A stretch of 64,000 nucleotides of DNA from Squalus acanthias. Taxonomy: Eukaryota. Positions 1 to 64,000 of the stretch are shown piece after piece; the first letter of the stretch is position 1; each line of letters starts with the position of its first letter. A model generated the notes under the pieces. The model was not told the origin of the DNA, did no database searches, and was given only the letters and a program-made list of their open reading frames with translations. The stretch covers positions 64,854,001 to 64,918,000 of the forward strand of contig CM059432.1 in the NCBI GenBank assembly GCA_030390025.1. The letters run 5' to 3'. A program made the translations under genes and the position numbers.

Positions 1-214
1 TTTTTTAAAATTTTCATGAAGTTTATAATGTCACTTAGAGAAAGTGTGTTTAGCACATTGGGGGTCTAATTCGTCTTGGCGGAAATGCAAAACGGACAAT
101 AGCGAATTGGCAGCCCATTTTACACTCTAGCCGATTTTCTTTTCCAATGGTTCCACTGACCTAGGTAATTTTTCCTAACAAAAGGTTCCACTGATCGCTA
201 GATGCACCACATGC

Positions 215-560
215 TGAGACATACAGAGCAGAAAGGTCTGAGGTTCAATCCCTAGTCTGTGCTGAATAGGCTAATCAGTAGTGGGGGGTCACAATTGACT
301 CCAGTGTGCCCAAGCATGGACAGGGAAAAATAATCAGCAGTCTTCCTCTCATTGTCATTATGCATTGACCCCTGTCAGAAATAGTGCATGTGTGGAAAAT
401 GGTAGATGGTAGGACTGAGATTGGATTCGGAGCTCCCATGATTAAATAGCCCACTGACACTCAATTCCAGGGCTCACACATGAAGAATGGTTACTTAGGC
501 CAGTCATGGATGCCCTTCGATCTTTACACCAGTAGGTCGGCATTCTCAAAAGACAAGTAG
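215..560 (+). mobile_element. Degraded ancient SINE-like interspersed repeat (copy 1)
   Basis: B-box-like 'ggttcaatccc' near the 5' end; shares blocks such as 'ggctcacaca(t)gaagaatgg' with 28010-28315. Boundaries approximate. Confidence 0.5.
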
Positions 561-875
561 TAAAAATGGGGGTGGAGAAGAGAAATATAGATTGCTATTA
601 CTGTGTTACAAATCCATCAGAAACCAATCCCATTGTGCTGCATCACTAGTGGTGATATATGCCTTATTCTTCCTAACTTTTCAGATTTGAATGCGGAAAT
701 TGCCTGAGTGCACTGTAGAAATGGTGCCATTAATACTATAGATTCTTTTCAACCATCCACATTGCGACTTTTCATTATTGTACTTATGAAGGTAAAAGAT
801 GACAATAGTGGAGAATAGAGCATTTCAAAAGATACCTAGGACAAGTATTGGTGAAGTTTGTATAAGCAACCTTAC

Positions 876-1130
876 CATGCCACAATAAAACAGTGTAAAT
901 TCCAATCTGCGAGTAACAAACTCCGCCGTGACAAATGACACTGCAATTTGGCTCACTTTCAGTTCACTGAAGGCTCTACTGTTGGATAAAGTCCCAAATT
1001 CAGTGCATTTTGTACGAACATGTTCATTGAGAAGGGGATTAAATATGCCATAACTCATTTCAGTCTTATCAACCATATTTGACAAGAGGCTAACATTTCC
1101 TTTTGCTGCAATAGAGCTGATCTGATGCCT
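876..1130 (-). CDS. Candidate coding exon (85 codons), possibly a downstream exon of the TIR-like gene
   Basis: Acceptor ctttgtccag|, donor ATG|gtaagg, open in phase 0; ends SELKVSQIAVSFVTAEFVTRRLEFTLFYCGM. No family recognised. Confidence 0.4.
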
Positions 1131-1222
1131 CTGGACAAAGGATTGGAATTGGGTTGCTTCAAAATGTGCCACTCAGCAAAGTTACAGCTTTGTATAGTTT
1201 TAATTGAAAAAACAACTCTTAC

Positions 1223-1308
1223 ATTCTCATCCAGAGCTGCTTTAACTGTTTGAGCATCAAATCTGCTTTGAAGCTTTTGAAATCTATCATGTACATCCAC
1301 AGGAATTT
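1223..1308 (-). CDS. Candidate coding exon (E)IPVDVHDRFQKLQSRFDAQTVKAALDEN
   Basis: Weak acceptor tatctttaaag| (phase 1), donor AAT|gtaaga (phase 0); frame-compatible with 876-1130 across a 92-bp intron. Confidence 0.35.
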
Positions 1309-2539
1309 CTTTAAAGATATTTTTTGTGAATGTGTTATTGTGAAAATGAAAACGTCAATCCTAGAGATTCAAACATCTTTTTTCCGTTTTTACCAGCTGT
1401 CAGCATCAGGCACTCTCAAGTCAAGTTATACATCTAAACTAGGTATTTGGAAAAGTTTCCTTCGCTTTACCCCAATAATGAGCTGGAATACTGTGTGCCA
1501 TTAGTAAAAAAATATGTTTACTTATTCATAAAGTTCCTCTGCCCACTATTTTAATAAAAGTGTTCATTACTAATCTCGCACACTGTGATTTCAACCCTAA
1601 TATGATTTGACCACAACTCGGAAGCAAACCTATTGCGCAAGTATGACATTTTCATTTCCCATGCCAACCCTTCCCATAAATTGTCTGAGCAGAAGTATCA
1701 ATTAATGATACTTCATGCAGGTTTGTCCTCAGAAGAGAGAGAAAAGGAGAGAAAGAGAGGAGTTCAGATCACAGTTTATGCTGATTCTACCTGAGGTCTC
1801 ACTAACAGTAGCTCAGAAAGAAAGTAAAACATAGAAAACGTGAAGACCCACAGACTATGCATTTACAATTAAATAGCAATTTTGCTTTTTGTTTCCACCC
1901 AGAGATGTCAATTTACTCCTCAAAGAATTAACATATAACACAAAATCACCATTTACGACTGTTAGCTGAATTCACTAAAATTAGAATGTAGTAAGAGACA
2001 CTTTTCTGATTTAGAATATCTGTAATTAGGTAAGAACAGACTCAAATATGCTTTGTAAAAGCTCTTGATCTATTTTTTGTGATAATCATTCAGGGGATAT
2101 CAGTACTAGAGAATGATACACTTCCAATTTTTGCACTCAAGTGTAGAATCAGGCACTCTCATACCAGATGGAGTATTGGTAAGATTCAGAGTAAACGTCT
2201 GTTTCTCTATCACAAGAATGTACCTTAATCTTAATCCCCAGAAGAGCACAACCTACTACACAAGAGAATCATCTTCCATTTTCGGCATCAAATCATCCTT
2301 ATGGCGTCTTCAAGTGAGTCAAACATTAGTCACCAAATCATGGGCAAATCATGGGCAAGATGGTACTATGTTCTCAAGCCATATAAAGCATGAGTCCATA
2401 GCATAATGATGCTCATGATTTAGATTCAAACTAAGGAACGGAGGAATGGGACATTCATCCTATCTGTCTGGGAAGGCTTAGAATCCAGATCCCAGTGGTA
2501 AAGAAACAATATTCCAAAGCATTGCACGATCCTGTCCTC

Positions 2540-2912
2540 TAGGCTGACACTTCAGTGCAGCACTGAGAGAGTGCTACATTGTCGGAGGTGCCGTCTTTTG
2601 GATGAGAAGTCAAACTGAGGCCCCGTCCTCCCTCTCAGGTGGACGTAAAACATCCCATGACATTATTTCAAAGAGGAGCAGGGGAGTTCTCCTGTCCTGG
2701 CCAATATTTATCCCTCAACTGACATCACTAAAACAGATTATTTGGTCAATATCACATTGCTGTTTGTGTGACCTTGCTGTGCACAAATTGGTTGCTGCGT
2801 TTCCTACAATACAACAGTGACTACTCTTCAAAACTACTTCATTGGCTGTAAAGCGCTTTGGGATGTCCTGAAAGGTCATGAAAGTCGATACATAAATGCA
2901 AGTTTTATTTCT
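2540..2912 (+). mobile_element. 5'-truncated Deu-domain SINE (SacSINE1/AmnSINE-like) with L2-type tail
   Basis: Colinear with the full copy at 2998-3472; core 'ggtgccgtcttttggatgagaag'; tail 'aaagcgctttggga...ataaatgcaagtt'. Confidence 0.85.
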
Positions 2913-2997
2913 TTAAAAAAACTTTTTTGCTTTCATGTGATCATGAGCACTATTTATCAAACGTCTTCAGTTTCATACTAAGTTTATGCTATACAAA

Positions 2998-3472
2998 GTG
3001 TCAGCTGTGGCTCAGTGGGTAGCACACTCACCTCTGAGTCAGAAGGTTGTGGGTTCAAGTCCCACTTCGTGGGACTTGCGCACATGAATCTAGGCTGACA
3101 CTCCAGTGCAGTGCTGCGGGAGTGCTGCACTGTCGGAGGTGCCGTCTTTCAGATGAGACGTTAAAAATTGAGGCCCCGTCTGCTCTCTCAGATGGATGTA
3201 AAAGATCCCAAGGCACTATTTTGATGAAGAGCAGGGGAGTTATCCCTGGTGTCCTGGCCAATATTTATCCCTCAATCAACATAACAAAAACAGATTATTT
3301 GGTCATTATCACATTGCTATTTGTGGGAGCTTGCTGTGTGCAAATTGGCTGCCGCGTTTCCCACATTACAACAGTGACTACACTCCAAAAGTACTTCATT
3401 GGCTGTAAAGCGCTTTGAGACATCCGATGGTTGTGAAAGGTGCTATATAAATGCAAGTCTTTCTTTCTTTCT
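2998..3472 (+). mobile_element. Full-length tRNA-derived Deu-domain SINE
   Basis: A box tggctcagtgg, B box ggttcaagtcc, Deu core ggtgccgtctttcagatgagacg, L2-like tail ending in (tctt)n. Confidence 0.9.
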
Positions 3473-4360
3473 ATATCATTGTATATTAGATGGAATAATA
3501 ATCTTTGAAAATTACCATTTTGGTTTCTGAAATTGCACAGGCATAACAGGTCTGTCTTTCAGAGCTTCAAAATATTCATCTGTGATCAATCTTACATTTG
3601 CAACAGAAATTATATTTATAGTGGAAATGCTGAACAAAGCACCAAGGTATAATGTGGAAAGCCCTCCGGGCAGTGTAACTTATTCAGCAGAACAGTTTCA
3701 GATTAAAAATCAAATATAAACAGAGTCACAAACAGCAGTAACAATTTCAGACAATTATTTAATCATAACATCACAGACCAGTCTCCACCTGCATACCCTA
3801 TAGCACAGACAATAAACACCATCATAATTGTAGTCGAAAGTTGAATCCGTACAATTAAACATAGAATTATAAAAACAGTCAATAATATATTTCTGCAACC
3901 TGATTCTGGCTTTGACGTTGTATGGTGCTCGGTGGGCTTCTTACATGAACTGCGAGTAGATAATAGCTTTCCCTTCTGCACATTTCTCTGATCTTTTCTT
4001 CTAATTGTAAGAGTGCGGCATTCAGTTACATTGTTGAGTACTCTTTGTAGTGGCTTTCCAGATTGAAGACTGGAACATACAAGTTGGCCGAGAAATTGGT
4101 TTGCCCCATTTGGAGGACCGCAGGCAGCACGCAAATTATGTGCTGCCTGTTGATTATCATGATTGCGGCGTTCAGCCCAGCTCTGAACGTGCTGCTGAGT
4201 GGCTGAACGCTCAGCAGGGGGCCCAAGTTCGTGCGAAGCTAGCACCAATTAAAGCTAGCCTGCACTACTTAAAGCTAGTCTGCGTCTCTTAAAGGGGAGG
4301 TGCATTCTACCTTCAGCAGCTCATTGAACTGGCTGGAGAAGACAGTAGGAAAATCTATTA

Positions 4361-5887
4361 ATGATGACACAACAGAGGAGAGAGCATGCACCAAGGTTCT
4401 CCAATGCAGCACTGGAGGCATTGGTGCAGGAGGTCAATTCGAGGAGAAAGGTCCTCTTTCCACAGAGGGTCAGGAGGCAACAGAAAAAAGTGCAAGAGGA
4501 GTAGATAGCCAATGTGGTGGATGCCAGCATTGTTGCCCAGAGGACGTGGAATAATTGCAGAAAGCAGTTTAATGACCTTACACGAGTGGTTGAGGTCAGT
4601 GAATTCATCTTCAAATGCCATATCCCACAAACTGCACAACTAGCCTCACACACTGCTCAATGCACCACATCTCCATCACTCACCTACCAACAATCTCGAC
4701 CAAACATGACTCATACCTCACATTCTTAGCTTCACCTCACTCTCACACACTTACCACTGCTGCAAGCCTCACACCCACATCTCACAGCTTGCACACAGAG
4801 CCAGCTATTCAATCTTGACAGGCACATCACCCAAACACATTAAACAACACTCACTGGCACACTTCCCTTTCACTTGCAGGAAAAGGTGGCGCATACCCGG
4901 CGCCAGCATAACCTAACAGGTGGGTGACAGCCTTGCCTGCATCACCTCACCCCCTTGGAGGAGACTGTGCTGGCCATTCTTGGCAGGGGCATGGCTTAGC
5001 CTGTGGCCAGTGGCAGAGATGAATGGGTACAAGATCCTCATATGTTATCCTCTTTCTCACATCCCACTTCCTGTTAATCCCACAATCTCTTCTGATTTGC
5101 AATATGCACATGGTGTAACCATGCATCTCTTGCTATCCCCCCACCTCCCATCACCACAACCTTAGCCTTGTGCCTTTATCATTTCAGATACCCAAGAAAT
5201 CCAGCCTGCCCGGAAAGTGGATGATCAAGAAGAAGTAGAGGAGAGTGATGAAGAAGAAGAAACACCGTCACTCGATCTGACACACACAGCCACCAGCTCA
5301 GATATTGGCACTGCACGGATTTTAGAGGGTTTCTCAGAGGCTGGATCTGCACGTGGTAAGTCACCGGGTACGAGTGGGCAGGGGGAAAGGGTAACAAAGG
5401 TGCCAGATCCCCGGAGCGCGAGGTCGCACACAAGTTCTGCTGCAGAGGACTCAGATGAGGACTTCGCTGGGACGGCCTACAGAAGAAGGCTGATGGGTAT
5501 GCACAATTAAATGCTTGGTGCATTGGCAAGCCTGCCAGAAAGCCTGAGTGCAGTAGCTCCGTGGAGCACTATCCTACTGTCCTCTCTCAGGATGACAGCA
5601 TTCGTCCTCCCACCACTGCCACTCCCCCAGTGCCCTTGCTATTGCCTGTCAGCCAGCCAGCCTGGACTGATGCCGCTCATGCTGAGGTGGAGCAGTCTGC
5701 AGCCAGGCATTCTAGGCCCAGAGCTGCTTGAAGTTGTCCTGCAAGGCCATCTGCAGTCTCCGCCACTGAAGGGCAGCAGCCGTCCACCAGCCATGCTGCA
5801 GCCACTGGGGTAGCACTGCGTAGGAGCACTAGGACAGGCAAAGACGCACTGAAGACAGGCACTAAGGGAATTCACAGGGGTGATTAA
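4361..5887 (+). pseudogene. Harbinger Myb/SANT-like (NAIF1/MSANTD-type) DNA-binding protein gene, 3 exons, with stops and deletions
   Basis: Exon 1 APRFSNAALEALVQEV...RTWNNCRKQFNDLTR then gtcagt donor; exon 2 after ttgcag (~4880) LTGG*...LTPLEETVLAILG; acidic exon 3 after tttcag (~5188). Confidence 0.85.
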
Positions 5888-6050
5888 TTGACTTTGTTAA
5901 ATTATATTGGATATATTGATGGTTAAAGTTGGATTGGCATATTTCTTTTGTGGTGGCTTTTACTTCAGCGTAGTGGCCAAGAGGATGCTGTGATGGTCAG
6001 AGGGTAGGTAAGGTGTGGGACTATTGTTGAATGGGGAATTGGGGTTGCTT

Positions 6051-7214
6051 TCGCTCATACTGCAGTTGGATGAGTCAACCATAGATAGCCCGGGGTTTGC
6101 CTCTTCTCTTCTGCTTCCTCCCATTCCGCTTCCTCCTCTTCCACTTCCTTCTCTTCCACCTCCCCTCCTTGTCTTACTCCTCCTCCTCTCTTCCGCTTCC
6201 TCCTCCTTCTCCTCTTCCTCCTCCTCCTTAGCTGGTCGCCGTATGCCTGGTGGCAAGGGCTGTGCCCTCATGATGGCGAGGTTGTGGAGCATGCAGCAGA
6301 CCACGATGAATCTTGAGATGCGTTCTGCTAAGTATTGTGGAAGCATTGTTTAAAGATGCAAATAGTCTACTCTATCAGATTCCACATAGCCGCATGGCTC
6401 TCATTGTACGCATGCTGTCCACGTGTGGTTGGGTTGTGGAGCGGAATCATGAACCAGATGGTCAGCGAATAGCCTTTGTCGCCAAGTAGCCAGCCTCCGG
6501 TTTGTCTTGGTGGCTCAAAGACTGAGGGAACAGTGAACTGACGCAGAATTAAAGCATCATGACTGCTGCCAGGATAACAGGCATTCACCATCATGATGTA
6601 CTGAGTATGGTCGCACACCAACTGCACATTCAACAAGTGGTAACCTTTGCTGTTGCGGTACAACTCAGCATTTAGATCCGGCGCCCGCAAAGCCAGGTGC
6701 GTGCAGTCGATGGTGCCCTGCACCACGGGGAAGCCTGCTATCCTGGCAAAGCCACGGTCAGAGAGAAGACAATGAAGTCCCCTCTCCTGGCATAAAGAGC
6801 TTCTGTCACCTCTCTTATGCAGCAATGGGCAGAGAACTGGGAGATGTTACAGATGTCACCTGCTTGAGCCAGGAAGGATCCTGACGTGAAGAAATTCAGG
6901 GCCACGGTCACCTTCACAGCCTCTGGCAGCGCTGTCCTTGCCCTGGTGTGAGGCTGCAGGTCTGGTTGCGAGAGGTGGCACAGTTCTGTGAGCACCTCCT
7001 TCGTAAAGCGCAGATGCCTCATACACTGCTCCTGGCTCAGGTTCAGGTAAGAGAATTGCTCTCGGAAGACCCTAGGTGGGTAAGGCCTCCTGCTGAGATC
7101 CCTTCTCCCCCTCCTCCTCCTCCCTCTGTGAGCAGCTTGTCCTCTTCTTCGCTGCCTCTGCTCCATCTCCCTGTCATGCTGCAGGCCAAGGGGGATGACA
7201 ACTAGAGCACCCAT
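6051..7214 (-). pseudogene. Harbinger (HARBI1-like, DDE_Tnp_4-type) transposase, frameshifted and partly deleted
   Basis: Motifs ALNFFTSGSF, GTIDCTH, YPGSSHDA, LLGDKGY, NLIE, CCMLHNL spread over ORFs 6738-7226, 6367-6825 and 5960-6346. Confidence 0.92.
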
Positions 7215-8505
7215 GACTGGGAGCAAGTGGTCTGAGCAGAACCCTTGAAGTCAGAAGCAAGGCCTTCTCCACTTGCAGCACCACTCCCTGTCACCTAACC
7301 AACTTTAAACAACTCTGGAAAGCACCAAACACTTCCACAAACTTACAAAGAGCTAGCTGAAATTCAGCATGAAACTCACCCGAGAGTGGTTGATGATCCC
7401 TTTAAATATCGCTGGTAGGGGGTCCTTGCAGCTGCTGAATGCATGTTCAGCTCTGCGAGGTTAACTTCCAGCATTGAGGACAAAAATGGCAGGGCTGGCA
7501 TCAAATCAGCGTTGCACGCTGATTATATCACAATCTGCCTACTCTACATACTTCTGGCACACACTCCCAGTGCCACTGCTACCGCCCTCATCAAGATGGC
7601 GTCCGGCGTGACCCACACCAGAATTGCACACGCGCTGCTTGGATGCTATATTCAACCCTAAACAGCACCCGTCGTACCCAAACAACTGGCGCTACACAAT
7701 CAAATTTCTAGGCCATTGACTCTTAATGGCAAATGGTAGTGGACCTCTTGTGGATGGATGTTTCCTTGTTCTGGGCTTTCTCCCATGGGACATGGAACAC
7801 TCTCTAGTCATCCAGTGTCAGAATTGTAGGAACTGTAGTGATATTAAACTGAAGTAGCTGGTAGGGGTAATTGGCAACAGAACTGGGACTGGAAATGAAA
7901 ATCAGGGATGACAGGAACAGAGCTCTGGGCCAATATATGGCCCAATTAAAGTAGTACTTCTTTAATATATATTTTTTGAGCCAGAGAGATGGTTTAGAAA
8001 GAGATGCACTAAAAACAAGCTTGCCGCAAATTTATGTGCTGTTCCTCACAAATCCATAAATTGGTGTCGGAATCTGGTATCAATTTTAAATGGGTTAATG
8101 GTTTTGTTAAACTAGTGCACACAGAGGAATACAATTCCCTAAGTGAGTAAACGCCCTTGTGATTAATTGACACTGCAGCACTCTTGCACCGTGTTCAAGT
8201 AGCCATGAGGGTACAAATAATAATTCATTGAACCCTATTGAACTCTGCAATTTGGAAAAGATCCAACTATCTCTCTGACTGTGGGTGCTGCTCTATGCCT
8301 TTGCAATAACATCAGTTTTGATTCTGACTGGCTCAGAATAAATTTGAATCATTTCAAGTTAAACTGAATTGGGCCTAACTTTCCACCAGCAGTAAATTAA
8401 TACGTTGGGAATAATCTTATGAGTCTGCGATGCCAGTAGGAAGCTTCGCCTGTCAGTGGCATAAATCGGAAACATGGGGGCATGCTGCACATGTTTTTCC
8501 ATTAT

Positions 8506-9099
8506 ATAGGAACATAGAAACAGGAGTAGGCCATTCAGTCCCTCGAGCCTGTTCTGCCATTCATTGAGATCATGGCTGATCTGTATCCTAACTCCATCCA
8601 CCTACCTTGGCTCCATATCCCTTAATATGCTTGGCTAGCAAAAATCTATCAACCTCAGATTTAAAATTATTAATTGAGCTAACATCTACTGCTTTTGGTG
8701 GGAGAGAGTTTCCTAACTTCTCTCCTTAATGGCCTAGCTCTGATTTTAAGGTTATGACCCCTTGTCCTAGACGCCCCCATCAGTGGAAAAAGTTTCTCTC
8801 TATCTACCCTATCAATTCCTCTCAAAATCCTATAAACCTCAGTCAAATCACACCATAACTTTCTATATTCCAGGGAATACAAGCCTAGTTTATGTAATCG
8901 CTCCTCATAATTTAACCCTTGGAACCCTACTAACATTCTGGTGAATCTGCTGCAATCCTTCCAAGGCCAATATATCCTTTCTAAGATGCAGTGCCCAGAC
9001 TGTACATAGTACTCCAGATGTGGTTTAACCAGGGCTATGGATAGCTGTAGCAAAACTTCCTCCCCTTTTATAATCTATCCCTCTAGATATAAAGACTAA
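8506..9099 (-). mobile_element. CR1 LINE 3' fragment (resumes at 12136-12160 after two Harbinger insertions)
   Basis: ORF2 C-terminus LVKPHLEYYVQ...LGLYSLEYRKL...RTRGHNLKI plus a typical 3' UTR tail. Confidence 0.9.
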
Positions 9100-9621
9100 G
9101 GCCGTAATTTTGCTGGCGCTCAGAGGGCGGGTTTGGCGGCAGGTCAGAGGTTAAATTCGTTTTGATTGATGGTGGTTTCGAACCCGCCGTCAACCTGCCT
9201 CCTTGCAACTTTGCAAAGTGTCGGGTCTGGGAGTCCCGATCAGACCCAACACCAAGCGGCGGGAGAGGCACTTAAGGCAGGTAACAGCTTGTTAACTGCC
9301 TACATAATCCTATTTCAGCAGGCTCTTCCCATTTTACGACATTTTCAGCGTGTTCCACACCATTCGCAAAACACGCCAGCTGATTGTGCCGGGTTCTGCA
9401 ACTACGCAAATTCTTGACAGCTGCACCTGCAGCATAAAAGCGGACCTTTAACATGGCTGACGTTCAGATGACAGAACTTTGTTTTTTCAGGTGTTGGAAC
9501 ACGTTTTGCAGGTCTATTGAGCTTGTAAGTGGTTAATTTGAGATCCATATTCACTGTGACCTCCTTGGAAAACCCTCTCCCTGAGCACTTATAACATCTA
9601 TTCTTCAACTGACATATATAC

Positions 9622-9870
9622 CAGCCATGATGTGGAGATGCCGGTGTTGGACTGGGGTGGACAAATGTGAGAAGTCGCACAACACCAGGTTATAGTCCAA
9701 CAGCTTTATTTGAAATCACAAGCTTTCGGAGCGCTGCTCCTTCGTCAGGTGAAGTGAAGAGATGCATATAGGCACAGCATATATAGTCAGAGAACACTGC
9801 CAGATGATTACAGTTAATCTTTCTAACTGCCCTTTATCACACCTCGGCAGAGAGATAATCACGGCAATCA
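9622..9870 (-). mobile_element. Penelope-like element terminal fragment nested in the Harbinger derivative
   Basis: Minus strand carries a hammerhead-like core followed by aataaa and 'gctgttggactataacctggtgttgtg', resembling shark Penelope pLTR ends. Boundaries approximate. Confidence 0.6.
9716..9752 (-). ncRNA. Minimal type I hammerhead ribozyme-like motif
   Basis: 5'-TCAC CTGACGA A GGAGC AGC GCTCC GAA AGCT T GTGA-3': stem I TCAC/GTGA, core CUGANGA and GAAA, stem II GGAGC/GCTCC, palindromic AAGCTT stem III. Confidence 0.65.
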
Positions 9871-10631
9871 AAGGTGTGGATGGTGTCCAAACAGGTCAGT
9901 CAGGAAAACATTACATCAAAGACAATGAGGTGGGGTCACAAGGGGTCAATTGTGGCAGATGCTGGGGTCTGTATGGAAAACAAAAAACTAGGTAAGGGTG
10001 CAAGGGATGTAAGGTTAAAGTGGGATGTGCAGGAGTAGGTTAACAGTGCAGAGTGCTGGTGATGAGAGGAGATGGGGAGCAGATTGAAGGTAAGTGTGAT
10101 GTTATACTCACTTTTGCTGTGCGTAGCAGGTCATTGAACCTTTTCTTGCACTGAACCCAGGTGCGACCACACAAAGACCTGGCGCTCACCTCCTCAGCAA
10201 TTTGCAGCCAGGCTGCTTTGTTTTGCTGAGGAGGCTTCCTCTGTCCATTTGAGGGGAACGGTACCGCTTGGCGCCCTCTCCCTCCCTCCACAAGAGCATG
10301 GGGGGAGTCATCATCGAATCTGGGAGATGCCTTTGGTCTTGAAGCAGTCATTTTCAGAAGTGCCACACCAAGAAGCAGCAGAATAGGATTGATCAAAAAC
10401 AAGGCTGCACGGGCTCCTTAAATGCAGCTGGCTGAAAGACGTCAGCAGAGGCGAGCAGCAGACCCGAACCCACTGATTGGGCCGGGTATCGCGCACAACC
10501 GACTTAATCAGCCCACTTAAGCAAAAATCGTAATTTCAGGGCGGATTAAACCGGCAGCGGGACCGGAACCCGCCGGACATCAAAGCCACCTCCAAACCAC
10601 CTCCACTTGGAAAATCGCGGCCTATGACTAT

Positions 10632-12135
10632 GGGCTCGATTTTAATAGCCCTGAGGAGGCTGGTTTGGAGGCGGGTCAGCTGCGAAAATCAGAAAAAATG
10701 GCTTCAGGCACCCAACTCACCTCCATCCCGCCCCCACGCGAGGACATGATCTGTAGACATTATTGGTGCAGAACTTTAAAAGCACTCCTGTAACATGGCT
10801 GGCATTCAAATGCAACAACTTTGTTGTTGGAGGTTTGGGATAAGATTTTGCAAATCTACTGACCTTGTGACTGGTCAAGCTGACACACATCTGCTGTTTG
10901 AACTGATTGGAAATAATTTCAGGCCACTTTGAGTGTGCGCTTGCAAGCTTCTTGCCTCAACTAAAATCTATAACAACAGGATGAGAACCATTTACATCCT
11001 CTCATCCTGGTCGTCAGATTCGGAGGAAGAGCAGCCCGGCTTAGTGCTGCCGGATGAACAAGTGGCTCAGCACACAGCCTCCTTGGAGGAAGATGAAGAG
11101 GACAAGGAAGAGGACGAGGAAGAGGAGGAGGATGGGGAGTGATGCCTTGCGGGGCCGGAATGACCAATCCAGCAGCAGGCAACCACATTGATGGCCATCA
11201 GGCAAGGGATGCACTCTGCCATGCCAGATTCGCGTAAGCCAACGCTTCAACCACAGGTGGCTGGCACATGAAGATGAATATAAGTCCGACAGTCTCAAAC
11301 CCCAGGCATCATCTGTCCATTAAACGGTGGTTTGCGCTCAGTGTCACCACCATCATTGTATATGGAAATCGCCCTGAGCCCTCACTCTTGAACTTCCATT
11401 TCCTAGAACACAGAGGCCACACTTTAGGTGATCTCAGCAGATCATTAAACCTTTTTCCACACTGAACCCATGTGCGTCTGCACACAGACCTCGAGCTCAC
11501 CTCCTCAGCAATTTGCAGCCAAGCTGCCTTGGTTTGCTGAGGAGGCCTCCTCCTTCCATTTCCAGGGAAGAGGAACTCCTGATGTCCTCTAACTCCCTCC
11601 ACAAGAGCATGGAGAGAGCCCTCATTGAACCTGGGTGCAGCCTTAGTTTTTGGGGCTGCCATTCCTGCAGCTCCCAGCACTTTTAAGAGAAAAAAGCATT
11701 AATATTACTAAGCAAATGATTGGAACACATCTGGCATCTTTTTCATTTCATAGTCAGATAATAAAGTCTTACAACAAAAAATCATGAATCTCTTTCTGGA
11801 ATAATATGACCAGCAATATCATTCATTAAATTTTGCTCAGAACAGACGCTGTCAACTCCCCTTTCTAGATAATAAAGCACCAAGCCATCCCAATGACATT
11901 TGTATGCAAAGGGGACATGGCCTCTTTAAATTTTCAAACAAACAACGTGTCATCAGATGCGAGAAACTGACATCCTCCAAGCAGTTGCCTGGAGGGACCC
12001 GACCCGCACGTCGGCCGTAGCGAGGCCAATGAAGCCAAAATCGGAAGTGCTGGGAGGCGGCAGCTGGGTGCGGGTCTGAAAGCTGCCGAGCAGCGGGCCC
12101 ACTCTCAACCCGCCTCCGTTAATAAAATCGAGCCC
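10632..12135 (-). mobile_element. Non-autonomous Harbinger derivative with Myb/SANT exon 1 and transposase C-terminal remnant
   Basis: Perfect TIR gggctcgatttta/taaaatcgagccc; ORF 11309-11680 APRFNEGSLHALVEGV...RTWVQCGKRFNDL; plus-strand acidic run followed by GHQARDALCHARFA*. Confidence 0.88.
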
Positions 12136-12275
12136 TAACATTCCATTAACCTTTTTGATGAGCATAAAGTAACAAAATTATCCTGCTATCGATTGGATTG
12201 TATATGATTAATGGCTGGGCACTAGCATATGCAAATATCAATATTTGACGCACAGTTCAAATATTGGCCCCTTAA

Positions 12276-12636
12276 ATCATAGAATCATAGAAAGTTACAG
12301 AATGAAAGGAGGCCATTTTGGCCCATCGTGTCCGCGCCGGCCAACAAAGAGCTATCCAGCCTAAGCCCACTTCCTAGCTCTTGGTCCGTAGCCCTGCAGG
12401 TTAGAGCATCCCAAGTGCACATCCAAGTACTTTTCAAATGTGGTTAGGGTTCCTGCCTCTGCCACCCTTTCAGGCAGTGAGTTTCAGACCCCCACAACCC
12501 TCTGGGTGAAGAAATTTCCCCTCAAATCCCCTCTAAATCTTCCCGCAATTACTTTAAAACTGTGCCCTCTTGTTTTTGACCCCTCTGCTAAGGGAAATAG
12601 ATCCTTTCTATCCACTTTATCTATGCCCCTCATAAT
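12276..12636 (-). mobile_element. CR1 LINE 3' end
   Basis: IMRGIDKVDRKDLFPL...TRGHSFKV...FFTQRVV with an (atcataga)n tail on the plus strand. Confidence 0.9.
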
Positions 12637-13771
12637 TAAATCCTTGACTTTCTTCATAAGAACTGTTTTACATATCTTCACATATGTTATGATTTCCTAG
12701 GTCAAAACGACTAAATCAGGACTTTGTTTTTATATCTGATGGTTGTTGTCAAGAATCATTTAACGTACTGTTATTTGCTGCTCATCTACAATATCTTCAC
12801 CTAATCCCTTAGAGGACACATCTGCTCTTGAATACTCCATTTATTTGGAGATTTTTGTGCTGATATTTTCAATCCACCTTTTGAATATCTTTTAATCCCT
12901 TCACATTCTCATTTTTTATTATTGCTATTTGACTTGTGTACAACTTTCAGTTATCATTCTGCTTAATTCTTTGGGACTTTTTAAATATTTCTGCTTCATC
13001 CTTAGGTTTTTGGCATCCCTTTTTAATCAATATGATCTTATTCTTCGTACATATCTTCTTTTTTCCATAGGAAAAATCTTTCAACAGTCTTTAAGTTAGT
13101 GTTAAAATTTTTCCTCTATCGCTGCTGTCTCAAAATTAAAATTTACCCCTAGGGAGTCAGGACCAAGTGTAGTCTTCAGCTGAAGCAGAGTTAAAGGCCA
13201 GGAGATAATTGGGCCAGGGTGCACAGATGTAATTTAGTCCCCATTTTGAAGGTACATATTCTGTCCATATTTCTTTATAAATTCCTATGTCCACATTAAT
13301 AATCGGAACCGGCGATTAAACTTATCACAGTGTAATTATACCTCACACTAGTGATGACACTGAAGCACAAAAATGGCCACGCCCCCCAATTGAATTAATG
13401 AGCATGGCGAATTTCCACCGATTGCGTCCGTTTGCAGTCCTTTGAGGAGGCTCTGCAAATTAACCTGTTTTTAGAAGGCACAAAGTCACCAGTAGACATA
13501 TTTTTAATGTTTTAAATATTAAAAAATATTTAATTTACTAAGAAACTAACTAGTGTCCTCCAATGAGACTAGTAAATGGTTCAGTAGAGTATTTTAAAAT
13601 CATTTTGAGTGATTTAAAATCAGGTTTCTCACAGATGGTGGATTAGACACTTATTAAAAGGGCTTATTTTTGTGGCAACCACATTTTCTGCTGTATTAAT
13701 AAAACTGCACCAGGTTACCACTCTTAAATACATCAAGGAATACATGTTAATGCAAGGAAAAAGAAACAATT

Positions 13772-14938
13772 TTTTATTCGTTCCTAGGAAATGGGTGTCA
13801 CTGGCAATGTCAGCATTTACTGCCCATCCCTAATTGCCCTTGAGAAAGTGGTGGTCAGCCGCCTTCTTGAACCGCTGCAGTCCGGGTGGTGACTCCCATA
13901 GTTCTGTTAGGGAGGGAGTTCCCGGATTTTGACCCAGCGACGATGAAGAATCGGAGATATATTTCCAAGTCAGGATGGTGTGTGACTTGGAGGAGAACTT
14001 GCAGGTGATGGTGATTCCATGCACCTGCTGCCCTGTCCTTCTAGGTGGTAGAGGTCGCGGGTTTGTGAGGTGCTGTCGAAGAAGCCTTGGTGAGTTGCTG
14101 CAGTGCATCTTGTAGATGGTACACACTGCAGCCACAATGGGCCAGTGGTGGAGGGAGTGAATGTTTAAGGTGGTGGATGGGGTGCCAATCAAGTGGGCTG
14201 CTTTGTCCTGGATGGTGTCGAGCTTCTTGAGTGTTGTTGGAGCTGCACTCATCCAGGTAAGTGGAGAGTATTCCATCACACTCCTGATTTGTGCCTTGTA
14301 GATGGTGGAAAGGCTTTGGGGAGTTTGGAGGTGAGATACTCAGCGCAGAATTCCCAGCTTCTGACCTGTTCTTGTAGCCACAGTATTTGTGTGGCTGGTC
14401 CAGTTAAGTTTCTGGTCAATGGTGACCCCCAGGATGTTGATGGTGGGGTATTCGGTGATGGCAATGCCGTTGAATGCCGGAGATAGTCATTGCCTGGCAC
14501 TTCTGTGGCGTGAATGTTACTTGCCACTTATCAGCCCAAGCCTGAATGTCGTCCAGGTTTTGCTGCAAGTGGGCATGGACTGCTTCATTATCTGAGGAGT
14601 TGTGAATGAAACTGAACACTGTGCAATCAACAGTTAACATCCACACTTCTGACCTTATGATGGAGGGAAGGTCATTGATGAAGCAGCTGAAGATGGTTGG
14701 GCCTAGGACACTGCCCTGAGGAAATCCGGTAGCGATGTCCTGGGGCTGAGATGATTGGCTTCCGACAACCACAACCATCTTCCTTTGTGCTAGGTATGAC
14801 TTCAACCAGTGGAGAGTTTTTACCCTGATTCACATTAACTTCAATTTTACTCTGCTCCTTGATGCCACACTCGGTCAAATGCTGCCTTGATGTCAAGGGC
14901 AGTCACTCTCAGCTCACCTCTGGAATTGAGCTCTTTTG
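13772..14938 (-). mobile_element. CR1-clade LINE (second family), 5'-truncated RT fragment
   Basis: [18 protein letters not shown]...WADKWQVTF; same family as 39524-41580. Confidence 0.9.
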
Positions 14939-14944
14939 TCCATT

Positions 14945-16676
14945 ACATTCTATTGTGCTCACATCTTTCTCCAGTTTCTCTCCGATCTCCTCTCATTACC
15001 TCTCCACACTCATCTTGTCCATGAGACCCACCTCATGCTCCACCAAACTTCTGGCCACCCAACTTCCTTTTCTGGCTCCCATGCTAGGTGACATTGTCAA
15101 TGGTTTTCTCTCCTCAGGTACTGTCCCCCTCTGCCTCAAATCTGCCATCAGCACCCCTCTCCTGAAAAAAGCAACACTTGACCCCTCAGTCCTTGCAAAC
15201 TACCGTCCCATCTCCAATCTCCCTTTCCTCTCCAAAGTTCTTGAGCGTGTTGTTGTCTCCCAAATCTGTGCCCATCTTTCCCGCAACTCCATGTTTGAAT
15301 CCCGCCAATTGGGTTTCCGTCCCGCCACAGTACTGAAATGGCTCTCATCAAAGTCAGAAATGACATCCTTTGTGACTGTGATGAAGGTAAGCTATCCCTC
15401 CTTGTCCTTCTTGACTTGTCTGCAGCCTTTGACACGGTTGACCACTCCATCTTCCTCCAAAGCCTCTCTACCGTCGTCTAGCTGGGTGGGACTGCACTCG
15501 CCTGGTTCCATTCTTATCTAGCTAATCGTAGCCAGAGTATCACCAGCAATGGCTTCTCTTCCCGCTCCCGCATTGCTACCTCTGGTGTCCCCCAAAGATC
15601 TTTCCTTGGCCCCCTCCTATTTCTCATCTACAGGCTGCCCCTTGGCGACATCATCTGAAAACACAGCGTCAGTTTCCACATGTACGCTGACGACACCCAG
15701 CTCTACCTCACTACCACTTCTCTCGACCCCTCCATGGTCTGTAAATTGTCAGACTGCTTGTCCGGTATCCAGTACGGGATGAGCAGAAATTTTCTCCAAT
15801 TAAATATTGGGAAGACCGAAGCCATTGTTTTCGGTCCCCGCCACAAACTCTGTTCCCTAGCCACTGACTCCATCCCTCCCCATAACATCTGCCTGACGCT
15901 GAACCACACTGTTCGCAACCTTAGTGTCATACTTGACCCTGAAATGAGCTTCCAACCACATATCCATGGCATAACTAAGACCGCCTATTTCCACCTCTGT
16001 AACATCGCCCATCTCCGCCTCTGCCTCAGCTCATCCGCTGCTGAAACCCTCATCCATGCCTTTGTTACCTCCAGACTTGACTATTCCAACGCACTCTTGG
16101 CTGGCCTCCCATGTTCTACCCTACATAAACTTGAGGTCATCCAAAACTCGGCTGCCCATGTCCTAACTCGCACCAAGTCCCATTCACCCATTACCCCTGT
16201 GCTCGCTGACCTACATTGGCTCCCGGTTAAGCAACGCCTCAATTTCAAAATTCTCATACTTGTTTTCAAATCCCTCCATGGCCTCGCCCTCTTCCTATGT
16301 CTGTAATCTCTTCCAGCCCCACAACCCCACCCCCCCCACCCCGAGATATCTGCGCTCCTCTAATTCTGCCCTCTTGAGCATGCCTGATTATAATCGCTCA
16401 GCTATTGGTGGCCGTGCCTTCTGTTGCCTGGGCTCCAAGCTCTGGAATTCCCTCCATAAACCTCTCCGCCTGTCTACCTTTCATTCCTCCTTTAAGATGC
16501 TCCTTAAAACCTATCTCTTTGAACAAACTTTTGTTCATCTGCCCTAATTTCTCCTTATGTGGCTCGGTGTCAATTTTTTTGTCTTATAATACTCCTGTGA
16601 AACGCCTTGGGACGTTTTACTACATTAAAGGCGCTATATAAATACAAGTTGTTGCTGTTGTTGTTGCTGCTGCTGT
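14945..16676 (+). mobile_element. L2 LINE, 5'-truncated, frameshifted RT
   Basis: NYRPISNLPFLSKVLE, YADDTQLY, HAFVTSRLDYSN, LHWLPV; 3' tail 'aggcgctatataaatacaag(ttg)n'. Confidence 0.92.
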
Positions 16677-17187
16677 CTGATTGCACTGGTTCATGGAAGC
16701 TTTACGTTCGGTGATAAACAAGTGAGTTTGAGTGGAAACTTGAACCATAACTTCATTTTGGAGAACTAGCACAACTTCAAGCGCAATTTGTGCCCCAAAT
16801 GCCGATTGCGCTCAAAACGGAAACTCTACCCCAAAATGTTGAATATATTACTACTCGATGTCCTGTGACATTGCACACAGGTAATTGGACCAAGTGTAGT
16901 CATCAGGTGAAGCAGGGGTTAGAGGTCAGGAAATAATTGGACCCAGGGTTCACAGAAATATTCAGTCCCCATTTTAACATCAAACATTCTGTCCTTAGTT
17001 GGACCAAGACTGCAGGACGACTGCAACATTGGAGACCAGAGTGGGAAAGTAGAGCTTGCTGAGCTAGCACAGTGTTAGAGGGTTGGAGAAGGTAGAGCAC
17101 AATTAGAGGCAAGATGGGAAGGGAAAAGTAAAGCGGTGTTAAAGGCTGGTGAAGAGGGGAAATGTAGAGCTGGTAGAGGGGAAAGGC

Positions 17188-19520
17188 TGTAATGGAATAA
17201 GCCATATTCCAAGAAATACATCATCCTATGAACAGATTTTGATATTATTAATACAAGACATACTGGGGGAATAATTCAGTTGGTTGCGCCTCCCGTTAGC
17301 GCCTTAAGAGGTCGCTAATGGGGTGCAAAGCAACTAGCGCCCGGGCGACGCGATGTTTGCGCTGCTCGCGAAATTAACTAGACATTTTGTGGCGGCGCTA
17401 AACAGTACAGCCACGATCTCCTGCACTGGCAGATCGTGACGTCAGTCGAGTGCGCAATGCCCCGGTAGCGCCCCTGAGCAGATATTGAGTGGCGCCCCCT
17501 GCCTGACCGCCTGCCGCTAGCAACGACAGGTTGAGGGGAGCGTTTTGCAGTCAGGAAGGGACTGGGGGAGCGCTATTTAAAGGCGACCGCTTCCTGCCTT
17601 TTTTTGTTGGCGACATTTTTGAACCACGCATTCTGAGAGAGAGAGAGAGAGACTTCTGGAGAGATTCAACGCTGTGTGAAGGAGTTTTGGGTACTGAGCA
17701 GCACTTTGCAGGTTCATTTTGATTTGCCCTTCCTTGTATCGATTTAGAAGAGACTGTTGGGGCTGCACTCTGAGCTCTTTCCCTGGGCCTCTCCATTGTT
17801 ATTTCCAGCAGATTTGATGTACAGGTCTCTCCAGGCCGAGATTCAAGGCTGCAATGAGCAGGATGTGGATGGAAAGCAAGATTAACCCTCCCCTTTAAGA
17901 ACTGGCTGGGGCCATTGTGTCTGTGTTCCATTGCTGATTGACATCACATGAGCTTCGCCAGCGCTCTGAGTTAGCGCCTCGCTCCTCGGCCTTTGCGCCT
18001 TAAGACAGATGTGTAGCGCCTGATTTAGCGCTCCAATCACCTCCAGGGGCAATAAAAGTCAAGTTTGCAGTCGGAGGCGATAATTAGCGCCTTTGCGCCC
18101 GGCCGATAATTGCGCCCCAAACGGGGCGATACTGAATTTTTCCTCCACTGAGTTTAAAAGTCTGGCAAGCCTCAGCAACACAGGCTGCAAACACAATACA
18201 GGTTTCTGAGATAAGATGAAGTGTTAACAAAAGCTGTAAAACACCACAAGCTTTGAAATGGGAGATGGTTGTAAACACAAAAACAATGCCCCTATTGAAG
18301 CAAACCATTGGCGCTTCCAGAAGGTCTGGAGTTTGGGAGAAACACAATGGAATGACCCAAGTAAAGTGTTATAAGCTAACACTCAGGGAAACAGAAACTT
18401 AGAACATTAAACAACCATATGCCTTCATAAAGTAACATCAAATAAGACAGGAAACACGATTAAATATGCAACCAATTGAGATAGCAAGAAAACAAGTAAA
18501 CACCCTAAGAGAAGTGGTTTTAATTTACATATTGTAAAAGATACCTACAGAGAGGCTTTGAAAATATAATATCAAGAGATGACACCAAGCAATTATATTG
18601 TGTTTGTATTGTACTTGGAACACCACGGAGTCACGACGTCTGGCTTACAAGCAGTTAAATGATATTAAGAATTCAATAGAAAGACTTCCTAAGAATAGCA
18701 TCAAAAGATAAATCTGTAATAACCATTTTATGATAGTTTTTGAAACACCTAAAGGTAGAGACAGAATTCTAAAAGTTGGCAGCTGAAATGACAGTAAGAA
18801 TAGAAAAGAATTCAATAGAGTATCACTAGAGACAATTAGCTTACATCAAAAGAAAACTTCAAAGAATATACCACTAAAAAAGAGTATAAAAATAAGAGCT
18901 TTTCAGATAGAGAGTCAGAAGTCGCTGGAAAGGGGCAGAGCGATTCTCGCCTTCAGAACCACTCTGTAGGCCTACAACTCTGAGTCTCAGGTAATCAAGG
19001 TATTTGATTTTGGTGGATATTCTGAATTAAGAAATAAGTAGAAGTGTGCAAATGTAACGAAGTTAAGATTTGAGAATAAGGATCTCTGATAAGAAATGTA
19101 AGCTATTTGTATTTTGAATGGTTAAAGTTGCGATTGCCATACCAGCTGTTAACTAGATGTCGGTTCTTTAATAAATCTATATATTTTTAAATTGTCTCAA
19201 AGAGTATTTCTGTATCAATCTCGCAAACTCAATTTCTGTACACTCTTCAGTGAGGAGTTGCAGAATTCTGGGGGGTTTTCCGGACCCTCATAATATCCGG
19301 AAGGTGACAGTCTAGTTAAACTTGTTAAAAGTGCTATCCGGAGGATGGTAACATCTTCAGGCCGTTCCTTTCCTTTAGGGAGAGATAGTCTGAACCTTTA
19401 GACCTAATTAAGCGTCTCTAGGATTCGGCTACCGCTAACCTTAGTTGAAGGTGAACGTCTGGGGAATACGCCTGATCTGGGGTAGCCCGAAAAGGGCTAG
19501 GACTTGTAATTATCCCTTCA
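17188..19520 (+). mobile_element. Solo LTR (~1448 bp after removing the nested MITE); retroviral or Gypsy origin, foamy-like layout
   Basis: Ends TGTAATGGAATAA...TTATCCCTTCA, exact 4-bp TSD aggc (17184-17187 and 19521-19524), TATAAAA at 18885, cag|gtaatc at 18990, AATAAA at 19170; purine-rich flanks join seamlessly. Confidence 0.75.
17265..18146. mobile_element. Harbinger-type MITE (882 bp) inserted in the solo LTR
   Basis: TIR gggggaataattcagt/actgaatttttcctcc, TSD act/act; inverted near-identical copy at 38202-39074. Confidence 0.9.
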
Positions 19521-19708
19521 AGGCAGAGCATTGAAAGAGGGCAGAGAAGAGTTGGAGGCTTCATAGAGCTATCCAGTCAGTCCCATTTCCCTGACCTTTC
19601 CCCATAGCCCTGGAAAGTCAATCCAAATCATACAAGTTTGGACACCAAAGACAAATTAATTTGTTGGTTCATTAAATATCAACAGAAAGTACAAGCAAGT
19701 CGATACAT

Positions 19709-20176
19709 CTAGAATGTTACCAGGAATGTGGGACTTCGGTTACGTGGAGAGACTAGAGAAGCTGGGGTTCTCCTAAGAGCAGAGAAGGTTAAAGATAATT
19801 TTAGTAGTGGTGTTCAAAATCATGAAGGATTTTGATAAAGTAAATAAGGAGAAGGTGTTTCCAGTGACAGAAGGGTCAGTAACCAGAGGACGCAGATTTA
19901 AGGTAATTGGCAAAAGAACCAAAGGTGACATGGGCCAAAAAATGTTTACACAGTGAGTTGTTGTGATCTGGAATGCACTGCCTGATAGGGTGGTGGAAGC
20001 AGATTCAGTAATTACTTTCAAAAGGGAATTTGATAAGTACTTGAAAGGAAAAAGTTGCAGGGCTATGGGGAAAGGTCAGGGGAATGGAACTGACTGGATA
20101 GCTCTTTCAAAGAGACGGCACAAGCACGATGGGTCAAATAGTCCCCTTCTGTGCTGTATCATTCTATAATTCTATA
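19709..20176 (+). mobile_element. CR1 LINE 3' end
   Basis: RLEKLG...IMKDFDKVNKEKVFP...IWNALP; tail 'gtgctgtatcattctataattctata'. Confidence 0.88.
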
Positions 20177-20999
20177 TACTCATAAGTAGGATAACCATTA
20201 TGGGAACTATGAACTTCTGCTATCCAGGCGACTCCTCAGTGCTGAATGCCAATGAACTGCTGAAAATAGTTCATATTCATGCACCTAGAATGGTGTTTTC
20301 TAAGCAATGTCAGGTGACTTGCTTTGAATCTATTAATTCTGAGACTACTGTCATGTGATCTTTATGTGTCATATGCTGTTGCACCAGTAAGTGGCAATGT
20401 TGCACCACATATATATCACTCTGACTGGAATGTCAATGCTGTTCAGCTCTTATCATTGGAAGAAAATGTAGCCTTGCATATTTGTTAGTATCCATCCTTT
20501 CTTAGGGTATCAGTGATATCATCCAAACATGCTTTCTCTAGACTAGGTCATAATTCTTTGATGAATTCTGCCTTTCTTCTTAAATTGCCCTAAACTTTAC
20601 AACACCTCCTGCTTTGCTTGACTTGCAGAATCCTAACAACCTAATCTGAAACTATGTTAGCTTGTATCACACAGAATAAACTCTCACAATAGAGATATTA
20701 GTACTGACTTCTGTATTGTTAAACTATTTTTTCTCATTTCACATTTCTGCCGAATCACTCCTAATGTACTCTGCAGTTTCTACACTTCTTCATTTAATTA
20801 AGCCCTCTATCCTAACAATCCCATGATGCCCTTTACCTACATCAAGCTGTTAACCTACTATATTGTACACTATCCTAGAGGCTTGGCTAGAGGTGAGAAA
20901 GAAGATAGCCATACACTGCAGTGGAGCTAACCTCAGAAGAAGCAGCCATACTATTGCAACCTGTGACATCAGCACAGTAAACCCATAAATTGCAGAGCT

Positions 21000-21390
21000 G
21001 GAGGGGTGGGCAGTACAGAGGGAAAAGGAGTAGGGAAGAGGAGTGGGAACAGGGAAGAGAGTGAGGAAAGAGTGAGGATGGAGGAAGGAGGGAAGAGAAC
21101 AGGAGGAGATAGAAGACAGAAGAGGGAGATGCGGGATAAGGTGAAAGGGAAGACAAGGGAAGGGAGGATGATGATGAAAGAGTGAAAGGGAGGGAGAAGA
21201 GGGAAAGGGAGGGAAGAGCAAAAAATAAATAAAAGAAGAGGGAGGAGGAAGGAGCAGGAGGATAAGATGGAAAGGAACGGAAGGAGTAGGAGTGGAAGAC
21301 AGTGGGATTCGAGGGGAAGAGGGTAGGCAACATGATGGAGGGGACTTGGCAAGTGGAGAAGGGAAAGGGGAAGAGGGGAGGGAGAGGAAT
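21000..21390. repeat. GA-rich polypurine low-complexity tract
   Basis: About 390 bp almost entirely G/A on the plus strand. Confidence 0.9.
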
Positions 21391-22664
21391 TAAAATTTAA
21401 AAAAAGTAAAATAACTACATCCCCCAGAGGGCCAGAAAATGCTGTGTTAGATCATTAGGCAGCAATCCTAAACTGGATGAGCGAGCCTGAGAATAGCTCC
21501 CACGGAGGCACAGTGGGATGACCCGATAACTGAAAACTAAAAATGATCAAAAAAAAGCAACAAAACACTTTAGAACCCAGAGGGCTGAAAAATTACAATT
21601 TAATTTCACAACAAACCGGATCAGTGGTTGCATAATGGCAGGAGGCCAGTAACGGGGCTGAAAATGAAAGGTTTGAAAAAAATAGGCAAGTGGGCACAAA
21701 AATTGTAAACATATTTCTGTATTCATGTTCCCAATAGCAGCTGCAGAATGGCGAAAGGTCCACAAGTAGGACAGCAAGAAAATGGGGTGTGGGGGGAGGC
21801 GGGGGGGCTGTCTAATTACATTTTAAAATAAAAATTCTACAACACAAACCTAAAAAGGAAACTTTGAGGAAAGGGAGAAAAATAGCCCAAGGGACAAATA
21901 ACCAAGTTTAAAATGTCATATCTTACAATAAAAACTTAAAGAGAGGCTGTGGGGAGGGAGAGCAGAATAGTGTGAAGACTTCAAAACCAGCTAACCGGTT
22001 AACCTTAAAATTAAGTGAATTCTAGTTAGAAATTTATATATATGATCTTGTATCTGTACAGAATTCATATCTGCACAACTTGATCTGTTGCTAATATGGA
22101 CACAAAACATTCTATGAAAGTTTTCTGCGGCAAATTTTCTCTGAAAGTTAATTTTCTATTATCCAAAATAAGGGTTTAAACAAAATAAAAAAATGTTTAA
22201 AAAATTACATATTTCACAATAACTTGATTAAATTTATCCACTGGATTGTCTTTTGTATATTTTAATGCCTTGATTAAAATTTTTACTTGAAGGCCTCAAC
22301 TTGGATTGGGCTTGATATTTTTTCCTGTAAATTTGTGAGCAGAATTTGGATTGTGCAGTCTGAGCATGTGCAGTATGCCTAATTTCTCAGGCTGCAACAC
22401 TACTGATCAGTCAGCCACAGTGTTGGGATCTTTTTCTTTAACTTCTATCAGTTTCTATTCAAACTATTTTCAAAATTATTTGAATAAAAACTGTAGAACA
22501 AATTTCTAGATGTACATTTTTATTGTCAAGAGAATGTGACAGAGCCTGCAGATGCAGTTGATGACATAATGGTGGATAGGACAATCTGCCTCTGGTGTCA
22601 TGTCTCTGACCTGTTTTATCTTCAGCATGAAAGCCTGTAATAGAGCACTTCAAAGAGAAACACA

Positions 22665-24327
22665 GGCCTGGATTTTTCCAACCTCGACAGGACCGGGCAG
22701 GCAACGTCGGTGGCGTGTGGGGTCCTCGCATCTGTGTCAATCCCAGCCTCCAACAAGATATTCCGTTGATTGGACTTGTTAAGCCCGCCCTGCGAGGTTC
22801 CCGGCCAATTAATAGGAAGCGGGTCTGATGACGTCATTTGATGATGCATCATCAGCCGTTTTCCTTAAAGGGACCATGTAAAATTGATTTTGACAGTTCT
22901 GCTGCCAGTGTTCTGCAGCATTGAAGTGCTGCAAACACTGATAAGCACTGCACAAAGGTGCACGGCTGCACCCAGGTTCTCCCATGACTCCCTCCATATG
23001 TTTATGGAGGGAGTCACAGCACGCAGGGAGGTTCTCTTCGCTTCCAATGGACGGAAGACACTTCCCAGGGACACCAACGCAGCCTGGTTGCACATTGCAC
23101 AGGAGGACACAAGCAGGGATGTCATCAGGAGGACCAGGCTGCAGTGGCACAAACCTTTCAATGATCTCAGTAGATCACGAAACGTTACTGCAAAGCCACA
23201 CTCAAACTCATCCTCCTGTGCCACTCATCACTTCCCCATCACTCTACCTTCCCTGCCCTACTCCTGCACATCCTCACTCACACAACTTACTTTGCACCTC
23301 CACCCTTCCCTCTCTATCTACATTATCACTTCCCCATCTCACTAGCCACCCCTCACACTCACCCTCATCCTAGTCAATCGTAACAACTAACCACACAAGA
23401 GTAGGCACTTGGGTGTTTTAGCCAATGATCATGTAAACTTACTGTTAATGTGTTGTCAAGCATTGAAATCCTTATTGTCACCACTTTGCCTTCTTGGACA
23501 GATTTGTGTGCACCTTTGAAAGTGTATTAGTGAGTTCCAGTGAATGGTGAGACATAACATCCCCCACCACCCCCCAATGGTGATGAGTGTGAAAGGAATG
23601 GCTTGAACATTGTAGGGATGCCGGGCAGCAATGTGGTCGGGTGCTGATGCCCTGTGTCCAGTGCAGCATCAGGTGATTGCGGAGAAGGTTGGTGTGGATG
23701 TTGGTGCTGCTGGTGTGCCCGGTGATGCTGGTCTTGGGGCTGATCCTGTTGGGATTCTGAGGACCAAGGTGAGATTTTTTCAAGGGCACCGACACTGATG
23801 GAATAGATGGCAGGTGAGGTTGAGATGACAGAAGTAATCTGTCAATGTTGAGATAGGTTGTTCCAAGGAGGTGACAGTGGTTAGAGAGATTACACCAAAC
23901 ACTTCAAAAGTGCATAAAGATCAAAAGTGGGTTCCAAATCATTAATGCTCCAGCTTCTAAGTTTGGGAAGTGAGCAGCTGTGAAATGGTAGGCTTTAGAC
24001 CACTTTTTCAGCTTTCACCTATTCACCGTAATCCATAGTCATTGAGAACTCAACATACTTACCTGACACGATAGCCGCTCTCCGGGAACCACGTTGAAAA
24101 CCTGGTAAAATGTTAAGTACATGGGAAATGGTTCTTAACTACCTTTTAACAAGCTTTTAACTATCTAAATTGGCTGACCCACCGCTTGGTGTCGGGTCTG
24201 TTCAAGGCCCCGACACTTAGGAAACTCACAAGGAGACGGGTTTACAGCGGGATACCGACTCGCTTTGTGATTTTGACAACGGACCTGCCTCCAAACCTGC
24301 ATTCTGAGCACCGGCAAAATTCAGCCC
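22665..24327 (+). mobile_element. Non-autonomous Harbinger derivative with Myb/SANT exon 1 remnant
   Basis: TIR ggcctggatttt/aaaattcagccc, TSD aca/aca; APRFSHDSLHMFMEGV...AAWLHIAQE...FNDL; inverted homolog at 44947-46637. Confidence 0.88.
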
Positions 24328-25384
24328 ACAATATTTATAGAAAAATTACCATTTAAGAAATGGCAATGAACCTTTAAGATCTTCCACTTAAATCTTCAGA
24401 AAACAAATGACTGCTTAGCAATGCCCCCATTTACATGGATTATGAGTACTAAATGCTTTCAAACATTGCCACTGGGAGGAAATGTCCATGTTGCCAGTGA
24501 GGATCTGGATACTTCAATAAGTCATAATTTTCCAGTCGCCATTCTTGTGGAACCATTTCTGCCAAGTGGGACTTCTACCCTTAATAAATTTGTAATATTA
24601 TATGGATATATATGATAATCAAAATGGTCTGCACATTAAACCTGGATAACTGTGCTAATGCTACTTACCATCATTTTGTAAAGTCATTCCAAGCAACTTA
24701 ATACAAGCCTAGAGCTACATATCACTTGGTACTGGAAATAAAAGGTACGGTTAATCTTCAAAAAGACAGAATTGTCAATGAGCAAATGAGAAAAAGCAGA
24801 ATATTAAGTGACTGGACATATAATACAAGCACCAGAAGGCAATGAAAGCTAACTGTCAATGTCATTTAAAAGAAAGTGTTCTAATAAATATAATTCAGCT
24901 TCAGGGTGGTAATTTTATTTTGATGCAATGCATATGTTGTTCTTTCACACAAACACATACATCTCAGTAAACAATCAGCATTTCTCATTGCAGGTGGGGC
25001 ATCATAGCCTATCAACATTGGAAATCTGGGAAGTTCCATTCCCCATTTCCCTTTCTAACAACACCAGGACATTGAAAAACTGCCCCATTACTGGAAATGA
25101 TTGACAAAATAAAATTATTTTGAAAGCAGCTGGTGGCTGAGGTGTACCAAATATGATGTCTGGAGGTCTGGAACACCACTTGCACATACTTTTTCACATT
25201 ATAGAAAATAATGCACTTCAGGAATATGCAATATTTACAAGGAGGTAAAAATGCTATTTCAATACAGATAAGTGCAAGATGTAACACAAAAAAATGGGGG
25301 GCAGGGATACTTACTTAATAAATGGTGTTGAGCTCGCTAGAGGACAGGTTGAAAAAGATTAAAACATAGCAGAAGACCCAATAC

Positions 25385-27195
25385 TGACTATGTCCAGTCA
25401 TTGTGGAGTAGCAATCAACAAAATAAATGGTATGCTGAGGTATGTTGCCATCACTAGAATTGAAGTCTGAAACCATCATGTGATAGAGTTATAGAGTGCT
25501 CTGATCAGGCTCTACCTTGAATCATGTGTTCAGTATTGCTCACTGAGGCACAATGGAAACGTCTAAACCTTGGGGGGCGATTTTCCCACTGGAGGTGAGA
25601 TGTAGGCGGGTTTCAGTTTGGGTGGGTTTGAAACTCGCCTCCACTGATAGGTTTCAAAAATTTGTGATTTTCCCATGATTGGCCACTTGATTTCAGAGGT
25701 GTGGGATGCCCTTGCTCAATTAGTGTTTTGGGACTGAAACTCGCCTCTGTTGACAGCACTTTTCCAGTCTGATTTTATGGCTTCTTGCTCCCTTGGCTCA
25801 TTCCACAACATTTCTGCGTCTCCTGCACCACCTCCAACGACTTTTGAGAAACCATTTTGTCCAATTCCAAGGCAAGGGCCTACCCGAGGCTCTTGGATGA
25901 GGTGCTGCAAATGTTGTTTGAGGGGGTGAGAGCTAGCATGGAGGTGCTCTTCCACTCATCTCGGAGGAAGAGGCCTACCAAAGAAACCAAGGCTGTGTGG
26001 GTACAGCTGGCAAGGGATATATCCTCCAGATCTGTGTGCAGATTGGGAGACTGTTTCTGTGTATTGATGAAATGCCATCCCTGCTGGAAAGCATTAAAAT
26101 GATTTGAAGCCAAAATGTTGGCATTATGCCATCTGTTCTATCGCCTTAGGCAGCTCCACATTGCGGGCACCGCCACACTTGCGTTGTCAGGTTGGTGGCC
26201 TGAGTGAAAAGAGGCCAGAGAGTCCATTGTCAATGATGTCCTAGGGTGGAGCAAAGGACATGTGCCAACCTGGGCCACCTATGCAAATCTGGCCATGATA
26301 AATTCATCCCTTGCATCCCGGGCTCTGACCTCCTCCTCCTCCTCCTCCAGATCCTCCTCATCCTCATCTGAGGTCCATGCAGAAAGAAAACAAATGGTTC
26401 CCATGCTGCTTGTAGATGCCTCCTTTGGGGAAGCGCTCATTGCAAGCGGGGAGAGGGTCTTCCAAGGAGGTCCCACAGTTGATGGAGTCAAGCTGCAGCA
26501 CCTCCGACTTCGGAAGCCCTTCTAAAAGTGCTCAGAGACCTTTTAAAGCCAAGGTCTGGCACCTGCAAGTAATCCTTGCTGCAATAAACGATGTCTTGTT
26601 AGACCTGCAGCAGTGAGGAGGCCACCCACGAGTCAACCCGCCAGGTTTACCTGGCGTGGTTTAGGAGATGCGTGGATCACACCGAAAAGCTGGAAAAATC
26701 ACGAGGGCTACTCAAAATAGGCTTAGAGAGGCCCATAACGAGCATGTAAGGATGTTAGCGCAATGGCCAGCTGGAGGCGGGAGTGTTTCCCGACCTCCAT
26801 AACCGGAACCGGCAAAATCCCATGGAGATGGGTTGGAGGCGGGTTCCGAACCCGACCACTTTGAATCTGATTTTCCCGCCTTTCCCGCCTCCAAACCCGC
26901 CTCCTCCGACGTCAGAAAATCGCCCCCTTGGAGTCAGTGCAGAGAAAGGCAGCATTGTTGAGCCCTAGTGTCAGAAAATTGAGTTATGAGGAAAGATTAG
27001 AAAAGATTTGAACCCACAACTTTGAAAGGAAGAAAATGAGAGGCAACCTTAAAGTGATACATAAGATACTAAGTGGATTAGAAAAGGATAATCCTGAGTA
27101 CTATTGAAGTCAAGCTACAAATGCTGGGCAATGAAATGTAAGTAGTTCAGGACTGATGTCGCTTCTTCATACAAAGAATGATTAATACCTCTATT
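25385..27195 (+). mobile_element. Highly degraded CR1 3' fragment split by a Harbinger derivative
   Basis: Remnants of ALIRLYLESCVQY, LESVQR and YEERLEK on both sides of the insertion. Confidence 0.65.
25573..26927 (+). mobile_element. Non-autonomous Harbinger derivative with Myb/SANT exon and transposase C-terminal remnant
   Basis: TIR gggggcgatttt/aaaatcgccccc, TSD ttg/ttg; YPRLLDEVLQMLFEGV...AVWVQLARDIS on plus; EEEEEEVRARDARDEFIMARFA* on minus. Confidence 0.88.
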
Positions 27196-27293
27196 GGTAT
27201 TCAGGGTAAGGCTATACACACTTTCAATTTCCTCAGTGGTTCTCCTTTGGTGAAAACCCCTGATACACTGGGTAAATAGGTTTTTATCTAATC

Positions 27294-27592
27294 ACAGAAT
27301 CCCACAGTGCAGATAGAGGCCATTTCGGCCCATCGAGCCTGCACCGACACATATCCCACCCTATCCCCACGTATTTAATCCCCCTAACACTAAGGGTCAA
27401 TTTATCATAGCCAAATCAACCTAACCCGCACATCTTTGGACTGTGGGAGGAAACCGGAGCACCCGGAGGAAACCCACGCAGACACGGGGAGAATGTGCAA
27501 ACTCCACACAGACAGTCACCCAAGGCCGGATTCGAACCCGGGTTCCTGGCGCTGTGAGGCAACAGTGCTAACCACTATGCCACCGTGTTGCC
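27294..27592 (-). mobile_element. HE1-type V-SINE, full length
   Basis: tRNA-like head (ggcatagtggttagc...gggttcgaatcc), V-domain 'gtgtggagtttgcacattctccccgtgtctgcgtgggtttcctccgggtgctccggtttcctccc', CR1-type tail. Confidence 0.92.
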
Positions 27593-28009
27593 CCTTCACC
27601 AAAGTAACAGCAGCCATTCATTCAGGAGAACCATTGAGGAAATTCCTGGTAGTAGAGTCATTCAAGAGGAGTTAGGCACATTATACATAGGAGGAAATTA
27701 TACATTTCTATGGGAGAATAAGCTAGGTTGACCAAACAGTCAAAATTACCCTCTGAAATCCTGCTGAGTGTTTATTGTGTCAGTTATTTTTTTCTGAATA
27801 AGCAATTTTTCAATTAACTGTTTAGTGTTCAGGATAAAAATATGTTTTAGTGATATTCTGTAATGACACTAGCAGACATTAAATATGGCCACTAAAACCA
27901 GAATATTAACTAATCTGAATTATATGACCTTTATTTTAGCTATAATGGGAGCTTTTCTAAATGTAAAGCTATTTTCATGCCTAAGAAAGCAGGCTTCCTC
28001 AACTGTTGC

Positions 28010-28315
28010 AGCAGTAGAGACAAAATTGCCATGAGCAACCTTGGTTTATGGAGGGGAAAATCAACCATTATTCCCATTCCTTATTGCTAACCAGCAATTC
28101 TTCCCAATAGTACACGTGTGTTGATATTGGGTGAGGATAGAATTGGTTTCTACTATGATGTTTCTTGCCACTGTATAACTTGCCAACTCACTGTCTAGGC
28201 TCACACATAAAGAATGGACACCTGGGAAAGGTACCAGAGCGTGCCCAGCGCCTGTGGAACTTTACTACAGCAGTCAACCTCAGGAAAGGAGGAGGGAAGG
28301 GAATGGTACAAAATT
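28010..28315 (+). mobile_element. Degraded ancient SINE-like repeat (copy 2)
   Basis: Colinear similarity to 215-560. Confidence 0.5.
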
Positions 28316-28880
28316 TGAAATAAATAAATAAATTAACAATGGTGACAATTCTTTAATAGGCTCACCGTATACCACAATTTAATATGCCTTCATCTGAGTT
28401 TGTGCAATAGTGTACAACGGGTGATAGCGAATTGGCAGCCTGTTTTACATCTCTCACAATTTTTATTCATATTGACTTCTATTCTACTTTAAAAGGCTTT
28501 CTTGGCCTTTAGGTTTGCATTGACATTATTCACGACAGATTCTCAAATTTGGATCTTAGTCATAAATCTACGTCATTTATGAATATATTCATACTTTTTT
28601 CATATATCCAAATAGTAATGGTCTCCTTTGAATAAGAAAATTAAGAAAACAATCACTGTAGCAGAAGCTTTGAGGTAATATTATCTGCATTGATAAACTG
28701 AAAGGTAAAGCATATGAGTATTAATTACATTTTTATGCAATTGCAAAATACAATACACAACCTTTCATCATATTTGTCTCTTTTATGCTGCACTACAGTC
28801 TAGCTATCTAACTAAACATAATACAAAACCAAAATCACTTCTAAACTAACAATGAGAATGAAGAACTATGCTTGACTTGC

Positions 28881-29054
28881 CTGGAGATGAAGTAGCCAGG
28901 ACCTGCAATGGTTTCACTCCCTCTGCCATCCGATTCAGATACGCTTGTTCCAAAATGACACCCGTTATTCTTGGTCTTTGCCGTAGCTGATATGTCAAAA
29001 TGTCCAAAGCACTTTGCAATAACTGTTGTTCAAATGCTATTGCTGGTTTGTCAC
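28881..29054 (-). CDS. Exon C of TIR-like domain protein: (G)DKPAIAFEQQLLQSALDILTYQLRQRPRITGVILEQAYLNRMAEGVKPLQVLATSSP
   Basis: Acceptor tttatttgtctcctag|, phase 1 matching exon B, 174 nt open, donor CAG|gcaagt. Confidence 0.8.
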
Positions 29055-30253
29055 CTAGGAGACAAATAAAACATTTTAAAGCAAGATATACGCATAAGCA
29101 TTGTGGTAAATGTTCCTATTTAAATCAAGACATGTAAGCCTAGAAATTGCTTCTGGACATAGAGAGATTCCTTGTTATAATTCCTAAAGAATACCTGTCA
29201 TTAAATTGCTGTAAGGCTTTTGAATTGGCAGTGTGCTGTGGCACATGGATTGTGCATTAGGAGAGTTCTCTATGAAAATTCAACAATATGAAATGGATAT
29301 TAAAGCTCAGGCAGACTTTCATCTGCCAGGAATCTGAAGGCAAATCAAGAGGTCAATCAGCAGGGTCAATCAATTTATCTAATCAGAACATTCACAGCAA
29401 TGGGGATTCCAGTGAGTGGTCCCCATCTCTTGATCTAGTGGAGCAGGATGAGCAGGAGCAGATGAGGGCTGCCAGAGATGCCAGGTACCACCAGAGGTGA
29501 ACTGTCTGTGCCTGTCTATGCCAGACTACCGCAGGAGTCATCTGCCGTGTTCGGCAGTTTGTTACAACATCAAAGACTGCTGCAATATTATAGGATAACA
29601 TAATTCTACAGAACTGCTAGATTTCCAAGAGCCCATTGGGTTATCACCTGTACCCATGTTGCTTCTTGGACCCTAACACAAAGTTATGCATCATTTTTTT
29701 TATCTCAATGTGGACATGGTGGGGTAAATGTTATGATTTAGTGCAGAGTATCACTTGACAGGAAAGCTGACAGGACAATTTGGAGCATAGATCAACAGAC
29801 CTGATTTAAAGTCCAACCAATTTTTTAGTCATTAAAATGAATAACTGGAAAATTGGGAGGATTGTGAATCAGGTACACTGAATTCCATACCTGATTTCTT
29901 GATTTGTCCTCCATCAAGCAAGGTTCCATGCTAAGTGTGTTAACTTGTAAAATTTTCCTGGTGTGCAACCACCAGCATGGAATCAAGGAGAGCAATGTTT
30001 CCTTTCTTGAAGCATTCACGATGCCTTTATTTTAAGGCAGTTATATGTACCACCCTTACATGAAGGGAATGAAGAGTGAAAGAAGGACAAGAGGAAAAAA
30101 AAGGCTACGCTATGGACCCATTGCTTATTACACCCGTGTGCTAACCACAAAATGAACCATAGCACAGATTCAACAAAGCTCATGTTACAACCAGAAATAT
30201 CAAACATACCAATGGTATCTTGAAGTAGCGTTTCATATATCTAAACCAGTCAG

Positions 30254-31973
30254 GACTATTTTGCATCTGTCTTCACTGTAGAAGACACTAACAACATCCC
30301 AATAATGGATAATCAAGGGGCCACAGGGAGTGGGGAACTAAAGACAATCACTATCACTAAGGAAATAGTACTCGGTAAAATAATGGGACTAAAAGACGAC
30401 AAGTCCCCTGGACCAGATGGCCTGCATCCCAGGGTCTTAAAAGAAGTGGCTGCAGAGATAGTGGATGCATTGGTTGCAATATACCAAAATTCCCTGGACT
30501 CTGGAGAGGTCCCAGCGGATTGGAAAACTGCTAATGTAACACCCCTATTTAAGAAAGGAGGGAGACAGAAAGCAGGAAACTATAGACCAGTTAGCCTAAC
30601 ATCTGTCGTTGGGAAAATGCTGGAGTCCTTCATTAAGGAAGCAGTAGCAGGGCATTTAGAAAAACATACTGCAGTCAAACAGAGTCAGCATGGTTTTAGG
30701 AAAGGGAAATCATGTTTAACAAATTTGCTGGAGTTCTTTGAGGATGTAACAAGCAGGGTGGACAAGGGTGAGCCAGTGGATGTGGTGTATTTGGATTTCC
30801 AGAAGGCATTCGATAAGGTGCCACATAAAAGGTTACTGCATAAGAAAAGAGCTCACGGAGTTGGGGGTAATATATTAGCATGGATAGAGAATTGGCTAAC
30901 TAACAGAAAGCAGAGAGTTGGGATAAATGGGTCATTTTCTGGTTGGCAAACGGTAACTAGTGGGGTGCCACAAGGATCGGTGCTGGGGCCCCAACTATTT
31001 ACAATCTACATTAATGACTTGGATGAAGGGATCGAGCGTAATGTAGCCAAGTTTGCGGATGATACAAAGATGGGTGGGAAAGCACTCAAAGAATCTGCAA
31101 AGAGATATAAACAGGCTAGGTGAGTGGGCAAACATTTGGCAGATGGAGTATAATGTGGGAAAGTGCGAGGTTATCCGCTTTGGCAGGAAAAATAAAAAAG
31201 CAAACTATTATTTAAATGGCGAGAGATTACAAAATGCTACAGTTTAGAGGGACCTGGGGGTCCTTGTGCATGAAACACAAAAAGTTATCATGCAGGTACA
31301 GCAAGTAATCAAAAAGGCAAATGGAATGTTGGCCTTTATTTCAAAGGGGTTGGAGTATAAAAGCAGGGAAGTCCTGCTACAACTGTACAGGGTATTGGTG
31401 AGACCACACCTTGAGTACTGCGTACAGTTTTGGTCTCCTTATTTGAGGAAGGATATATTTGCATTGGAGGCAGTTCAGAGACGATTCACTAGGTTAATTC
31501 CAGAGATGAGGGGTTTGACTTATGAGGAAAGGTTGAGCAGGCTGGGCCTATACTCACTGGAATTTAGAAGAATGAGATGTGATCGTATTGAAACATATAA
31601 GATACTGAGGGGGCTCGACAGGGTAGATGCAGAGAGGATGTTTCCCCTCATGGGGAAATCTAGAACTCGGGGGCACAGTCTCAGAATAAAGGGTCGCCCT
31701 TTTAGAACTGCGATGAGGAGGAACTTCTTCTCTCAGAGGGTTGTAAATTTGTGGAATTCTCTGCCCCAGAGAGCTGTGGAGGCTGGGTCATTAAATACAT
31801 TTAAAGTGGAGATAGACAAATTTTTGCAAGATAAGGGAGTGAAGGGTTATGGGGAGCGGGCTGGGAAGTGGCTTTGAGCCCTAGATCAGCCATGATCTTA
31901 TTGAATGGCGGAGCAGGCTCGAGGGGCCAAGTGTCCTATTCCTGCTCCTATTTCTTATGTTCTTATGTTCTTA
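30254..31973 (+). mobile_element. CR1 LINE, 5'-truncated, relatively young; RT domain with a frameshifting deletion near 31080
   Basis: ORFs 30305-31123 ([32 protein letters not shown]) and 31266-31877; (ttcttatg)n tail. Confidence 0.95.
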
Positions 31974-34937
31974 GGACAGCTTTACAGCATAAACCTCACC
32001 CTGCCCCACCTCCCAGGATTTCCAGAATATTTATTGTCTGTTCCATGCTTCAAAACATCAACCTGAAGAGGTTTCAGCATGTAGGAATAGGAAAACAGCA
32101 TTACCAATACTCACAATAGTCACAATTTTGAAATCTATTGATTTTATACTATTGGTTTTGCGTGCAAGATTTATTGGGATGAGAGCAAGAGAGAAGGATA
32201 ATTTCTCTCTGTTATATGCCAGTGAACCACATGTATTAAACAATAATGCAAAATCAATAAATAATAAAAATAAGTGCTTCCAATGCTCACAAAATTGCCT
32301 GAAAGACTGATTTTTTAATAATGTATGTTTGAAGTTGATTTTTTTGCAGGGGGTGGGGGGGTGTGGTGTGAGAGTGTTATCCATGTATTTATCAACTTTT
32401 TTGCCTCCAATAGTCACTCTATACTACACACATTCTCTATCAAATAGATCATGCGAGAGACCTGACTGCAAAGAGCTTATCTTAGCTACTGCCTATGGGC
32501 TTCCAGCAACAAGTGGCTCCATAGGTTTTCATGTCACGTATGTTCTGAATCAGGAGCCATTTAAGAATGGAAAATTGGGTAAAGAGCTGTTATGGAATAT
32601 TCCAGACTAGATGCTTTGGATAGGGATTGGACACAAGAGTGCTAAGGATGGAGCATTGAAATTTGTGAAGCCAATTGCTACGAGGAGCTCATAGCTGAGG
32701 TACAGCTCTACAGAAGCAGGTTTTTGGCCATCTCCTTAGCAATTGTTTCGAAAAGCTGTTCAATGCATGGTTGCTCCACAACCAAACTTTAGACAACTAG
32801 TTAGAGGAATACAAATGTTGATAGTTTAGTTCAGAAAGTAAACTTCATATACTGCATCCAATGGAAAAAAAACTGTTGAATGATTTGATGCTTTTGGATT
32901 TTTTTCAGTATTTTCTTTTTATATATGTACAAATGGCACATATGCTATTGCGAAAAGTAATCAAATGGAGCTGCCTTATTGTTAGCCTACGATAGCCATT
33001 CTCAAGCAAGTTACTGGTCAACCAAAATTTAGTGTATACACTTTTCTAATAAAATGTGTTTCTGTTGCATAAAATATCACCATCATTATTAATGTTTCTG
33101 ACAATTGAAAAGTGCTTTTGGTCTGTTTCTTTCCATTAATTTCAACATTCACGTTTAAACCACAAGCTGCTGTAAAAGACTTAACTGGCATATTTTTACT
33201 TAAGGATTGAAATCAATAAAAGCCATACATCTTCCATTGGAGTATAACTCAAAACTAAAAGCACATCTACTGAGATTGGTCTAATCACCATGCAGAGAAA
33301 AGACCATCAACAGCAATGCTTTTCAATCAAAGTGAATATCCTTAACATTATACAAGCAGATTTCTCCTGCACTGAAACGTCAATAAAACTCTCTGGAGAC
33401 GGAATATGCATTTCTTACAAGAACAGCCATCATAAAATAGTTATGTTATGCTGCAGCTATCGCTCATTGTGCCCAGCGACTGAGCTCTGTAACTTGGGTC
33501 AGCAAGAATAAAATGCCTTTATTATCATTGCTACATCAACAAATGATTTACCAAGGTGACAGACAGCATAAATTATAGAACCCGTTTCATTTTGTCTGGA
33601 ATATGTATGTGTTTATTATTTTTTTACAGAGGATTACATAGGAAATACGGCACAGAAACAGGCCATTCGGTCCACCCAGTCCATGCTGGCGTTTATACTC
33701 CACTCGAACCTCCTCCCGTCTTTCCTCATCTAAATCTATCAACATAACCCTCTATTCCATTCTCCCTCATATGCTTGTCTAGCCTCCCTTAAATGCATCT
33801 ATACTATTCGCTTCAACCACTCCCTGGGGTAGCGAGTTCCACATTCTCACCACTCTTTGGGTAAAGAAGTTTCTTCTGAATTCCCTATTGGATTTCTTGG
33901 TGACTATCTTATATTGATGGCCTCTAGTTATGTTCTTCCCCACAAGTGGAAACATTCTCTCTGTATCCAGTCTATCAAAACCTTTCATAATTTTAAAGAC
34001 CTCTATTAGGTCACCACTCAGCCTTCTTTTTTCAAGAGAAAAGAGCCCCAGCTTGTTCATCCTTTCCTGATATGTATACCCTCGCAATTCTGGTATCATC
34101 CTTGTAAATCTTCTCTGCACCCTCTCCAGTGCCTCTATATCCTTTTTATAATACGGCGACCTGAAGTGTACGCAGTAGTCTAAGTGTGGTCTAACCAAGG
34201 TTCAATACATGTTTACCTTAACTTCCCTACTTTTCAGTTCTATCCCTCTAGAAATAAACCCTAGTGGTTGGTTTGCTTTTTTTATGGCCTTGCTAACCTG
34301 TGGCACAACTTTTAGTGATTTGTGTACTTGTACTCCGAGATCCCTTTGTTCCTCTACCCCACCTAGATTCGCACCCTCCAAGTAATAAGTGACCTCCCTA
34401 TTCTTCCTACCAAAATGTAATACTTCACATTTATCTGTGTTGAACTTCATTTGCCAATTATTTGCCCATTCTGCAAGTTTATTAATGTCCTCCTGTAATT
34501 TATTGCAGTCCTCCTCAGCATTGACTATCCCCCCCCCCAATTTTTGTGTCATCTGCAAATTTAGAAATTGTGTTTTTGATTCCAAAGTCTAAATCGTTAA
34601 TATAAATTGTGAAAAACAGTGGTCCCAGCACTGATCCTTGTGGAACACCACTACCACCTTCTGCCACTGTGAATAGCTACGTTTTACCCCTACTCTCTGC
34701 TTTCTTTCTTGAAGCCAGCTAATTATCCATTCTGCTACTTGTCCCGTGACTCTGCATTCTCTGACCTTGCTCATCAGTCTATTATGGGGTACCTTATCAA
34801 AGGCCTTTTGAAAATCTAGATAAATTACATCTACTAAATTACCATTGTCTACTCTCTCTGTTACCTCTTCAAAAAATTCAATGAGGTTGGTCAAGCAAGA
34901 CTTTCCCTTTTGAAATCCATGCTGACTATTCATTATT

Positions 34938-35661
34938 GGGCCAAAAATTCGGCACTTCCCACGTGAGTACACAGTCCGTACTCACCCGTAAAGCGTCCCG
35001 AAGTGCCGGTTTCCTGCATGCACTGCGCATGCGCAGGAAACCGGAACTTCCGATCTGGTGAAGGGGGTGCTGCGTGCGCAGTAGAGGCTGCGCGCACGCA
35101 GCAAACTTAGATTTTTTTTCAGGTTTCTACGGGAGGGTAAGTAGTGAAGAACCTACGCTTATAAAAAGGAGGCGCAGGAGCCGTTTTCAACAAGGTAAGT
35201 GGTTAACAGGTTTATCTTTTTTAGATACTTTAAAGAAAGGTAAGTTTATTTTTATCACTTTTTAAAAGTATTTTAATTTTTTCAAAAATTTAAATTTTTG
35301 TTTAAAGTGGTTAATTTATTTAACTATAGTTATTTTATAAATGTGATGGTTTAAAAAAAAAAATATTTTAAGTTTAGTTTTTCTTTTGGGGCCGATTTCA
35401 ATTCACAGATTTGACAGGTCTCCTGTCAAATCTATGAATGAAAGATGGTCTGCTGCCATTGGCTCTCCATGGCCCATGTGATCCCAGGGGACGCATCACA
35501 CTAACTGCGCCCCTGGGACACGTACGCACTGCGCACCGGCAGTTGGAGCAGGCCCAGGAGCTGAAGTTCCCGTGGGCCCAAAACACAATGGCAGGCGCGG
35601 TAGGTAAGTGCGCGCGCGATCCTTATCCCCGCAGCAAGCCGGAGAGGCGAATTTCTGGGCC
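34938..35661. mobile_element. Harbinger-type MITE with AT-rich core
   Basis: TIR gggccaaaaattc/gaatttctgggcc, TSD att/att; interrupts CR1 ORF2. Confidence 0.88.
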
Positions 35662-38201
35662 ATTATGTTTTTGGTTTCTAGATGTTCTTCTATTTTCTCC
35701 TTTAGTAGGGATTCCATTACTTTTCCTATCACCGATGTTAAGCTGACTGATCTATAATTCCCTGGACATGTTCTATTCCCCTTCTATCCGCCAGTCCTCT
35801 GGCAATACACCTTTTTCTAACGAATTATTAAATATGTGCAATAAAGCCTCTGCTATCTCTTCCCTAGATTCTTTTGAAATGCGTGGATGCAATCCATCCG
35901 GACCAGAGGTTTTATCCTCTTTGAGTTTGATTAGTTTATTTAATATATCCCCTCTTTTTATTTTAAATGCACTTTCTCATTACTAATCTCATCATCCAAT
36001 GTCATGTCTACCTGTTCTATCTCCCTGAATACCGAAGCAAAATAAATATTTTATATTTCTGCCATCTCCCTATCGTTACCTGTGGTATTATCCTGACTAT
36101 CCCCTAATGACCCTATTCCCATCTCAACCTTCCTTTTTTTTATTGATGTGTCTGTAAAATATTTTACTATTTTGTTTTATGTTCCTTGACAATTTAATTT
36201 CATAGCTCCTCTTTGCCTTCCTAATTGTTTTTATGACTTATCTCCTAATCTCTTTGTATTTTTCCTTATCATGCACTTCCCCTGCTGACTATGTACTTAA
36301 TGTATGCCTCTTTTGTTACCCTCAATTGTTCCCTTATGGCTTTATTCATCCATGGAGTCTCATTAGTGTTTAGTTTCTTTCCTTTTAGTGGAATATATTG
36401 TTCCTGCACTCTGTTGAACACTGTTTTAAATGTTTCCCATTGCTGTTCTACATCGTTGTTTGCCAATATTGTTGCCCATTTTATTTATCCAAGTTCTATT
36501 CTCAGCCCCTCAAAATCAGCTTTTTTCCAATCTATTAACCTGTTTTTTGTCATACTTATGTCCTTCTCAATTATCATCTTAAAGTGTAATATATTATGGT
36601 CCCTATTGCCTAGATGTTCCCCTACTTTTGCTTCTCTTATCTGCTCTGGTTCATTCCCCATTACTAGATCCAATAGCGAATTCCCCCTTGTTGGGCTTTT
36701 TACATATTGGGTTACAATGGAGTCTTGTACACATTGTAGGAACTCCATTCCCTTATCCCCTTTATCTACCTCTTCTGTCCAATTAATATTGGGGTAGTTG
36801 AAATCCTCCATGATTATTATTCTATTGTTTTTTACTCATTTCCCTAATTTGTCTGCATATTTCCTCCACCTCCCTTTCACTGTTAGGTGGGCTGTAGACT
36901 ATACCTATTAGTGTGATTGATTCTTTAATATCTTTTATCTCTATACATATGGATTATATTTTTGCCTTGCTGATAGCTGCGTCACTTTTTTCTACTGCCA
37001 TTATGTTATCCCTAATAAGTACAGCTACTCCACCACCCCTTTTTCCCTCTCTATTTTTTCTAAATATGTTATTCCCTGCAATGTTTAATTCCCAGTCCTG
37101 ATTTTTCTGTAGCCATGTTTCAGTAATCCCTACTATGTTTGGTTCCTCGCAACGCATGATTGCCTCCAGCTCCCCTGTTTTATTACGGACACTGTGTGCA
37201 TTGCTGTACAGACAGTTTAACTAATTTTTAATAGGATTTCCTCTCACTTTATATTTAACCATCTTTTTAGACTCCTGTTCTATAACTCTATTTATTCATT
37301 TGCAATCAATGTCCTCCCTTATTTTATTCTTTCCTACACTCTCTTTTCCTGTTTTGTTTATAATTAGGCTGGTTACATTTCTTGTAGACCCCTCCCCCCA
37401 TTTTACTAGCTTAAACCCTTTGCCACCTCCCTATTTACCCTTTCCACTAGGATACGGGTCCCATCCCAGTTCAGGTGGAGCCTGTCCCATCAGTACAGTT
37501 CCTTCCTGTCCCAGCACTGGTGCCAGTGCCACATGAAAAGGAACCCCTCTTTCCCACACCAGCCCTTTAGCCACGTGTTAATTCTCTTGATCTGTCTGCT
37601 TCTATGCCAATTTGCACGTGGCTCGGGCAATAATCCAGAGATTATTATCCTCGAGGTCCTGCTTTTTAATTTAGAGCCTAACTCCTGATATCTTTCAGCA
37701 GGACCTCCTCCCCATTCTTATCTGTGTCGTTTGTTCCAATATGGACCATGACAACTGGACTTACCCCCTCCCTTTCCAAGTTGCTCTCCAGCCGCCATGA
37801 GATATCCCTTACCCTGGCATCGGGTAGCCAACACACCCTTCGGGATTCTCGTTCTTAGCTGCAGAGGACACTATCTATCCCCCTAATTATAGAGTCCCCT
37901 ATCACTACCACATTTCTATTCTGCTCTTCCCCGCCTTGGACAGCCTTCTGAGCCACGGTGCTTTGGTCTGCATTGTGGCTGTCCTCCCTGCAGTCTTTCT
38001 CCTTGTCCTCACAAGTAGCGAGTACTTCGTACCTGTTGGACAGGACTAGTGTCTGTGGGACCTCCTTCTCAACCTCTCCTAAATCCCCGCTACCCGGCTC
38101 CCTACAGTCATACCCTCCCCTTCCTGAACCTGCGCTTTCCTCTGGGGTGTGACTGCATTCTGAATAAAACTATCCAGAAATTCCTCCCCCTCCCTTAAAT
38201 G

Positions 38202-39074
38202 GCCCCATTTGGGACGCAATTATCGGCCGGGCGCAAAGATTAGCGCCTGCGCTAATTATCGCCACCGACTGCAAACTTGACTTTTATCGCCCCTGGAGGT
38301 GAATGGAGCGCTAAATCAGGCGCTTCACACCTGTCTTAAGGCGCAAAGGCCGAGGAGCGAGGTGCTACCTCAGAGCGCTGGCGAAGCTCATGTAATGTCA
38401 GTCAGCAATGGAACACACACACAATGGCACGGGCCAGTTCTTAAAGGGGATGGTTAATCTTGCTTTCCATCCACATCCTGCTCATTGCAGCCTTGAATCT
38501 CGGCCTGGAGAGGCCTGCACATCAAATCTGCTGGAAAGAACAATGGAGAGTACCAGGCAAAGAGCTCAGAGTGCAGCCCCCACAGTCTCTTCTAAATCGA
38601 TACAAGGAATGGCAAATCAAAATGAACCTGCAAAGTGCTGCTCAGTACCCAAAACTCTTTCACAAAACGTTGAATCTCTCCAGAAGTCTCTCTCTCTCTC
38701 TCTCAGAATGCGTAGTTCAAAAATGGCACCAACAATAAAAGGCAGGAAGCGGTCACCTTTAAATAGCGCTCCCCCCTTCCCTTCATGACTGCAGAACGCT
38801 CCACTCAACCTGTCGTTGCTAGCGTCAGGCGGTAAGGCAGGGGGTGCCACTCAATATCCGCTCCGGGGCGATACCGGGGCGTTGCGCACTCGACTGACGT
38901 CACGATCTGCCGGCGCAGGAGATCGTGGCGGTAGTGTTTAGCGCCGCCGCAAAATGTCTAGTTAATTTTGCGAGCGGCGCAAACTTCGCCACGCCTGGGC
39001 GCTAGATTCTTTGTGCCCCATTAGCGCCCTCTTAAGGCGCTAACGGGAGGCGCAACCAACTGAATTTTTCCCCC
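38202..39074. mobile_element. Harbinger-type MITE, inverted copy of 17265-18146, one TIR lost
   Basis: Reverse-complement similarity along its length; right TIR actgaatttttccccc; interrupts CR1 ORF1. Confidence 0.88.
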
Positions 39075-39523
39075 ATAGTGTCTCCAACTCGCACTCCAGC
39101 TCAATGACTCTGAGCCAGAGAGATTCGAGATGGAGACATCTGCTATAGACGTGTTTGCTCGGGACAGACTCACTGTCCACAAATTCCCACATACTGCAGT
39201 CCAGACACACAACCGCCCTGCCATATCTTATTCTAGCTTTATTTTATTTATTTAATAAGTTAAAGTCTTTATTCAATAATTATTTAAAGTTATATTAATT
39301 AGTTTACCTAGTTAAGCAATGAATTTAATAAAGTACTTTGTAGTTTTCCGCACCTTGTTTAAACCACTGTCATAGGTTAGAGAGAAAAGAGAAAAAAAAA
39401 CCCTTAATACTCACCAACCAATCACCTACCTGCTGTCCTGTGATGTCACTCCTTGTGTTTTTGGAAATTGTCAAAGGTTCGGCCGCCGCTGATACTGCCT
39501 CCAATTATCCCTCCATATTATTT

Positions 39524-41580
39524 TTTTCATTCGTTCATGGGATCTGGGCATGGCTGGCAAGGCCAGCATTTATTGCCCATCTCTAATTGCTCTTGAGAAG
39601 GTGGTGGTGAGCTGCCTTCTGGAACCGCTGCTGTCCGTGTGGTGAAGGTACTCCCACAGTGCTGTTAGGGAGGGAGTTCCAGGATTTTGACCCAGCGACG
39701 ATGAAGGAACGGTGATATACTTCCAAGTCAGGATGGTGTGTGACTTGGAGGGGAACTTGGAGGTGGTGGTGTTCCCATGTGCCTGCTGCCCTTGTCCTTC
39801 TAGGTGAAAGAAGTCGCAGGTTTGGGAGGTGCTGCCGAAGAAGCCTTGGCAAATTGCTGCAGTGCATCTTGTAGATGGTACACACTGCAGCCATTGTATG
39901 CCGGTGGCTGAGAGAGTGAATGTTTTTTAAGGTGGTGGAAGGGGTGCCAATCAAGCGGGCTGCTTTATCCTGGACGGTGTCAAGCTTCTTGAGTGTTGTT
40001 GGGGCAGCACTCATCCAGGCAAGTCGAGAGTATTCCATCACACTCCTGACTTGTGCCTTGTAGATTGTGGAAAGGGAGTGAGACACTCGCCGCAGAATAC
40101 CCAGCCTCTGACCTGCTCTTGTTGCCACAGTATTTATGTGGTTGGTCCAGTTAATTTTCTGGTCAAAGGTGACCCCCAGGATATTGATGGTGGGGGATTC
40201 GGCAATGGTAATGCTGTTAAATGTCAAGGGGCGGTGGTTAGAATCTTGCTTGTTAGAGATAGTCAATGCCTGGCACTTGTGTGGTGGGAATGTTACCTGC
40301 CACTTATCAGCCCAAGCCTGAACGTCGTCCAGGTCTTGCTGCATGCGGGCATGGACTGCTTCATTATCTGAGGAGTTGTGAATGGCACTGAACACTGTGC
40401 AGTCATCAGCGAACATCCCCTTTTCTGACCTTATGTTGGAGGAAAGATCATTGATGAAGCAGCTGAAGATGGTTGGGCCGAGGACACTGCCCTGAGGACC
40501 TCCTGCAGTGATGTCCTGGGGCTGTGATGATTGACCTCCAACCACCACAACCATCTTCCTTTGTGCTAGGTATGACTCCAGCCAGTGAAGAGTTTTCCCC
40601 CGATTCCCATTGACTTCAGTTTGACTAGGGCTCCTTGATGCCACACTCGGTCAAATGCTGCCTTGATGTCAAAGGCAGTCACTCTCACCTCACTTCTGGA
40701 ATTCAGCTCCTTTGTCCATGTTTGGACCAAGGCTGTAATGAGGTCTGGAGCTGAGTGGTCTTGGTGAACCCAAACTAGGCATCAGTGAGCAGGTTATTGG
40801 TAAGTGCTGCTTGGTAGCACTGTCGATGACACCTTCCATCACTTTGCTGATGATTGAGAGTAGACTGATGGGGTAATTGGCCAGATTGGATTTGTCCTGC
40901 TTTTTGTGGACTGGATATACCTGGACAGTTTTCCACATTGTCGGATAGACGCCAGTGTTGTAGCTGTACTGGAACAGCTTGGTTAGAAGCGCGGCTAGTT
41001 TTGGAGCACAAGTCTTCAGCATGACAGCCGGGATGTTATCGGGACCCACAGCCTTTGCTGTATCCAGTGTGCTCAGCCGTTTCTTGATATCACGTGGAGT
41101 GAATAGAATTGGCTGAAGACTGGCTTCAGTGATGGTGGGGACCTCAGGAGGAGGCTGATATGGAACATCCACTCGGCACTTCTGTCTGAAGGTGGTTGCA
41201 AACGCTTTGGTCTGGTCTTTTGCACTCACGTGCTGGTCTCCACCATCATTGAGGATGGGGATATTCATGGAGCCTCCTCCTCCCGTTAGTTGTTTAATGG
41301 TCCACCACCACTCACGACTGGATGTGGCAGGACTGCAAAGCTTTGGTCTGATCCGTTAATTGTGGGATCACTTAGCCCTGTCTATAGCATGCTGCTTCTG
41401 CTTTTTAGCATGCATGTAGTCCTGTGTTGCAGCTTTCCCAGGTTAGCACCTCATTTTTAGGTACGCCTGGTGTTGCTCCTGGCATGCTCTTCTACACTGC
41501 TTATTGAACCAGGGTTGGTTCCCTGGCTTGATGGTAACGGTGGAGTGAGGGATATGCCGGGCCATGAGGTTACAGATTAT
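39524..41580 (-). mobile_element. CR1-clade LINE (second family), 5'-truncated
   Basis: ORFs 39583-40644 and 40690-41268 with RT motifs ([18 protein letters not shown]). Confidence 0.92.
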
Positions 41581-43958
41581 GCTGAGGTTTTCAGTCAGTT
41601 TATTACATATTAAACACCAAGGCAACCATAGTAACCAAAGTCTATTGCAAATAAAAACCCTTTTAAAAATTAAAACCCAATTTAATCGCTGGTGCTTGTG
41701 AAAATCACTCAGCTGAATCCAGTACCTCTTATTAAAAATTATACCTGCAACCTAATGGAAGGGTAGTATTCATCGGCTCACACTGCCAAATAGGACTAGA
41801 GCACTTAGAGAACGAATAACAACTGGCATTTATATAACATCTTTAACATAGAAAAATGTGACAACGCACAGAGGTGTAATGGAGTCCAAGCCATTTAAAG
41901 GGGGCAGTTAAAATAAGGACTGTCTCTTAGCCCCTCTGATCCTGCTGCCTTCCCACCATGTCCCAATCTTAACCTGCTCTTTTGAGCAAACGAGTGGGAG
42001 GCCCGGTGGAAGGAAGCGGGGTCCTTCTTTAAATATGCAGTTCAGGACTGATGATGTCATCAGGACACAATCTGCAATTTTAGTTGGAGACCTGAGCAGC
42101 GAGTGACAGCTTCCCTGTCAGGCCTAACCAGTCTGGAGCTGGGTCATGGGTCAGAAGAGGCCCCGCAGGTAAATTTGACAAATTTAATTTTAAGTTTCCT
42201 TGTGTGCCAAGAGGAGCAGGAGTGCTGCTCTGGGCCTCACAAGGAAGCCTCCCTGCCCCCTCCCCCCCACCGATCGCGGCCAGAGCCTCAACTGAATTAT
42301 CAGCAATGAACAATAAAGGTGTTCTGCAAGGCAATGTATTAATATTTTGCTACATGTTTGCACACTTACCTTGGCAACCTCATGCAGCCCTGCAAATCTC
42401 TTCCTCACCTGCTCCCATTTATGTACTATCACCTAGAACCATGCTGCTCTTCCACTGCTCTTTAACATAGGGCGACTCTCTCTTCTAAATAAAGCCTTCG
42501 TCACCACAGAAGCACTATCGCCATATTTAGCCATTTTCATATTACCTGCAGCAGAACAGCTTTAAGTGCGGCCGCAGTCCCTTTGAGAGCTGTTGGTGCT
42601 GAAAATCCCATCTGACCTACAGACGTGCCCAGCTTGTCTTGCACCAAGTATTGGGAGTGCCGAAAAAATTCAAACAAACTGAACTCACTTCTTGCCCCAC
42701 ACATGCACGCAGTATTGAATTAACAGAACTGTGACCTCATTATCGGTCCCATAAAGTGTATGAAATGCCTTCATCTACTATTTTAACAAAAGTGCTAACC
42801 AATTCATTTTATTTTAATGGCTTATCGCTTTTCATGCAATAATGTACAGAAGAATGTCAAAGAAATGTGAGTATTGTACAGGCAATTGCCACCCATAAGT
42901 TGTGTGCAGCAAAAAATAGCTCTATACCTTGCTACCTAAGGCTAGCTCAAACTGGATTCTAAGACATAAAAAAAACTGAAGGAGACATTATGGGCCAAAA
43001 AAATACATGTTCCCTTGCCGAATGGTCCCATTACTGCAGGTGCAGCTTGAGAACATGGATGAATTGCAAACAGCAGCAAAAAAAAACCCAAAAGATACAA
43101 AATGCAAATAGATTTATTTATTGAAATTAAAAAAGGAAAACAGATGCAATCAGTAATTTTAATCAGCAATTTCCAGGACCATTTATTTTTAGCTCAGGTT
43201 TGATACTTTAATAATGAGTCTGTGACCTCCCAGGAAGTGAGTACTTTGATGTAGAACGGCACTAGAGTCCCTCCTGAGAACAGCAGATGCAAGCTGCTAG
43301 TACAGATTCATGAAAGACTCCATTAGATTGCAAGAAATGTTTTTTGGGGTTCTGAAATCATAGAATCATAGAATTATACAGCACAGAAGGCAGCCATTCG
43401 ACCCATCTAGCATGTGCCAGCTCTTTGGTAGAGCTATCCAATTAGTCCCACTTCCCTGCTCTTTCCCCATAACCCTGTATTTTTTTTTCCTTCAAGTATT
43501 TATCCAATTCCCTTTTGAATGTTACTATTGAATCTGCTTCCACCACCTTTCAGGCAGTGCATTCCAGATCACAACAACTCACTGTGTAAAAATTTTTTTC
43601 CTCATGTCGCCTCTGGTTCTTTAACCAATCACCTTAAATCTGTGTCTTCTGGTTACTGACCCTTCTGCCACTGGAAACAGTTTCTCTTTATTTACTCTAT
43701 CAAAACTATTCATGATTTTGAACAACTCTATCAAATATCCTCTTAACCTTCTCTGCTCTAAGAAAAACAACCCCAGCTTCTCCAGTCTCTCCACATAACT
43801 GAAGTCCCTCATCCCTGGTATCATTCTAGTACATCTCTTCTGCACCCTCTCTAAGGCCTTGACATCCTTCCTAAAGTGTGGTGCCCAGAATTGAACATAA
43901 TACTCCAACTGAGGCCTGTCCAGTATATTAAAAGTGTTTAGCATAACTTCCTTGCTTT

Positions 43959-44232
43959 TAGAAACATAGAAACATAGAATCTAGGAGCAGGAGTAGGCCA
44001 TTCGGCCCTTCGAGCCTGCTCCGCCATTCAATACGATCATGGCTGATCATCCAAATCCAGTACCCTGTCGCTGCTTTAATCCCCACAGTACACATACCCC
44101 ACCCTACCCCCGTAACCCCACGTATTTAATTCCCCCTAACATATCCCATCCTATCCCCATAACCCCACATATTTAATTCCCCCTAACACTAAGGGTCAAT
44201 TTATCATTGCCAAATCAACCTAACCCACACAT
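43959..44232 (-). mobile_element. 5'-truncated HE1-like SINE with an alternative CR1 tail and an internal tandem duplication
   Basis: 44095-44232 matches the 27350-27435 part of the HE1 copy; 43959-44090 matches the tails of the CR1s at 31880-31973 and 55898-55990. Confidence 0.75.
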
Positions 44233-44946
44233 TTTTGTACTCTATGCCTCTACTAATAAACCAAGGATCCCATATGCTTTTTTAACAGCCTTCTCAACTT
44301 GTCCTGCCAGCTTCAAAGATTTATGTACATACACCACCAGGTCTCTCTGTTCCTGCACCCCCTTTAAAATTGTACCATATGGTTTATATTGCCTCGCCTC
44401 ATTCCTCCTACCAAACTGTATCACTTCACACTTCTCTGTATTAAATTTCATCTGCTATGTGTCTGCCCATCTCATCAGTCTGTCTATGTCCTCCTGAAGT
44501 CTTTTATTATCCTCTACATTGTTTACTACATTTTTGAGTTTCGTCTCATCTGCACACATTGAAATTATGCCCTATACACCCAAGTCCAGGTCATTAATAT
44601 ATATCAAAAAGAGCAGTGGTCCTAATACCAACCCCTGGGGAACACCATTTTACTGACTTCTGTCCCTTAGCCAATTCTGTATCCATGCTGCCACTGTCCC
44701 TTTCATACCGTGGGCTTTAATTTTGCTAACCAGTCTATTACGTTGCACTTTGTCAAACGCCTTTTGAAAATCCATATACACAACACCAACCACACTACCC
44801 TCATCAACCCTGTCTGTTATTTCATCAAAGTACTCAATCAAGTTAGTCAAACATGATTTGCCTTTAACAAATCCTTGCTGACTTTCATTTATTAGCTAAT
44901 ACTTTTCCAAATGCCAATTAATTTTGTCCTGGATTATTGTCTCTAA

Positions 44947-46637
44947 GGGGGGAATTTTTCGGGGTGTCAGCGGGTGCGTTTAGTGGTGGGTTGGGTGGGA
45001 AAAAAAATTTTGACAGCAGGTCGGCAATTTAGGTCATTATAACCTTGTTAAGAGCCACTTAAAAAGTATTTTGAGTTCACCTTTAAATTTTACAAGGTCG
45101 CCCACGGGGTCCATGTTGCTTGGGGATTACATCAGGTAAGCAGGTCGGGAGTTGTGTTACCATGAAATCTCTTTGCTTGACAGCTGCAAATGTGTTATAA
45201 AAGCTCCCATCTCATAGCTGTTCACTTTCCAAGCTCAGAAGCTGTTGCTTACTGCATTTGGAAGACAGATTGAGCTTTATGCAGGTTGTAAGTGTTTGGA
45301 GTAAATCCCTATCCAGTGTCACCTCATTGGAACAACCTCTCTCCCCATTGACAGATCGCTTCTGTCATCTCAACTTCACCTGCCATCTATTAGAGCAGCA
45401 TCAGTGCCCCTGAAACTATCTCACCTTGGTCCTCAGAATCCCACCACGATCAGCCCCAACACCAGCAGCACCAGGCACACCAGCAGCACCAACAACAACA
45501 CCAACCTTCTCCGCAATCAACTGATGCTGCACAGGACTCAGGGCATCAGCACCCGACCACATTGCTGCCCGGGACTCCAGGGATGGCCTCACCATGGCCA
45601 GATTTACTTCACTTGACGCTGTACAGCGCTGGCTGCCATATGATGCGCCAGGTTGGCACCACCCCACAACAACACCATAAAGCATCCCTACAATGCCCAA
45701 GCCATTCCTTTCACACTCATCACCATTGCGGGGGGTGCCGTTATGTCTCACTGTTCACTGCAACTCACTAAGCCACTTACAAAGGTGCACACAGATCTGT
45801 CCAAGAATGCAAAGTGTTGAAAATAAAGATTTCCATGTTTGACAGCACATTAACAGAAACTTCACATGAACATTGGCTAAAACACACAAGTGCCTACCCT
45901 TGTATGTTGTTAGTTGGTATGATTGGACTAGGATGAGGGTGAGTGTGAGGGATGTTTAGTGAGATGGGGAAGTGATAATGTAGATAGAGAGGGATGGGTG
46001 GAGGTGCAAGGTAAGTTGGTGTGAGTAAGGATGTGCAGGAGTAGGGTAGGGAAGGCAGAGTGTGATAGGGATGTGATGAGTGGCACAGCAGGATGAGGTT
46101 GAGTGTGGCTTGCAGTAACGTTTCGTGATCTACTGAGATCATTGAATTGTTTGTGCCACTGCAGCCTAGTCCTCCTGACGACATCCCTGCTTGTGTCCTC
46201 CTGTGCAATGTGCAACTAGGCTGTGTTGATCTCCAGGGGAGGTCTCTTCCGCCCATTGGAAGGAAAGAGAACCTCCCTGTGTGCTGTGACTCCCTCCATA
46301 AGCATATGGAGGGAGTCATGGGAGAGCCCGGGTGCAGCCGTGCACCTCTGTGCAGTGCTTGTCAGTGTTTGCAGCACCTCAATGCTGTACAACACTGACA
46401 GCACAACTGTCAAATAAATTTGCGCATGGTCCCTTTAAGAAACTGGTTGATGACGTGTCATCAAGTGACGTCATCAGACCCACTTCCTTCAATTGGCCGG
46501 GAAACGCACTGGGTGGGCTTAACAAGCCCAATCAACGTAAAATCACTTTGGACAGCGGGCTGGAGCCAGCAGCGAGGTCAGGACCTGCCACCGACCCCGG
46601 CCGCACCGGACCCGCCGAGGTAGGGGAAATGGCGGCC
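44947..46637 (-). mobile_element. Non-autonomous Harbinger derivative with Myb/SANT exon remnant (same family as 22665-24327)
   Basis: Ends ggggggaatttt/gaaatggcggcc, TSD taa/aaa; the CR1 host is continuous across it. Confidence 0.85.
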
Positions 46638-47260
46638 AAACAGTTTCCCCACCAATGACATTGGGCTGACTGGCCTGCAGTTGTCGGATTTATCCCTCTC
46701 CCTTTTTTTAAACAGGTGTGTAACAATTGCAATCCTCTGGTCTTCTGGCACCACCCCTATATCCAAGGAGGATTGGAAGATTGTAGCCAGAGCCTCTGCA
46801 ATTTCCACCCTTACTGCTCTCAGTAACCTAGGATGCATCCCATCTGGACTGGGTGACTTTTCTACAATGAGGACTGCACATAATCATGAAAGTTTCAAAT
46901 TCATGCCCCCATTTCAGATTACCAGTGCTGTGATTTCAAATATTTGATTCAAATTAACAGAAGTTTAACTAAAACACTCACAAAGCTTTACTGAATCAAT
47001 TGTGTATAAGTGAATTCTGGAAATGTCCTTAGTAAGGAACCCCTTGAAAATGGCACCATCCCAGAGCAATGTGAAGGAGTGTCACTGGCTATGTACCAAT
47101 GTGATGGGCAGATTGACAATAGAGATTAGTTGCTTTATCAGCTTTCATATTAATATTATGCAAAGTGATGGAGCAGGTACATACTCTCTTCCAACTACCT
47201 CTGGATTAGCGATGGTGTTTTAAAGTGCTTGTATTTGTCTCATGGCTGATGTATGTCCTG

Positions 47261-47716
47261 GTGTCAGCCTTGGCTCAGTGGTAGCACTCTCGCCTGAGTC
47301 AAAAGGTTGTGGGTTCAAGTCCCATTCCGGAGACTTGCGCACAAAATCTAGGCTGACAGTCCAGTACAGTACTGAGGGAGTGCTGCACTGTTGGAGGTGC
47401 CGTCTTTCAGATGAAATGTTAAACTGAGATGTCTGTCTTCTCAGGTGATTGTAAAAGATCCCATGGTAATATTTACAAGAAGAGCAGTGGAATTCTCCAC
47501 AGTATCCTGGCCAACATTTATCCCTCAACCAACACCTAAAACAAATTATCTGGTCATTATCACTTTGCTGTTTGTGGGACCTTGCTGTGTGTAAATTGGC
47601 TGCTGGGTTTCCTACATTACAACAGTGACTACACTTCAAAAAGTACTTCATGTAAAGCAGTTTGGGACGTCCTGAGATCATGAAAGGTACTATGTAAGTA
47701 AGGTAAGTCTTTTCTC
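47261..47716 (+). mobile_element. Full-length Deu-domain SINE
   Basis: Colinear with 2998-3472, including A/B boxes and tail. Confidence 0.9.
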
Positions 47717-47853
47717 TAGAAACTATAATAATGTTAACTCTTGCCTGACTAAATCAACCACATTTGGATTTATTTGTTTTCTGGCCTACTTCTGTGCTTC
47801 TAACAATTATTCATTGCACTTAATCATTTTAGTCAGAATTGATGAGAACCTAC

Positions 47854-48082
47854 CAAGAATAACCTTCAGAGATGGACGAAACCTTCTCCATGAGTTTCTA
47901 AACATGGCAGTTGCAATTGGCCTTCCCAACCACTCAGAAAACAAAACTTGGTGGTAAACAAATGGTGAGAGAGCTGCTTCTTCAGTCAGTAGGACAACTA
48001 CTTTCTTCGCTGTTGCAATCTTAGGACCAGTGATCTGCAGGAATTCTTTCTTGGATTGGCCTAGTTTCTCATGAGATAAAAC
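47854..48082 (-). CDS. Exon B of TIR-like domain protein: VLSHEKLGQSKKEFLQITGPKIATAKKVVVLLTEEAALSPFVYHQVLFSEWLGRPIATAMFRNSWRRFRPSLKVIL(G)
   Basis: Acceptor gttttactttccag|, donor G|gtaggt, 229 nt open; pattern fits TIR alphaB-betaC-alphaC-betaD. Confidence 0.82.
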
Positions 48083-48389
48083 CTGGAAAGTAAAACATTG
48101 GTAAATTAGGAATTCTGTGTTTAGATGGTGAGGATATACAAACATGTGGCACTATAATACTGAGGTAGATTCTACACCATAGATCAATGTTTAAATATTT
48201 GAATTGTTTGACTTTGCCGGCTTGACAATTGGCCATTCATTAAGCTAAAATAAACCTGTTTCAATCACTTGGTTATTGCTGCTGTTGACACTGGTTCCAT
48301 AGCAATGACTTAGCTTGGTGCTGTTTCAAAGTTATCCACTTTGTGTCACAGTTTTGAATATGATCCCGATGGGCTGCCAGCATACTCAC

Positions 48390-48518
48390 CTGTTTACCTC
48401 CAGGAACTGGATGCATGCTCACTACTAGACCACCAGAGAATGTACACAGTTTGTCGTCCTCCACCAGTGCACCAGGGTTAAGATCCACCAAAAGACTGTC
48501 ATAAATCATGAATACATC
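48390..48518 (-). CDS. Exon A of TIR-like domain protein: DVFMIYDSLLVDLNPGALVEDDKLCTFSGGLVVSMHPVPGGKQ
   Basis: Strong donor CAG|gtgagt in phase 0 matching exon B; DVFMIY resembles TIR betaA DVFISY. The 5' boundary is uncertain (aag| acceptor or an internal ATG; in-frame stops just upstream). Confidence 0.65.
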
Positions 48519-51289
48519 CTTGACCAATATTCACTAAATGACCCCAATTGACATGACATATGCCCAGCTCAAGATCAAAAATATTATATTAACCTACAAC
48601 TTCTACTCTTTAAGAAAAACACAGGAGAATATAAATATACAAATTTAAACACATAAAATAGGTTTTAAAACACTAGCTTTGCTGTTATCAATTTTGAAAA
48701 TGATGATGTTCATGTGCCATGGCATTTTTAAAAATAGATTAGGTGCTACTTCTAAACTCAAGTGGTCCAAAGCTGGGTTGAATCAAGTATTTGTAAGTAG
48801 GTCATGGGCAGATTTAAAGAATTCTGGAGTTTTCAACTCGGGTGGCACTTGTCACTATCCTTATAATGTATGATTTTGATTTTGAGGATGCTATTCCATA
48901 GTGAATTAATTAGTCAGCAATTTTTTGCTATTGTTAATTTGGTTGGACAAAAATTAACTGCGATACACCAGATAAAAAATGGTTTATTAACACTTGCCTG
49001 TTAGTGCAATAATAGAAGTCTATGTTTAAGCTTGAATAACTTATACTCCGGATGGCATCAATACAAGCATTCAAATTGCTATTTTGGGTTCAACAATAAG
49101 CAAGGAACTGGGAAGCAGCAACATGTTTGAGGGCCATAGAAAGAAAAGGGAGGTTGGCAATGAGGCCTTAATTGGTCTGAACAAGCTTCAAACTGGCCAA
49201 AAAATGTTTCGGTAATGATTTTAACTGGAGTTTTGAACTTCCAAATGCAGCATGTCCCTGTTACTTCTATTTTTAATGTTCTCCACCAGGTTTAGCATCT
49301 ATAGCAGTGGGTACTAGTACAAAAACCCAGCAGAGAAATTGGCCCCAAGTCAAAGCTCAAGTTCATTGCATATTAAGATAAGGATATACAGTGCAAGAGA
49401 AAGGTTAAAATAACATGTCCTCTTGGATCAATCTACTGTGAACAAATTTACTGTGAACAGGCACAAGTACATGATGCATTCTGACATTCTCAGAGACAAG
49501 ATCTCTCTGAAAATGGCTGTTTGGAGTAATACATCACTTATGTACAGTACTGTGATATTTATGATGTGGTCACTTTGGCCTTAAGTCATGCTACAACCCC
49601 AGCAAATTATCAGAAGAGAAGCTCAATCAAGCCTCATACAAAGAGCTGCCCTGCAATACAATCAACAAAGATTGAATGTGATAGAGTACACTACAAACAA
49701 TTTAGTACAGATACCATAGCCTGGAAATTACTGTTGGCAATATAGGTGAATGAATCTTTAACTCATCTGTATGATATTCCTCTATATGTTATTTTAATGC
49801 CTCCATTAAAATAGCAAAGGAATGTTATACAGACACATTAAGCATTCCTCTGCTAAATCAACTACAGTAATGCCTAAACTCAGGCTTTAACTTTGCAGCC
49901 TTGAGCCTATAACATAAAATTAGACTGCAGAAATATTTACAGTCCTGAACAACAGAAAAAGCAATACAAGTACCAGCAATGTAAAAAAGGAAACCCAACA
50001 TGGATTACACCAAAACTGGACGTAACATTGGTAAAGTTCATAGAATGGAACCGAGAGACTGATTGGTCCATCTGTTTATGAATCATCAGCACTGCAGTTA
50101 ATTATTAAAGTTAATTTATCAGTCGAGATGGCTTTGCCACATCAACAAAGTGATTAATTTTAATGTTTTCTACTTTAGAAACACTCCCAACAATAGAAAA
50201 ACCTGCTACACTGAAAGAGATACAATTGTCTTTGCTTTTTTATTTCATTTCCCTTTTAATTAATTGATTCCTTCCAAGTTTCTATTGTACTTTTTTAACT
50301 ATCATTTTATTCTTTGTAATATGTTTGTTCCCTTTAGTATTGCTTTTGTTGAAATATTTTGACTAGAGTAGTAATGTTCATTTTGCGTAGCTCTTGATTC
50401 TATGGAATGAATACATTTGGATTAAAGAGCAGATGCGTTGTGAAGGTCATGACCTACAGGCTGCAACAAAATTCACGGAGATAGTGGAAACTAAAAGGGA
50501 GTGTTTAAATAAATCTTTTCTGTGGATTTTTATCTGGCTATCTATCTAGTCTTATTTTAAAAAGACAGTTGTTAATAGAATTTGGGAGTTCACAAGATAT
50601 ACTTGGGGAAGCAATTTTAATAGGAAATCCAGGTAAACCAAGCAAGCTGATCTACCTGTTAGAGACTTTAGGATATTGTGTCTGTGTGAGGAATAACCTT
50701 CCATATGATGGTAGGTACGTAGGTGGGACAGGGCCTCAACTTTGATCGCAAAGGAGGTAGAATATATCCTGAGGAGTTTGTTCACCTAGTTCATGTGTTC
50801 TAACTAAAATAATTATGGCAATGGAGGAGAAAGGTCCATTTCAAGAAAAAGGCCCAGTAAAGTCATTGGATGTCCAGAGAAAGGTTTTGCATTTCATCAA
50901 GTGCTCCCTTCTTGTTCAGATAGCACCAGCTCAGGATGATAAGAAGACAGCTGGATTAATGAGAATATATATCAATATGTTCTCTGCATTTGCTTGTCAG
51001 AGCATTAATATCCTAATTCCACGGTTTTACTAATGCTAACATTCTTCCATATAAAATCCTATAATACTTTGCTGAAGGTAACTTTTCATCATTTTTGGCA
51101 TTAATGTTAACATTGGAAATCTGGCCAATCCTGAGTTTGGACACATTGGGATGTTTTTCTACAGAGAAGGCACTATATAAATGCAAGTTAAGCCAACTGT
51201 AGGGAGCACAATTCTAATTCTACAATGCCTTAGCCACACACAAGAACAGCTCGCCTCACAGACAGGTCTCTGTCTGAAATTGTAGATGC

Positions 51290-54200
51290 AGCCCTGGCAA
51301 GGAGAGAAGCTTTTTTTTTGGCTCAGTGGTAGTTAACAGCTCCAGAACAAGGTGCCAGTTTGCTTGGCAGGTGGTTACTGACAGGGTGGACATTGTGTCC
51401 CTGAACCCCTGGTCCAGGGATGAGGTCAGAAGAAATTGAACAAAATTCACAAAAGTACAAAGGTAAGTTGACACTGTAGTAATGTCTTTTTGTTTTCATG
51501 ACATGAATGCAAACATGGTACAACACTGGAATTAATGTGCAAACATGCTACAAATCGTACAGACGCCTACATATGGGGAAAGTTTAACCTGACTGTTGTA
51601 AGGAAAGCATGGGTTATCCAATAAAGGTAGGTGACTTTCAGGCAATAGAAAGAAAGGCATTAAATAAACAAAGAATATGGACACCCATTGTCATTTGTGT
51701 TTTATGTTGGAAATGCTATGAATAAATTGGTATACCTATGCATGACTTGGCACAGCTGGGCATGAATGTCAAATGCTGTCAGATTTGAAAATGCTACCCA
51801 AGTCACCTATGCATATAAAACAGCTACATCAGTGCACCACCTTTAACAACAGTATTTGGTAAAATAGTGTATGTTTGCTTTTTCTAAGCCAATACAATAT
51901 TGGCTTATAAGGGGTAGTTTTATGAGTCTACACTGCTAGCAGGGACATGTAAAATCACCCCATAGATAGCAGAGCCAGAAGTGGCATTGGAGAGAGAACA
52001 GGTCAGCATAAAGACCCCTCTTGTCCTCGGAAATCCACCCTGTGGAGTTTATTGGCCACAAGTTGCTTCTAGGACTGTGTTCCCCAGAGGTGGGGGTGCG
52101 CATAGCCATTTAGAGGCCATGTGCTGAGCATAGAATATCTGAGAAGTATCATAGTACACAAACAGTAAAGAAAGACATTCACACAGCATTAACTACTGTG
52201 ACTACAGAGTACTGTTAATAACACTCTCCATTAACCCATATGCTGTCTTCACAGGTGAGGGTTAATAAGCAATTGATGGCACCTCCCATGAGCAAGAGGA
52301 AGAACAGCAGAGGAGTGTTTCCCTTCCATACTTTTTAGCATCACCACAGTCATCTAATTCACAGGAGAGAGAGGTACAGCATAGTTCATCTGGTAATACA
52401 CAACTAGTGAGGGGCTACCATTGGAGGAGTCCTCGGAAAGGCCCAGAGGTGCTGAGTGGATATCTAGCCACTCGATCTCCCAACAAGGCCCTTTAAGCAG
52501 AGGATACTGTCCATAAGCACAGTGTTTGCACCTCACATGGATCGTCACACTGCAGCTATGAGGGGCTTGGGTAACAAAATGCAGGAAGCTGTGAGACCCA
52601 GCATTGAACTCATTAAGAGCAACAAAACAGTGCACCTTGCTAGAGGGATGGCAGCAGCACTTACGGGTACCTCGTCCTGTGTTCCAGCAAACTAGTGCCC
52701 CTTGTGAGGATGCGTCACTCATTTCCATTATGTTTCACTTTGTTACACCTTTTCACACATGACAGTTATGTAATTACTCTCTGTTAAAGACTCAAAGACA
52801 CAAGGCACACATAGAGACCTGCACAGTAATGCACATTACAAATAAATATTCCAACTAATTAAAACATGTTGCTGCTTATGCCTGTTCTGTAAACATGTGG
52901 ATCCGATACTGGCAGGATTGAGGGCAACAGGGGTTAGGCTTTAGCAGCCAAGCAGATAAGTCCGACATCATTTCAGCCAGCACTAGATAAATGTCCCAGT
53001 GCAGTGGCTTAAGGAAGAAGCTGTCCATCAATCACTGTCACTGTTCTCTTGCTATCAGTGGTTCTTCTTCTTCCTAAGACAGATGATGTTGCCCCCTCCT
53101 GGCCTGGTGACTGCTCATCCATGCTTATGCTTCTTTCAATGGCAATGTATTTGTAGCACGCCACACATCGTCACTATTTTGGCCATCTTATCAGGGCATG
53201 AGTGAGACAGCCTCCAGAGCAATGACATTGCATTAGTGCATGACGTGGAAATTATGGGTTCTCTTGGAGAAGCAGGCATTAACATGCAAAATAACACCCC
53301 TTCTAATTTATGAATGCCCGAAAAAAACTGGATGGTGCCCAAATAGCAAATAGATATAATCAATTATTCTCTGCATCCTATGAAACCACACAAGTTGGTA
53401 GAAGCTCTACTATATTTGGGATTGGAAGTGGTAACCCATGCCAAATTTGGTGGACAAAGCCAACAGTGCCTCTGTACACCAAATAGTGGCTCACTTCTAT
53501 AATGTCCCTTTTTGGCACCTGGAAGCTACCTGTGGCACAAAAATTGATAGTTGTTATTAATTTGACTGTCAGAGAAAGGGCAGTGCTGAATGAAAAGTGT
53601 TCCTACAGCTCATCATTCAGGAGATGGTACAAGTTGATAAGCATATCCCTGGACAGACTCAGTCATGTACCGTTCATCTACTAGGGTCACATAACTGCTT
53701 CTTGATCTGTATACATAGGGGGTGATTTTGCCAGCCCTGGGGAGGCGGGTTTGGAGGCGGAACTGCTGGGAAAATGGCAGAATCTGGGACGGGTGCCCAT
53801 CCCGCCCCCAACCCGCCTCCGTGCCATCTTCCTAGGAGGCGGGTACCCGACCCGCGCCGGGTCCCGTCTCCTCGAGGCAGGAAGGGGATTACAGCCACTT
53901 AACTGCCTGTTAACAGGTAGTTAACAGGCAGTTAAGGGGATTATCCCCATTTTTCCAACAGAAGTGCGGGCTTCCCGACGTCGAGAAACCCCGCCAGGGT
54001 CAGCGAGGCGAGCAGTGGGTCTGCGAGGGTGAGAGGGGCTGAAAAGTGTGCTGTGGAGGTGAGTGATGGGTGCAAGTGTGGAGAGGTAAGTATGTGAGGT
54101 GAGTGAAAAGTGTTAGAAAAAGTTTCCTTACCTTTGTTTCTTCTTGCAGGCTTCAATCGTTGGGGATCCAGAGGCTCCGGCATCTCCATGGCAGAGATGA

Positions 54201-54580
54201 CAGAATGGCTGCTGCATTCTCCGATGCAACAGCCATCGGATTTCTGCTCAGGAAATAGGTTTGGTGAGATTTGAGTACAAGAACTCACCAAACAACAGAG
54301 AATGTCAGTGTTTGACAGCTTCTCTGTCACTGGCTTTCCCTTAATTGGCCTGCTAAACCCGCTGGATGGGCTTAACAAGGTCAATCAAGGGAAAATAGCA
54401 TGGGTTGGCCGGATGTCATTGGGGGCGGGACTAAAACCCGACAAACAGCAGTCCCGCCGCCAACGCGCCCCCATTGGCAAAATCACCCCCGTAGTCCTGA
54501 GAAAGGTTGATGCAGATGGCTTTGAGTTGCTCCCATGCTCTATGTCTTCTGCGGCAATGCAGGACAGTAAATATTGCTGG
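51290..54580. pseudogene. Very old autonomous Harbinger relic (Myb/SANT exon on plus, transposase on minus)
   Basis: Plus 51300-51465 AWQVVTDRVDIVS...DEVRRN* then gtaag; minus ~53510-53720 VYRSRSSY and INFCATGSFQ. Ends not defined. Confidence 0.6.
53718..54490. mobile_element. Harbinger-type MITE
   Basis: Perfect 16-bp TIR gggggtgattttgcca, TSD ata/gta. Confidence 0.9.
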
Positions 54581-55897
54581 CGTAAGGCTAAAAATTCGAC
54601 AGCCCCCGTAAAAGGACGTGGGGATCACAATGCGCGATTAACACGCACCCATTCAAAGTAATGCAGGCAGCACGCAAACATTGTGCTACTGGCTAACTTA
54701 AACGATAGTGGTGTGCAGCCCAGTGGTAAATACGCTGCTGAGTGGCTGCACACTCAGCAGGCGGCCCAAGTTCGTGCGAAGCTAGCACCAATTAAAGCTA
54801 GCCTATACTTCTTAAAGCCAGACTGCACCTCTTAAAGGGGATTTTGATGAGAGCAGGTGCTGGAAGTCATTGTAGAGAAGTGTGTGACCTACAGGAAGAG
54901 TGAAGATGGTGCAACATGGCAGCGAGAGGGCTCCTAGATTTTCTGATGCAGCACTCAAGGCCCTGGTGCAGGAATTGAACAGGAGGAGAGGTGTCCTCTA
55001 TCCACAGGGGGCCAGGAGGCCCTCCTGACAGATGCTGAGTAGGGAATGGGAGCAGATAGCCGTCATTGTCAATGCAAGCAGTATAGCCCCGCGGAGCTGG
55101 ATGTAGTGCAGAAAGAAGTCTGATGACCACACACGAATGGTCAAGGTCAGTGCATTCATCTTCAAATGCCATATCCCACAAACTGCACAACTAGCCTCAC
55201 ACACTGCTCAATGCACCACATCCCCATTACGCAACTACCAACAAACTCTATCAATCACGACTCATACCTCACATTCATAGCTTCACCTCACCCTCACACA
55301 CCCACATCTTACAGCTGGCACAAACTGCCAGCTATCCAACCATGAGAGCGACATCAGCAAACACAGTGAACTACACTCACGAACACACTTCCCTCTCTCC
55401 TGCAGGACAAGGTGGCACACAATCATAGGCAGTGGCAGCTAACCGGAGGTGGACAGGCATGCCTCCATATCCTGACCCCGCTCAAGGAAACGATGCTCGC
55501 TATAATTGGAGTGGCTGTGACTGTGGCCGTGGCCAGTGGTGCTGAAACTACTGAAAATGAAGTACGCTCATACTGATCCTCCTTCTCACATCGCACTTAC
55601 CCCTCATCCCACAATCTCTTCTGACTTACAAGCTGAACATGGTGTAAGCATGCAACTCTTGCTTCCCTGCACACCCCGCCTCCCATCATCACAACCCTAC
55701 CCTTGAGACTTTCTCATTTCAGGGACCCAAGAAATCCAACCTGGCCAGGCAGTGGTGCAAAAGGAAGAGGAACAGGAGAGTGATGATTAAGAAGAAACAC
55801 CATCACTCGATCTGAGAGTTGCAGCCACCAGCTCAGATATGGGAACTGCGCGGACTTTAGAGGGTAGTTTAGAGGTGGGATCTGCATGTGATGAGTC

Positions 55898-58800
55898 ATA
55901 AGAACATAAGAACATAAGAAATAGGAGCAGGAGTCGGCCATTTGGCTCTACGAGCCTGCTCCGCCATTCAATAAGATTATGGCTGATCGTCTACCTCATC
56001 TCCACTTTCCTGAACTTTCCCCCTATCCCTTGATTCCCTTAATATTCAAAAATCTATCGATCTCTGTCTTGAATATACTCAACGACTGAGCATCCACAGC
56101 CCTCTGGGGTAGAGAATTCCAAAGATTCACCACCCTCTGAGTGAAGAAATTTCTCCTCTTCTCAGTCCTAAATGTCCGACCCCTTATTCTGAGACTGTGA
56201 CCCCTGGTTCTAGACTCCCCAGCCAGGGGAAACATCCTCCTGCATCTACCCTGTGAAGCCCTGTAAGAATTTTGTATGTTTCAATGAGATCACCTCACAT
56301 TCTTCTAAACTCGAGAGAATATAGGTCTAGTCCACTCAATCTCTCCTCACAGGACAATCCCCCCCATCCCAGGAACCAGTCTGGTGAACCTTTGTTGCAC
56401 TCCCTCTATGGCAAGTATATCCTTCCTTAGGTAAGGAGACCAAAACTGTACACAATACTCCAGGTGTGGTCTCACCAAGGCCCTATATAATTGCAGTAAG
56501 ATGTCTTTACTCTTATACTCAAATCCTCTTGTAATAAAGGCCAACATACCATTTGCTTTCCTGATTGCTTGCTGTACCTGCATGTTGACTTCCAGTGATT
56601 CGTGTACAAGGACACCCAGGTCCCTCTGAACAACAACATTTCCCAATCTCTCACCATTTAAAAAGTACTCTGCTTTTCTATTTTTCCTACCAAAGTGGAT
56701 AACTTCACATTTCTCCACGTTACATTCCATTTGCCATGTTCTTGCTCACTCACTTAGCCTGTCTATATCCCCTTGCAGCCTCCTTGCACACTCCTCACAA
56801 CTTACATTCCCACCCAGCTTTGTATCATCAGCAAATTTGGATATATTACATTTGGTCCCCTCATCCAAATCATTGATGTAGATTGTGAATAGCTGAGACC
56901 CAAGCACTGATCCTTGCGGTACCTCACTAGTTACAGCCTGCCAACCCAAAAATGACCCGTTTATTCCTACTCTCTGTTGCTGTCCGTTAACCAATCCTCA
57001 ATCCATGCTAGTATATTACCCCCAATCTCATGAGCCCTAATTTTGTGTAATAATCTCTTGTGTGGCACCTTATTGAATGCCTTCTGAAAATCCAAATACA
57101 CCACATCCACTGGCTCCCCCTTATCTATTCTGCTAGTTACATCCTCAAAAAACTCTAACAGATTTGTCAAACACGATTTCCCTTTTATAAATCCGTGTTG
57201 ACTCTGCCCAATCCTATTATTATTTTCTAAGTGCCTTGTTACCACGTCCTTAATAATAGATTCTAGCATTTTCCCTACTACTGATGTCAGGCTAACTGGT
57301 CTGTAGTTCCTCGTTTTCTCTCTCCCTCCTTTCTTAAATAGTGGGGTTACATTTGCTACCTTCCAATCTGCGGGAAGCATTCTAGAATCTATGGAATTTT
57401 GGAAAATGACAACCAATGCATCCACTATCTCTATAGCCACCTCTTTCAAAACCCTAGATTGTAGGCCATCAGGTCCAGGGGATTTATTGGCTTTCAGTCC
57501 CATTAATGTCTCCAGTACTATTTTTTTACGAATACTAATTTCTTTCAGTTCCTCATTCTCGCTAGACCCTTGGTTCTCACATATTTCCAGAAGTTTTTAG
57601 CGTCTTCTTCTATGAAAACAGACACAGAGGCCGCGATTTTGTTCTTCGAGGCGGCTTGGGAGCGGGTCAGCTGCCTTCCGTGTTCCAGTCCCGCTTCCAA
57701 CTATATCCGGCCCACAGACATGATTTTATGTCAATTGGCCTTGTTAAGCCCACCCTGCGGGCTTGCCGGCCAATTAAGAGGAAGCTGGTGTCAGATGACG
57801 TCATTTGATGACGCATCATCTGCCGGTTTTCTTAAAGGGACCATGCACCATTTTTCTTGACAGTTGATTTTTCAGTGTTTGACAGCATTGAGGTGCTGCA
57901 AACACTGACAATCACTGTACAAAGGTGAGCTCTTGCACCCAGGCTCTCCAGTGATTCCCTCCTTAGGCTAGAACAGATGGCAGCTGTAGGTGAGGTTACA
58001 GAACCGATCTGTCACTGATGAGTGAGGTACTCACAATGAGGTGGGACTACACATACAATTCAAAACTTGTTACCTTTAGAAACGTCTAAATGCATTAAAA
58101 ATGAATTTCCCAACATTTTCTTACCTCTGAAACTCACCAGTGCCCCATTGGATCCTTCACACGACTTCTGCAGCTGTCATCAATGCATAACATTACAGCA
58201 GACTCACAACATGCCACACTTACCTGGTGTGGTGGTGTCCTGGACATCGGGAAGCCCGCAGTAGAAGTGTCAAAATTGGAAAAAGCCTGTTAACTGCCTG
58301 TTAACAACCTGTTAACAAACAGTTAAGTGGCTATAATCCTCTTCCCACCGCTAGGTGTCGGGTCCATGCGCAAATCGGGGACCCAACACTTGGGAAGATT
58401 GATTGGAGGCGGGTTTCCTGCCCGCTGTCAATCTTTGCGATTTTGCCGGATCTCCCGCCTCCAAACCCACCCCCTGAGTGCCGGCAAAATTCCGGCCAAA
58501 GTATTTGTTTAATTTCTCTGCCATTTCCTTATTTCCCATTATAATTTCTCCTGTCTCAGCCTGTAAGGGACCCATATTTACTTTCACTAATCTTTTCCTT
58601 TTTACATACCTACAGAAGCTTTTACAGTCTGTTTTTATGTCTCTTGCTAGTTTACTCTCATATTCTATTTTCCCTTTCTTTATCAATTTCTTGGTCCTCC
58701 TTTGCTGAATTCTAAAATCCTCCCATACCTCAGACTTACTGCTCTTTTTGGCAACATTATAAGCCTCTTCCTTTGATCTAGTACTATCTTTAACTTCTCT

Positions 58801-60514
58801 TGTTAGCCACAGTTGGACCACTTTTCCTGTGGGGTTTTTGTACCTTAAAGGAATGCATATTTGTTGCACATCATGTATTAATTCTTTAAATGCTAGCCAT
58901 TGCTTGTCTACCATCATACCTTTTAATGTAGTTTCCCAATCTATCATTACCAACTGGCCCCTCATACCTACATAATTTGCTTTAAGATTTAAAGATGTAT
59001 AGATTTAAGACCCTAGTTTCGGATTTAACTAAATCTCTTTCAAACTGAATATAAAATTCTATCACTCTTCCCTAAAGGCCCTTTTACTACAAGGTTATTA
59101 ATTAACCCTTTCTCATTGCACAATACTAGATCTAAAATAGCCTGTTCCCTAGTTGGTTCCTCAACGTACTGATCTAGAAAACTATTCTAGAAAACTACTC
59201 TAGAAAACCTCCACACTATTACTGCAAATTTGGTTCCCCCAGTCTATATGTAGATTAAAGTCACCCATGATCACTTTATTACCCTTGTTACATGCGCCTC
59301 TAATTTCCTGATTTATACTCTGCCCTACATTACAACTACTGTTTGGGGGCCTATGAACAACTCTCACCAATGTTTTCTGCCCCTTGCTGTTTCTTAGCTC
59401 CACCCAAACTGATTCTACTTCTTGATTTTTGGAGCTAAGATCCTTTCTCTCTACTGTCTTTATCCCATCCTTTATTATCAGGGCTACCCCTCCTCCTTTT
59501 CCACTTTGCCTATCTCTTCTAAAAGTTAAGTATCCTCGAATATTTAGTTCCCAACCTTGGCCACTTTGCAATCACATCTCCGTTATGGCTATTAGATCAA
59601 ACCTGTTCATTTCTTTCTGCATTATTAATTCATCTATTTTGTTGCGAATGCTTCGCGCATTCAGATATAGTGCCTTTAGCTTTGACTTATTTCTATTTTT
59701 CTCTGAAGTCACCTTAGTAACTGATGTCTTCTTACCTTTGTTACTCTCTTGGTCCCTTCCTGACCCACTCTGCTTATTTTTACCCCAACTCTACTCTGCT
59801 CTAGAGCCTTGACATTTCTCTCGCTGCTTTTAAATTTACTCTTTCCTGAATCCTCCCACCCCCCCTTCATTAGTTTAAAGCCCTGTCTACTGCCCTAGTT
59901 ATTCGGTTCACCAGGACACTGGTCCCAGCCCTGTTTAAGTGGAGCCCGTCCCAAAGGAACAGCTCCCTTTCCCCAGTACTGCTGCCAGTGCCACATGATC
60001 TGAAACCCCTTCCTCCCACACCAATCTTTGAGCCACGCATTTAAACCTCTAATCTGTTTGTCCCTATGCCAATTTGCGCATGGCTCAGGTAACAATTATT
60101 ACCTTTGAGGTTCTGCTTTTTAATTTGGATCCTAGCTCCTCAAACTCCCTCAGCAGAACCTCATTCCTAGTTCTATCTATGTCGTTGGTTCCTATGTGGA
60201 CCACGGCAACTGGATCCTCCCCCTCCCACTCCAAGTTCTTCTCCAGCCGTGAGGAGATGTCGGAACTCTCGGTCGCGGCTGCAGAGAACAGCATCTATCC
60301 CCCTAACTATACTGTCCCCTACCACAACTACATTCCCTTTCACTCCCCCCACTTGAATGGCCTCCTGCACCATGGTGCCATGGTCAGCTTGCTCATCCAT
60401 CCTGCAGGCTTTTCCCTCATTCACACAGGCAGCAAGAACCTCATACCTGTTGGACAAGGGCAAAGGCTGAAGCTCCTCCAGCACTGCACCTGGGGTCCCC
60501 TTACCTGCCTGAAT
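55898..60514 (-). mobile_element. Long CR1 LINE (partial ORF1 esterase plus ORF2), decayed
   Basis: VVVGDSIVRG and VVHIGTND (SGNH-type esterase), IMGDFN, RT motifs, (cataagaa)n tail. Confidence 0.93.
57629..58497. mobile_element. Short non-autonomous Harbinger (internally deleted relative of 22665-24327) inside the CR1
   Basis: TIR ggccgcgattttg/caaaattccggcc, TSD aga/aaa. Confidence 0.88.
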
Positions 60515-61574
60515 CACCATGTATGAGTGGGCTGCAGCCAGGACAGATGGAAAGGGTAGCCCAGGTGCCAGCTCCCCGGAGGGTGAGGTCGCACAGGAGT
60601 TCTGCTGTACATGACTCAGATGAGGACTTTGCTGGGGCAGCCTACAGAAGATAGCTGATGGATATGCACAACAAAACGCTTGGTGCATTGGCAGGCCCGC
60701 CAGAAAGCCTGAATCCAATGTCAAGGAGCATGGAGGAGTCCAGCTCCAAACCTTGCACTGTGCTTTGCGCAGAGCTTGGAGCCTGTCCTGTCCAGGGTGG
60801 AAGGGGTGGGCATATTCATTAGCGCACTTGTGGACCCAACCATCATGTAGCGTCTGCTGGCCAATGTCTCAGATTCCATTGCAGCACAATCAGAAGCCAC
60901 CCAACGTCTGAGTGCTGCAGTGGAAGCTCAGACTGAAGTCATGCAAGCTCAGGTTGCTGCCATCATGGCTGGGTTCACCAGTGTTGAAAGGGGCTTGCAG
61001 GGTGTCACAGCAGTCCAGCAATCTGTCTTCCAGAGGGTTACTAGGGATGCTGAGGCACCGCCCCAGGGGAATGGCAGTGGCTCCGTGGAAGACGAACCCG
61101 CTGTCCTCTCTCAGGATGACAGCATTCGTTCTCCCACCACTGCCACTCCGCCAGTGCCCTTGCTGTTGCCTTTCAGTCAGCCAGTCCAGACAGCTGGCGC
61201 CCATCCCGAGGTGGTGCAGTCCAAAGCGGGGCCTACTAGGTTCAGAGCTGTTCGAGATCGTCCTGCAAGGCCATCTGCAGTCTCCCCCACTGAAAGTCAG
61301 CAGCCTTCCACCAGCCATGCTGCAGGGGTAACACTGCTTAGGAGCACTAGGACAGACAAAGGCACACTGAAGACAGGCATTAAGGGAATGCACAAGGGTG
61401 ATTAGTTGACTTTTGAATGAAATATTGTAATAGTTTGATTCATAAAATTGGTTGGAATGTTTGTTTTGTGGTGGCTTTTATTGTAACATTGTGGCCAAAA
61501 GGACACTGTGATGGTCAGTAACAGAGGGAAGGTAAGGTGTGGGACTATTGTTGAATGTGGAATTGGGATTGCGT

Positions 61575-61719
61575 TCACTGGTACCGCAGTCGGATGAGTT
61601 GATCATGGACAGCCCGGGCAGAAAGGGGCTGTTTGGTTTGCCTCCTCCCTTGTGCTTCCTCCTCTTCCACTTCCTCCTCCTCCTCTTCAGCTTCCTCCTC
61701 CTCTTCCTCCTCTTCCTCT

Positions 61720-61757
<38 letters not shown>

Positions 61758-62785
61758 CTCCTGAGCTGGTCACCGTATGCCTGGTGACAAGGGCTGTGCC
61801 CTCATGATGGTGAGGTTGTGGAGCATGCAGCAGATCATGACAAATCTTGAGATGCACGCTGGTGAGTACTGCAGGGTTCATCCAGAGTGGTCCAGGCAGC
61901 GGAAGCATTGTATAAGGAAGCCAATGGTCTGCTCTATCAGATTCCGTGTGGCAGCATGGCTTTCGTTATATTCATGCTGCCCACGTGCGCGCAGGTTGCG
62001 CAATGGAGTCATGAGCCAGGTGGTCAGCAGATAGCTCTTGTTGCCCTGTAGCCACCCTCTGGTTTGTCGTGGTAGCTCAAATGCTGATGGTAGAGCAGAC
62101 TGATGCAGAATGAAGACATCATTGCTACTGTCAGGATAGCGAGCATTGACTTGCATGATGCCCTTAGTATGGCCACACACCAGCTGGACATTGAGGGAGT
62201 GGAATCCCTTCCGGTTGTGGTACATCTCCGAATTGAGATGTGGCGCCCGCAAAGCGACGTGTGTGCAGTCAATGGCACCCTGCACTATGGGGAAGTCAAC
62301 TTTCCTTGTGAAGCCGTGTGCTCGCACCACCTGCTGCACTCTGGCAAGAGAGAATGAAATGTATTCAGCTCTTTGCATACAGAGCCTCACTCACCTCCCT
62401 TATACAGGAGTGGACGGCGAACTGCGAGATTTTACAGATGTTGGAAGGAGCCCGATGTGTAGAAGTTCAAGGCCACGGTCACCTTTACAACCACTGGCAA
62501 TGCCGTTCTCACCCTGGACTGAGGTTGCAGGTCTGCCTGCAGCAAGTGGCTGGTTTCAGTGATCACCTCCTTAGTAAAACTGAGACGTCTAATGCACTGT
62601 TCCTTGCCGAGGTTGCGGTAGCAGAATCGCTCCCTGAAGACCCTGGGTGGATATGGCCTCCTGCTGAGAGCCTTTCTCCCCCTCCTCCTCCTGCCTCTTC
62701 TAGCAGCTTGTCCTGCTCTGTGTTGCCTCTGCTCATTCTTCCTGTCATGCTGCAGGCCAAGGGGGATACAAACTACTACACCCAT
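61575..62785 (-). pseudogene. Harbinger transposase copy B, frameshifted; second catalytic Asp motif lost (GNKSY)
   Basis: ALNFYTSGSFQ, GAIDCTH, LNVQLVC, NLIEQTIG; ends DQLIRLRYQ*. Confidence 0.92.
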
Positions 62786-63288
62786 GTCTGGGAGCAACTG
62801 GTCTGAGCAGACCCCTTGCAAGTCCTTGAGCACGTGCCACACCACTCCTTGTAGACTTTAGGCAACTTTAAAGAAGTCTAGAAAGCACCAAACACTTCTA
62901 CAAACTAAGCAACAGTTAGTTGAAATCAATCAGCAACCAACCTGTAAGTAGGTGATGATCCCTTTAAATAGCGCTGGTGGGGGCTCCTCCCTGCTGCTGA
63001 ATGCATGTTCAGCTGTGTGAGGTTAAGAGAGGGCATTAGCTCCAGTGTTGTGGTCCAAAATGGCAGCGCTGGCATCAAATCAGCGTTACTCCGCATACTT
63101 ACGGCGCACACTCCCAGTGCCGACGCATTCGCCCACACCAAATGGCGTCTGGCGCGGCCCACACCAGAAGTGTGCACGTGCTGCTCAGACACCATTTTCA
63201 AGCCAAATCGGCACCCGTAGTGCCCAAAAAATGGGCGCTACACAACTGAATTTTTGGCTCGTATGTTCACCTATCCAGGAAACATAGT

Positions 63289-63915
63289 GGCCCGGATTTT
63301 CCGGGGCCAATGGGTGCGTGCGTGGTGCGTACGTGCCTGTAAGGGCCCCGCATGTTCTGGGTTTTCATGCGCAAAGCGGGCGGAGAGTTGGGCAATTTGC
63401 CTGCTTATACCAGCATAAGAATCTAACTGAACATAAAAATAATTTATTTTAAATTATTTAAACATAAAAGAACCTGTAAAATAAGTTCAGGTTATTTTTA
63501 GCCCCTTTAAAGCATTTAAATTTACTTTCAAAAAATAGATTTTTGGTTTAAATATTTAATTAAATGGTATTTTAATTAATTTTAAATATGTAATTTTTTT
63601 TTGATTTATTTGGTATGTACATGTGTTTTTTATGTGATCCCCATTCGTGCTTATAGGGATTCAGTACGAAAATGGAATCCCCATAAGCATGAATGGGGAT
63701 CCCCCTTCTTTTATTGGTTGGGCCGGCCCACGTGATCCCAGGGGCGTTTGCAAACCGCCTGCATCCCTGGGATGCGTGGGCCTTTACACATGTCTACGTG
63801 TAGAGGCCCAGGAGCGCGAGTCTCCGTGGCTCCCGAGGCAGAAGTTGGGCGCAGACTTTATTTGCGGATCGGAGGCATTTCCCCGCGGGAAACCTCCGAC
63901 CGCAAATTCAGGCCC
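63289..63915. mobile_element. Harbinger-type MITE with AT-rich core (related to 34938-35661)
   Basis: TIR ggcccggattt/aaattcaggccc, TSD agt/aat; shared block 'ggccca(c/t)gtgatcccagggg'. Confidence 0.8.
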
Positions 63916-64000
63916 AATAATTCCAACTTAGATCTGGAGCAATGGGGAACAGTGGAGAGTTTATTGTACTAAATGAAAAAGGCACGAATTGCATTAAGAG

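Follow-up and report, generated by a model that had tools for sequence, protein, structure and literature searches.

A many-copy solo LTR of possibly foamy-like parentage in the genome of Squalus acanthias

Results and discussion

The element at positions 17188 to 19520 of the analyzed window (the whole stretch of 64,000 nucleotides of Squalus acanthias contig CM059432.1) is a solo long terminal repeat (LTR) of a many-copy retroelement family, a reading that we hold with a probability of about 0.95. Solo LTRs are what endogenous retroviruses most commonly leave behind, and the element is an ordinary kind of genomic repeat. Judged by its architecture, its parent may have been a foamy-like (spuma-related) endogenous retrovirus (ERV), an assignment to which we give slightly better than even odds.

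Termini and target-site duplication

TG at 17188-89 and CA at 19519-20 form the termini of a 2,333-nt element on the plus strand, bordered by exact AGGC repeats at 17184-87 and 19521-24. Both the TG...CA ends and the exact 4-bp target-site duplication (TSD) are found where a preliminary description of this DNA had placed them, and so are the internal signals TATAAAA at 18885, AATAAA at 19170, and the hairpin at 19483-99, together with an A-rich U3. The "imperfect inverted repeats" of that description were overstated: matches occur at 7 of 23 terminal positions, 3 of these within the first 4, which leaves little beyond TG/CA. Without the 885 nt that comprise a miniature transposon (MITE) and a single copy of the ACT that it duplicated, the LTR proper measures 1,448 nt. 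The features are as follows.

17184 to 17187, plus strand: left target-site duplication, AGGC
17188 to 19520, plus strand: solo LTR, TG...CA, delimited by its ends, a step in read depth, and two single-copy contigs in run X1, one with its end at 17213 and one with its start at 19496
17188 to 17264, plus strand: 5' piece of U3, with a frame that begins at the first base and stays open for 25 codons, and a read depth like that of the rest of U3
17265 to 18146, no strand assigned: non-autonomous DNA transposon (MITE), 882 bp, putatively of PIF/Harbinger (PHIS) type from its 3-bp TSD
18147 to 18884, plus strand: main part of U3, 42% A, with one stop-poor frame
18885 to 18891, plus strand: TATA box TATAAAA, one of two TATAWAW matches, the other lying at 19178, past the poly(A) signal
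18988 to 18996, plus strand: donor-like site in the predicted R, at chance level
19170 to 19175, plus strand: poly(A) signal AATAAA, the only AATAAA outside the MITE
19200 to 19520, plus strand: predicted U5 of about 320 nt, structured, with a hairpin at 19483-19499
19521 to 19524, plus strand: right target-site duplication, AGGC, with no PBS after it

Of 200,000 draws of two random points, 0.35% yielded a TG..CA pair with an identical 4-mer, each no more than 5 nt from the points. An alternative 5-bp duplication (AAGGC) around an element running TG..TC was dropped, because the 4-bp reading yields the canonical CA end. Purine content is 75-78% in both flanks, as expected if they were formerly one contiguous stretch. 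No PBS follows the terminal CA, and no retroviral or Gypsy motif was found within 7000-30000, where YxDD-like matches lie only outside the element. Self-BLAST and a motif scan of the locus yielded neither a PPT-linked internal part nor a second LTR, and Rfam and ARAGORN returned no matches in the 64-kb window.

In the history that we propose, an element with two LTRs would have been inserted by an integrase, with duplication of 4 bp of target DNA, the AGGC duplication itself being observed. LTR-LTR recombination, a known mechanism of solo-LTR formation (PMC4977317), would then have excised the internal genes, so that a single LTR stayed behind between the duplications; this step is proposed because the TSD is intact and no PBS or retroviral motif adjoins the LTR. 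A MITE, putatively of PIF/Harbinger type, entered U3 at 77 nt, where its 3-bp duplication is visible, either before or after the recombination.

Evidence for a multi-copy family

Read data provide independent backing for the solo-LTR reading, both in its boundaries and in its multi-copy depth. Reads were analyzed in four runs with 31-letter words, giving a summed depth that is not equivalent to copy number. In run X1, this summed depth was 17.6 in the flank bin compared to 18,000-452,000 inside the element, a step of more than 1,000-fold. Two single-copy contigs of the locus stop just inside the element, one ending at 17213 and the other starting at 19496 (26 and 25 nt inside the ends, respectively), and their inner portions are too short to count as bridging. 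With words of 31 letters, these stops would place the borders of the repeat within 4-5 nt of 17188 and 19520. Taken together, the depth step and the contig stops show that the element belongs to a multi-copy family with these boundaries.

Depth in run X1 is near 25,000 across U3 (about 25,100), a value that the first 32 nt approach (implying about 23,900), and reaches about 220,000 in the 3' part. In all four runs, the interval 18750-19520 has a depth several-fold above that of U3. The higher 3' depth may reflect related subfamilies with a common R-U5 and distinct U3 regions.

Of the 22 sequencing runs listed, 20 contain all or some of the stretch 18150-19520. In organisms A to E, covered by 7 studies, 0.25-0.60 of its words are present; the best-matching study may be the window's own sample, which leaves 6 studies without it, and the small word shares in X19 and in X20 (organism F) were left out of the count. 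With the family common to at least five organisms, orthologous filled and empty sites could be used to date its invasion. No run containing the stretch is on record as an RNA run, and X11 and X12 are merely conjectured to be RNA. Exact patterns of 23-24 nt from the LTR had no matches in viral contigs, metagenome contigs, or GTDB genomes, collections in which the host is not expected. Among the 15 of 23 joints listed, none joined the flanks as an empty site with a single AGGC, the flank bin being without cover in three of the four runs, and no loose end fell at either LTR terminus among the 24 of 1,066 listed. The MITE dominates the variants listed (40 of 337 differences and 12 of 65 indels), none of which lies at an LTR terminus.

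A MITE interrupts U3

The 882-bp insert at 17265-18146 carries 15-nt terminal inverted repeats (TIRs) and is flanked by an ACT duplication at 17262-64 and 18147-49. A contig joint leading from 17261 directly to 18147, and thus skipping exactly 885 nt, was found in runs X13 and X11 (one contig each, in two of the four runs examined). Therefore, LTR copies without the MITE exist, and these joints bear out the earlier proposal that a MITE interrupts U3. A further X13 contig skips 999 nt over 17239-18239, which suggests a MITE-free LTR variant with an additional U3 deletion of about 114 nt.

PIF/Harbinger (PHIS) transposons make 3-bp TSDs (PMC4482050), and the duplication length assigns the insert putatively to this type. 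Short TIRs, a 3-bp TSD, high copy number, and a lack of coding capacity, all traits of PHIS MITEs, are present in the insert. Like the non-autonomous PHIS transposons described in PMC4482050, it combines a 3-bp TSD with short TIRs starting with G; unlike them, its TSD is ACT rather than TWA (PMC4482050). A second copy of the MITE lies on the minus strand at 38199-39083; it is 91.5% identical, carries an extra 10-nt stretch, and lacks the right terminal repeat. Elsewhere in the window, Harbinger remnants (pieces of DDE_Tnp_4 and a Myb/SANT domain) are found at 6367-6846, 61878-62390, and 10040-10417 (the last on the minus strand), and similar, putatively Myb-like frames lie at 11309-11698, 22869-23345, and 45894-46361.

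Signals within the LTR

In the parent, transcription is predicted to have started at about 18912-18920, 25-30 nt past the TATA box (18885), and the RNA to have been cleaved about 22 nt past AATAAA (19170), at the CA at 19198-99, which would give an R of about 285 nt. The LTR would accordingly divide into U3, R, and U5 of approximately 840, 285, and 320 nt. The 3' part is structured: the hairpin TAGCCC-GAAAA-GGGCTA occupies 19483-99, and the interval 19230-19520 folds with z = -3.34 (none of 200 shuffles equaled this). R folds no better than its shuffles (z = +0.52). A possible internal duplication of U3 near 18667 and 18806 was not significant (P = 0.062).

The preliminary description had also pointed to a splice donor at 18990, upstream of AATAAA. 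The sequence is indeed there, as CAG/GTAATC with the boundary before GT (18991-92) and matches at 7 of 9 consensus positions, but it does not rise above chance: when R was shuffled 5,000 times, 27% of the shuffles contained a donor that matched as well, as did 101 of 500 background stretches (P≈0.2-0.27). In most copies the site is weaker still, as 96-100% of the depth at position 18989 in the four runs reads another letter, which lowers the match to 6 of 9 positions, a level reached by 78% of shuffles.

A frame open from the first base of the LTR for 48 codons had likewise been described after removal of the MITE. Such a frame is present: its two pieces, each translated by itself, run without a stop for 25 and 23 codons and keep the same phase. 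At this base composition, however, an open run of 48 codons in one of three frames is expected with a frequency of about 7%, as calculated from the stop rate. Across the whole of U3, one plus-strand frame, in phase with the frame opening at the first base, holds 8 stops in 245 codons compared to 18.4 ± 3.8 in 5,000 shuffles, with P = 0.009 as the best of three frames and P = 0.22 as the best of six. Within the window, 28 of 111 A-rich control stretches are equally stop-poor, most of them over LINE-like coding remnants. The frame shows no 3-base codon periodicity (P = 0.24, against 0 of 3,000 for a LINE reverse transcriptase control). Read through with X at its stops, it had no homolog among 184, 11, and 794 candidates or among 1.84 billion representatives, and all three plus frames of U3 matched 0 Pfam families at E values up to 1. 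None of the 9 U3 differences listed (among the 40 of 337 differences listed) falls in a stop codon; the stops may therefore be family-wide, and the frame may already have been lost when the family began to spread. We tentatively consider that the stop-poor frame could be a decayed accessory gene. Accessory genes of fish foamy-like ERVs are also without homologs in the account of PMC5210030, and acc2 of AciFLERV terminates before its LTR (PMC5512871).

Parentage of the LTR

The foamy-like assignment is drawn from architecture; the features that define the group, namely, the placement of reverse transcriptase, the GGG/TG junction at the PPT, the PBS, env, and the accessory genes, sit in the missing internal part. 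Foamy-like ERVs are marked by GGG/TG at the border of the PPT and the 3' LTR and by a tRNA-Lys/Asn/Thr PBS, and all but one of the complete fish foamy-like ERVs have 4-nt TSDs (PMC5210030). LTRs of foamy-like ERVs measure 1,498 nt in AciFLERV, 1,634 nt in AliFLERV, and 960-974 nt in NviFLERV-1 (PMC5512871), compared to a range of about 200-1,100 nt for the LTR elements found in 10 tetraodontiform genomes (PMC11117352). The element shares with foamy viruses the 4-nt TSD and a long LTR (1,448 nt, within the foamy range of about 1-1.6 kb), neither of them exclusive to the group; 4-nt TSDs are common to gammaretroviruses too, and long LTRs are not exclusively foamy either (PMC5210030). Like the element, the foamy-like ERVs of fish, amphibians, and sharks (AciFLERV, AliFLERV, NviFLERV, and CmiFLERV; PMC5512871, PMC5210030) pair a 4-bp TSD with TG..CA ends and little further inverted repeat. 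The resemblance in length to the published LTRs of 1,498, 1,634, and 960-974 nt is one of architecture (PMC5512871).

Mammalian foamy LTRs (PFV, PMC3694450; PSFVgal, PMC4261875) are alike in having a long U3 and, in this order, a TATA box, a donor-like site, and a poly(A) signal, the last within R. In PFV, both donor and poly(A) signal lie inside an R of 193 nt (PMC3694450). In PSFVgal, U3, R, and U5 measure 954, 150, and 163 nt, and bel2 runs about 560 nt into the 3' LTR (PMC4261875); the reading frame of the element resembles bel2 in entering U3 from the 5' end (PMC4261875). With about 285 nt predicted for R and about 320 nt for U5, the element exceeds R of PFV (193 nt; PMC3694450) and R and U5 of PSFVgal (150 and 163 nt; PMC4261875). 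Unlike the mammalian foamy LTRs, the element has a donor at chance level and a U3 frame with 8 stops. Closer in host, ERV-Spuma.0-Sca of the small-spotted catshark (PMC10699275) also comes from a shark and has an LTR opening with TGT..TGGAA; its LTR is 866 nt long, and its first 400 nt are by eye unlike the element beyond that motif (PMC10699275). Two 8-mers from the element were not found in the Sca context of the supplements of PMC10699275, as far as these were represented. The foamy-like origin advanced in the preliminary description keeps the support of LTR length, 4-bp TSD, a long predicted R, and a stop-poor frame, against which stand the chance-level donor, the minimal inverted repeats, and, for the frame itself, its eight stops and its lack of codon periodicity and of homologs.

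Best placed among the alternatives, though in our judgment unlikely, is that the solo LTR comes from a different group of fish retroviruses, whether SnRV-like (clade Huo), epsilon-like (clade Mu), or lokiretroviral. All three groups occur in the elephant shark (PMC4422223, PMC6001957, PMC4977317), 4-nt TSDs occur outside the foamy viruses as well (PMC5210030), and the foamy-type donor in R does not exceed chance. Two LTRs of epsilon-like fish ERVs are, in contrast, much shorter than the element, at 475 nt in CoeERV1-1 (PMC4977317) and approximately 565 nt in ERV-Epsilon.0-Ebu (PMC10699275).

Next comes a long-LTR Gypsy retrotransposon (e.g., Barthez-like) without an envelope or a viral past, which we likewise regard as an improbable parent. 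Some vertebrate Gypsy families make 4-bp TSDs, which counts for this origin, and the high copy number fits intracellular spread. A part of the Barthez Gypsy LTRs are longer than 1,000 bp, but most such LTRs measure 400-700 bp (PMC11117352). The stop-poor U3 frame and an R of about 285 nt, a weak and a predicted feature, respectively, would fit complex retroviruses better than Gypsy.

A more specific version of the foamy-like reading appears doubtful to us. The parent would be an undescribed shark foamy-like lineage, its LTR would carry a fossil accessory gene, about 300 codons long and without known homologs, that spans all of U3 and runs through the TATA box, and its R would hold a donor ahead of the poly(A) signal. 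If this were true, U1-controlled choice of poly(A) site would date back to the viruses of cartilaginous fish.

Least probable by far is that the element is some other dispersed repeat with a chance TG..CA between matching 4-mers: such a repeat would agree with the minimal terminal inverted repeat, and neither a PBS nor a copy with two LTRs nor, in the 15 of 23 joints listed, an empty site was found, but read-based borders lie no more than 4-5 nt from either predicted end, an end pattern of this kind arises by chance in 0.35% of draws, and TATA box, AATAAA, and structured 3' part stand in the order of an LTR.

A solo LTR of foamy-like parentage is of little significance by itself, since foamy-like ERVs of cartilaginous fish are already published (PMC5512871, PMC10699275). 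No description of this LTR family was found in the mostly open-access literature searched. If the parent was foamy-like, the family would be a useful marker, and its LTRs could serve to test the donor-before-poly(A) layout and the overlap of accessory genes with U3 in sharks.

Neighboring repeats

The stretch adjoining the LTR at 19560-20110 consists of inverted arms of 56 nt with 91% complementarity, and the 439 nt between them match LINE-like sequence at 43415-43829. A LINE tail has probably undergone inverted duplication here. Decayed LINE reverse transcriptase regions lie further along the window at 30245-31877, 33779-34981, 39583-41355, and 56347-59571, and RVT_1 was confirmed in two of them.
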